DNA from: Marsupella aquatica
Taxonomy: Eukaryota > Plantae > Marchantiophyta
Length of the DNA stretch: 64,000 nt
Assembly: GCA_973895155.1 (NCBI GenBank)
Contig: OZ316894.1
Coordinates: 1,278,953-1,342,952 of the forward strand
Direction: 5' to 3'
The stretch's first letter is position 1. Each line of letters starts with the position of its first letter. Below the pieces are notes generated by a model. It was not told where the DNA came from. It searched no databases and saw only the letters and a program-made list of their open reading frames with translations. Below are positions 1-64,000 of this stretch, piece by piece. The position numbers and the translations under genes were made by a program.

Positions 1-499
1 AAGCTAGAGTCAGGGTCTATGGTTCTAGAGTGAAGGCTCTAGACCATGACTCTAGCTAGGGCCCAACCGAAGTATAATATGTGCACAAACATGATGGTAT
101 ATTATGTATGACATGAATGGTTGTTTTCTATCGTTTGATTAATATGTTAAGAATGGGAATAGGGAACATATTTGGTTACATTTTATTGTCCTCTTACGTC
201 GCTACTCACATTCAAAGAACGAGTACGTAGTCGGGGCTAGTTGATTGTCAATCACTTTTTAAACCTTTCTTTTGACTAGATTGTCTGAAAGACACAACCA
301 CTAGAGTGGACTAGGAACTCTTTAGTTGTGGGCTTTCAATGATTTATCTTTAAGTGTTTTAAAGATGGACAAAGCTCAATGCATTAAATCTGGGCCAAAG
401 CCAAGAGAGGGCAAAGCTCAACAAAGCTTTAAACCCTGAGAAGCAGCTGCAAAGATGCATCCATCCAAACAATACAAGACCTGAAAATTGCCCTAAAGG

Positions 500-1999
500 C
501 AGAGAATAGCTTTCAATGCATGTTTGCAATGAATGTTTACAGTGAATGTTTAGTGACGATAATCTTAAATTCAATTCCTCAGCATTCCATGATGTATTCC
601 AAGGCTTGATTAGGATGTAACTTGATCAAATGTTGATGTTTTGAGCATGAGTTTGAGCAAAACTCCCTCAAGGGTCCTTTTGATGAGGTTACAATAGTGA
701 CCTTTATGATAATGGTCAAATTCAGGAATCCTATACTTAATTTATGGTGTAGATTAGTGGTGAGTACTCTTGTCTGGTACCATGAGTACAATTGTTAGAG
801 GGGGTGGTGCCTTGCCTCCTAAATAAACCTAAGGAGCCCTCCTATTGCTTCATGCACCCATGCCTAATTAGTTGGCAAGAAAGTATAATTTTATGGTAAC
901 TAGTTCCAATCTAAAACAACTGAAGTGGATTATCCAAGCACAAATTTTCTGTAAAAGAAGTGATGCCTTGGCCCTTGATTATAAACTAAAGTGGGTCTTG
1001 TTTTGCTTTGTGCTCTCTACTGTGCCTTGTCAATTTGTAATGACATGTGCCAGCTAACTTTAGACAACAAAAACTGAATGGGGTTGGTGCTATTTGGATG
1101 AAAAACCAAATAACAAACCCTCATATATGTGTTGTCTAAACACTATAACAGTAACTCCCACTCTTTATTTCCCATGGTCTTTTTATGAAATGTGGAAACC
1201 TTCATGGCCATTGGATTATTGTGAATGTTTTCCTAATCATGAGATGGGTCTATAATTGCCACTATGTACCTTAACTTTCCAACACTCAACCCATCATGTA
1301 CTCTCCTTGCAGCTTGCACACTCTTTGAAATTCACTTGCCATGCACTTACTTACGGTGGCTTTACAAAAGAAGTTGAGGGCAGTTTCCACATGTTTTGGT
1401 CTCCAAGATCTGATCAGGGACATCCATTTGAAAGGAACTTCTGTTGTTCACTTTACAAAACATTTGGGGCACTTTCAACCAAACTTCTTACCAATCCTAA
1501 ATGGAATGGAGTGGGGCTTAATTTTTGCTTAATATGTGGAGCACTCTTTTGTCCTAGATTTTAGACCACCTCTCTTGGAGGTCTCTTCTTCTGGCCCCTT
1601 GGTCCATTCCTATTTTAAGTCATTTGCATTCAAAAAAGGCACCCACAAGTCCATCATAAGTTCTTCTCTTGTCACATCTATCCAAAGAATATGTGACATT
1701 CAGGTGGAGTAGGTCCTCAATCTGTCTTTTAGCAAACTAATCTAGCACCACTGGCTGCACCTCCCTTTACAAGACCTTGGGAGCCATAAAAGGATTCCAA
1801 AAATGCTTACAACCCAGGACACTTTATTTTTGTGTGTGCAATTGCCCTCCAGTTTCCTTTGGCAAAACAACCTCCCAAGTGCCCCCAATGTCTTCTAAAG
1901 TCCTCCTTATGGTCCCTCTTAACATGCTCAAAAACACTTCAACTCAACATCACTTATTACCAACAATATTGTGCAATGCACAGACGTTGGCCTAGTTCC
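500..1999 (-). mobile_element. Highly decayed LINE (L1-like) ORF2/RT remnant, interrupted by the hAT-like element
   Basis: Minus-strand fragments resemble RT-region motifs in the expected order: NYRPIS near 1235-1256, an LD..Y.RV-like stretch near 1110-1140 and RQG..PL near 800-820. Many stops; boundaries are approximate. Confidence 0.4.
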
Positions 2000-2065
2000 C
2001 CATGAACCCCGGTTTGGACTTGTCCGACAAATAGAGGCCTTTGGACTTGACAACCGACAAGTTGT

Positions 2066-2600
2066 CACCCGGTCCACCCCGGTCCCCGGTCCGGCTCCCG
2101 GCCGGTAATTCCCGGCCCGGCTACTATCCCCGGAATGTTACCCGGTTCCATCCCGGCCCGGCCCGTCGCGACCAGAAAATCCCGGCCCAGCTCGTGTATT
2201 TGGAATCAGCACCGCTCTCCCGGCCTGTGTATATGTGGCCGGCCCGGCCCGGCCCAGTCTCAGGAGTATGTGGGGAGCCGGGAATGGGGAATAGGGAACA
2301 CGAGCCAGGAGTGGGGAATAGTGGAACGCGAGCCGGGAGTGGGGAATAGTGGAATGTGAGCCGGGCCGGGCCGGGCCAGGCGGGGGGGGGGGCAGGCAAG
2401 CCGGGCCGAGGGGGGGCGAGGCGAGCTGGGCTGGGCCGGGAGGGTGAGGGCCGGGCCGGGGATGCGGGGCGGGGCGGGGCGGGGCGGGGCGGGGCGGGGC
2501 GGGGCCGGCGCATTTTAGGGTTAGGGCCTGCCGGGTTGGCTCGGGAGGGCTCGGGAGGGCAAGCTCGGGTGGGCCGGGCCGGGCCGGGGCCGGACCGGGG
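2066..2600. repeat. GC-rich GGCCCGG/GGGGC low-complexity array inside the hAT-like element
   Basis: Dense CCGGCCCGG, (GGGGC)n and GAGCCGGGA(A/G)TGGGGAATAG repeats read directly from the sequence. Confidence 0.85.
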
Positions 2601-3698
2601 CATAAGAAGGAATATGCGACAAATAGAGGGATATACTTAGTGGACCTCCAAATGCAACTTTCTCTCTTAATGGACCAAAAGTTTCCCACGCCCTCCCAGT
2701 GGACCTCTGGGCCCACCAGAGGTACCATTTTGTGTGATATGTTCTTCTAACACATTGTGCAGTTCTTATAATGCGAGATTGTCACTGTAAAACGCAGCAT
2801 GTTCTATTGTTCTTCAGTGTCTGACCGCGTCGCCGAATGCGGTCGACTACGATCGCAGTTTTGAGTGAATCAATGTATCCTGCAATGTAGACATTGACAA
2901 CAATGCGTACAAACATTAACCATGATGTCAAACAAACCTTATGTTGTGCGGCCGCATAATGAAATAGAGCCTCATAGTTAGATCATGTATACATTGACAT
3001 CACTGTATAAATGACCACAATGTTGGATGAACCAAGCATAGTGCAACCACAACATATACAAAGCAGTGTAGACATTTACAGCCATGTATAAAAAATGTAT
3101 TAGATTATATATAGTTAAACAAATTAGGGTTTGGAGTAACCGTTCGCTTAGGCGCGGAAAAGCTAAACATGCTTATATCTTCAATAGAATACAGGGTGGA
3201 TAATGTTTTCAGAGGATGACCCGCCAAATCACTGACATGTTACAGAACTTTTGCACGTTCTTGTCATTTCACACGACACTTTTTTTGTGCACATGCTTTG
3301 CGCGTGAGCTCGCACGGCAGGGTCGTGAGTGTTTCCACTCCCCTAATGTGTACAGTACGCTTAGAGGGACAGTGTCAGGCATGGAGGACAATGACTCAAT
3401 GCATTTGTGGACCAGAGGTGATGTTTGGGAAGTCAATGTCCCCTATCATGAGAGGGCACGAACGTAAGACACACAAGAACGTCAGAGGGCTCGAAAGAAT
3501 GTTGAGAACCCCCCGAGGATATTGGATGGCAGAACTGCTGAAGAAGGTGCCATCAGATTGTTTGGACATTTCTTATTTTCATACAATGTGTGTCAATCCA
3601 ATGTGATTTGAAAGTATGACACCGTTTGAGTTCCCATCCAGGCATGTAGCTTCCGCACATGAACATTGATGTCATTGTATACATATTAACGTGATGAC

Positions 3699-6600
3699 AT
3701 GTCTTCCTCTGTTACAGTGGCAGCAGAGGCTGCTCGAATCAAGTTGGGAGAGCACTTCAATAGCTTTGAAGAGTTTGATCGGTGCCTAGATTCTCTGGCT
3801 GTGATGAATGGTCGAGCCATGTCCAGATACAAGACGTTTGCAAATCGATGTATTCGTGTATGCAGGTTTGGAAAGATTGCTAGATCGAAATAGGTAGTCG
3901 ATGATGAGGCAGCTTGTGATGACCATGGTGACAATGACAGCATTGGTTCACATGCTACGGAGGAACCAAACCAGTGGCAGCTTCAATTTGAGGAAGAGGA
4001 TGAAGAGTCAGAAGGTGAGCATGAGTTTCATAGCAGATATGGCCATTGGAGTGGAAGACGATCGAAAGGACCAAGGTCTCAGACATTGCAGCAAACTACA
4101 CAACAAGAGAATAGATATCGCAGTCAAGCAGAGGTGTGTGCTACCGCTGCTACTGCCACCAATGCCACACCTTTTTTTATTTTGGGACATCCTACAATCA
4201 CTTGCTCAAGTTCTTGGTGTGTACAATCATGGGGTTTTGCAGATTGAAGATCGTCAATTTCATAATGCCATTAATCAGATCACTCTTGCTCGTCAGCAAC
4301 CTCGTGCACCGCTTTCAGCCATTCAAGCAAACACCATGCAGACAAATGTGTCATTGTCTACACAACAATCCGTGCACCAAAATGCACCTATATCTGTACA
4401 ACAAACTGTGCACATAAATACTGTTTTGTCTACACAAGGAAGAGTTGTGCACAACAGACCAAAGTCCATAGTCCAACACACTAGCGTTTGGTTACCTGGT
4501 TTGCAACACCCACATAAACCTGGTCAACAGAAAACTAGGAAGCCATCTGCAACTGGAGCTTGTGGACAATTGTCCAGATCTAAGTCCTCTCAACCAGGAC
4601 CAGAAGACTTGCTTTACTTAGAGGAGGAATGTCCTTTTAGAGTACGTTGCAATAGAGTGAAGGGTGGGGGTCATATTATCACTATATGTGAACTAACACA
4701 TACTTGTGCTGCTCACATTCACAAGTGGTGAGCTCCTACTCACAAGTCTGCATGGTTGGGGGTAACATTGGCTCCAAGAATCATCAGAAATCTGAAAATG
4801 CCTGTGAAGGAATTGCTGTCTGGTTTCCAAGGTGACTACAAGCAAGGAAGTAACTACCAGCAAATGTGGCGGGGCAAAGATCTTGTAGGGCATTGGACCG
4901 CAGGCTCACAGAAATCATCTTTTCAGATGATCCCAACATTGATTGATAGGATTCGAGAGACAGACCCTGGCTGTGTTGCACATTGGTGCACTATGGAGGA
5001 CTCCACCATTTTTTGCAGAGCATTCATATGTCCATCTGCCACCAGGAAAGCACTTAACTATACTCAGCCGATGGTTAGTTTAGATGCTTGTCACACCAAG
5101 AATAGAATATCCAACTCAACTATTTTTAGCTACATGCCTGGATGGGAACTCAAACGGTGTCATACTTTGCTATGGAGTAGCACCAGTTGAAAACACAGAG
5201 AACTGGCTTTGGTTTCTTGAATTAATGGACAGAGCTGTATATGGCATTGGTAGTCAAGACATTGTCATCATGTCAGATTGGCAAAAGGGTCTCACTGCTG
5301 CTGTAAGTCAGATTTGGCCAGGTAACACCCTTCCACGCTTAGATTGCTTAATTCTGTCAAATTTGAGAGTTATGATGATACTATGCTAACTGGAGTACAA
5401 AATTTAATTTATTATTTTTGGACAGTAGGAAAGATCCATGCACAGTGCGCAAATCATTTGAGGGCAAACGTGAAGACCAGGCATGGTAGAACAGCAAGTG
5501 AATTCTTCTACGGATGTGTCTATGCCAATGATGTGCACCAGTAAGTAAATACACTCACTAGGACCAATATGAAAGCAATTTGCCTATTCAGACATTGTGC
5601 TTGATGTATTCTATATATTTTGACATTGTGCTTGATGTATTCTGTCTCTGTAAACATTGTCACTCATGTATTCTGTCTCTTTCAATTCAGATATGAGTCT
5701 GTGCTACATCGACTGTCTGGTTCATTGATAGCCGGCAAGGGAGTTGATGCAGCACATTACATCCGCGGTCTGGATGTGAAATGTTATGCCAGGCATGCAT
5801 TCCCCCTCCCTCGCGTGGGTAAGGTCACAGGTAATCCAGCCGAGCAAGCAAATTCTGGATTATTACCATTCCGTCTCCTAGCACCTGGAAAGTTGTTGGT
5901 GGCTCTTTGGGTGCACATTCAACAAAAGTTTAAAGACAGGAGAATAGAGGTTGCATGCAGACAAGAACCACTGTCAAAACCAGCACAACTACGATACAAT
6001 ACCAACTTGCAGAACTTCCAACAATTCCAGGTGCAAATTGGCTCTTTCTTTTCCTTTTGTAACGAACATTTTCACCACATGTGGAGGATGGATTGTCTCA
6101 CGCTTCATATTTCATACTGTCATGCTACAGGTATTCAGTGATGGTCAATCCAGTGCCAAAATTCAGACTACAACAGGGAGTGAGGAGATCTTCTCACTTT
6201 GTCACCAAAACCAAAGTGCACTTGCATGGAGCTGCAGGAGATGGTTTGGCCATGCCAACATATGTTGGCATGGGATGATGAAACAGGAAAGAATCCGGCT
6301 AGGCATTTTCATAAATGCTGGCGGACACAGTCTTTGGTTTTACTTTATGATGGTGTATTACCTAGCTTTGTTTCCACTCACCTTCCATTGAGCTTAAGTT
6401 GTCATGCTCCAGAGCTTGCTATAGTGAATGGGCGACATAGAATGGTAAGAATTCATGGGGAAACTTGTTCCAGGGCTTTAGGGAATGGGGAGGACCTCCA
6501 TCTTGATCCAACAGGAAGGCTGTGTCTCAGATATCCAATGGATGATGACAATGAGAGAGGCATTCTGTTTCCAAGTGCAAACTCTGCGAGTGGCCTCCAA

Positions 6601-7056
6601 TGGTTGAGATCCTACCTAAGAAAAGGAAGCGGGGTAATGTAAAGTGTACGTGCAGCAGGTGCGGAAAAGGTGGCCACAACAAACGATCTTGCAAAGAAGT
6701 TTTAGTTGCCCAAACAACTGAAGATGATGAACAGGTACAAAATGTTATAATGTTGCAAGACAGAGAAGGTCCATATAAAAGTCCTAGTTTCATAAGAATT
6801 TGTTTACTTATTCTAGTGTTATTGTAATGCGCAGGTGGAGGGGGAAGAGCATGACAATGTGAACAATGCTGGAGAAAGTGAGTGGCTTGTCACCGTTGGA
6901 GCACCAACAATAGGCAGTGGTACTATGCCTTCCAATCCACGCATTCAAAACTCCTTGGATTATGAGTGGGCACGGCGCATCACTGAACTTGCTGAAGAAG
7001 CTGCTGATAATTGCCCTTATTTTGGGCTACCTCATGAAGTAGATATCACAGAATAG
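3699..7056 (+). pseudogene. MuDR/MULE transposase pseudogene (MULE DDE domain, SWIM finger, zinc knuckle), intron-containing
   Basis: Motifs SLDACHT, YGVAPVENTENWLWFL, IMSDWQKGL, CANHLRANV and NPAEQANS; SWIM CTC...WPCQH; CCHC knuckle CSRCGKGGHNKRSC. Disabled by in-frame stops (TAG 3891, TGA 4729) and frameshifts near 5105, 6195 and 6590. Confidence 0.9.
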
Positions 7057-7104
7057 ACATATACATCACAGTCTACTATTCACTATATTGGGAAGTTAGA
7101 TTGT

Positions 7105-7330
7105 CGGAGGGACAATTTTTTTTCCAAGTGTGAAATCTGAATACAATGTCCAAAGTGTATACATGAAAAAGGTATTTCTATGTTGAAACTCCATAGGTTT
7201 TGTCCATTTGGGCAGGCTTCGGCGGAGGGACAATTTTTTTTCCAAGTGTGAAATCTGAATACAACGTCCAAATCGTATACATGAAAAAGGGTTTTCTGTG
7301 TTCAAATTCCGTAGGTTTTGTCCATTTGAC
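7105..7330. repeat. About 118-bp tandem duplication between the 3' ends of the two convergent MULE genes
   Basis: CGGAGGGACAATTTTTTTTCCAAGTGTGAAATCTGAATACAA...TAGGTTTTGTCCATTTG occurs twice. Confidence 0.85.
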
Positions 7331-7552
7331 AGTGGGGCGTCTTCGTCGTAAAGTCAGAGAAAATGTGAATACAACATAAATATTGTATCCCAGACACAGA
7401 TCTACTATGACCATTTTTGGAACAGATCATGTTATATAGTCTTGAAAGAGAGCAAGAAATGTAGGAACATTTCATATTTATTATCATGAACACATTGGTG
7501 ACAAAACAGGGTAGGTACCCTAGACTATCCCTCAAATATTGCTAATTGTACC

Positions 7553-7916
7553 CTAAACTTCATCCACATTACTAATCATTTTATCGATTGCCTTGTGAAA
7601 AGAGGTAACATCAGCCTGGCTACAATCTTGGAGAATTTGTGATGCGTGCAAGGAATCCAAAATATCGTCCTCCTGCACAGTGCCCTCTTGTGGTACAGAC
7701 CCAGGGATTACAAATTCACTTTGCGCCTTGCCCAATGGCCCACGAACTATCAATTTTCTCCTACGTCTACTTGCATATGGGTCTGGTTGCACATCAGGTG
7801 GTTTCTGGTACTCCTGCAAATTCACATATGAATGCAATCAGCAAAGAAACACATCTTACCAATCAATCATGCCACCCAAGTCAATTACAGAAGGTGTGCT
7901 CCCTACCGGTGCAGTC
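7553..7916 (-). pseudogene. 3' exons of the MULE convergent accessory gene, distal to the CACTA insertion
   Basis: Removing the CACTA and one ACC copy gives the continuous frame ...SAIPSGEV/TAPVGSTPSVIDLGG. A GTAAG...TTGCAG intron follows, then an EYQKPPDVQPD...NVDEV* reading frame; the splice phase does not join cleanly. Confidence 0.6.
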
Positions 7917-9188
7917 ACCCACTAGTAGAAACCGGGGCAATTTAGACCATACCTTATAGGACTAAGCCCACTAAGTCCTTTTTCCATACTTGAAACGACT
8001 CGCACCCATTGCACCAGTTTTGTTGAAGACTACAAAAGACTATTAGTGTTTTATGGTTCACTAAAAGACTATGAGAAGTAACCTTGCTACTTTGTGAACG
8101 GTGAATAGTCTAGCACATCATGGGTAATGTTCACTTATGTTGAGGAGGGGTAATTCTGTAAAGAGGGAGATAGCAAGGGGCATAACTCAATAAATGGCCT
8201 TATTTGTGACAAAAAAGGTTTTGGAGTGAGGTTCATGGAGGGTGGACTACGGAGGGATCGATTACTAACTCCATCAATAAAAGGCCAAGATGCACAAAGG
8301 TAGATTTGTACCGGTCTCAAGGGGGTGTGGGTTTAGGGTTAGGGGGTTGTCCAGGCAAAGAACACTCGATTGAAATAGTGACGCAATGGTTTAGGGTAAA
8401 GGAACATGTTTAGGGACCCTAACTTGTTTGCTGCCTTGGGAGGATCTTGAGAGCCTGAGCTTGCAAGCGGCATGCACTCTAAAAATGGCCCTTGGCATTG
8501 CAAAGATAGTCTGGCCACAGTCGAGTTGTGAAGACGTTTAGGGGGTTTATATGTCAAGGCTAGGGGGTGGCTGGGTTTTCACTAAAGGGGGTTTAGGGGG
8601 GTTTGATGTCAAGGGTCGGGGGTTGCATGTTAAGGGGATGGGGGTTTAGGAACCATTGGATCGTTGGCATCATGTCCATTGACATCATGTTCCCCATCAT
8701 GTCCATTGACATCATATATGTCGGGAAAGATAATTGACAAATTATTCATGAGGGTAGGCAATTTGGACAATGTTCAATTGTGTTCAGGAGGGGTAATTGC
8801 ATAAATTAAGAGGGTGATGACAAGGGGCATCACTCATTAAATGGCCTTATTTGTGACCAAAAGAGGTTTGGTTTAATGAAGTTCGATCACCACAGATATT
8901 TGCTAAGGCCAAAGTATTTGTTTAGCGACACTACACTAAGTTGTCACTCACAACACTTGAGTGAATGGAGGGGGTTTATGGAGGGTCAGGATAATCTTGC
9001 CGTTACCATGTCGGCAACACCAGTGACTTTGGTAAGGGTATCCCAAGCTAGGGGCCTGTACCGCTTGCAGTACCGTTTGGACACCCGAGTCGCGCGACCG
9101 TTGGAAGGGAACAAGCCGGTTATGCAACTTTGCTTACACTTAGCAGGTTGTTGATGTGTTTAGGGATCCCGCCACATTCCCAACTTGC

Positions 9189-9320
9189 GGAGCAAGGTTT
9201 ATTGTGTTCTCTTGGTGGGATCGGGAGTTTAGGGATTGGAGCAAGGTTTTATCGTGTTCTCTCGATGGGATTGGGAGCTTAGGGATCGGAGCAAGGTTTT
9301 CCGTGTAATCTTGGTGGGAA
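9189..9320. repeat. About 49-bp tandem repeat (2.5-3 copies) in the CACTA left arm
   Basis: GGAGCAAGGTTTT...GTGTTCTCT...TGGGAT.GGGAG.TTAGGGAT repeated; a partial further copy lies near 9386-9403. Confidence 0.8.
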
Positions 9321-12300
9321 CGTCTCTACAGTGAGGTTTAGTGTTCCCATTTTCTTGTGGTCGGCTCTGTGGAATCCGAGAAGAGGGATCGGGAGTTTAG
9401 GGATGCTGCAATGACCGGCTCTCGAAGGGTGAGGTGAGACAACCTATTCAACGCCCTTTTGCTGCACCCTTAAGCTGTTGAGCTGCCATTGAGCTGGTGA
9501 AGCTGCATGCGGGTTGCATCTGTTCTACGGGCGCACTATCTGCCTGGTTTATGGATTGTGGACTTTGTGGGGAGCGACAATCGGTAACAACGTGAAGGCC
9601 ATCAGAGGCTGGGCAAAGCAGTTTAGGGTGCTGTGGTCGAGGAGGAGCTCACCACAAATTGGGGAGAAGACGCGGGTGACGAGCTGGGGGCGGGGAGGAG
9701 CTGCAGTCAGGGAGGATACAGACCGTCTACAGAACGACTGGCAGTCGGAGCGGCGCAGGAGCTTAGAGTGGGCCAACGCCAGCTGAATACAAGCCAGGAG
9801 TTGCATAAGGTGAGAGTCCAAGTTTTGTGTTGCTTTAGTGTTCGAGCAGCGTGCTGCCATTTCAGCCATAGTGCACCGCCTTTGAAGCTCCCATTGTCAG
9901 GGCTGGTAAGACATCACGGCTACATTGCTTTTCTTTGTTGTCCTCTGTCTTTTTGTGGGGACAACCTACTTGATTTGAGCTGCGCAAATTGTCATAAGTT
10001 AAGGCATGCGTCATGCCATCTGGATAGTGTGCCACCGAACTGTGGGAGGATGAGCAACGCGTGGCTGTAAGCAGGTATTCTGTCAGCACAGGCGAGACTT
10101 CATTGTTAAAATCCTATTGCCTGCAATGTGTCTTGTAATGTGTTTTTCCTCATTCAATCAGGAGCTGAGAAGGGTATTGTTAGGCTTCAATTACTCTGTG
10201 TTTTTCTCCAGCTCCATGGTACAGTTTGTGCTTTGTCTGGCGCCCATGCTCCGTCGATCGTAGAGCTAGGTCAACCGAGCTTTGAAGAGGGAGGCTGTGG
10301 GAGCTCCTTACTGTGCTGCAGCTGCTCTTCGATCAACGGTGTAGAGATTGTAGCTACGATCAGTGTTTGCGGAGCTGCCAGCCGGGTGCTTCGATAGTAG
10401 AGAAGAGCAGCCACAGTGATTCAGTCCTTCTCCTACGTGCAACCAAGGACCCCCTGTGCATCGTAAAGTGTGACCTCGGAGCTGAGCTGCGCACTGTCTC
10501 TATTACATGCCTTGTTGTTCTCTATTACATGCCTTGTTCTCCCGTCCACTATTTCCTGTGATTTTCTTTCTTCTAGAAGAGAATGGTGATTTCTTCTTCA
10601 ATCAAACAAAACCCCACCCAACCACCACCCAAGAACGTGGGGTGCGCGCTTCTCAATCCTCCTCAAACTGGCCCCAAGTCTGCTGAAACCCCATATATTA
10701 CCCACCGGCACCAAGGGTCCAGTCCCAACCCGTCTTCCGCTTGCCACCCTCCTCACTCTCTCGCGCATCTATCTCCCGATATTTCACGCACAGCCGAGCC
10801 CACCAAAAGCTCTCTCCCTACAATCCCTCCTAAATCAACTTTCTCGTTTCCTGTTGCTGCTGATGTATGTTTGTTCTCCCCTATTTTTGTTTACTGATTG
10901 GTCTCTCCACACTTCCTGCTTGACATTACTGTTTTGCTCCTCCTGGATCCAAACATGCCTTGTGCCCCGTGCTCCAACCTGCATCCTTTTCTTTACTGAG
11001 GGGGGGACCACAGCCTCCAGCCATACCTTGTGGCAGGCCTGGTCAAGACGGTGGTCGGTAGCTCGTTTTTGCTTTTTTCTCTTTTGTTTCCCAAGCTTCT
11101 GGGCGAGGGCATTACCATTCTGGATTCTCCGCGAGGCGCCACTAGCTTTTTTTCTCGGTTGCCCGTGTGCCTGCCTTCTTAGTTTTGTTTTTTCCTCAAG
11201 TGACCGGGCCATCGCTGTATGCAGATTTTTCTTGTTGTATTCATGTACAATATTTTATTGTTCTATCTAGGTTGTGGCAAGCCAACAAACTGTTGACAAC
11301 CAACATGGAATAACAACTATGCAGTGCAATGGCAGAGGACACTGTCCAATATAGGAATGACATGGTTATGTTTTCAATTCCCTGCTTGGATGAGGCGTGG
11401 TGTTGCTTGTAATCATGTATTTCTTCACACTAGAAAAGCAGTCTGTCGGATGAGGTTGTCGGGATTGTTTGTGGGTCAGTCATCTTACGGACACCTAGCA
11501 ACGTCAAATGAATGGTGGAAACGGGCCATGTTGTCATTTTGAAATTTGTCTTTCCTTTTGCCATGCTACCCAATCATTTTGTTAGTCCATGAGTCATAGA
11601 TTCATAGATTCTATGTTTTGTGCTTTGTCTAGAATGCTATGGCGCCCATGCTACAATTTGTGGTTTTTGTCTAAGCACAAATCCTCTCTGTGCCTGGTCT
11701 CTGTGTACCGTCATTTGGATTGATTGTGCAGACGTTTCCTCTTCTCCCAGTCCTTGTCATCCACCAGCCAAAGCACATTGGATTGTTTTCAAAGGAGGGC
11801 TGTGTAGTTCGGAGGGTTTGATCTATGCAGCGGATTTGAGCAGATTGGCGGTTGTTAGTTTCTTCTTGTAAAACCTGTCTGTCTTTTCTGCTTTTGGCCA
11901 TGCTCCTTCACTTGTTGCTGCAAGCTCAATGTGCTTCAGCTATGGCAATATTCACTTACCCTGTCCCAACGGCACTGCCATGAGCTGTAGGACAGCCAAC
12001 AGAAGCAGATTGTATCAATTGCATGTAAGTCAGGGTATTTTATGTATTGCGGAACAACTGTCCAAGTATGCTGCAATGGTCCATCTTGCAGAGCTGAATG
12101 AGCCAATTTCATTTTCCCTGTGCACTTCTATTTCTCAGAGAATTCCCTGGTCATGCTCATTTCCCCCAGAGTTAGAAAACAAAGAAGAAGAGCTGACTAA
12201 TTGTAATTCCAATCCATATCCTGATCGGTCAAGGATTGTTCACTACATTGGCCTTGTCATTGGCCGAGGTCACCAAATTTTGCTTGGTTTCATTCCTGTG

Positions 12301-12725
12301 GAGCACTGCTGTGATGGATTTGTCGTAGCATTCTGCAAACTCTCACGGTTTGCTTATGGCCATTATTTGCAATTTGCTGCTACTAATATGTCTTCTTCTG
12401 AGCAGCATACACCAGAAGTAAGCAATAGTGGAGGTTTAACTGCACATCAACACATCTAGTGAACTACCTCTCTGCTGCTCACTGGAGGGTGAGACTTTCA
12501 CTCTTTCTGGATATTGTAGTTTGTAAGCAAGTTGATTAGGAGTGTTTCATGCTATGTTTACACTGTGACCCCTAGCTGGAACCAATGGAATGACACAGTG
12601 AGTGGGAACTGATAATTTAAGGTTGGTTGCTGTTGGTGAGGCAAGTACAGCTCCTGCTCACCTTGCTGATCGAAGGTGCTTATCAGAGGACGTGAACACA
12701 CGACATCTCCACAAAAGCAACACTT

Positions 12726-13175
12726 ATGGTGAGGACCCGCAACGCTGAACATGTGCGGGTTGCACGCAAGGCAGAGATGTTGCGCCTTGAGTATGTCAGA
12801 CTTGGGATCCTTCCAGCCCAGTCTGCATGGTACTTTGAGTACCCAGTTGTTGCCAGGAACAACTACAGTCGGCCTGTACCTGCTTCTCCACCCTTCCCAA
12901 CATCCTTGGTATTTCTGTCTCTTGTACATGACCCGCCACAAATTAGGGCCCAAGGGTGTGTGCACAGTTGCCAATATGACTGTCCTGCCTGTAGGGCTTC
13001 TGGCCTAGAGTTGGATGACCGTTCTCTTGGATGTCGGTTTTTTCACAGAGCACAATGTATCATCTGGAACCACTCGCCATCCTGCAGTGTGCCTGGCAAT
13101 GTCACTTGTCCTGCCCTCCCAGACCCCACCACCGGTCACTTTGGTGTCTACACATGTTTGGATCACACGCTCTAG
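12726..13175 (+). CDS. Small Cys/His-rich protein, possible degenerate PHD-like zinc finger (CACTA cargo)
   Basis: Intact 149-aa ATG ORF. The C-terminal half has CVHSC..CPAC...GCRFFH...C...YTCLDH, resembling the CxxFYHxxC...YTCPLH spacing of EDM2/NSD fingers. Confidence 0.45.
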   Translation: MVRTRNAEHVRVARKAEMLRLEYVRLGILPAQSAWYFEYPVVARNNYSRPVPASPPFPTSLVFLSLVHDPPQIRAQGCVHSCQYDCPACRASGLELDDRSLGCRFFHRAQCIIWNHSPSCSVPGNVTCPALPDPTTGHFGVYTCLDHTL

Positions 13176-13844
13176 AGGACCACTTGTCACACCGCATGCA
13201 CAAACCAGAGACCATTGACCTATAACTTAACACTTTGACTTGAACAGAGAGGATATTTACTTAAGATTTTGAATTATGACCAATTTTGGGTCCAGGGTTT
13301 AGGGTCAACAGTACATAACTTATCCTATTATGGCTGCACTAAGTACAATATCCTAATTTAAGAGGCTAGCAAGCTCACTTAAAAGTCTCCTTTCAAAGAC
13401 TGGAATTAATGGGCCATGTGATAACCTGGAAAAAGTGATTTATGCCTAACTTATTTGTCTCATTCACTATCATAGCCTATTTAGGATGTATAAATTACAA
13501 CCCTGATCACACTGCTTGATACCAATCCTGTTCAAAAAATGCCTGTTTTACATGTCACGACTGTTATATGTGATTCAAATGCATTAAATCTTGTTGCAGA
13601 TCTCCTTTGGTGAATCATAGCCACAAAATTGAGGTGTAGGTGGAGCTATTGTACGAGGGGATCAGTTTTTAGTGTGGGCTCAACAAACCAAAAAGTATGT
13701 CTACTCTGCACATGTGTGTGAACATTTCATTGCAGTAGCAATTGCCACTCTAGTCTATATGCTACACTGTACTTTTTGTACACTGCACTAAATTGTATTG
13801 TCTGTGCACTCTGCTAAATTGTACTATCTGTCTCATGCGTAGGC

Positions 13845-14525
13845 ATGGCACGCCCTAAAATCCGAGCCAAGAAGCGGGGGACAGAGGTGAGCAACACAGG
13901 TGTAGTTGGGCCAGATGGTAGTAACTTCTCCGCAAGTCAGATTTTCCAGAAGGCAGCTCATTGTTGTGCCATTTGTGACGATGGTGGTGACTTAGCCATA
14001 TGTGAGGGCCCTTGCATGAGGCATTTCCACCTCAACCCGGAGTCTGACCTTGCTGCAGAAAACAACTGTCCAGGGGTGGGCCTCCCGTCAGCACACCAAG
14101 GAGGCTGGATGTGCACTGATTGTTTGGAGAAGCAGGCTAAGTGTGCACAGTGTGGGAAGTTGGGGTCTTATGAGGGCTCTGTTGATGCTCCACCACTTGT
14201 TAGGAAATGCCCTGACAGATATTGTGTGAGGTTCTTTTGTTTTTCATGTTTGCCCGATCTTGCCACAGCTTGCCCACTTCATAAGTGCAAGGCATGTGGT
14301 CAGCACGATGAAGATTTCTGGGTGGACATAGTCCACTGTGTTAGGTGTCCCACCATGTGGCACTTTCATTGTTTGAAGGAGCGTCAAGCAGAAGGCTATG
14401 CTTGTGACAGACACATCTATGATCACTCTGCACATGGTGTTGATCGATGGATCTTCTATTGTCATCGCCATGCCATAGATCCTACTTTGCACACTCCCAT
14501 GAGAGATCACATTTCTTGGCTTTGA
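13845..14525 (+). CDS. Stand-alone EDM2-like composite PHD finger protein (CACTA cargo)
   Basis: Intact 226-aa ORF: CAICDDGGDLAICEGPCMRHFH...WMCTDC...CAQCGKLGS...CPLHKCKAC...CVRCPTMWHFHCL...FYCHRHAIDPTLHTPMRDH. This is colinear with the EDM2 PHD module as I recall it. Basic N-terminus RPKIRAKKR is NLS-like. Confidence 0.85.
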   Translation: MARPKIRAKKRGTEVSNTGVVGPDGSNFSASQIFQKAAHCCAICDDGGDLAICEGPCMRHFHLNPESDLAAENNCPGVGLPSAHQGGWMCTDCLEKQAKCAQCGKLGSYEGSVDAPPLVRKCPDRYCVRFFCFSCLPDLATACPLHKCKACGQHDEDFWVDIVHCVRCPTMWHFHCLKERQAEGYACDRHIYDHSAHGVDRWIFYCHRHAIDPTLHTPMRDHISWL

Positions 14526-15125
14526 ACCTGAATAATGTACATGCATAGTGCACCTGATGTGGATACCTTGGAGATTGCAGACATTCCAATTTTGAGAAGA
14601 AGGACCTCTGTAGGAGAGGATGCTTAGGCAACAAGTACCCTAAGTTCATTACTTGTTCCTGGGTACATGCCTTCAAAATCTCCCCTTAAGCCTTCTAGGA
14701 ACTTTTTTAACTCTGCAATCATTTTGATCACGACTTACATGACACTGCTTAAATTAAATCAGGACTTCTCATTATGAGCATATAAGTTACAAGGCTATTT
14801 AATTTGCGAGAATTCCCTTAAAGTGTACCAACATTTTGTATTCTCATTGAATGTCTGCCCCCATACGAAACATCTGCATGTGGCATCACAAAACAATTGC
14901 ACTTGTCACCTTCAATATTGTGAAGGCACATATTCAAACTATGAAGTGCATGCTTGCAGGTGTCTAGTACGTTTGTCCCAATATTTCTCCCGTTTGGAAT
15001 CGGAGCAGAGACTCACCAGACGACTGGATTGGACCAAGTTATAAACGCAGCATTTTAAGGGCCCTCCGATTATCAGGTGAACGCATTATCTTCCGGTCTG
15101 CAGTGATTAGGTGGCCCGTGTGTAC

Positions 15126-15890
15126 ATGGCCTCTAGGAAACGTACAAATGTTGACCACCCGCCTCTGTTGGCTGGAATCAAAGCCATTTTGATTCCTGGC
15201 CACTATGGGTTCACCCAAGTGAGTTGGCCAATCGTACAAAAACGATTCTCAGAGTTCCATGGGACTGAAGTCAAGGACATCACTCCACAGACTACACATG
15301 TTGTTGCGGGGACATGGCTGGATGTGATGAACAAGTGGTCATGGTCCTTCATTGATTCTGCCATTACCAACCAAGGTCTAAAAGTAGTTGAAGTCTCTTG
15401 GCTGACCGATTCTGTTAAACATAGGTGTGTACAGAGTACTGAGCAATATGAGTTGTGGGAGAGTGAGGAGGCCACTGCAGAGGCTTTGGCTGAAAAGGAA
15501 GCCTATGAAGCAGCGGCAGAGAAACCCAACTTTGCTTCTGTCCAATATGGACCTGTTGTCAACATAGGACACCATCCTATGCGTGCAAATGCTATATTGA
15601 ATGAGCATGGCAAGGAGAGAAATACCATTATGAAGGGGTTCAGTGTGGTATTTGCAGAAGAAGGAATTGGGGAGACTAAGTGCAGACTGTACAAGTCTAT
15701 AGTTGTTGAGCTAGGTGGGACAGTGGAGGAGAGTCTAACAGAAACCTCCACTCATGTTGTAGGTCTGTCATACATGAAAATATGCAGAAAATTCTTTAAG
15801 ACAACAGTGCGTGATTTTGTCATGAACAACAATCTTTGGGTGCTTTCCCCTGATTGGCTTCTGGAATCAGCAGCTAGAGGGAAGCGATAG
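15126..15890 (+). CDS. Tandem-BRCT domain protein (CACTA cargo); stop codon probably premature
   Basis: Two BRCT-like repeats: TTHVVA...VVEVSWLTDS and LGGTVEESLTETSTHVVG...VLSPDWLLES. The TAG at 15888 aligns with a Gln of repeat 1 and the frame stays open to TGA at 15974. Confidence 0.75.
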   Translation: MASRKRTNVDHPPLLAGIKAILIPGHYGFTQVSWPIVQKRFSEFHGTEVKDITPQTTHVVAGTWLDVMNKWSWSFIDSAITNQGLKVVEVSWLTDSVKHRCVQSTEQYELWESEEATAEALAEKEAYEAAAEKPNFASVQYGPVVNIGHHPMRANAILNEHGKERNTIMKGFSVVFAEEGIGETKCRLYKSIVVELGGTVEESLTETSTHVVGLSYMKICRKFFKTTVRDFVMNNNLWVLSPDWLLESAARGKR

Positions 15891-16150
15891 AATGCTTGGG
15901 ACTTTGATATTTTTGAGGCCTGGCCCTCCAAGATTCAGCGGAGATGTATGCTTAGCAAAGGTGGGAGAGAGTGAGGAGTAGGAGTCCCTCATATTTTTGT
16001 ATAAATCACAATTTTGTAATAAATGTGATCCTTGAACTAACTCATCTTGTCATGGTTGGTCGCAGTTGAAGTGATTGTTGTTTCCTGCTGCGTGGGGTGT
16101 GACTGTGAATCTACTTGCTGGGCTCTGTTTGGCTGAAGACTTTGGTGGGT

Positions 16151-16684
16151 ATGCTGCCTCTTCCAGACCGTCAGGCCCTGTGTAGGGTCCTCCTACGGGT
16201 TGCATCGTGCATGGCTACTGCTTGGGCTTACTTGTGTGGATTGGTAACCAGACAGAGTGTAGCTCCATCCGAGATAATGCCTGCAGACCTTGGATGTGTT
16301 GTGAATGCTGTGGTGAATGAGGATGCACAGTCGGAAGAGGACATTTACTTTTCAGCAGATGAGTTAGACAAGCACGATGCTGTAGGTGGTTCCTTGTTGC
16401 CTGATTTGGCAGATGATATAGTTCTTACACATGTCTGGCCGAGGGTTCTTGTGGTGTCTGGCGCACAAGATATCTGCAAATATAGACTAATTAGTACCCA
16501 GTGGAGGGACTTGGTAGCAACATGTGCACCATGGAGGGCACTGCTGCCACTGCTTGTAGGCACGGATCGAAGACCACCATGGCATGAGCAGGGTTTAGAC
16601 CTTGATGACTTAATGTACATGCCTGAGTACCTCAGGGCTGAGTGGCATCGACAACAAGATTGGTATCCGTATTTGATGTGGTAG
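16151..16684 (+). CDS. F-box-like small protein (CACTA cargo)
   Basis: SLLPDLADDIVLTHVWPRV...CKYRLISTQWRDLV fits the F-box pattern LLPxLPDD...R(x)VxxxWRxLV. The start codon is uncertain (16151, 16211 or 16277). Confidence 0.6.
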   Translation: MLPLPDRQALCRVLLRVASCMATAWAYLCGLVTRQSVAPSEIMPADLGCVVNAVVNEDAQSEEDIYFSADELDKHDAVGGSLLPDLADDIVLTHVWPRVLVVSGAQDICKYRLISTQWRDLVATCAPWRALLPLLVGTDRRPPWHEQGLDLDDLMYMPEYLRAEWHRQQDWYPYLMW

Positions 16685-17010
16685 TAAGATGAGGACATCT
16701 CACACCGGTCTCGCACCTGGCACCTGTGTCTATGACTATACATGATTGGACTCTGATATGGTCATGGATGTACGTGCAGAGGCAGTACATGTGAGGACAG
16801 CGGAGGAGTTGACATCCTCAAACATTTAGGAATTTTGTCTCATTCACTTGAGAATAGGTACATGACTCAGGCACCTATATTTTTTGTTTTTTTGTTTTTT
16901 TGGAACGTTACGTATTTTGGCAAGTACAGTCGGGGGTGAAATCCTTAACAGGAAGTGTATTTTTCACTTGCATAATAAAATGACAGGGTGCTGAGTGCGT
17001 GTGTATAGTG

Positions 17011-20000
17011 ATGGCTCCAAGGTTGCCTCTTCACAACCCATTTAGGATTAGGCATCATGATTCTAAATTGTGGATGCGTGAACAAGCCCGGGCCGCCCAA
17101 GGTAGGAGTAGGAGGATGAGATGCCCATGCACACAGTGCCAAGGATTCAAGTCATTGAGTTTGAACACTGTGCACCTTCACCTGCTGCGGCATGAAAGGC
17201 ACCCTCGGTGGAGGGTTTGGAATGTACCAGCAGAAGAAGACTCCTCTGATGAAGAGTGGAGAGCTGACTTTGTGGATTCTAATACAGCTAGGCGTAGAGA
17301 CTACGTAGAGCAGGACATAGACTGTGCAGAGGATGGTCCTGGGGTCCAACATGAGAACGTGGATGACCAAGATGGAGATGCAGAGGCAGTCACTGAGGAC
17401 GGTGGGATGGATGTCCCAAGAATGGTTCAAGAGATTTTTGAAGACCTTGATGCTTTTTACGACACAGTGGAATCAGAAGAGGACAATGAACCGCAGCCAC
17501 ACATTGGCGACGGCCAAGCTGAACCTGACTTTGACATTGGGGAAGGTGCAGCAGAGAGGGAGTGGGTGTTTGGGGGCCCAAAACACATCAAAGAAGCTTG
17601 CATTCCTATCTACGAGGGGTCGAACTGCTCCAAGCTGGGTTTTGTCGTGTTGTTGTTGAACATCTGTGGCAATCACAATGTTCCCAATATATTTGTGACA
17701 GAGTTGTTGACCTTCCTGCGCCGAAATGTGTTACCAGATGGTAATTCAATTCCAAAAAATATGTACGAGGCTAGGAAATTGATGTCTAACCTTGGGCTGA
17801 ACTATGTGTCTATTGACGCATGCCCTGATGGGTGTGTTCTCTTTCGCAAAGAGCATGCAGATAAATTGACATGCCCTCATTGTGGTAAGCACAGGTACAA
17901 GAATGTAGGGAAATGTACACACCCTGCCAAGGTTCTTCGTCATTTTCCTCTCATTCCTAGACTACAACGTCTGTTTAGATGCCCTGCCATTTCCAAGCTG
18001 ATGACATGGACTCCTGATAACAAGAGCAGTGATGGCCTGCAGCGTCACATTGGAGATTCCAACCATTGGAAATTTGTTGATGAGAGGTGGCCACAGTTTG
18101 CTGCAGAGAAGCGGAACTTTCGATTTGGTCTATCACTGGATGGAGTAAACCCATTTGGAGACAAAAACAACCGTTATTCATGTTGGCCGGTTACGCTGCT
18201 AAATTACAACCTTCCCCCATGGATGACTACAAAGAGGTTTTTTGTCATGATGGTGCTGTTAATCCCTGGACCAGCTTCTGTGACCGAGCAATTCATAGAT
18301 ATCATGTTGGCTCCAGCAGTGGAAGAGTGGAAGACTTTGTGGATAGAAGGTGTGTTAACCCATGATGTTCTGAAGGGGCTTCTTCGACCCAGCCCCTTTA
18401 GACTGCATGCAATTTGTTTGCTGGATATAGCAGATTACCCAGGCCATGGCATCATATCTGGACGAGTGACAAAGGGCTATGTGGGGTGCACACCATGTGG
18501 GAAAAATGTGACAAGTGAGTGGTCGCATGCCCTACACAGTATGAAATTTCAGGGGCATAGAAGGTATCTGCCTGTTGATCATCCTTACAGGCACACACGG
18601 TCTCAAATTGCACACTTCAACAACAAAACAGAGCTTCGTGGCCCACCACAGAGGGTCACCAGAGAGCAAGTCCTGAGGTGGGCAGCCAGGAAGGCTGATT
18701 GGGACAAGAGAAGTGCCACTGATCGAGAACCTGAGGATCCAGTGGTGAAACACGGTGTGAAAAGACAGACCTTGATGGACTTGGAGTTGGAGTACTGGAG
18801 GGTAATGTACTTAGCCTCCAGCCCCTGTATGATTGCAATTTTAGATTGGAGCAATGGTGGATTGATGTTGGTTACAATCCTCCTATGTGGTTAATTAGTG
18901 TTTCTGTTGTTGAATTCTTTGCTTTGTGGAGTGCAGGAATTCGAGCCCAGCAAACACAATGTGGACGTCATGCACATTGAGAAAAATATTTGTGAGAGCT
19001 TGCTGAAGTTCTTGTCGGGTGAGAAAGATACAGGAGCAGTTCGAGCTGATATGCAACAGAAGGGGATTCGCCCTCACCTTTGGTTGAAGCCCCATGCAAG
19101 CAATCCCAATGTACTTCTCAAGTTCCAAGCTCCCTATGTGTGCACACAGGATGAATGGAAGACATTCTTGTATAGATTGAGCTGTCTGAAAGTGCCCTCT
19201 GGCTATGCTGGTGCCTTCAAGAAGCATATTACAAAGAATAAACTTGGCAGTATGAAAACACATGACTACCATGTGTTGATGCAGCACATTCTGCCCCTAT
19301 GCCTCAGAGGTCTCATGCAGAAACCAGTCCGTAATGTCATTCTTCGACTGTGCAATGTATTTCGCCGTATATGTGTGAAAGTGTGGGATCCCCAAGGATT
19401 GGAGCAGTTGAAGCAGGATGCTGCTTATGTCCTCTGTGACTTGGAGATATACTTCCCCCCTGCTTTCTTTGATGTTATGACTCATCTCCTAATCCATGTG
19501 GTAGAAGAGCTAGGGCAGTATGGGCCAGTCAGTACCAGATGGATGTACCCTATGGAGCGATACATGAAGTTGTTGAAAGGTCATGTGAGAACATACTACA
19601 GGCCAGAGGCTTCCATGGCATTGGGGTACATTAAGGATGAGACGTTGGGATTCCTAACAGAGTACATGGCTGGGTCTGGTGAAGCTATGACAAGAGTTTG
19701 GAAATCTGGTGAAGATGATGGAGTGAGTGGCGAGGTTGTTGAAGGTGTGGGACGTGCTGTTCAGCTGCCTGTTGCGATTCGAGACAAGGCTCATTCATAT
19801 GTGCTGGCAAACACAGAGCCTATGCAACCATGGTGGAGGTGAGTGATTGAATTGACTTGCCTTTGTTGTGATGCTTCTTGTCTGTTCCAAGGGTGATCTT
19901 AGGTTGTCATGTGTTGTTTAGACCTAACTATGCCTGTACCTCATATTGCAGGGAATATGATATGCAAAAAGCTGCACACTCTGGGCAGCAGGATCCCTTC

Positions 20001-20711
20001 CCACAGTTCGAGCAGTGGATTCGGGTGACAATTCGAGAGCATAGTAGACATCACCCAGATATGGAGAAGGATTTGTATCTTCTATCTGTGCCACCACGAT
20101 TGTCTATTCTGACCTACAAACGGATGAGAGCTTATGGAAATCATTATCGAGTGAGGGATGAGCAGGGTGACCATTGTGTATCATATGATTGTGGTTTGAT
20201 TTCTGTGTTTGAGCAGAGAACCTCTGAAGAACAGAGGGGGTGGATGAAGATGGGTTACGTGGGGGAGTTGACCGACATTTGGGTGTTGAATTATGGTAAC
20301 ACAAGTGTCCCAGTGATATTGATGAAGGGATCATGGGTGAAATCAGAGTGGCAGAGACCAAGGGCCACCATGAAGCGTGATCATGATGGGTTCTTGTTGG
20401 CCAATTTTAGGTCCAGAGTACCAGAATGGTCTGAGCCTTTTGTTTTCCCTAGCCAAGTTGAACAGGCTTTCTTTGCAGATGTGGAGGAGTCACATGGCTG
20501 GAGGGTGGTATGCCATAGCCAAGCACGGAACAGGCGGATGGATGGAAGTAAAGTAGAGTTCAGTTTGGATGACCATGCTGCATTCGAGCATCCTAGTCAT
20601 GAGACTGTACTTCCAACTCGGGCAGGGACTGACTACATCCCCTTAACATTGAGAGAGACATATGATGAACCTGGGCAAATGGAATATGATGAGGTTGATG
20701 ATTTGCAATAG
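17011..20711 (+). CDS. CACTA transposase (TnpD/Tnp2-like); exons about 17011-18801, 18937-19838, 19952-20711
   Basis: N-terminal CPCxxC domain, IDACPDGC, CPHC, LRHFPLIPRLQRLF, LDGVNPF, DYPG, DVMHIEKN, MKTHDYH, WMYPMER and EPFVFPSQVEQAFF. GT-AG introns keep the frame; no internal stop seen. Confidence 0.95.
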
Positions 20712-20888
20712 GCAACAGCTGGCGATTGGCAAGTATGAGGTTGAGGATGACTACCTGCACAGAGTCACAGAACGGGAATTGCTGCCTGGAATGATGTTTA
20801 GGATAGTTGGATATGCATGAAATTGATTGATACTTTGAATTTAGTGTGCTGATTCTCCCTGTTTGGTTGTGGGTGCTGTGCAGAAGCT

Positions 20889-23800
20889 ATGGGGGAAGAG
20901 GGTGATGACATGGAGACAGACATGGGGCTTGGAGAGTGGGGTGAAGAGGAAAGATTGGATATGGATGGAGACCCAGATGCAGGGGGCTCACAGAAAAATG
21001 CACCTGTGCAGGATGCACAGGGCCCTCATCAAGTCCCAGGTAGGTGGGCAGCTAGAGAGAAATCACATAATCCATACCCTAGAAGGAGCCAGAGTTATTG
21101 GCAAGGGACGCCTGATAATTATGATGATGACTATGATGGAGCAGAAGATGGATGGGATGAATATGAACACCCAGAGCGTGGTAGAGACGGGTACAGAGGG
21201 CAATGGACAGGTGAGGAGGATGATTGGACAAGTAAGTGCCTTGTGCTAGTGATTTTGTGATGGTAGTAGAGATTTAGCTCAATATGGACTTATCTGATGT
21301 GTAGCTAGGGCAAAGAGTTTATCTTACAGGTCCATGAGTGTGGCATGTACCTGTTGGTATGCAGACTCTGATTGGGACAATCACGAAAACAACAAAGGCC
21401 ATCCACGTTCAGATAGGCGGCAATCATTCACAGGCGGGAGAAACGGCCCTAATTCATCAAGACAAAGCAATAGGACAGGTGGTCCAGAACCATCTATGCG
21501 CCAAGGGAGAGGTAACTTGGTCATTGCAGAATTGCTCTGAAGTCCAGTGTATATTTGGCAGCAGGATTTATGATTCATACTTACCTAATGTAAGTGACTG
21601 TAAATGGATCCTGTAAATGTGCAGGGACTCCAGGGAGGTTTGGACAATGCAATCCAGGCCGTGGGGGGAGATCAGGCCGTGGAGGGACCCCAGGCCGTGG
21701 GGGGACACCAGGCCGTGGAGGGACACCTAGTAGCGCTTCAGGGAGTACCAAGGCAGGAGACAGTAACAAATTTGGTAAAGTAGAAGTGAATTCCGAAGGT
21801 TGGATAACTCCCACATGTGATGGTAAGAACCGTTGGCATTCTGACCTAAGAGGAGAAGTATTGCGTTGGTTAGATTTGAGCATTACAGAGTTTAGGAGTC
21901 AGAACAAAGCTGATTGGGCTACTATCTGCAAGGACATTCTTGAACGGTGGGACTATGTTGGTAATGATGGTAAGGGCCCAGTTGAAGATTGCATATCAGA
22001 TTATGCAATGAGGATTTTGAAACAAGAGAGGCATAGGTTGAAAAGGATGTGGATAGACAATGGTTCTAACAGGAGAATGCCACCACCCCCATCATTGGAA
22101 CTGGATCAATGGACACGGTTAATCAAAGGGTTCATGTCGGAGGCTGGACAGAGCAAGAGTGAACTGATGTCAAATGCTCGAGGCAAAGTGAAACACCTTT
22201 CACAGGCTGGGAGAGGAAGTTATGCTCCAGTGAAAGAACAATTGGTAAGGCAGTGACATGCCTAATAGTAAGCCTCAAACTTATCATCTTGCTACCATTA
22301 TTACATTTTCATTGACAATCAACACTTGGTTTCATTCATATGTATGTTGATGTGGACTGCAGAAGAAATTGACAGGTGAAGAACCATCAGCACAAGAAGT
22401 GAGAGAGGAGTTCATGAAACAAAGGAGTGAGGTGACAAGTGTGACTTCCAAACAGGTGATTATGTTGTAATTCTATATGTTCTGTGACTATTTGGCCTTG
22501 AGCATCAGAAAGAATTGTAGTAGGAAGTAAGCAACCAGTTCTTGGGGACAATTATCTGAGATATGTAAACTGTGTTATGACAGGGAACTGTTACAACTCT
22601 CACAAAGATGTCTGAACGGTTGAAGTCATTAGAGTGTGGACTCCCTCAAGTGGAAAGTAAATTGGCTGATCATTTGGATATTGTGGAGGCATCTGTAGCG
22701 AACCTTCTTGCATCAGTGGAATCTAATTTCAAGCTTGTGATTGAAAAATTGGGTGGTTCCCAACCAAACAATGAGGGCAACATTGTACAAAGTGTGCCCT
22801 TGTTAACAAAAAAGGGAATTGGCAAATCTGACACAGGTATGCAATGAGGATTTTGAAACAAGAGAGGCCCATTGTTCATTGTGTCCTATGTTCAAATGTT
22901 AGAAGTAAGTTTTCATGAATTGAGTGAATGGTTTGAATGCAGGAAGAGTGGAGGCAGAGAACCTGGACCCTGTAATCGGTAAGCAGAATGGCAAAAAGGT
23001 TGCTGAGACAGGTAACCTGCTATGATCCAGTACATTACATTTGAAAAGTGCATGGAGTTTTGTGAAGCTTAAGCCGGTTGGAGGTAATCTTTTCTGTAAG
23101 AATTGGTTGGATAAACTGGGAATTGAAGTGACATCATGATTGATGTATCAGGTGATTCAAAGAGCAATGAAAAAGATGTGCCCAGTGCCTCAGTGACCAT
23201 AGCCAAGGAGGTATCAGGTAAGCTGATGCTTTAAATTCCTCTCCTACCATTGTTGAGAAACAATTCAGTGGTTAATAGATTGAACCTGAATCTTGTGGTC
23301 TGTTTATTGATCAGCAGAAGCAGACATGGAGGATATGGCAATGGCAAAGAAGGGGAAGAAGGCTGTTCATAATGGTAAGGAGATAGTGACAACTTTGTGG
23401 ATGGTGACATGTACATGGCGCACATGTGATGAGTGATTCACTTATGTTGGACAATGCATTGAATTGTAGTTGATGCAGAGTTGACAGACTCTCAACCAAG
23501 TGGGAGCAGGGTGAAGCGACGTCAAAACTTGGGAGCAACATTGGATGCAAGTAAGATTGTAGATGCTTCAATTGAAGCAAGTACAATGTTAGCAGATACT
23601 GAGATGATGTCGCAGGGAAATCCTGCTACACAATCGGAAGTGTCAAATATGGATGCAGATTCTTTGAAGAAGAGTGTAGCCAATTCTCGATCACCAGCAC
23701 AAAACACTCGTGCCAAAGTCATGACTCGCAACCAAGGTATGAATAATGTCATGTATAAGCCACCCAGGAAAGCCAAGAAAAACAGCCAGGGTAAGGTGGA

Positions 23801-24074
23801 GGTGATAGCCACAGCAGAGCCAGTCCATAATCTTCTATCATGGGAGAATGACTCGCAGGTATGTGTGGGTACAGGCATTTTGCGACCGGATCATGCTAAA
23901 TTCCATGGCAAAGTGGTCCCGGATGACCATGTAGTAGTGTTGTTGACTACAGTGATTGTATCTGATTGTAATTTGCCATTTCCGAATAGAGACGATGATC
24001 CACCTCAAGAAATAATTGCAGATGCAGTAGGATCTCTTGTGCTCTGGCCATCAGAGTGTGTTAGTCTGCAGTGA
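20889..24074 (+). CDS. CACTA ORF2 (TnpA/Ptta-like), multi-exon
   Basis: Several GT-AG-bounded exons after the transposase: acidic N-terminus, RGG repeats, a Ptta-like segment (RLKRMW...PPP...DQWTRLI...SELMSNARGK) and a C-terminal FHGKVVP...LPFP...DAVGSLVLWP motif typical of CACTA ORF2. Exact exon chain not fully resolved. Confidence 0.75.
21655..21728 (+). repeat. 18-bp coding tandem repeat x4 (GRGGTP)
   Basis: CAGGCCGTGG(G/A)GGGAC.C units encode GRGGRS-GRGGTP-GRGGTP-GRGGTP. Confidence 0.9.
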
Positions 24075-24978
24075 CTGAATACAAGTGTAGATAGAATCAT
24101 GTGAATTGTGTTACATTTTGACATTGCCTTGGAAAAATCCAAGAAATATCTGTACCAATTTTTCCATTTGGTAAAGAGGATGAAGGAGCCGTTGTGTGTG
24201 ACATTGATATTTCTGAATTCTGTATGTATGAAACAAGTGATTGATGTCAAACTATGGCTCTATGGTGATTGTCTATGATACTTGAATCTGTTTTGTATCA
24301 ATTCAGTATTAGTGTGTATGGTATAGACGAATGCTTTGTGACCTTCTTTGTAGTCTATGATGTTTGAATCTGTGAATTCATATTAGTGTACATGGTATAG
24401 AAGATGGCTTTCTGAAAATTTGTGTGAGGTTCTAATGTTAACATGGTGAATGGTGACCTTATAGAGTGAGTTCATTCCAAGTACACAATAAAACATGAAT
24501 GAAATGTGTTATTTGTGCACAAGAGTGAGTTCATTCCAAGTAGTATAGTGGGGTCTTCATCACTCATTTCCAGTTGACATGAAAGACTTGTACATACCCC
24601 ACAAAGTGTCTACTTTAGTCGTTTTATAAACCCCCACAAAGTGTCTACTTTAGTCATTTTATAAACCCACAAAGTATATTTAAAGACTACCCTCCATAAC
24701 CTTTTGAGTTGTTCCCAACGACTCACCATCGCAGCCCATAAAAGACTGAAAAAGACTCACCAAAGCTACCCACACAAAGACTAAAATAGACTGAAAATCC
24801 AGTCTATTAAACGACTTATAAACCAGTTCTATAAAGGACTCAGTTGATTATAGTAACAAAACATACGACTCGCAGTCCTATAAAGGACTAGAGTCCTTCC
24901 CAGTCGTTTCCAAGTCCTATACGGTATTGAATAGTCGTTTAATGGGGTCTAAATACCCCCCGGTTTCTACTAGTGACC

Positions 24979-27687
24979 TCTCCTGATGGGATTGCAGACA
25001 CATTCGGTGGAAGGGCAGTACCCTGAGTTTCAATAGTGTTGCCTCCCTCTGGTGCTGGTTGTGCATTGACATCCTGGACTTGTTTAGATGAATCCTACAA
25101 TTGTAAGGCTGAAATCAGTATCAAGCGAATCATGTGTTTAGTCCCTATACAATATGGCCACATAGTACACAATGATTTGTACTTACCTTGGTTTTAGTTC
25201 TGGTTTTTCTTTTTGGTTGGGCAATTTTCTCTTTGGTGGGAGCAGTTGTTTGCTTCGTCTTTGAACGTCTAGGTTCACTTTTTTCTGTCTCCGGGGGTGC
25301 CGTTGCTTGCTTGCAATGACAGGGACCTTCCTTTGGTCCCTGTCATTGCAAACTAAGGTGATTGCATGTTTAAATCAAATAAGTACACATAGAATACATT
25401 TTTACCACTGTCTACCCTGGAATGTTCCTCCTTGGCCTATTGAAAACACACTTACCTCAGGCACGGGCTTCTGTGGTTGTACAGATTTCTTGGTTCTCTT
25501 TGATTTCCTCTTAGATTGTTTGGGTGTAGGTCCCTCATGGGATTTAGGAACCTAAAATGCAGTACTCGGAGTACAAGCACATTCAAATAGTAAGTATACA
25601 TTAACATCATGGTATACAACATAACATTGGTGTCCTACTCTTGAACTTGCAGTGTTGATAAAACGTTCTCCACACTGTTTACAGATGTTGCAAAGAACTT
25701 TCATCTATAAACGTTACCTGGTCAGCTTGCTGAGAATCTACGGGAAGGGTGGTGTTGCCGTTCGGTGGTGGCTCTTCAGATTGTTCGGGTGTAGGTCCTT
25801 CATGGGATTCAGGAACCTAAAATGCAATACTCGGAGTATAGGCACATTCAAACAGTAAGTACACATTAACATCATGGTATACAACATAACATTGGTGTCC
25901 TACTCTTGAACTTGCAGTGTTGATAAAACAAGAAACGTTCTCCACACTGTTTACAGATGTTGCAAAGAACTTTCATCTGTAAATGTTACCTGGTCAGCTT
26001 GCTGAGAATCTACGGGAAGGGTGGTGTTGTCGTTCGGTGGTGGCTCTACAGATTGTTCGGGTGTAGGTCCTTCATGGGATTCAGGAACCTAAAATGCAAT
26101 ACTCGGGGTACAGGCGCATTCAAACAGTGAGTATACATTAACATCATGGTATTCAACATAATGTCCTACTCTTGAAATTGCAGTGTTGATAAAATAGGAA
26201 ACGTTCTCCACACTATTTACACATGTTGCAAAGAACTTTCATCTGTAAACGTTACCTGGTCAGCTTGCTGAGAATCTACGGGAAGGGTGGTGTTGCTGTT
26301 CGGTGCTAGCTCTACAGATTTCTTGGTTCTTTTTGTTTTCCGCTTTGATTGGTTGGCTTCGGCTCCTTTGTTGGGAGGAACCTGAAAAAGCAATACTCGG
26401 GCTAAGAGCACTAAACCATCGTGCATACACTCGTGCATACATTGACGGTATACAAATGGGATAATTACATTGGAAGTGCAAATTTTACCTCATCGGCTTC
26501 CTGAGTGTCAACAGGAGGCGTAATTTTCTGTGGAGGCTGCTTCTTGGGTTCGTTTGGCTTCCTGCGTGGCTTTCCTTTCTTCCCTGATTCTTTGACTTTA
26601 GCTTCATCATTCAAAGGAACCTGAAGTTTCGTAGACATTCCGGTCAATGTTGTCAAACTCTGCAGATTCAGAAAAAATCATTGGCAGAATGGGAAGAGGA
26701 ACTATACCTCTGCTGCGTCTTCTTCATCAGAGGACTCATGATAATCTAATCCCCACTTGTCAGGGGTGGGCTTGTACCCCTCCTCATCTGAGGTATCAAC
26801 CCACACTTCGTGAACTCCAGCCTGCAATATGAAAACCGGTGTAAACATTGTGCGTGAAGTATACACAACAATGCAAAGGCAAGTAAAATGATTGTGTTAC
26901 GTACCGCTGCCTCTGCTTCTTCTTGTGACATGCCATCACCTGTGTAATCTTTCACACAATTCCGGCCGGCTGTGGCAATTGATAGATGCTTCTGCTCCTT
27001 TTTCCACTTCACATAGTTTGGATAGGCATGGTCAAAATTGATTTCTTTTGCTCCGACTTTCCACAACAGACTTTCCCTTTTCTTCCTCAAAAACTCCAAG
27101 GCGTCTGCAACAATGAGTTCTCTACTCTCCTCACCTGCTGAAGGTTGGACAGATTGGGCAAGGACATCTCTCAGCGGAAAAAGTACCTATAATAGTCGAC
27201 AATCAACCTGCAAAGCATGCAACTTTCTATCCACAGGCAACTGAGCAGGCAATTGCTGCACATGCTCGGCCCAGTGATACACAACATTGGTGATAGGAGC
27301 AGAGCTGACATGCTCTTGTAACATCTCAAAGAAACTATCGTCTACCAAGCAGCCCCAGCCACTCTTCTCCTTCGGACCAATGTGGTAGACCTTAATAAGA
27401 CGAACAAGCACCGATTTCGATGGAACCAATGGCTCCTTCTTCCCCAGAACTGAAACGCAATAGTCCACCTTCAGTTGATTCTTTTTGCGTTGCTTCGTCA
27501 TTTACCATCTTAGCTTGGCAGTCGACCGCAATCGAATCCATGACGCACCTTCCGTCTTCTTACCACTACTGCTACTGCATTTCTGTGGTTTCTTGGCGGG
27601 ACGAGAGGTGTTGAGTTTTGAACTCAACCAAGGCAGGCCTGGCTCCAACAAATCAGCAGGGAGTTTTCGGCCATGCTTGGTGCTCAA
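24979..27687 (-). pseudogene. MULE convergent accessory gene (mudrB/vanC-like position), 5' exons; function unknown
   Basis: A long first coding segment (about 27500-26905) has an internal TAG at 27187-27189. It is followed by short Lys/Pro-rich exons with GT-AG ends, e.g. phase-0 exons 26256-26381, 25990-26088, 25718-25816 and 25456-25551. Cut by the CACTA. Confidence 0.6.
25520..26310. repeat. About 265-272 bp exon+intron tandem repeat (about 3 units)
   Basis: Near-identical units, each holding an exon such as VPESHEGPTPEQSEEPPPNGNTTLPVDSQQADQ and its intron. Confidence 0.9.
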
Positions 27688-28646
27688 GTGAGTCTGAAAC
27701 GACTTGAACGAAGAGAAACCGCGAGGAGCATGACCGGCGCATATACACTTGAATACGTGGTTCCCCTGCTCGCCTACACGGTATCAAAAATGCTGTCCCT
27801 CCTTTGCCAATGTTAGTTTCTTGGCATGGGGCACCATGACTACCTTGGTTGGGTTCAAAACCCAACCGACCTGCCCAACGTTCACTTGTTGATCTCCCTG
27901 AATCGCTCTCAACAGTCACTCCAATCACCCGACAGGCAATCCCAAGTGATTTCACAATCCCCCTTCACCAGCACCAGCTCCCTGAATCGCTCTATACTCA
28001 CTCACTCCCAATCGTGCGCAGTCCCCCATGACCAGCTCCCTAAATCGATCGCTCCCAATCGCTCCCAATCGCTCCCAATCGCGCGCAATCCCCCTTCACC
28101 AGCACATCAGGCCTTCGATCGATCGATTTGCGAGCTCCAATAGTGGAATCCCTCCCTAAAACAATCCTCCTCGCTCATCGGCCGCCATCTCTCTAAAATC
28201 CTAAACCCTCACCAAAGATAAGGCATACGCGCAACTGATCATGCACCCTAAACCCTAGCAATGAAGTAGCAAAGCAGACGCAACGTAGACGTGTTACATG
28301 AAATTATAGAATTCAAAGAATACATACACCATGTAGTATTCTGTGTTGTATTCTCAACATACAAAAGAATGTTGCAACGTGTTACATAACAGATAGATCA
28401 GAGAATACATAAACAATGTTGTATTCTATTCATAACACAAGAGAATATACCCATTACCCAATACAGGTTTTCAAAATTATGCAATTGAATAGCTCCCCCA
28501 ATACTCATCTGAAATGCGAATTGTTCATCATTGAAGCTACGGAGAATGCTAAATGACACTAAATCATCTTACCAAACCACCAATCTCTTCAAGAAATAAC
28601 AAGAATACAACAACCAAAACGTATTCTGCATGACACAACATCCCTA

Positions 28647-29285
28647 TCATTTGCCTTTCGAGTCTTCGGCGGATTCGATGGTGGACAAACGAAACTTTGA
28701 AATCATTGCTGCAGTCACCTCCAACTGCTGCATAAGGACATCAGCATCCACAAGATTGCTTCTGCTGATCACTTTCTCAACTCTTGTTCTCACAGGGGCA
28801 CGACTAGGAGGGCATCGCCACATCTCAACAACAAGCTTATTCACAACAGCAGAGTGTCGTCCTGTTTTAATCCACACTAGACAGTATGGGATCTGAGAAA
28901 TTTGTTGGTGCATTGTTTCAAGCTGGCGAATGGTACCATACTCTGCAAATTCGTCAGCAGTCATGTCCACAAGCTCTCGTGCAGCTTGAAAGATAGTGGC
29001 CTTGAATGGCCCAGTGTTCTCATATGCATCCACCATGCAAATATCGAACCTATACAAATGACAATTGTTACCGTCTACCAGTGGGTCGTGCTTGCATTGC
29101 TCCGCTGCCTCAATGGACTTCCCACAAACCAAACCACCGCCAATGCCATGCCTGCAACCTCTGTAAGTGAACTTTCTGGGCCATGGGAAATCAGAGTGAA
29201 AATTACAAACATATACCAGGATTGGCCCAATGATGCTGTCTGGCCGCTCCTTCATTGCAATTTGCACATCCTCAAGGGTCGACAT
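28647..29285 (-). CDS. RPA70 C-terminal-like zinc-ribbon OB-fold protein (MULE cargo)
   Basis: Intact 212-aa ORF from the internal Met: FTYRGC...VCGKSI...C...YRFDICMVD...GPFKATIFQAARELVDMTADEF. This fits the Rep_fac-A_C pattern YxAC..CxKK...YxxxxxxxDxTG....xF...A..L.G.xA.E. Confidence 0.7.
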   Translation of the reverse strand: MSTLEDVQIAMKERPDSIIGPILVYVCNFHSDFPWPRKFTYRGCRHGIGGGLVCGKSIEAAEQCKHDPLVDGNNCHLYRFDICMVDAYENTGPFKATIFQAARELVDMTADEFAEYGTIRQLETMHQQISQIPYCLVWIKTGRHSAVVNKLVVEMWRCPPSRAPVRTRVEKVISRSNLVDADVLMQQLEVTAAMISKFRLSTIESAEDSKGK

Positions 29286-30478
29286 AGCAGGAACACGAGC
29301 AAGAACACGAGCGGGAATAGCAGGAACAACAAGAACCAGCAACACAAGCCGGAACCAGCAACATGAGAAAATGCGAGAAAATGTCGAGAAACAAACCAAA
29401 TGACAACAAAACAGGTTCCGAAAGGGTTCCATAAAGGGCGGGCACATTTGAATTTTGAAAATTATTCCTTTAAGATTTGTACACATTATGGACAATGTCT
29501 TCATAACGGCAAGGAGGTTCGGGGAGGTACGGCTTGCCGGCTGTTGCAAGCTCCAATAAACTATTTCCTTTGTATCTTGAACACTAAAGTGACAATGTAT
29601 TCTGAAATCTTGTGAGGCCGGGCATGAAGGCTCCAATTCCACCGCAAACTCGTTCAATTATTGTTTTGAATACAATAGTCATACTGTATTCACAAAAACT
29701 GCCATGATGCTGAGCGGAGCTCGATTGCCGCCAGGGCTACAACGCTTGTGGACTACGACGTTATTGACGGCCGACTACACATGACCAACCACGGTTTCCA
29801 GAGGGTACGCAGTGGACTCGAACTGCGTGGTAAGCTGTTTCATAAGAACACGCCTGTACGAAGTGGGCCCGGAGGTCCATTGGGAGAGAATCTAAACTTT
29901 GGGGTCCATTGGGAGGGCGTGGGAAACTTTTGGTCCATTAAGAGAGAAAGTTGCATTTGGAGGTCCACTAAGTATATCTCTCGTGACAAATAGGGTCATT
30001 TTTGGGCGACAAATGACAAGTTGTTGTGTCCGACAACACGACAAGTTGTCCGACAACACGACAAGTTGTCCGACAGCTCAAACCGGGCCATGAACATAAT
30101 CATCCGTGGCAGTTCAACTAGCCTCAAGGCCAAAAATTTCTTCTAATTTAATGATGCCTTGCAAGCATTCAATTTCATACTACAATGAGAAATAGTACAA
30201 GAATTCTTTAAATATTTACATGTTGTCTTCATCTCTCTTTGACCCTAGAGCAGAATTCATTTAGTTGCAATTGGTTCCCTCCATTCGGCTGTACTTTAAG
30301 GAAGTTGAGAATTTTAAGTCCTTCCATGATCAATTTCAAAATTGCAACATTCATGCTAACATTAAAGCTCTTTTTTGCTTCCAAAACTTCACGTCATAAA
30401 GACAACATGCAAAATTATATGTCTCCTTGATTGGATACAAATTCATTTAATGATTTTTCCAATTTCCATCAAATCCTA

Positions 30479-30848
30479 GAACTTAAAGCCCTCATGGACA
30501 CACACGTTTGGAAGTAAGCCTGGATGGACACACACAACCCGAGCTTCATTTTTTGCTTGTGTAACACACTTTTTGATTGTACTCCCAAAGTGACCTGTAA
30601 GGAGGTATGTGACCGGGACCAGACAGTTTTCGGTTGATTCTTCTAATAGTCCGCCCACTTTTTCCTCCCTGGAAGGATCCAGTGACCATCTAACTCAACC
30701 ATAAAGTCAAAAGCAGGGTTTCCTTCCGTCAATGAAAGATGGTAATCCGTTGTTAGGTGTAATTGGAGATTCTTCTTACAGTGTCACATGGTTGTGTCCA
30801 TCCGGGTAGTCCCAACAAACGTGTGTGTCCATGAGGGCTTTAAGTTCC
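30479..30848. mobile_element. MITE, probably Mutator-type, about 370 bp
   Basis: Perfect 32-bp inverted repeat GAACTTAAAGCCCTCATGGACACACACGTTTG that extends imperfectly inward. Degenerate 9-bp flanks CAAATCCTA / AAAATCCGA. Confidence 0.75.
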
Positions 30849-31499
30849 AAAATCCGAACATAGATTTTTCCTTTATCAAAACACAATATTATTCCATTGT
30901 CAACGTATTATGCCTCATCAATCATGCACTATACGCTTTGTTGTAGCTCCTCTTCAAAATTATCTATGGTGGCAATGGAATCAAAATGTCAATCTAGACT
31001 CTGCATTGCCATGTTAAGTACAGCACAATTTCTTGTTTTGGGTGAGGAAATGATGGATTATGTGAAGGGCAGTCAGATGTGAACAATCTTGGATAAAGCT
31101 TGCATTGAAAGGAATAATTTTTTTCACCAAAAAAATGGCAAACCCCAAGCAGCCGCCCCCCAAAGACAAATGCCACCTGGAGGAAGAAGGCCATAGCCCA
31201 TGGCAAACACGACCAAACAAAGGTTAAACCAAACGTAGTCAGGCCATGGAACCCTAAGCGCCCACCACTTCATGGCCTGCTCCATGCATATGTCCTCATA
31301 GTTGCTCTATACTCATGTTGTCAATCAGAATTCCCTTAGTTCCTCATCATTTTGCTATTATGGATCTTTGAACTAAATAAAAACTTCCTCTTAGTCTTGC
31401 TACTGTGATCCTCATGCCCCGGGAAGACCCCATTGCTCGGAGTCCTGGCGTCCTGAAGATCAAATATCTTCCCGTTCACCATCGGTAGTGCTTACGGAA

Positions 31500-32600
31500 A
31501 CCAGGCTGTCAATCTTCTCCCATGGCTGCAGCAAAATTTGCAATTGATCAACAGTGGCTCTTAGCTGCTTGCTTTTGGTGGCAAACTTGCTCATATGGAT
31601 TTCAGACTGAGTGTCAGTTTATCTGAGGACCACTCATTAAGGGAGTCTTCTGAGAAAATGCAAGTAGGTTGCTTAGTTTCTCTCTTTCCATCAGCAAAAT
31701 AATTTGTCCTAGTTTCCGCTTCTGAGTTTGGATTGCACTGTTAATGGCCTCTAAAAGGGAGTTGTGGGATGACTTGAAGGCAGGGACCCTTGCACCAGAT
31801 TTTGCACCTCCTACAACCTATCATTCACGTGGTGCAATTTGAAAAACATGTGTTCAGTGTGCTCAAAGCCACCTTTGATCAAGAGCAGATGCTATCATAA
31901 ACCTCCATTAATGGATTCCCCTACAGTTTGTGAACGAGTTTGTGAAAAACCCATGCATGATTAAGTAAAAGTCAGAGACAAAAATCTCACCTTAACCTCA
32001 CCTTGGAGAGGGACCAGCACCCCCTCCCCAAGCAGTTTCTTCCACCTGCCCTGCCAGACCTCCTTTGCATTCATTTGTCCCCATCTCCAGTTCAACTTAG
32101 TGATGTGTTGTGTTTGGGGTAGAGAACAGTTAACGCAAACATGATTGGGGTCATCCATCCCTGATTCCCTGATTCTTCCCATTCCACATCCATTGCCATG
32201 CAACCAATTCTCACTCAGACCGGGGCTTTTCTTGAACAAATTGTAGAAACTGGTGAGTTTCTCATGTCCACTTGGCCTGTTGTTCCAAACCCTGGTGTGA
32301 AGGGTGTCTACCAAACTGGGTTGGCAAGCCACTGGTTTGGTATTCCTGGTGGCCAGATATCTTCTGAACCCATCTCCTTCCTGCTCAGAAAGATGGGTGA
32401 TTCTGGAATACAACAGGATGGTTTGCTTGGTGGTGAGAGATAGGGCAGAGTACCAATGCCAAAGTTGAATTTCAGGTGCTGAAACATGTACAATCCACCC
32501 TCTCATCTTGCTTTTCAGAGTGGGAGGTCCTTTAATAACTATCTTGTCACTCGGAAGAAGTGCCTCAGTAGGTGAACACCAGCGTCTTTCTTTCTTCCAT
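31500..32600 (-). mobile_element. Decayed LINE ORF2 C-terminal (zf-RVT) remnant
   Basis: Minus strand reads KLNWRW...WQGRWKKL...KVRFL, then LIMHGFFTN and DSICS...GFEHTEHMFF, the usual L1 zinc-finger context, broken by stops and frameshifts. Boundaries approximate. Confidence 0.55.
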
Positions 32601-33299
32601 GTTTTGGTCCTTATTGCTAGATAATTATCTTCTTGTACTGGAAATGAAGCCAGGAATGACTACCATGTTACACACAGTGCTCCTGGCCGTGAAACACATT
32701 TTGGTGGTCCATGGGAATTTAGGGCCCATAACTTGATGATTATGAGCCCTATAACAATTTTCAGTTTTGCACCTGCAAGACAACTTACTAGAGAAGGAGG
32801 AGACAACAGGAAAAACACAAACCCAAATATCTCATACTAACACAATGAACATTATTTAATGAAATTTACCCCTCCTCAATTTGTGAGTTTTCACTTTGAC
32901 CAAGTGTAGCTTACCTACTCCTCTTGCATATCTCCATGAACTATTAAGTATTTGAATCTATGAGTATCTAGTTATAAGAATTAAACTAAAATGTTACAAA
33001 ATGTGGTCCATGGGGCTTCAATTTCTCTTGTACTTGTTGCATTTTATACTAAATTTTATATTAAATTGATTACTACACTTACGAAGAAACACATATGAAA
33101 CACATTTTTAATGCCTTACAAGAGAAGTCTTAGGCTTAGATGTTCATTTCAACTTGGTCATAAAAAATATGATTGAGTACTATACTAAACAGCAAAACAT
33201 CCAAAAGCTGCTCTCCAAAGGTATTGGCAAGGTAAACATGCTGCTTTATTGGCTATATTTAACACAAAGAGTTATAAGTGTTTTCTTTGTTCCTCTGCA

Positions 33300-36200
33300 G
33301 GTATTCTATTCCAAATGTGTGAAAATTTAAGCTAAGATGGATCAAGGGTTTGTTTTGCCCATCTTCGTGGACTATGACACATCCATGTTGCTTCATTTAA
33401 TTCACACTCAAATTTTACTGACGGCTATCTTTGGAAGGACGCTAAGTCATGTTTGAGAAGGACCCCCCAAGCCAGTTTTCTAGTAACCTCATCCAACTGT
33501 AAAATGTTAACTTTTGGCAACTTGTGCATTTATTTGGATAACCTTTGAATACTTACTTAAGCTCAAACTTTTCCAGCGTGTTTTTGATGTTCAACCTATT
33601 ACCTGAAAAAGTTTCAGATTTATCTGAGATCACTTGCTGCATTGCCAATGAGTGCAAAAATGGTCAAATACTTTAAAGTAACTGCCAGGGAAGGGACACT
33701 GCACTTTTGTGAAGTTTGGGCACAAGCACTGATTTACCACTTTGGGAAAAGATTTTGGTCAAAATTATCAAGTGTGCTACCCAAGCATTTTTTTTGTTTT
33801 CAATTCGTCCATCCCAGCTTTTGAAAATCCACGGGGGCTTCAGAGCAAACCCCGTGGTCCATCTAGGGTTAGTGCTCCAATTTAGCTCTAAAATATGTAG
33901 TCACTAAAATAAAACCAGTTCATAATAGTTTTCATTCACATCATGAGAGGTAAACTACTGTCCACAAAGAGAATCCATGGAAATGAAGGCACAAGGTTCA
34001 AAACATTTGGATAATGAGATCTCTCTATTGATAAAGTGGAGTCATCACTGGAAGAAAGTAAATCTATTGTGTATCAGTCATGGTTCAAGCTCTCATGAGG
34101 CAAATAGGGACGTCCCCAAAACTATTCTCATTGATGAAGACATATGTTGGAGGAGGGTCCCCAAAATACCAAAATGCAATCCAGACAAGATTTGCTCATT
34201 CTTCTCACTACGGATCAGGGAATGATGAAGCAGGTTGCGTGAACATACGAACATACTCATCACTTGATGTTTATCCTTAAAACCAAATTATCAATCGTTA
34301 CTGCTCTTCTAACTTTTTAATAATGAGCCATACATAATCATATGATCTTTGATTATTGTAACAAGAGCGAGTGCCCACTATTGTACTTGATCACTGTCCA
34401 GGAATTGGTGCAAACCTTGAAAATCAAGTTTTAAATTAGAGCAAAAAAAGTTCTCTCACAATGGAATGGTTAGATTTATACATTGTAGGTGCAATTGTCT
34501 TGTGATAAAGAGGGGAGGCATCAAAGTGGCGCAATTTGACAGTGCTTGGAGCCCTAGGTTGCTTGCTTTTAGGTGTGAACACATTGTCTGGAGACCATCC
34601 ACACCATGAGGATAGACCTGTGAGTGTGTCCTAAAGGTCTCTCTTGCACTCTTGATCACTAGAGAGATAACGAATTAAGTTTATTCATTATTTTAGCATG
34701 TGGCTAGAATGGGATTCTGAAATTTCCCAATTTAAACTAAATTGATCATTTTCTGACAAAATTTGAATGTTTTTAATAACACATCTGATGTACCTAACTT
34801 CTAAAGATACCCAAAACCTTTGCAATCATACATCATTTTATTGTTTTGTTTGGAGTGATGGTAATCTGATCAAGTACCACCAGTACGTCAAAATTTCTCA
34901 GTTTGGTTATGCTGGATGCATATTTCATTGGCAGGCATATTCATACTTGCACATCCGGAACAAAGAATTTCCATGGGGTAAGCAAGTGTATGTTGTGATA
35001 GTCATAAAATATGAGAGATGGCAGTTAGTCTGATGGGCGTGAATCCTTTACTTAATTCAAAACATATTGAGAATGAAGTGAGCTTGAATGCACACTTTTG
35101 TATGGAAAAAATACCCTGGCTAGCCATTTTTAGTATTGAACAAACTCATTCAAAGCATTGAAAAATGGCATTGATAGCTAGTTCCATATACTAATCACTT
35201 TGCCACAATGCCTTACCAAAAGAATCAAAAACTGTTTTTAATGATGAGTAATTGATTTCATTTGAAGCGATTGAAAACATGAGATAATTGTCTGTAGATG
35301 CTTTGGTTTGATACACAAACACTTTTTGCATATTTTTTCCTGATCAGTCAAGCTAATGAGAAGGTGTAGCATCATTCAATTAGATAACCCAGATTCTCAT
35401 TGACTTCAATTAACATATGCTAATATTATTTCATGAATTGTAAACAGCTTGTACAAAATCCTTATTTCATGCTCTAGGAATGAATCCATTACCACACTAT
35501 TTCCTCTACCAAGGCTGTTCAGTGAAAGCAACTTAGGAGCACCCTATTGCTATGATGGTTGAGGTTCAAAAAAGAGAGGCAAACTATTTTTTCTAACGCA
35601 GATGCTATATATGTCACTGATGATAAATAATTGCTTTTTCTAACGCAGATGCTATATATGTCACTGATGATAAATAATTGTTGTAGGTCCAAATGGGCTG
35701 TTTGAATACGAGACAGACGAATGATGGAAGGACAGCCCGTGCATCACTTTCTTGAAGAGCACTTGGCAGACTTTAGGGATTAAATTAAATTATTTGTATT
35801 AATGTATGTGACGCTATCATCCTAGAATATTTTGTACCTGAGCTTCCTCCTAGATTATTTCCCTGATCCCAGTCAACATGTCTCATACTTCCTATTCAAT
35901 CAACCATTTGCAGTTTTTTTAGAATTCTGGAGAAACCACCATTCCACTTGGAGATGAGCTTTCCCTGCTTGGTGCAATCAGTTTAGCTAAAGTACTGTAG
36001 TAAGCACAACTTCAACTTCTCTTGAAAGTGAAATGATCAATTGGAAATTCCCCCCATGACTGATCCAGACCATTGATACACCTCAAATCAATATACCCAA
36101 AGCTTCACGGGGTCCATGAAGTAACACTTTACATGTTGGGGGTCAATCAAGTAAATGTCTCTATGGAAGTCTTGAAACCCGTCTTGCTTTTGACATTCAT

Positions 36201-36500
36201 AATGTTGGCAAGCTGATATAAGTCATTACTTTACTTTATGTCACGTACTCTGAACATTATATTCCTTCTCCATGCAAGTTTGGCAGAGACAGATAGGCTT
36301 ATCACCCAATTAGTTTTGCTAGTCCAGCTCCTTTGTGCTTAAGAAAAGAATTCCAGGTTTAGTTTCCCACTATTTCTCTCTTGTTTCCTGATGAAAACCA
36401 CCTATTTTGCTGCTTTCTAAGAGAGGGCTTCAAAAGATCCCTCACTTTTGTTGAGCATAAAGGAAGATATGACATCATTTCAAGATTCCATTAATTGCTA
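33300..36500 (-). mobile_element. Probable highly decayed LINE endonuclease/RT remnant
   Basis: Only weak motif traces on the minus strand: QET near 36385, a MGG(D)F-like stretch near 36050 and a Y(L)G.P-like stretch near 34160, in the right order. Confidence 0.35.
35588..35680. repeat. 47-bp direct tandem duplication
   Basis: TTTTTCTAACGCAGATGCTATATATGTCACTGATGATAAATAATTG twice. Confidence 0.9.
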
Positions 36501-36861
36501 GAGGCAATTGGGAGGATCTACCTTTGATGTCTCCTCGTGTACTTGAGGAGATGCCCCTTAAAAATTGCTCTCCAACGAGCCCAATATGGCTCACTTTTGT
36601 TCAGTAATAAAGTGGATATAAATTATAAAGTTTGCTGTCATTTATAATTCAGTTTCCAGTTGTAGCAGAGAATGTCCATAGACCACAGTAACTGAACCAA
36701 TTCTCCAAATCTAAGTGGTTAGAAACCTCAAAGTGTGTCCATATACACCCTAATGTTTTTGTCTAGTAGTGATGTGTAAATGATTCTTGCATATTGGAGA
36801 GGATTGAGTAGGAAAAATGCAGCACATGCCCAATAAAAGTACATGTTACATAATGACCACA

Positions 36862-38678
36862 TCCTAAAGTATAATACACAGTTGCGCCACTTTTTAGAGT
36901 GGTCGTCATTCAAATTTGAAGGGCATAAAAATTTAAAAATGTGATCAAAGGTAAGTAATAAAATCAAAATGTGTATTGAGTTTAGTGTGACACAAAAAGT
37001 TACACCATTGTCCAAGACAAGCCAAATAATCACACGAGACACCCCAAAAAGTGAAAGACTTTAATTAATGCACGATAATCAATGCACGAGTATCAAGGAG
37101 GATACTCCCTCCAGGCCTCCATGATCCGTATTGTATATATTCAGAGTATTCTACATATTCAATATTATGTGCAACATAGTTTTGTATAATAGTGATAAGA
37201 GGAGTTTAATTGCTAATAATATTTTAGTCACTTGATAAATAAAAAATTGTTCTCCCAATATTTGTGGTGATTTTTAGAGTCATTTGCACTATCATTTTCA
37301 ATGCCAAAAAACAACAGTAATAAGGCCCAAAGACATAGTGAAACGCATGACACGGACGTTGATGGCAAGTTGTCGGGCGAGGGGCACACTTGCAATGTAG
37401 GGCAGCCCCTCGAAGGGCTCCAGTCGCGCACAGGTGGGGAGGGAGGGGGCGGCGAGCGAGTGGAGTGATGGTGAAATGGGGAAAAGGGGGAGGTTAAGGT
37501 TTAAAAGGAACATAAGAGGAAAAAAAGTTTAAAAGGGGGGGGAACACCTCTCATTTTGTTATACTTTTGTGGTTGTCATAGCCAGTGGTTTGTGCAATGA
37601 CGTCTTTTATTCAAAGAATTTTTTTGTGCAAGGAGAAAAAAGAAAAAGGGAACTTTTGTGGCTGCCGTGGCCAGTATTTTATTCAATGATATCTTTCATT
37701 CAACAAAAAGTTTTGTGCAATTTTTTATTCAATGATATCTTTTGCACCATGAGCTATTTCTCAACAACATCTTTAACCAAACAACATCTTTTATGCAACG
37801 CACGGGGATTGAAAGGATAGCGATAAAATGGTCATCTTTGCTAAACCCTAAAACCTTAAACCTGAAACCGATAATATAACATTGCGCCAATGTATAGAGT
37901 GGTCGCCATTCAAATGCAAGGGCATTTTGGGTAAAAAAACAAACAAAGAAAAAGACTTGCTCCTTCTCTCCTTGACTTTTTACTTCATAACATCTTTCAC
38001 ATAATGACGACTTGGATGAAACGACACCTTTTTTTTCTTTATAACATCTTTTACTTCACGGTATCTTTGGCAAAATGACACATTTTTCTTATCAACATCT
38101 TTCACATAATGGCATCTTTGGCAAAATGACTTCAAGGACATCTTTTGTGCAATGCACGGGTATTTTCCCTCAACGATGTCTTGGCTGACATGACATCTTT
38201 TCCCTCAATGATGTCTTTGCTGACACGACATATTTTTTCTCAACGACATCTTGGCCGACATGACAATTGTTTTCTTGACAACATCTTGGCCAACATGACA
38301 TCTTTTTTCTCAACGACCTCTTGACCGACATGACACATTTTTTCCTCAATGACTTCTTTTCTCTTAACGACCTCTTGGCCATCTTTTTTTCTCAACGACT
38401 TCTTTTCTCTCAACGACCTCTTGGCCGACACAACATCTTTTCTCTCCATGACCTCTTGGCCGACACTACATCTTTTTTCTCCACGACCTCTTGGCCGACA
38501 CTACATCTTTTCTCTCCACGACCTCTTGGCCGACACAACATCTTTTTCTCTCCACAACCTCTTGGCTGACACTACATCTTTTCTCTCAACGACCTCTTGG
38601 CCGACACGACATGTTTTTTTCTCAACGACATCTTGGCCGACATGACTTCTTTTGTGCAACGCACGGGTATTGAGCTAG
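36862..38678 (+). mobile_element. Non-autonomous Helitron with internal minisatellite
   Basis: 5' A^TCCTAAAGTATAATA and 3' hairpin GTGCAACGCAC...GAGCTAG^T. Removing it restores a tandem ACATGTTACATAATGAC(C/T) duplication at the A^T site. Confidence 0.8.
38163..38650. repeat. About 39-41 bp minisatellite inside the Helitron
   Basis: TTTTTCTC(A/C)ACGACCTCTTGGCCGACAC(A/T)ACATC units, roughly a dozen degenerate copies. Confidence 0.9.
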
Positions 38679-41061
38679 TGTTACATAATGACTAGGAAAA
38701 GTACAAATGCACAGGACTATCTTAAAAACTTGAGCACATAAGGTACACATTCAAACTTGTTTTTGACACTCAAATGAGTCAAAAATTGTGCAGGATAGTC
38801 CATTTTTTTATAAGCAATTTAAACTAAAGTGGAAAAAATTTGTTTTAAAATCTGACAAAAATTAGTGTTACTTGGAGTCAAAATCATTTTGTACTAACAC
38901 TAATTCTTGCATAACATTAATTAAGGTGAACAATGTAGTTACATTGGACAAGAACATGGTTGCACCAGTTTGAAAATTCTACTTGGACAGAACTGTGAAA
39001 TGTGTTAGGAAAGTGGATTGAAATGTTTCTGTGCAATTCATAGGGGGGTGGGTTGGGGAGGAGGGCATTCCATGGGAGCATCTTTCCCAACGTTGCAGTC
39101 CATGGGTGCTTCTTTAAAAACAAAAAGAATAAAATTAAAATGCACTAAAAAATGCAGTTTGCATAAGTGTAGGTCAATGCTCACTAAATTTCAAAATAGC
39201 GACACTCAACAACAAATACATAACTGCATTTTTATCTATAAGTATACACATGCATTTATCAATTCCTGCAATGCATTTAATCACAACAAGCAGTTGTTGA
39301 TAAGTGCAACAAACAATAACATAGAGTAGCTTCATGTATTTGTCAAGCTGAATCATGCAATATGAGGGCTAGGGGTATGAGGTGTGTGATCTGACACACA
39401 AAGGAGAAGTTCATAAGGAATTTCCCATGCACTTACTAGATAGTGCAGAACATGCACATATGGATAAGTGCATAAGCAATTTCCCATGCACTCATAAGAT
39501 AGTGCAGACTATGCACATGGAGAAGTGCAAAAATAATTTCCTATGCCTTTATAGGAATAGTGCATTCTGTAGATTAATGATTGCTAGCAGTGTCTTTGCC
39601 AAAGCCTGTACTTAGACACTGTTCATTGTAAGAGGGGTGTTGAGACCTATGGGGGTTAATGGTTCACTGGCTCAATACATGGGAGCATTAGCTTCTTTTT
39701 TCAATGTACTTCCAAGCTTATGCTTTGTGAAAAATAGATTCCCACAAAATTAGAAATCACAGCCATAGAGAAGTTTTATGGACCCACGCAAATGAAAATC
39801 ATTACTCGATGGGAACCCTAGTGACCCAGAAGGTTGATAGATCTGAGATCAATGTATTTAAACCTCAAGGGTCCCCTCAAGTAACACTCTTTTTCAAGGT
39901 TGTGCGTTCACTTATTATTGTCCTTGCCCTCTAGTTTATTCCTCCCCATGTGTGGGTTTTCCTTGGGGTTTTCATTCCTCATTGTAAGTTACACCACCGT
40001 AGCATAAAACGAAGCTTGACAAACACAATAAAAATATCAGGAAGTCCAATCATAAATGAACACAGGACCTGAAAATAAGATTAAATTCATATGGTCTCAT
40101 TTATGAGCATAATGAGAGATATGCTAAATAGACCCCCACCCCAAAAAGTTTGCTTGATCAACCTTCTCAAAATGTTTTTGCCCTGATTGACCCCCTTTTG
40201 AGAAGCCATACATGATGTTCTTCTAAGAGTTCTTCTAAGGTGAAATTCTAGGTTAGAAGGACCAAACTAGGTTAATAGTGACTATAGGCCTTTGAACCAC
40301 AAATCCTGCTCAATTCACAATGATCACGCGCAGTCAAATTGCATGGCCTGCATGGTGCTACTCACTGTAAATTGGGTGAAGCTGCTCATTTCTCAGAATC
40401 CAAACTATGAGATCAAATGTGAAGACACTCATGTGATTGTTTTCCTTGGCATAAGAGTGCAGATGGCTGACACAAGTGGTTTGGGAAGACATTGTGGCCT
40501 TGTATAAGGTCTCTAATAGGGCATCTCAAATGGGGGGAGGTAACATTACCGTGCCACATATGGCAGGAGTTACAGTCTCCCCTGTCTCAAAGCAAATATA
40601 TTATTTTTTCCTCAATTCTTGATCAGCCACTGCCTGAAATGTAGCAGCGATCATCACGTCAGGAGCAAATCCCACACATTTTAAGTTGTGACTTTTAGGA
40701 GTTCTGGAATCTTGGATTATTGGATTTTTACTTAAAATTGTGGGAAAATTATGGGTTAAGTATTGAGTCTGCAGGCTTTCCTCAAGGTAGACAGAGATAG
40801 ACTCCCATAATTTTTAGAGGAGTTCCCATAATACTTGAATTATCCGAAGATCTTATTTTGTCAAAGCCAAGCTTTGAGACGCGCTAGTATTTCTCTCCGC
40901 ATAGGCGGGTCGACATACTATCTCCTGATACCCGTATGCCCTTAATACTATACATTTTGGGGGTCTATGAATCAAAGACCTCGAAAAGCGCGCCCCTGTC
41001 CTTTTGAATGCAATGATTCATACTGATGCAATGATACAGCTGGAGCTGAGCTCAACGTTCA

Positions 41062-41095
41062 TCTCTCTCTCTCTCTCTCTCCCTCTCTCTCTCTC
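41062..41095 (+). repeat. (CT)n tract at the probable promoter/5' leader of the LMBR1 gene
   Basis: Read directly; begins a CpG-rich region running to the ATG at 42359. Confidence 0.8.
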
Positions 41096-42358
41096 GCTTC
41101 GTGTTTTCGACTTCGAGGCAGAGACGAACGAAAGAGCGTCGAGCGAGCAGGTGAAGGACACGGACAGAGTCGCAGAGCAGAATTTGGTTTCGCGCTCTCT
41201 CGTCGAGAGCCATGGCACCAGGCATTGCGGTCGGAGGTTGAGAGAGCTCCGCACCCCTCGCGCGCCATCATCATTCTCTCTGGCGCCGCCCTTTCGCTCC
41301 GACCATTGCGCACTCTCTCTCCATCGCATTGCCCAGCGTTCCTTTCTGTCACATTATTGCCTCCCTTTTCTGCCTCCCTTTTCTGCCTCCCTTTTCAGCA
41401 GGTTTCAGTGCGTAGTTCGATTTCGACGTCGATTGGTGAGGACGAGCGCTCACTCTGTAGCAGCGCCTTCCCTTCCTGCCGCCCCTTTTGCCCCCTCGCT
41501 CCGTCTCTCCTTTGCACGCAGAGCGGAGCATCGCATTGTCTTGTTTTTTGTATTTGTGCATTCATTCTGGTGCGCGATTTCGCCATCGAGTATCAAGTCC
41601 TCTCCGTCTTCGACCTCGCGCTCGGAGCGAAAGGTGAGGCGCGGCAAGGCAGACTCTGGACACTCTGCTTGCGGTGTGTACTTTTGATCCGCTTCCTCTC
41701 GCGCATTCCATTTCATTGCATTCCATTCCGTTTTACTCCTTTCTAAGGTTGTGTATTGTTGCTGGTTTGCCAACAGATAGTCTCCGGCTTCGTGTCTGGG
41801 AAGCAGGACCAGTCGGGAAAGAAGCGCGGCTTGGCTGGGTGGTGGGATGGGAGACAGAGACACTCCGGCATTACAGCAACGTAGTTAGCTAGGTTTCGTA
41901 GAGAGGCATGGTGACGATAAGATGGAGCGCAACGTTAATCACATTCTCGTGCCTGATTTGCGCGGATTTTGATCGGTGCTGAGGCTCTCGTCTGCTAGGC
42001 AAGGTATTTCGACTGGGTAAAGATAAATTGTTGCTGGAGCCTGTGAGGCATTAGGCAGTGGATTCTGAACATTGTTGGACACTGTGCGGGGGATACATTA
42101 TTGGAGAGTTCGTACGGCTAGCAGGGCACGTGGACGGTGCGCTTGGACGACGTCGGGTGGTTGTTTGAATTCGGAGGAATGTGTGGATTTTCGTAGCTAC
42201 GAGTTTGTAGGAGTATCTGAAGCCCGCACTTATCTATTCGGCGCTTCTGATATCGGCATTGTTGTCCTGGGAATCCCTTCCCCTCAAGATTGACCTCTGT
42301 TCTGTTCTGCCCTCGTCTTGGAAGAAAGCCAGGATCCTTCTTTTTGGCAGCAGGAACG

Positions 42359-45300
42359 ATGGGGGACTTTAATGTAGTGCTGTTGATCATCTGCATTATC
42401 ATCTGCATTGTGACGGTCATCTTCAACTTGTACGTACTCATTAATTACCAACATCCCGATGACTCGAATCAAGCGTACTTTCCGAAGTTCCTCGTCGTGT
42501 TGGGCCTTTCAGTGGCAGAGATTTCTATACTGATGCTCCCGGCTGACGTCGCCAACAACCATGCATGTAAACATTCTATATGGAATGGAGCTTGTAATTA
42601 CACGCTACCGATGAAGAAGCTCTGGTATGCGGTGTACTGCATCGATGCTGTTCTGGTTTTTATCATCATCCCGTTCGCGATCTTTTACTACGAAGGTGAT
42701 CAGGAAAAGTAAGTTGTGTGCAACAACAATTGGGCGTCTAACCCTTCGTAGTGCTAAGCCTTCTGCATTGTTTTGTTTTCCCATTAGTTGTCGCGAGCCT
42801 TTCCGGATTGAATGCTTTTGCTCAGTCGATTCATCACTCGTGCATAGCCCATCGACAGTGTTGACAAGACTTACGCCTCCCGTTTCCGGACATGTTGTGG
42901 CATGGGATGGTTTGCGTCTCTGCCTCTGTTTCCTGAGCTGAATTATGGCTCTTTGGAGCTGAGGGAATTACTTTTGTACAGTTCTTTGCATGGTGGGAGC
43001 AATTCTTTCCTTACCAACTTTTTAAATTACAGGACATGGACGCAGCGGGCATTTAGTGCCACCATCTGGTGTGTAGCATTAGCCGTGGTCGTCGGGCTTG
43101 TTCTCGGCATTCTATATGGTGAATTATTCTGACTCCTCCACATGCTGGGATAGTCAAGTTCCGTTGGGAGCATGGATGGTTTGGCTTTAATCCTTGGTCA
43201 GAGATGTATCTCTATCTGTCGTGCTCATAACAATCCCCTTCAGTGGCATGCGACGTATGCCAATCCAAATTTGAAGGTTACAAGCAATTTGAATGTGATC
43301 ATTGGACTCGGCTTGCCTGGTCGCCCACTTTATTCAGAACTTGCATGGCCCTGTTTTCTGCTCTCATTTCCTTCAATCTTTCAGTTTTAATTTCAGATCG
43401 GATTTGAATTTGAAATTTGAAATTTTCTCTGTATTGGTCCGTCAAATCTGTCGTGATTGTTAGGGTCGTGCACCACGAACGAGTCTTACCTATTAGTGTC
43501 TTTGTGCATTTCACTTATGGATCCTGCTTGCTGTTCTCCTGACTCTCGGCTGGTTTTCAAAGGTCTCGTTGGCTACGTTGACTTCACCGTGAGGAAACTC
43601 ACTTCAAATACTGAAGCATTTACAACCGATTTCAGTACTCTCACGGCAACCAATCCGTGCCTTGCATGGGCTGGCCAAAAGCCCCAGGTGCTGATGCATA
43701 TTCTAGTTGGAACCTTATTTTCACAGGCACTAGCTCGTAAAGTAGTGGTTGGTTGACAGACAGAATTTTCCGTTGGCTATTTTTGCATGAGGATGGGATT
43801 TTGTTTAAAACCTTCTGGTGCGTTTCGCAGAGTTTGGCTGACTGAGATGCTCTTTGCCTTCTTCTGTTCGCGTTCTGCCATCCAGTTGCGTACTGAACGT
43901 GGTCTTCTAAGCATTACTTCTGAACAGTGTGCAGCTTCCTTGGCAGCCAGTAATTCAGTAGCGACGTGGTCAATGCGCACTTCGTTCCCCGAGTATGTCA
44001 TTGCCTTGAGCACCATTGTTGGCTCCGTACTATTTTCGGTAAGTTGCGAGATCTCAAGCAGTGAGGCGCAGTATTTTTCCTGTTGATTCGCAATTTTGTC
44101 GTACTTAAGGGATAATTTCCTGTCGATCATAGGAGCAATATTCTGAGATGGTACTCTACGACTCGAGGATTGAGACTGCATTATGATGGGGAGCTATTTG
44201 TTTGTGTGGCCATTGGCCCTTTGCTATTTTTGAGGTTTCTAACGAAGTATTTAAACGTATCCTTCCAGTTTTTTGGGGGAATAGGAATTGCTTGCTTGCC
44301 CCTGAGTATGATATTCTCGTTCTTAAGACGTCCAAAGGCTATCATTACCCGAGCACAGTACATCAAGGTTTGCTCCGCGGATTTGCTGTAGTTCCTGCAT
44401 TGAAAGAGACGATTATGATATATGTACTTGGTTTAGTATTGCCAACATAATAGATTCCTGGTTGATTCCCAGTTACTAGAGATTCCGTCGTTATTATTAT
44501 ATCTCCATTCTGGAGAAGTAGTTATATTGTATAGGAAAAAATACTATTATAACGATTCCGAAACACAAAGTAGTGGCATGAGAAAGAAGCAGTTTCACGT
44601 CTACCATAATTCAATCCTAATAATTTCGACGTGCAATAAAATCTGACTTCGGAATACCGCTTGGCCTCTTGTATCTTCAGGAAGCAACAGAGCTCGGGAA
44701 ACGTGCAAAGGATATTCGTGACATCGCCTTGGCACTTCAGCGCGAGGAAAGAGCGGGAAGCAAAGGCAGGAAATGGAAAAAGAATGTGAAGCAGGTTCAG
44801 CAGGTAGCTTTCGTTTAGCGTCCTCATCAATACCGGCAGATATGCGATGCCAAGTTTTCCTTGCTGGTTTCCGAGGTCATGGGCGGGTCAAAGTTTTGCA
44901 CTTGCGATTCTTTCCTGCCGGTGATTGCGCAATTAGTTATGCTTGCAATCTGACGAGTGATGTATTCCACTAAATCTGTCTAAATGATGTGATTCGTGAA
45001 TTTTAGGAGCTCATATATCTGGAGCAAGATCAGGAAGCACTAGAAGAGGTGTATCCACAGGGAGAGAAGGTGCGTATATCAGAATTCGTGTGAAAATCGA
45101 GGCTAATTTTTGATACACCTGTCACCTTACAGGAGATACTTGGCTATATTCTGAGTGTTGACTTGCTTCGATTGTTCGATGTCGTTAAGCCTTTAGAGTC
45201 AGGATGGTTTTGGAAAACAAAGGAAGATGCCAATGAGAAGCGTCCTCGGCAGGTCAGCCTAGGGACTTATTGTTGCAGATCTGATGGGTATTTTTTCCGT

Positions 45301-47198
45301 TAACAGGCTGACACCTCATGGGCCCTCACCGTGCTTAGCTACTTGGGAAAACTTCTCTTTGGACTTATTGGGTAAGACATCTTCTTATCGGAAGTTTTGA
45401 TATTTGATTTGGAACTATCTTTACTGAACGAGGAATGGAATGGCATGGGCCAGACTATGGAAGCTTTTAAGATTTCTGTTGAGTTGATAGGGAGGACGAG
45501 TCCCCAATCCCGCTTCGTCGTCTCACAAAACACTAACGATTTACATGTGCAAGTAGTCCTCTAATGGTGCCGACCATTATATCTTAGAAATTGTGGACAC
45601 TCAATTACTTCTGGAGTCGTTCTGCCTACCGCTAGCTGTTTACAGAGACATCCAGTGACAAACTACTATTTTTGTCCTTGCAGCCTGGTCGTCTCCGTAA
45701 TATGGATTGTCCACATCATCCTCTTCATGCTGGTCAATCCCTCAGTGACTCCGTTTCTGAATAGTTTCTTCATCAAGTTGGACAAAGCTTGGGGTGCGTA
45801 TGCCTCGTTATTGTGGGTTTATACCAGTTTCGATGGATAGACATGAGACACTTGCAAGCAAACGATCCAAAATTTTGGTTGACTTCTCTCTCGTTCAATG
45901 AGAATAATGCTTCAATTTGGAGTGTCTTGCAAGTGAATTATTCATCATGTTTAATTGCGGTCTGTTCGCTGGCAGTTTCTCTGTTCTCGATATCGGTGGT
46001 GGTACTTTTCACAGCAGTTTTGCTTCTTAATAGCGGTGATGGTATTTTGCTGTTGTACTTGTGTGAAGTGGTTTGATGTGTCAATCTGAGTCAAGGCTGA
46101 TGACAGTGTCACTCTTGCAGGTTTATTGGGGACGTCGTTTTTTGCCTTCTTCTGCCTATACTTGATTCTTGCAGTAGTATCGGGAGAGATGCACGTGGGG
46201 TTGAATTTTCTTGTCTTCACCATACATCCAATGAAGTAATTTCCATCCTTTTTCTCATGCTCCACATATCGAACACCGTTGTCAGATTATCTTGTTTAGA
46301 TTGTTCATTTTGAGACTTGACCATTTTCTAAATCAGTGTGCATCTGAAGTTTTTGCCTCAAACTGGGAGGTCATTCCCTTTTGTTTCATTTTGGCTACTG
46401 TCCTCTGCAGATACGGAGCTACTCTCATGAACTCCTTCCTGTTCAACGTTGGGTTGATTCTTCTCTGTTCGATCAGGTTTGATTTCTTTGATGTCATAAA
46501 TTGCCTGCTTTTTCCCATTTGAGGTAGCCACTTAAGCTAATGAATATCCGAGATTCCCAAACCTGGGGTCTTCCAGTAGTCGATTTATCTTTGATCTTTT
46601 AAGTTTTTTGTTTCCGTCTTGCAGTGTCATTCAGTTTTGTTCGAAAGCCTTTTCAGTATATGCACAAGCTACAGCAGTGCAAGAAATATTTGGAAACCAG
46701 CTTGAATCTCTTCGGGGAATAAAATATCTCTTCAGGTGTGTTCCTGGACTGGGCTCGTAGATTTGTTGGAAGTTGATGTACTACATGCTGTTTGGTGCGG
46801 AATCTTTGGATATTATCTTCAAGGATAGTTTGTATTATATAGAAAGGTTAATGATAATCCTGAACGACTGCCATTATCTGACAAAATGTCTTCTTCTCCA
46901 GGTTCAACATATTTCAAATCGCTTTTGTTATATTTGCACTTTTGACCGCTATTTACTACTTGACTTTCGTAAGTATCACATCATTACACATGTTTTAGAG
47001 GCTTTTCTTGGAATGACGAAGTAAATCCTAATAATTCACAGCCCACCGAGCCAAAGACAAAGGGATCCATTTTACTCCCTATGGTATGTTTAATGTCCTC
47101 ATTACTGACATTTCTCTCTTTCACGTTCTCGCCTGCTTGGTTCTCAACAGGGATTCAAGAAGAAAAGATCGAGAGGGAAGTTCCAGCTCAGTGTCTGA
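42359..47198 (+). CDS. LMBR1/LIMR-family membrane protein, 14 coding exons: 42359-42708, 43033-43118, 43563-43687, 43928-44038, 44269-44367, 44681-44803, 45007-45069, 45307-45371, 45684-45793, 46121-46235, 46411-46476, 46625-46735, 46902-46968, 47151-47198
   Basis: MGDFNVVL...[15 protein letters not shown]...[10 protein letters not shown]...FYYEGDQEK; [11 protein letters not shown]; [27 protein letters not shown]. All introns are GT-AG and the frame is continuous to TGA at 47198. Confidence 0.93.
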
Positions 47199-50100
47199 AG
47201 AACTCACCAGTAATCGAGCGTTTTTACTTGGCTCACTTCTTTACGAACCTTTAAAGCTGTGTTATGTGCGCTTCACACCAGGCAGGATTCTCCATGGAAA
47301 TATTGTGTGGTCTGGTCAGAATACGAGTGACCGTTAAACTCTTGCCCGGAGCCGTGTTGGTTTCTGGTTTAAGTCACCCTCCAGAGCACCAAAGGAAATG
47401 TCTCATTTCAATGGGAGGTGTTACAATAGTAACGACATAGCCAGTGCCGTTTTTTCTGTCCTCTAGGGGTTAGTTGCTATGCGAGGGTTCCATGTGTTTG
47501 GTTCGGATGTGCGTCACGTTGCTCAGCTTCGAGTGGAACTCCTTCACCTCTGCCATACAAGTTGCTGCCACCTGTGTAATCAAAGTAGTGAAAATCTTGA
47601 TAGGTGGTAGGGTTTATGCTAACTGGTAGAATCCAAGAACATTCTACATGATGTTGAATACTCGTGGTCGCGCACATTATACATATTGTGCAGAATCTTC
47701 ATGCTGGGTTTACTAAGTTCCACGATTTTGCTGGAATGTCCGCCCGTTGGCAAATGCTCTGGGCAATATATGTGGGAAACAGGCTTGGTATTATGGGCTC
47801 CATTTAGCTTGGCGAGACACATTTTGGTTGGACATCTATTGATTTCCTCTGATATAAAATATTAATGATGGACCTGGCGGTGGAAGGTACTATCTCTTTA
47901 TTGGATACGGTGCATTTGAGCAGCCGTTCGGTGTATTTAAGCTTTCAAAGGTTTTCTTCTAATGGAAACATCTTGGAGAACCCAGCGTCCGTCAGAATTG
48001 ATGTGGCCAGAAATCGTGTATTGAATTCGATGTCGTTGCAGATATTGGCCTAATTGTCCCTGATGGTTTCCGGACAAGAAAGATTAGTTCACAATCCACG
48101 TGCATCTGATAGGTCTGTTAAGGCCAAGTGGGTCTGGAAGAAGGCAGCCAAGGTGGAGTTTCAGCTTACAGGAGTTGATTTAAGTTCAATCGCTTGGATA
48201 GTTGCCCAAGAGACAATACACGATGAGACTGGATGTCTCCTACCTGATTGAGCCAGCTGGTATTCGTCGATGATATTACTATTGAATTTGGAGATAGTGC
48301 CAATCGTGAATGTTCACTGCCGGATGCTGTTTGTGAGCTGAAGAGTCCGGCAGCAGCGGAGGGCTTAATTCCCTTACCATAATATGACTCCCTAACATCA
48401 CCCGTCGGGTGTGCATGGTGTATGTGAGTTTCAGGCACGGGTCCAGCACCATGTAGTTAGTTCCGGGGGCCGTGATTACATTAGGACTTTATGCGGTGAT
48501 CTTTGCAATCGAGGTGGTGAAATTATGCTGAACCAACGCGTAAAGTGTTGGAGCAAGCTTTTGTCGGGACCCTTGAACCCGTGGTCGACTGTCGGTCATA
48601 CTTTGCCGGGCTAACTTGGCATCAGGCTACAGGTGCTACGGAAGCCGGCATGAGTAAATTCAATTCCAAGTCTACGTATTGCAGCTTTGACGTGAGCAAA
48701 CAGGACAGGCTTCTGGGTGCTAGCAGGGCGCATGCGTGCAAGGTGTTTTGTGATTGAAACGGGCACACATGAAGATGTTGCTTGAGAATGCAGGGAATCT
48801 CAGTGCTTGGCAAACAGTACTTGATTTGCAGGACCCACCCAGTATCATTGTCTTCGCTAAAATGTGACAGTATTTTAAACAAAGTTTGGCTTAGTTGGGG
48901 ACAAGCTGGCTAGCGTGTACATAGAGAGTTTTGTTTTTTCCTACTAGGAGTACAAGAGTATTGTACTGTGAATTTAATCTTTGAGTTTTTCCTCCAGTAG
49001 AGACAAATATATGGTACTGTGAATTTCATCTTTGCAATTTTTATTATTATTCCTTATTGCTTGCACCCTATAACCGCCCAACTTCATGTGTGACTAAGGG
49101 GAAATGTGTGAGCCAACTGTATGAACTTTTCATGTCTGGCTAAAGCGGAAATAGACAATAGGAGCGAAAAATTCTTTGAGGGAGACAGGTGTATGAACTT
49201 TTCGTCCATATCAGGGAATTATGACCAATAAAAGTATTTTGGGGCAGACCACGATGCCTTCTGAACAACTATTTACTATGTACATCTACTATTCTAATGA
49301 GGAATCCGTTCAAAAATGGTGAGTAGGATGTTTACAAACTCATTTTTGGAGGGAACGCTTTCTGACCATTGGCAGCCCAAGAGAAAGGGGGCAAACTGGC
49401 CATGAGGAGAGGCCATGAGGAGAGGGGAAGTCACCTTCCACCTAGCTTGATGAAGAATAGTGCAATCCTGAGCATTCTCAAGTGGAATGAAGATACTCTA
49501 TCTAAAGAAGGTCAAATACACAACTCCCCCTCCCAATCCATCTTCTTCATATGGCCAGAGCTCTCTTATGGAAGGCCATCTGCCAGGTCAGATTGATGGC
49601 CTTCATTCCAAGTGATGGGCTAATAGGGTGTCCCAAACCTGCGCATTCCCAAGAATTTTTTGACAGCTGTAATGGAAAACATGTGTTGGCGGTCATGATG
49701 GAAACTGGGATTTTGGTCAAATTTACCTCGCCCAGGTTTCGCTTTGAGACAGGTCACACCATGGCCCTGCCAAACAGCACACGTCATCAAAAGTGCCAAC
49801 CATTCTTGAAGGGCAGCGATGCATATCTTGTGGAGTGATTCTTCGTGGGGATGCCGGTGCCCCGACCACCCGAGTTATTGAAGGTCATGGTTACTTCTCC
49901 ATTTGGTGAATAGTTGCGTCAAGGTCATTAGGCTATTAACCTCTAATGCAAAACTTGCCAAAATCAGACTTCAGTGAATTTCCAAAGTGTCCAATTATTT
50001 GAAAGTACATTGACAAATTAGACGACAAATCTTTTACAAACAGAATTCAGCTACTAGAAAACTAAGGGTTCATTGTTGAGAAAAGCAGACTTCTCAATGG

Positions 50101-50533
50101 GTCTTGAGAAAGTAGTCATCTCAACTCAAATTGAGTGCCATGGCACTTTAGTGGTTGAATATAGTGTCATGCAATGCCCAAATCAACTAATGTAGTATAA
50201 AATTGTGCCTTGGGTTTAATAATGTTCTAAAACTAGTTAAAAATATCTCATAGATCTTAAGTGTTTTAATGTCTCCTAGCAAAGCATTATGAACCATATT
50301 AGCCTCTCAAAACTCAAGCTAAAAGCCTTTATGTTCCTGGTCATTATGAAAAAGATTGCAAAAATTAATTTATTCATTAAAAGTGAATTATTATTCAATT
50401 TATGAATATTTGGGTAATAGAAGTATACATTTGGCTTTCAAAAAGTGTACAATTGGGCAAGAAATCAGATGTACCACCATGTTCATCCTTTGTAAATGAA
50501 CTAGGATGAGGTTGCTTCTAATCAAGATCATTT

Positions 50534-50852
50534 GCCTTGAAAACCAAAAGCAGGCCCATCCAACAGAGGATAGACGTCTTGCTTTGGAGCATGCATTTCT
50601 ATGTAGGGCAGCCACAAGGGGACAATACCCAGGGATCCGACAGGGACCCAGACCAGGAGGGAGAGAGGATTAAACCAGAACCCAAAGTGGACAACCAGGG
50701 CTGAGGAGATAATCAATACTCCCACCACTACACCCCACCCACACACACACACATACCATCCACACCCCTTATGTGTGGAGGGAGGATTGAACCTGGGACC
50801 TCTTGGTTCTAGGCTCATCCTCTCGCCAACTAACCAAAGCCAGTTGGTTTAG
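50534..50852 (-). mobile_element. tRNA-derived SINE
   Basis: Minus-strand head with an A-box-like TGGCTTTGGTTAGTTGG and a B-box GGTTCAATCC. Flanked by the 12-bp direct repeat TCAAGATCATTT (50522-50533, 50853-50864). Confidence 0.65.
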
Positions 50853-52054
50853 TCAAGATCATTTTTGCCCCCTCAAATTTACAATTGAGCATTTAAGTGT
50901 AGAGTATTGTACCATAGTGTACCTTTTGAGTTTAAAAAGTGTACATTTAAAGACCAAAAAGTGAACATTTAGAAACCTAAAAGTGAACAAAATAAAATAC
51001 ACTTTTAATGAGTAGGGTGATAGAATCACATTTGAATGAGCTTGTTATGTAATTTCTCCTACACTTTCACTAAAAATTGTAAAACTATCTCATGAGAATG
51101 ATGTGTGTTACCAGAACATTTTGCACCATAATAGCCTCTCACAACTTGGGGTAACCCTAATATAACATATGTTAATTTTAGTCAAACAGAGTCTAAAAAA
51201 TGTAGCTAGGGGGTACACAAACTAATTACATTCAAGGAATGGAATGGGAAGGAATGGGTAGTCGAGCTAGTTTGGATAACTCTCCTTCACTAGTTGCTGT
51301 CTACTAAGATTCCACGGACGAAGTTTGTTGAGCCCGTTGGCGCGTCCATGACTTTGTGACTATCTTTGCCGATCCCGGCTAAGGCAGCCGGCCTCTCATC
51401 CAACGGCGCATGAACACTGCAGTCTCACCACGAGACGGATCGACGGCCAACGTGCCCTCCCATCGGGACGGCCTCACATCGGGCGTTCGATACCCGTTAC
51501 TCCGTCGACACGAGTCTGCCGACCGGCTATTTACGGGACTTGACGACGAGTCCAATTGCAGTCACGAGGAGGAGGGACCACGGCTCAGATCCCCCCTCCG
51601 CGCAGGAGCGCATCTACTGGCCGTCGGATGGAGGACGGAGAGGGCATGGGGAAGGGAAGGGGGGATAAGGGGATGAGAAAGGCTGGTGGGCGCTTTTGCG
51701 GTAGAAGCACATGCTAACGAACATCGGGTCCGCTTTTCTCCTGACCCACCCCACCGAGTACGTTGTCGACGTTGGAGCTCTGCGCGATCATCATCGCTTT
51801 GTCTCTCTCGCAATTTTTTACCAACTGCAGAAGCCGAGGAAGGAGTACCTTCCCGATAGTGTGTTCAAAGCCATTGTTGGATTCCCAGTTAGAGAATTTT
51901 GACAGAGAGAGGGAGATAGAGTCAGATAGACAGACGATAGCATTCATTGCTGAATTCCCGATTCTTCACCCGATTCTTCAAAAGAATTGTGCAGAGGGAG
52001 AGAGAGACAGAAGATAGCTTTCATTGCTGAATTCTTGATTCTCCAAAAGAATTG

Positions 52055-52056
<2 letters not shown>

Positions 52057-52104
<48 letters not shown>
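52057..52104. repeat. (GA)n microsatellite upstream of the receptor kinase
   Basis: Perfect GA run read directly. Confidence 0.95.
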
Positions 52105-52106
<2 letters not shown>

Positions 52107-52735
52107 TGCGCATATTGATATCGATAATGGAGCCTAGAGCAATTGGCACCGAGCTAGGCTGGGACGAAGGGGTGCGTGACGAATTTTGTAGGACTCAGCT
52201 TCACTCGGGATCGCTGAAGCTCGGCTGGCCGTTGTGGAAATACTCACAATAGGCGTGGTGACGGTCCAGCTCGAGGATGAAGAACGGGTAACGAATGAAG
52301 AGACTGGCATGTCGGCTGCATGCAAAGAGGAGTAGTCCGTTTGGTGGTCTGAAGAGTGCATAATGGTCCCACGAGAACCGGGCACATGACGCGCGAGATT
52401 GACACAGCGTAGTTAGTTATACTTCCCAGTGTCTGATCTGGGCCTGCTAAGATTGTGCGTCTCCTACTGAATTTATTAGGATTGAATTGTTAAAACACAA
52501 GTAGGTCCGTTGCTAAAAGGCTCCTATGGGGAACGCTAGGCAGATGCTACTCCGTTGACGCTGCCACAGAGACTTACGTACGTTGGGTGCTACGTAGAGT
52601 TTCAACTGCACGGTGCTTTTGGGACTCCTTCGAAGGTGGGCTGCTAAATCAGCCGACACACAGGTGGTGAAATTAAAAGGCTACCAGACTGGTACTTCTA
52701 CGTTGAGGCCTCTGCACGCAGTCAGGTCAGCTGAG

Positions 52736-55700
52736 ATGAAAACTCCAAGATTGTCAGTGCATGGTGCTTGGTTGTGGGTCACAGCTGTAGCTATGGTCGC
52801 CTTAGCCTTCGGTACAGGTTGCAATTGCCAGTCCGTCTACACGGTTGGATCCGGAGATACTATGTGGGGTGTTCCTCCTTATGGAAACTTCTTCCAGGAC
52901 TGGGCTGATGAAGTGCAACTAATTGTCAACGACAGCCTCTGTATGAACCAGACTCCCATCCATCTCTAGCTGCTTGTTTACCTCTTTAATTTCTTTACTT
53001 TCCTTTTGTGGATGCTTTGGTACGGTCATTTCAATCATAGAAGATGGGCCTAGCTCAGAAAGGTACAAGAGCGGCACTGAACATGATGGGTATAATGAAT
53101 TGAGTCCAGCAAGAGCTAGAAAAATAAACGAAGAGGGAAGAGCGATAGCCTTTCCACCTTTAACATCATCGGTGACCCAGTGAAACTAAATGGGAACACA
53201 AGTCAATTCACTTTCAGCCTAACAGTTGAAGATGCAAGCTTGCTCGAAGATGAGCTCTCGAACTTACAAAGCTTTTGAGTTGGAGAGCTAAGCAATTCAG
53301 TGGAAGTTAAGTCATGAATTGATCATCAATTATTTTGAGTTAGAGATCTTGATCTGGACTCGCGATAATTCAGAAAGAGACCACATGCAGTTAACGATCC
53401 CGAGGTTATTTGAGAACCTAGTATAGCCATGCATGCTAGGGCTGCATAGTCGAGTGCGTAATGAATTTTATACTGTAGGGTTACTTGAATCTTACTGCGA
53501 TGTCTCCAATCGAATCTCAGATTTCACATACGACTCCAGCTGGCACAACGTTATGGTGGTGGAGACGATCGAAGAGCTGAAGAGCTGTGTGATAACCAAC
53601 TCCCCTCTTGCTGTAGAAAATAGCGGCAACACCATTTTCACCTTCATCTTCCCGGGCACCTACTATGTGATGTCCCACGTCGATGGGTCTGACTGCCAAT
53701 CCGGAATGAAGTTCCAAATCGATGTCTGGTACAGCGACCCGTACAATAACTACAATTCGCCGGACCTCGGCTCGAGCTCTACTTCTCCCGGCCGGGCACA
53801 CTCTACAGCCCCAGACCCTTCGTTGTCCTCCAAAAGGGGTGTCACAAAGGCAATCGTGGGCCCCAGGATCGTGACCAATATTCCTTGGCTGCGGCATACT
53901 GATCCAAACTGGGCAAGTTCAGTTCTTCCGGCACCTGTTCAGGTAGATTCTTATCTCGGTAAGTGCTGATATACGACGCATTCTTCCCACTCGAGCGCTA
54001 CCTTTTTTGATCTCGTTAATTTCTGACGGCTTGGTCTAGCAGGTGCAGTTGTTTTCCAGTCATGTTCGGTAATGGAAGACGCAGTACGTTCTCAAAACTG
54101 CTTTGGTTGTACGTTGTTGTTGTGTAGTGTTCCAATACGCGAAGACAGACAACTACGCTGTGTATCGTGTCGACTATACGAACTATGAACAATGCAACAG
54201 CTCCAACGCACTTGAGACGCTGGAGTTCGGAGTGAGCGTCAGTCTTCCCCAGCCCGGGGTCTACTACTATGTGACGGAAATCAGACTTTATGCCAAAATA
54301 GCAACATGAGGCTCCTAGTGCGAGTCCCTGGTATGTTCCAAGATATCAATTGGATGTAAATAAAGTTTAGTCGCTGATCCTCGGTTCAAGTAAAATGGAT
54401 TCAAAGCAAAGACACGCATGGCTGGGCCCATGGTCCCGATGCAGTTTCTTATGAGATTCCCCGTTATGGACGTTGTGCAGGTCTAAAATCAGAGACTTAC
54501 TTAATTGTTGAAGGTAAGGAACACTCTTTATCTCCTTCATTTCTTTTGCCCTTCAATCTCTCGGGCAAACGGGCAAACCGCGTTTTCTCCAGTTGAAACG
54601 GAGATTCCGTCGTCGTTCTAATGGTACTAAGTATTGCTCATTCATTCACTTCACATTCTTTCTCAAGAACTACGGGTTATAAATCTCTATACTTGTCAGA
54701 TAATTCGAAATATATATATATATATATATGGTTGGAGGGTCCGCTAGATATATCATGATTTTGCTCCCACGCAATCGCCACTTCACTTTTCAAGAGAATG
54801 CCAAGCACCTGTCATCTTGATATGTATTTCTGTTCTTTCGCCCATATGAGCGCTGTAGTTCGATGGTCCTTGCCTCCAATTTGAACTCAAACTGTATATA
54901 ATTTTAAGTGGCTCATTTTTGATTGCAGTGGTTGTGCCTGTCGGCCTCGTTTTACTCCTAGTATTGGCGATTCTCGGTGTCATTATCTACCGACACCGAA
55001 AGCGAATGGCCCACAGACGATGCCAAGATCGCTTTTTGGTGTACAGCCGATCATACGAGACCAAATCTGAGGAGACGACGGCCTCGAGAAACAAGAAGCT
55101 GATAGACGACTTGTTTAGAGGTACAACCTTGGTTTTCGTCCGATGCGATTATTTAAACCAGAGTGAAGATTTGTTTTGAAGACTAAATTTTGATTTTTGG
55201 AAAGACATGATTGGTTCGTTCGATCTTCGATTGTGTCGCGGCTCGAGTTTAGATACTTATTAACATGCATAGCCATGGCATTTGTAAAGTATTTTAATGA
55301 AGCACAAGAATCTCAACCGTGTTGTGAGGACTTGGCTCGTTGTACTACGATCCCAAATCCAAAGCAGAGACTGATGCAGAAGCTGCTAGCATAGCGCTAC
55401 AGTGTCATGCAAAAGGATTAAGCCTAAGGAAGTGATCGATTCCCCAAATTTTCTATGTACAGAGAAAACCGGCAACCAACCTTGCAGGTTGCTGTTTACG
55501 CTGAAAGAATTGGAGAAGGCCACGAAGAACTTCTCGAGGGATAATAACCTCGGGAGCGGAGCATTTGGAACCGTGTATAAAGGAGTCCTGAAAAACGGGC
55601 GACTGGTTGCCGTCAAGCGGGCGAACAGTCAAAGAGCCACGGATGTAGAGCAGTTTGTGAACGAGGTGTCCATTCTCTCACAGGTAAACCATCGCAATCT

Positions 55701-57518
55701 CGTCAAGCTTCTCGGCTGCTGCTTAGACCTCAAGGTTCCACTCTTGGTATATGAATTCATTCCCAATGGGACTCTTGAAGAGCACTTGAGCCTTGCCCAA
55801 GAAGGGTACTCCACCAAGCTCGATTGGGCCCATCGCTTCAACATCGCCATGCAGACAGCCGAGGCGCTCAAGTATCTTCACTGGGAAGCCACGCCTCCGA
55901 TCGTTCATCGTGATGTCAAGGTGAATAGTACACCAAACTTTCTTTAGTATTATTGTGTTGATATATTGTTGGTGAAGACAATTCAGCTTCACTCTTTGCC
56001 ATCAGGGAGTAGCAAGAGCACTATGGGAAAAAGTGTGGAGGGATAGTGAATGTAAGAAATGACTTATCCCCTAGATTTCATCAATGTAAGAAATGACTTG
56101 AAGCAGATAGTGGAAAAGTCTTGCATCATCAGCAGTGAGTTTACATCTGTTCAACATCACTGGTAGCAAACATCTCTGCGTATCAGGTTTTCTAGACGAA
56201 TCGAAGGTACATGTCTGTCCATGAACGTCCACGCTCAGTCTAATGTTGAAACTTTGATGTGGTATGAAGGCGGCGAACATTTTGCTGGACGATGACTTCG
56301 GAGCCAAAGTCGCTGATTTTGGGCTGTCGAAGTTGCTTGATGCTGGAGCCACTCACGTCTCCACTGCAATTAGGGGAACACCAGGGTACTTGGATCCAGA
56401 GTACTACTTCAATTCTCAACTCACACAGAAGTCGGATGTATATAGCTATGGAATTGTGCTGCTGGAATTGATCACTTCCAAAAAGCCCATCGACCTCTCC
56501 TTGGAGCCCGCGAAACAGAATTTGGCACTCAGATTGGTGCCGGTGATCAAAAGCAAACGTGCAAGAGATATCATCGACCCACAACTGATAAGAGGATTCT
56601 CCAAAGTGGAGTTTGAGATGGTGGAAGCTGTCGCCGAGGTAGCCTATTCACACTTAGGCCCCACGAATGGATATATGCTTTGGTTCATGGGTAAACTTTA
56701 TCACATCAATTCGTAAGCCAGGGGAGGGTTTACTTACTAGTGTAATTTTCAGCAACTTCATATATTTCGAGTTGCTTGTGGCCGAGTGAAACTCCAACTT
56801 AGATTGAGTTTCAGGAGAAGGACACTATTAACATTTATTCCATGAATCCGAAACTCCCAGTGCTTCACAGTTGCACTGGGCCCCAAGCAACTTAGCTTCC
56901 CCTACACCCTAAGCGTTTTGCTCAATCCATAACAGGCTAGAATCTCTTAAAGAACTCGTTATATAATTATCAACGATCTCCAAGAACTTGAAGCGAATGG
57001 GTGACTCGTATCGCACTCTTCTAATTTTTCTCAAAGCAATATCGCTCTCTAAAACAAAACTGTTCGCAAACTAGGAACCTTCGTAATAAGAAATACATTA
57101 TTAGTATGGTAGTATCATGAATAATTCATTCTGAATAAAATCCAGTACTGGAGTTTGAATTCGATCTGCTTTTCATGGACAGGTTGCTGTGGCGTGCTTA
57201 GTGCCAGAAGGAGCATCGAGACCAACTATGACCGAGGTTGTGGAAATGCTGCAAATAATAAGGGGCTCGAATTTGCGGGCCGAATCATTTTTCAACAAGG
57301 ACAAAACCAGCAACGAGAGCCGGTTGATTCAAGACAGTCTTCCTTTCTCAAATCTTTCACAGATCTTCAGATCCTTCGGTTGGGCAGAGCGATCTTCTTT
57401 TGATTTGGAGAGAACGGCTCAAAGTTTGCCCCGCAGCAGCTCTTACATCGGCCAGCAATTGACATCCCGCCACAGTGGTGGAAGCTATTTCGACAAAGAT
57501 TCGGTTGTCGCAAGGTGA
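52736..57518 (+). CDS. Receptor-like kinase: signal peptide, two phytocyanin (plastocyanin-like) domains, TM helix, WAK-type RD kinase. Exons 52736-52940, 53521-53958, 54128-54330, 54481-54513, 54929-55120, 55463-55920, 56270-56638, 57183-57518; apparent 1-nt frameshift near 54275
   Basis: YTVG...W...DSLYFTY..WHNV...C...PGTYY...[11 protein letters not shown]; second domain VFQY...VY.V...YEQC...PGVYYYV / [36 protein letters not shown]. Kinase [55 protein letters not shown]. Confidence 0.88.
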
Positions 57519-58209
57519 TCATGTACAAATCAACACGTTTCATTTTTTCTCCATCTCTAGAGCATTTTCAGTCAGGGAATATGGAGCTGTGACTCGGACA
57601 CTCCAGCAAGTGCTAGAGGTTGTCCAGAAAAAGATTCAGATGCATAGGTGACTTGGGACAGCATATCATTGAGGGGATGACACATTCATCATTCCGATTT
57701 CCCTCCATTTTCGCCCACATTTTCAATTTTCACCATTTGTATCGGCAACGGTGGACTTGTTGCCTATTTAAGAATGGACAGGATTTCAAAGGAAAAACTA
57801 AGTTAGAATTATGATCATATCCACACTAAGATGCGATTTGTGGTGAGGGGAATACCATGTCATCAAGGGAGAGTGGAACAAATTTACGCCAAATTAAGGT
57901 AAAATTTGCATTTGAGACTCTTGATTGAAACAGAGGACGGTGTTGCACGGAGATGATCAAGGAAAGGTTATGATCATGAGCACTCCAAACCCTTCCCTCA
58001 TTCCTCCCTAGTACATGGGAAATAGGGATTACCAACTAGTCATCGGGAGCTAAACATGCAGTCAGGGATTAGGAGTGCATGTTAAAAGATAGTTGAAATT
58101 AGCATGGTCGGTATATTGACCAGAATTCCAGATCGGATGGAAACTAATATTCATTGTATCGTATCCTCTATTGATTCAATCGATACGTGGCTAAACATGA
58201 TTATACATT

Positions 58210-58460
58210 GGATACCTCTGCGCCAACTCCCACGGTCTCGAAGTCTTCTTCTGAAGTTTTTTCCTCAACTGTGTGTCGACGATATCTCTTGCACACTTCG
58301 TTTTTTATCAGACGCACCAATCTGATCGCCAGATTCTGAGCACTTTCATTTTTGATGAGTGTGAGCACTTTCATTTTCGATGATAATTTGATTGATATAT
58401 TGTTGACCATGTGCTGGAAGGTGGATGTAGAATATGGTCTCAGAAGTGGAGCCATATGTG
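58210..58460 (-). pseudogene. Inverted, degenerate fragment of a paralogous kinase exon
   Basis: The reverse complement of 58210-58340 (CAGAATCTGGCGATCAGATTGGTGC...GTGCAAGAGATATCGTCGAC...GAGGTA) aligns with 56516-56641, including the exon 3' end. Confidence 0.7.
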
Positions 58461-60633
58461 GATTCCGAACACTGATCTTTTTGATGGTTTTCTGGTGATG
58501 TATGCGCTTGGCAGTAATGCACATAAAATGGCGCCCACGTTCCATACCATGGAGTTTCCATACCTCGGACTTTTCGTACTCACAAACTCGTAGTATACCT
58601 CTAACTATATGGCATGTTACTTACTTTCCAAGCCATAATTAAAAAGGAAAACTGCTGTTTCTTGCTGCAGCAGCATGGCAAACGGTTGATTCGCTTGTAG
58701 TAGACCACAGTCTGCAATGCTACCAGTGCACCCTCAGCAGGTGCATCAAAGAGCCCGGCTGACGTCCAGAAGCAAAAGGACAGGTATGTACTTACCAAGA
58801 CCGTTCATTCTTCTCTTATTCCCACAAGGAAGTTTTGGTGCTCACCTAGGTAGGCAAACACTAATAAGTAACCAGGGAAAATACAAGATAGTAGATAATT
58901 TTGCCAAGTTTCATGTTGGTGTAACCTGGACCTACGTGAAGGTAGGGATATGCAAACAACCAAAACGGGACCATTGTGGCGATTCCTAAAATACCGATGT
59001 ATACAAAGTGGATGGCTGGTAGTTCATAGATTCACCACCATACCATGGATGTCCAGAAATTCCCAAATGTGCAAGAATCGGGTTAATGTAGGACAATGGA
59101 AAACTCCAATGATAAGTTTGGAGTTAAATTTTCAAATAATTTAAGCCAATTTCTTATCGGTAACCCTAACGCAAGGACACTACACACTACCAGACCAGAA
59201 AACCTGCACATTTGAATTCAAATAGCAAGCTCAATGACACATTTTATATATATCAAAGGTCAAATCAAGACCAAAACTAAATCCGCAACGAAGACTGCAT
59301 CCTGACTGCACAGGAGTCTACAGGGCCATGAGCAGACAACCCATAACTCAACCTACTACCAAGAAGTACTCAGTCTGCAGAAGATCAAGTCGGATGCCAT
59401 GAGCACAGAGGCCAAAACAGGTGTATACTAGTAAAAAACATTGCTCAACTGAATAGATTGATCCAACTCAATCTGGAGCCAAGCCAAATGTACCGGATGG
59501 ACTCTCTAGATGTTGTCTACTAGCTACATAAAATTGCGTCAGATTGAGAGATAAATAGTCTTCAGTAAAAGTGGTGAATGGTTATTGTACGTAAGGTGAA
59601 TGTACCTACAGAATCAAAGTGCCCCTCAAAAGAATTAAATCTCCATCCATGCAAACCTGCCTAAGCATTATAACTAAGCATTATAACAGAAGCAATCTTC
59701 CTCACGTTCTTGGAGTGTGCAAAAAACAAAGGTAGCTAGTCTGGTCACAATTGTTTGTTTACTGAATATAATTATGCAACAAAGGATTAATATAGCTTGT
59801 ATTATGAACTACGTGAGTCTAACTAACATAATAAACTATCTGATGTAACTAACTACTAAATTACATGATCGGAACCTGCCTTTGGCTAAGCACTAGAATA
59901 ATCAGATTGCCAATGTCAAAGTGTCCATATATTGCAAAGGAAAGTTTCCTCTACTCATTTTTAGGACTGTCTTCCATTCCTGCCTCTAGTCTTCCTACGT
60001 CGAGAAAGGGAATCACAGCATTTTTGCTTAAGGTAGCTTCCCAGATTTCACACCCGTCTCTGACCCGCTTATTCAGCCAACTCACATGGACATTGATGGA
60101 ACTCTGTGTTCCATCAGATGTCTAGAGTTGCAAGCGTCAACAAAGCTTTCTTCTTCAGGTTCATCTTGATTGGAGTGTATTTTCCATAGAGTCAACATCC
60201 ATAGCTTCGGCAAGAGATGGACCTCCTTCAGTCCGGCCCTGTGCTAGATCTTCAACACCGGGTTCAACACTCCTTACAACCGCAAGTCTCGATCAGCCTT
60301 CCATGTACACAAACCTCCACCACATCTTGTATTTTTGGGTGGGTAGAGGGAGCTGTGGCTTCAATGTGTTGGAAGCTTGAAGATGTCTACGAGGCCATCA
60401 TCAATCGTAAACATTGATGATAAGAGGAAATTGGCAAAACTGGGTAAGCTGAGTGATCCATTGTTTCTCAATATTGATGTCGGATGATTTTTTTGGGCTC
60501 AGAAGCAGTGATGGAGTAGGCAAAGATGTTAAATGGGTCAGACATGCTTTATCTGAGATTGAAGTTGCAAGACATTGATTCAGAATCTTAGTTACCATAT
60601 TAATCTAGTATTGAATATATTTGGTTTTGTCAG

Positions 60634-63200
60634 GTGGAGAAGGCGCTCCCCCTACCTAGGCACGTACACCTGAACCCGAACCCCAGGTGATTAATACCCA
60701 AGATGACAAGGACTTGCTAGAATTCAATGGCAGGCCAGAGTATGAGATGCTTCTTTATGCCACTCCTACTCAGCTGACAACCTTAGACATCCACAAAAGG
60801 CAAAAGGGAAAGGATTGCAAAAGAGATGACTTATTTGGGAAGGTTTTGGCAATTGCCAAACAAAATCGATATAAAGTGTACCAGATCAAGATTACCCACC
60901 TCTGTCCTCAGACATCGTCTAGGTTGGCTGAATACTACATTCCGTGTGGCCCACACAGCGCAGACTTTGACACCCAATTGTGCATGCTAGACCTGGTAAA
61001 CTCTCTATTTCTTTAATGAGCTCTTGCATGACGTTTGTATATTGTGGACAAATCACATTACTTCGATCCAATTCAAGACTTTGTCGGCATAGCTCAATCA
61101 TCCATACATGTACTTACAGACTTATCTTTCTTATTGTGCAGGGTACTAAGATTCAAATAGCACAACCCTATACTGCGCTAACTCCACAATCACCAGCTGA
61201 AATCACTTCAGATTTAGTGAATCAAAGTACTGAAGTTTTGGACTCCACATCTTGTGATCAGGACAAATCTGACAATGTGACCATGGAGCACCAGGTTAAA
61301 TTTTCTGCAGTTCAGCAAAGATTGAGTAAGGGGCAGATCTAGTCTGGGTTCTAATCGGACTTCTGATTCGATCCACAACTTGGATGAAGTTGGTAAATTT
61401 TTTGTGCAGATTACTCCTACACGTGACTCATCCAAGTTGTCCAAGTCAAGGAAATGAAATAAGCCGGCATGGGGTGTTCTATATGTAAAGCGTCCCACTA
61501 TCCTCGCGGGGAAAGCCCAAAGGGTATTGTAGCATGTGGGAAAAGGCAAAAAAAAAGTCTGAGGAAAGCTCGAATTCGAATAAATGAAATACGGAACAGT
61601 GGATGACTCAGACTCACCCTCCCCTTTGACAGAGGTATATATAGGCATAGTTATCAAGGGAATTTCAAGCTACGTATTTTCTTTTATTGTACTACTTTTT
61701 TGTTGTTGTTATCTTGTACCCTATATTAATATATGTTTGTACTTGTTTTGTAGGTGACTGTCAAGTTGGAAAGTAGCCAGGCCAATTGACAAATCTGACA
61801 ATGTGACCATGGAGCACCAGGTTGAATTTCCTGCAGTTCAACGAAGATTGAGTAAGGGCAGATATAGTCTGGGTTCTAATCGGACTTCAGATTCAATCCA
61901 CAACTTGGATGAAGTTGGTAAAATTTTTGTGCAGATTATTCCTACACGTGACTCATTCAGGTTGTCCAAGTCAAGGAGAACAGTCGATAACTCAGACTCA
62001 CCCTCCCCTTTGACAGAGGTCTATACAGGCATAGTTATCAAGGGAATCTCAAGCTACGTATTTTCTTCTATTGTACATCTTTTACACATGATTATCTTAC
62101 CCTATATATGTTTGTACTTGTTTTGCAGGTGACTGTCAAGTTGGAAAGTAGCCCAATTGAAGAGCATAGAAAGAAGCCATCACCCAGCTTGGCTTATGGA
62201 CGCAGGATTAGTGGTCAAAAGAAATCACAATCGAAAGCCACATTGTCTAGGTGTCTTGCTGATTCTCAGTCAGAAGGAGAAATGGAGACAGAAGTGACAA
62301 ATGCGAAATCCTTGGAGGAGCTCATGTCAAGCCCCTTGTCAAGCCCAACCAAGTTTCAGGCTAGCTTCAGTAATAAAGAGTCAAAACATTTTGGCAAGTT
62401 TACCCAAACCAAGGAGGCCATGTCCTGGAGAGGACAATGGTGTGAAGATGAGAAGTTTAAAAGACATCACTAACTCCAAACCATTGTATGTCACAAGAGT
62501 CACAACACCGCTACTTGCTTTCCAGGTTTGTAATTCACATGATTATAAAACTCTGACTAGGTCCATGTAATCCATGGACCTACCATGGACGATGGTTATA
62601 ACAATAATAAAGTTCTGGAATTCTCACACTTGTCAGTATGGGTGTGGGCCTGCTGGGTGGTGCCTTCTAGTGGTGCCTCCTGGATTTCCCTTACCTCTAT
62701 TCTGTCATTTTAGTTGCAGACATTGAATGGCAGCCCAATTCACCTTCCCAGCACTTCCACATTATTTATATTCTATCATTTTCTGTGGCCATTCTCTTTT
62801 GCAGGCGTTGAGTGGCAGCCCGGATCACAAAGTTCCAGGTTCAAAATCTACAGCACCTGTTTTGAACTGCAAGACAAAGGTAATCATTTAGTCTATACTT
62901 TAGCCCTTATTTATTTGTGCATTAGAGTAGTTTTTTTAATTTGAGGTATGAAAAGATACTGAAATCCTCATGCTATTAGATTTTGTTTGGTGTGCATGCA
63001 GGAATACACAAAGTACACTACAAGCCCAATTACAAGCTCAAAAACAAATTGGAATCGGTTAACCTATCAAGCCCAAGTCAATGTCTGTATATTGGTCATG
63101 AATGTCAAAAACCGTAATGAGGTGGAGACCAAGATAACAGATTGGATTGGTACTAAAAATGCTAAATGTAGAGTGGGCAAAAATTATTTGCTGGACACTT
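60634..63200 (+). pseudogene. Unidentified spliced gene remnant (Ser/Lys-rich exons) with internal duplication
   Basis: Several AG...GT-bounded open segments (about 60634-60995, 61142-61600, 62129-62525). Stops and a frameshift are present and no domain is recognisable. Confidence 0.3.
61262..62153. repeat. Tandem duplication (61262-61778 and 61788-62153); copy 1 has about 140 bp extra
   Basis: GACAAATCTGACAATGTGACCATGGAGCACCAGGTT...GTGACTGTCAAGTTGGAAAGTAGCC occurs twice. Confidence 0.9.
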
Positions 63201-63573
63201 GAAGTATGGCGTGGTTGAAAAAATAGAAATGGTGACCAATTGAGCACTTGATGCTGGAATAGCGGAGATAGTAGATGCTCCACCTATGGTAAAGGGTAGG
63301 CTAGATTTAACCATGGATAATCTAAGGCTTGGTGAGGAAGTTTGACTTCAGCAACCGAATCCTAATATATAGAGATCTAAGGTTCAGTAGTAATTGACTA
63401 GTAGTCAATAATATATAATGGTCAACATATATGTTAATTGTAAAAGATACCTATGCAATTAGGTGGATACGAATGTAGTAGACTTTTACCAATTGTACAT
63501 TGATACAATTATTGTAATTCAATGGAGGCTGGTGCTACTACCTCTAGCTCCTGCTATTTCCTATATAGTATTA

Positions 63574-64000
63574 CTAGCTCAATACCCGTGCGTTGCACAA
63601 AAGATGTCGTGACGGCCAAGATGTCGTTGAGAACAAAAGAGGTCATGTCGGCCAAGAGGTTGTTGAGAAGAAAGATGTCGTGTCGCCCAAGAAATTTTTG
63701 AGAACAAAAGATGTCGTGTCGGCAAGATGTTGATGATAAACAAAATATGTCATGTCGACCAAGATGTCGTTGAGAACAAAAGATGTCATGTCGACTAAGA
63801 TGTCATGTCGGCCAAGATTTGGTTGAGAAAAAAAATGTCGTGTCGACCAAGAGGTTGTTGAGAAAAAAAGTTGTATTGGCCAAGAGGTCATTGAGAAAAA
63901 TGATGTCGTGTTGGCCAAGATCTCATTGATAAAAAAGATGTCATGTGACCGGCCAAGAAATCATTGAGATAAAGGATCTTGTGTTGGCAAAGAAGTCGTT
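63574..64000 (-). mobile_element. 3' end of a second copy of the same Helitron family, truncated by the window edge
   Basis: The reverse complement TTGTGCAACGCACGGGTATTGAGCTAG^T is identical to 38652-38679, next to the same 40-bp minisatellite. Confidence 0.85.

Follow-up and report, generated by a model that had tools for sequence, protein, structure and literature searches.

A liverwort CACTA transposon with four compact putative accessory genes, one of them encoding a stand-alone EDM2-type PHD module

Results

Organization of the element

Analysis of a 64,000-nucleotide stretch of Marsupella aquatica DNA (the window) identified a CACTA element of 17,056 bp at positions 7920-24975 (Table 1). 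The element had the CACTA/EnSpm features of CACTA-type terminal inverted repeats (TIRs), a 3-bp target-site duplication (TSD) with an empty site, and a Transposase_21 (TnpD) gene. The transposase, 1,150 aa when spliced over its two GT-AG introns, contained no internal stops and matched the Pfam families Transposase_21 (201 bits) and DUF4218 (95.6 bits). The Transposase_24 match of the TnpA-like gene (E 0.002) was below the cut-off. A donor-like site was observed at 10865, inside the putative promoter/5' leader segment. An ORF at 11929-12459 had no family matches in profile searches and was left out of the gene count.

Table 1. Features of the CACTA element, in window coordinates.
Feature	Position	Strand	Remarks
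Left TSD (ACC)	7917..7919		Empty-site joint 7916->24976 in runs X2 and X3
5' TIR, begins CACTA	7920..7937	+	18 bp exact; imperfect extension to ~45 bp
5' subterminal short motifs, AAAGACT/ACGACT type	7995..8072	+	Candidate TnpA-like binding sites
Dispersed TTTAGGG (telomere-repeat-like) motif array	8332..9628	+	9 of the window's 21 copies
GC-richer segment, less CpG-depleted	9500..11250	+	CpG o/e 0.59; putative promoter/5' leader
ORF1, 149 aa, C-terminal half Cys/His-rich	12726..13175	+	Substitution pattern that of a coding sequence
ORF2, stand-alone EDM2-type PHD module, 226 aa ("mini-EDM2")	13845..14525	+	PHD matches, homologs, tree
N-terminal 9 residues after Met, like histone H3 1-9	13848..13874	+	A1 R2 x K4 x x A7 K8 K9
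ORF3, two BRCT repeats, variable linker	15126..15974	+	Family frame ~282 aa; 15126-15890 (254 aa) in present copy
ORF4, 177 aa	16151..16684	+	N-terminal helix, acidic stretch, F-box-like segment (~16394-16540), conserved C-terminal tail
TnpD-like transposase	17011..20711	+	Exons 17011-18801, 18937-19838, 19952-20711
Multi-exon TnpA-like gene	20889..24074	+	Approximate exon structure; weak Transposase_24 match
3' subterminal motifs, AAAGACT/ACGACT type	24582..24940		Short motifs at both element ends
3' TIR	24958..24975	-	18 bp exact pairing with 5' TIR
Right TSD (ACC)	24976..24978		Matches left ACC

Directly upstream of the transposase and between the TIRs were four plus-strand ORFs of 149, 226, 254 and 177 aa. 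The preliminary description had reported four compact, same-strand ORFs with intronless coding sequences upstream of an intact transposase, and this arrangement was confirmed in its coordinates, TIRs and TSD. No set of four ORFs of at least 149 aa arose in 1000 dinucleotide shuffles of the region (0/1000). The CpG o/e of the cassette (0.31) was close to that of the transposase (0.32), as against 0.76-0.80 in host genes. An acceptor-like AG was present within 90 nt upstream of every ORF's ATG, with no intervening ATG; by a home-made heuristic the ORF sites scored 4.2-7.4, compared to 0.6 for the median site and 4.6 for the 90th percentile. In ORF2 this AG lies 2 nt ahead of the ATG.

The domain set first ascribed to these ORFs stood for the EDM2-type PHD module and the tandem BRCT, whereas the F-box fell below the Pfam cut-off and the "Zn finger" of ORF1 had no family match. 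Their description as trimmed to one module each was roughly correct, except that ORF4 has about 80 residues before its F-box-like part and ORF2 a conserved basic N-terminal tail. Pfam profiles found no MAIN/VANC-like family in ORF1-4. Viral contigs searched for the mini-PHD, BRCT, transposase and TIR contained nothing relevant, with four TIR-pattern matches sharing just 16-17 bases, and the single match of a GTDB scan was judged to be chance.

Copies, mobility and selection

The element is a multi-copy, recently mobile CACTA with an intact transposase. Its empty site was found in two of four runs. In all four runs (organisms A, B and C) none of the 30 bins across the whole element lacked contig coverage, and the 30 bins of the cassette were likewise all covered in X1 and X5. 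In run X6, six of the seven bins with a summed depth above 100 lay within ORF2 or ORF4; copy number was not read from summed contig depth, and pieces of X6 and X9 with a depth of 2-7 were set aside.

Variants between copies were tested in rows picked by support, namely the best 40 of 401 and best 40 of 1374 substitution rows and the best 12 of 34 and best 12 of 193 indel rows. In these substitution rows the four ORFs together had 13 synonymous and 14 non-synonymous changes, a pN/pS of 0.31-0.39 (p 0.003-0.013). The same rows gave 8 synonymous to 6 non-synonymous changes for ORF1 in its own frame and 2:12 in each other plus-strand frame, and 3:3 for ORF2 and 2:0 for ORF4, each non-significant by itself. 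ORF3 alone had 0:5 in these rows, three of the changes, including a stop, being private to the present copy. Nine of the ten small-indel clusters in the indel rows were outside the ORFs (p 0.0008), and the sole cluster inside one was in frame. Disabled copies of ORF4 were also found, with a 43-nt deletion in X2 and X5 and a 123-nt skip in X1, and further skips occurred within ORF2 and ORF3 in other copies.

The ORFs had been proposed to be retained accessory genes and not random Pack-CACTA fragments, and the conserved frames, the low pN/pS in the best-supported variant rows and the diverged homologs described below all support this proposal. The cassette was multi-copy, the pooled pN/pS in the best 40 of 401 and best 40 of 1374 rows lay below 1, and no second match to ORF1-4, such as fragments of adjacent host genes would be expected to have, was present elsewhere within the window. 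Small indels in the best 12 of 34 and best 12 of 193 rows mostly avoided the ORFs, but disabled ORF3 and ORF4 copies do occur. Together, these data make it probable that the four ORFs are selected accessory genes.

ORF1 and ORF2

ORF1 contains 16 Cys/His residues, and profile searches gave no matches to known zinc-finger or other families, so that the "Zn finger" label is a guess from the pattern. A degenerate EDM2-like PHD was considered and rejected, the EDM2-like profile giving a non-significant probability of 0.5%.

ORF2 encodes an EDM2/NSD-type module of two and a half atypical PHDs, matching PHD1-3 of NSD2/3 with an E of 3e-12, and its best match among named host proteins is 33% identical. 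Five full-length, stand-alone PHD homologs, compared at the protein level, were 36-82% identical to ORF2 and retained its start and stop positions; many other mini homologs were frameshifted or truncated. In the six PHD proteins, 24 of 38 Cys/His columns were invariant compared to 29 of 188 other columns. The mini-EDM2 proteins (~220 aa) formed a separate clade on a long stem, with support of 100/100 when the tail and the deleted segment were left out, and share a 20-aa deletion and a His-to-Cys change in PHD2. One mini/EDM2 tree was made by a quick method from 79 of the 140 extracted rows.

The RFD was detected in long host proteins only, and ORF2 consists of the PHD module with neither the RFD nor the methyltransferase-like (ELP) domain. 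Host EDM2-like rows have an acidic patch before PHD1 that is absent in the minis, and hence H3K9me2 reading by ORF2 should not be assumed, as its specificity may differ. A grouping of the minis with liverwort C-terminal-PHD proteins, as candidate donors of the module, was neither supported nor rejected (p-AU 0.39, with three intended rows left out). A metagenome scan, whose patterns demanded Asp where several minis carry Glu and so missed such minis, returned nine loci, none on a CACTA; eight were EDM2 or short EDM2-like PHD proteins (27-46% identity). The ninth was an unrelated PHD protein.

The N-terminal tail of ORF2 was compared to residues 1-9 of histone H3, which we take as the template of the likeness. 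A Met immediately preceded the best H3-like 9-mer in 9 of 20 minis, and a motif score of at least 5 was reached by 9 of 20 minis compared to 2 of 136 host matches, a comparison in which the minis are related sequences and the motif was spotted post hoc. None of 3000 permuted H3 templates scored as well, and with the leading Ala left out 1 of 1999 did. P0002 and P0003 do not begin with the motif, and one subclade has it internally. At the level of sequence, the ORF2 tail resembles H3 1-9 in register, in its N-terminal position and by these statistics. The basic tail could instead be a nuclear localisation signal. A comparison of the 22-residue tail with PDB chains gave no matches.

ORF3 and ORF4

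ORF3 matched the Pfam BRCT family (PF00533) in two stretches with 53 bits (cut-off 21.3), the two repeats matched one another (E 2e-7), and the Atlas matches of ORF3 were BRCT proteins. The present copy has a private premature TAG at 15888-15890, ahead of the end of BRCT2. In the two runs covering this site, the depth reading C was 5322.1 of 5322.2 (X1) and 43.6 of 43.6 (X5), and since nearly all the depth has C, the family ORF3 extends to 15974. Its homologs, compared at the protein level, were one cluster of two full-length, stand-alone proteins with 61% identity. Phosphopeptide-binding tandem BRCTs of the BRCA1 type have a pocket of Ser/Thr-Gly and Thr/Ser-x-Lys and a short linker. Aligned weakly with BRCA1 (E 0.12), ORF3 did not match the pocket residues, and its linker is variable and about 55 aa long. 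Among PDB entries the BRCT profile matched DNA ligase 4 best (E 0.002), and protein and profile comparisons identified no donor gene.

The F-box of ORF4 scored 13 bits, below the Pfam cut-off of 20.5, and matches to FBXW11 and FBXL5 had E values of 0.6-0.7. Three full-length, stand-alone F-box-like homologs, compared at the protein level, were 51-55% identical to ORF4; F-box scores among its homologs were 19.3 and 17.7 bits against the same cut-off, and one had just an F-box-like match of 14.3. The AlphaFold models of ORF4 (mean pLDDT 40.6) and ORF3 (34.4) were unusable for fold comparison.

Discussion

A possible role in countering silencing

Based on the sequence analyses, we suggest that the ORFs are long-resident accessory genes and, with a probability of roughly 0.4, that mini-EDM2 counters host chromatin silencing via its PHD module and H3-like tail. 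The element would long ago have captured the PHD module from an EDM2-like gene; the RFD and methyltransferase-like parts of that gene would have been dropped, PHD2 shortened, and the acidic patch before PHD1 swapped for the basic H3-like tail. The resulting protein may occupy or divert host readers and writers of the H3 tail at element chromatin: its tail would act as a decoy or self-inhibiting ligand, and its PHDs would compete with host EDM2. Of the other three products, ORF1 is probably a partner protein that binds metal. The F-box-like protein would likely target either a host protein or the transposase for turnover through SCF, and the BRCT protein would likely contact repair factors when the element excises or inserts.

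In favour of this suggestion, loss of EDM2 was reported to de-repress Mu1 (PMC3632883), TnpA-activated Spm elements are described as retaining H3K9 methylation (10.64898/2026.08.24.746577), and VANC and TnpA as apparently derived from captured host chromatin regulators (PMC13547354). Against it, EDM2 was reported to have the opposite effect on COPIA4, which was more repressed in edm2 (PMC3632883), and a general decoy acting in trans would help all transposons at a cost to the host, in contrast to the sequence-specific VANC (PMC10398659). A more far-reaching version is doubtful: a bryophyte CACTA lineage with a virus-like operon of host-subverting micro-proteins, in which a captured EDM2-type reader carrying a fused H3(1-9) mimic would decoy H3K4/H3K9 readers and writers, the F-box would remove a silencing factor and the BRCT pair would commandeer end joining.

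Alternative explanations

Selected accessory factors might instead serve transposition and not silencing, which we regard as possible but on balance rather improbable. The PHD would then direct integration or excision towards one type of chromatin, in the way that the PHD of RAG2 does for a related transposase clade, while the BRCT recruits end-joining factors and the F-box limits transposase lifetime. The same frame conservation and clade evidence fit this explanation, as does the DNA ligase 4 match of the BRCT profile; RAG2L genes of invertebrate transposons are reported to carry a PHD binding methylated H3K4 (PMC7204232), and PHD and chromo readers to be often TE-linked (10.1101/2021.11.30.470311). 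However, tethering needs no H3-like tail, and a putative TnpA-like partner is already present in the element. Mini-EDM2 might also act in an EDM2-like manner on the element's own RNA, through read-through or the choice of splice or polyadenylation sites across methylated chromatin, with one upstream promoter serving six genes via alternative acceptors. The acceptor-like AG ahead of each ORF speaks for this idea, as does the report that EDM2 promotes the use of distal polyadenylation sites where heterochromatin lies within a gene (PMC7472560, PMC10241880). Nevertheless, we consider it unlikely, as the acceptor score is a heuristic of our own, the minis are without the rest of EDM2, where partner contacts may lie, and Arabidopsis Spm genes are described as often separately transcribed (PMC13547354, 10.64898/2026.08.24.746577).

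The ORFs could, finally, be passive Pack-CACTA-like cargo hitch-hiking with an active element, their open frames deriving from young copies or from past selection on host genes. The private ORF3 stop, the ORF4 deletions in other copies and the many broken homologs are all consistent with such cargo. We think it very unlikely given the excess of synonymous changes and the scarcity of in-ORF small indels among copies (in the best-supported variant rows), the retention of the ORF2 start and stop across its diverged homologs, the minis' own clade on a long stem, the low identity to the best named host match and the TE-like loss of CpG.

If mini-EDM2 does counter silencing, the cassette would differ from the anti-silencers VANC and TnpA, which come from flowering plants and bind DNA in a sequence-specific way. 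By keeping a stripped chromatin reader with an H3-like tail, together with a BRCT pair and an F-box-like protein, the CACTA family would represent a different strategy based on protein interactions, in a bryophyte (liverwort) lineage hardly examined for such transposon strategies. The ORFs are small and their coding sequences intronless, and thus each is directly testable in Marchantia. Partners bound by the cassette proteins would reveal which host factors restrict transposition, and mini-EDM2 could help to establish the ligand of the EDM2 PHD module.

Comparison with known systems

The En/Spm elements (maize Spm and Arabidopsis SPM2/5/6/9, the latter with tandem separate genes) share with the present element CACTA TIRs, a 3-bp TSD, short subterminal motifs and a Transposase_21 gene, behind which a second gene, here a putative TnpA-like one, lies in the same orientation (PMC13547354). 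The present element differs in its four extra compact genes upstream of the transposase, and the main text of two 2026 papers on Spm and TE products makes no mention of PHD, BRCT or F-box. VANDAL MULEs with VANC are likewise multi-gene DNA transposons whose accessory genes apparently come from host chromatin regulators (PMC13547354) and have arrays of short motifs in non-coding regions (PMC10398659). They belong to another superfamily, VANC is a relative of MAIN that binds DNA in a sequence-specific manner, and anti-silencing has been demonstrated for VANC, whereas for ORF1-4 it is a prediction.

The EDM2 and EDM2-like proteins (Calypogeia fissa CAM6087769.1; Marchantia MPTK1_1g03210 and MPTK1_2g00350) have in common with ORF2 the two-and-a-half atypical PHD module, the EDM2-type C-terminal motif and the zinc ligands. 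ORF2 differs in standing alone at 226 aa, in its 20 aa shorter PHD2 with the His-to-Cys change, in having a basic H3-like tail for the acidic patch, and in its 33% identity and separate clade. Pack-CACTA elements are non-autonomous and without an intact transposase. The present transposase is intact, and its cargo is old, with intronless coding sequences and frames that have been kept, and diverged from known hosts; host-derived domains inside CACTA termini are common to both, as described for Pack-CACTA and gene-capturing CACTA elements (PMC13317346). RAGL transposons, whose RAG2L has a PHD, also belong to the wider CMC/Transib group and have a separate chromatin-reader gene (PMC7204232), and the TET-encoding fungal EnSpm/Plavaka elements of that group have a separate chromatin-modifier gene (PMC12730594). 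In those elements the PHD is of an unrelated type or the gene encodes an enzyme, whereas ORF1-4, with no enzyme among them, comprise several small interaction modules.

Structure of the Element

Analyses of the window indicated that the element is an autonomous CACTA transposon with an unusual accessory cassette of four genes (ORF1 to ORF4), apparently selected, and that the cassette is a real feature. The element was 17,056 bp in length, was flanked by ACC at both ends, and had terminal inverted repeats (TIRs) that were exact over 18 bp and imperfect to ~45 bp. Two occurrences of the TIR pattern of the preliminary description were found in the window, one at 7920 (+) and the other at 24963-24975 (-). 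Once spliced at two GT-AG introns, the transposase was a protein of 1,150 aa with no internal stop. None of 1000 shuffles of the cassette contained four ORFs that each reached 149 aa. CG was depleted in the element; CAG/CTG was not.

Other observations were made in the element and around it (see the table). Loose ends and variants of the aligned contigs clustered near the second copy of the 31-bp duplicate, which may reflect either a templated insertion private to this copy or an artefact of assembly. Contig cover of the TTTAGGG region, a possible protein-binding array, was below that of the element core.

Features of the element and of the remainder of the window
Feature	Position	Strand	Description
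MULE-like frames	~3200-6900		Fragmented, resembling MULE-type transposase, SWIM and zinc-knuckle-like motifs (read by eye)
41-bp inverted repeat	3611/5128		Perfect; by the MULE-like frames
TTTAGGG motifs	8332-9628	one strand	Telomere-repeat-like; 9 of the window's 21; element 5' region
176-aa ORF	11929-12459		Upstream of ORF1; no family match; not counted as a gene
ORF1	12726-13175	+	Compact ORF
ORF2	13845-14525	+	Compact ORF
ORF3	15126-15890	+	Compact ORF, window copy
ORF4	16151-16684	+	Compact ORF
Transposase gene		+	Transposase_21/DUF4218/DUF4216
Second transposon gene		+	Multi-exon; weak Transposase_24 match
31-bp exact duplicate	22002-22032, 22838-22868		Within TnpA-like gene
Tandem repeat	25396-26427		Unit of 265-272 bp, repeated about four times immediately beyond right TIR
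35-bp repeat arrays	37750-38680, 63570-63950	opposite orientations	Each adjoins a short hairpin-like end; another mobile element probably terminates here
Host gene	42250-47300		Multi-exon; resembles LMBR1-type membrane protein
Multi-exon gene	52600-57500		Presumably receptor-like kinase with plastocyanin-like extracellular part

Homologs of the Cassette ORFs

The searches for homologs of ORF2, ORF3, and ORF4 were restricted to near-length proteins, and identified five stand-alone, full-length homologs of ORF2 that begin and end at almost the same points (36-82% identity), one cluster of two homologs of ORF3 (61% identity), and three homologs of ORF4 (51-55% identity). The domains proposed for these ORFs fared unequally. 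The PHD call for ORF2 was confirmed as an EDM2/NSD-type module, as were the two BRCT repeats of ORF3, whose best PDB match was ligase IV (E 0.002); the residues of the BRCA1-type phosphopeptide pocket were unmatched in ORF3, in an alignment that was weak. ORF4 was consistent with an F-box, with a score below the cut-off, and ORF1, described as a Zn finger, matched no family despite having the best coding evidence of the four. Two of the cassette domain calls were weak.

At the TAG at 15888 in ORF3, essentially all depth in two public sequencing runs (X1 and X5) was C, and the frame of an ORF3 homolog (P0006) was open through this position. The window copy is thus slightly decayed, and the ORF3 frame of the family is longer than that in the window.

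In the ORF2 family, Cys/His were invariant in 24 of 38 columns versus 29 of 188 other columns. Comparison of ORF2 with 1.84 billion representatives produced 247 matches; among the best 150 of these, the top seven were short proteins and those ranked next were mostly of EDM2 type, and a Pfam scan took in 46 of the 150. The short homologs numbered ~20, many of them frameshifted; where the PHD2 part was intact, it lacked 20 aa and had a His-to-Cys change. These mini-EDM2 proteins ("minis"), a set defined by length and score before tree building, formed one group in a quick tree of 79 rows (15 rows, support 100) and in a careful tree of 29 rows built without the tail or the segment missing from PHD2 (10 rows, 100/100). 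The contigs of the diverged homologs are short, and scans of their context did not place these homologs on transposons.

Among named relatives of ORF2 outside the seed plants, those with the highest scores were from Calypogeia, Riccia, and Marchantia, and the host is probably a liverwort. By pairwise alignment, the closest named host protein was Calypogeia CAM6087769.1 (33% identity), in which the PHD module is likewise C-terminal. Acidic residues preceded PHD1 directly in all 17 host EDM2/NSD-like rows displayed, whereas the minis had a conserved segment of the type Q-x-A/S-A/P-H. Based on this difference, the histone specificity of the minis may have changed relative to the host proteins.

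Separate short PHD-only EDM2-like proteins were also found in metagenome loci (L001:679-1431, L003, L004, L005, and L007) and among the representatives (P0034, P0047, and P0083), three of them starting with M-A-R-x-K. These proteins fall with canonical EDM2 and apart from the minis (79-row quick tree, for P0034/P0047), and are independent PHD-only derivatives of EDM2.

The minis usually had an N-terminal basic motif that lines up with positions 1-9 of histone H3 (A1-R2-x-K4-x-x-A7-R/K8-K9). In a scoring of this motif, which was noticed post hoc and in sequences related to one another, the best match to the H3 template lay directly after Met in nine of 20 minis, and a score of at least 5 was reached by 9/20 minis versus 2/136 host hits. 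Of 17 rows anchored on R-x-K, 10 had Ala at position 7 and 11 had Lys at position 9. None of 3000 template permutations fitted the mini family as well (1 of 1999 without the leading Ala). The motif was absent in two close ORF2 homologs, and the most evident competing explanation for this tail is a nuclear localisation signal.

The start of ORF1 (12726-12780) was also basic and Arg-rich, with an A-R-K motif; its score against the H3 template (4) was not distinguishable from chance.

Copies of the Element and Probable Selection on the Cassette

Part of the element was present in nine of the 11 public runs listed, none of which is on record as RNA. Alignment of the whole element to the contigs of four runs (organisms A, B, A, and C) covered 30/30 bins in each, and a contig joining 7916 to 24976, representing the empty site, was found in two of the four. 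For the cassette, 30, 30, 25, and 20 of 30 bins were covered in the runs of organisms A, C, D, and E, respectively. With run depth taken as a sum over contigs, not as copy number, X1 contained long near-identical contigs alongside a second variant set of similar depth with a different BRCT linker, which suggests that two or more subfamilies have the cassette in common; in a more distant run (X6), ORF2 or ORF4 held six of the seven bins of depth >100, the pattern expected from a diverged relative that can now be aligned in its coding parts only.

Substitutions were classified in the cassette rows displayed (all 40 of 401, plus 8 among 40 of 1374). These rows had 27 distinct in-ORF sites, 13 synonymous and 14 non-synonymous, with a pooled pN/pS of 0.31-0.39 (p 0.003-0.013, by transition weighting). 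Taken singly, only ORF1 was significant, with a synonymous to non-synonymous ratio of 8:6 (p 0.008-0.02), compared to 2:12 in each alternative + frame; the displayed ratios were 3:3 for ORF2, 0:5 for ORF3, 2:0 for ORF4, and 2:4 for the six transposase sites. The 17 small indels displayed (source rows, 12 of 193 and 12 of 34) fell into 10 clusters, of which one, in frame, was in an ORF, although ORFs are 64% of the cassette (p 0.0008).

Larger lesions in the ORFs weigh against this evidence of selection: ORF4 had a 43-nt deletion in runs X2 and X5 and a skip of 123 nt in X1, and further skips fell in ORF2 and ORF3 in the aligned contigs. The preliminary proposal of retained genes is favored by pN/pS and indel avoidance and tempered by these lesions, and we consider it quite likely that all four are accessory genes under selection.

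CpG observed/expected values were 0.31 for the cassette and 0.32 for the transposase, compared to 0.76 and 0.80 for two host genes in the window, and no second match to any of ORF1-ORF4 was found within the window. Together with the divergence of the homologs and the separate mini group, these data argue that the cassette is old cargo.

Possible Roles of the Cassette

Our best reading of the whole mechanism, to which we assign a probability of roughly 0.4, is that mini-EDM2 would interfere with host chromatin silencing. The PHDs of Arabidopsis EDM2 are described as binding H3K9me2, EDM2 as promoting distal polyadenylation across intragenic heterochromatin (PMC7529245, PMC7472560, PMC10241880), and its loss as de-repressing Mu1 but tightening COPIA4 repression (PMC3632883). 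It is therefore plausible that a competitor made up of the PHDs alone, with an H3-like tail, would shift silencing, although the direction is not guaranteed.

A service of the accessory genes in transposition, for which there is a RAG2-like precedent (PMC7204232), seems to us somewhat unlikely, and a role in controlling how the element's own RNA is processed, hinted at by the acceptor-like sites before the ATG of each ORF, more doubtful still. Least probable is a cassette of passive cargo.

Comparison with Known Systems

Among the matches listed in full-text literature searches there was neither a plant transposon that encodes an H3 mimic nor a CACTA in which EDM2-type PHD, BRCT, and F-box genes stand alone, prior annotation in supplements, Repbase, or subscription journals being possible. 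The main text of two 2026 TE-product papers contains none of the terms PHD, BRCT, and F-box, and a survey of viral histone mimics mentions transposons once, in another context (PMC11738798). Related arrangements are on record: TE proteins fused to PHD and chromo readers are common across eukaryotes (10.1101/2021.11.30.470311), TET genes are carried by some fungal EnSpm-like elements (PMC12730594), and gene capture by Pack-CACTA has been reviewed (PMC13317346). Accessory genes of plant DNA transposons are likewise known, VANC and TnpA both being proposed to come from chromatin regulators of the host, and up to six genes being present in MuDR elements (PMC13547354, PMC10398659, 10.64898/2026.08.24.746577).
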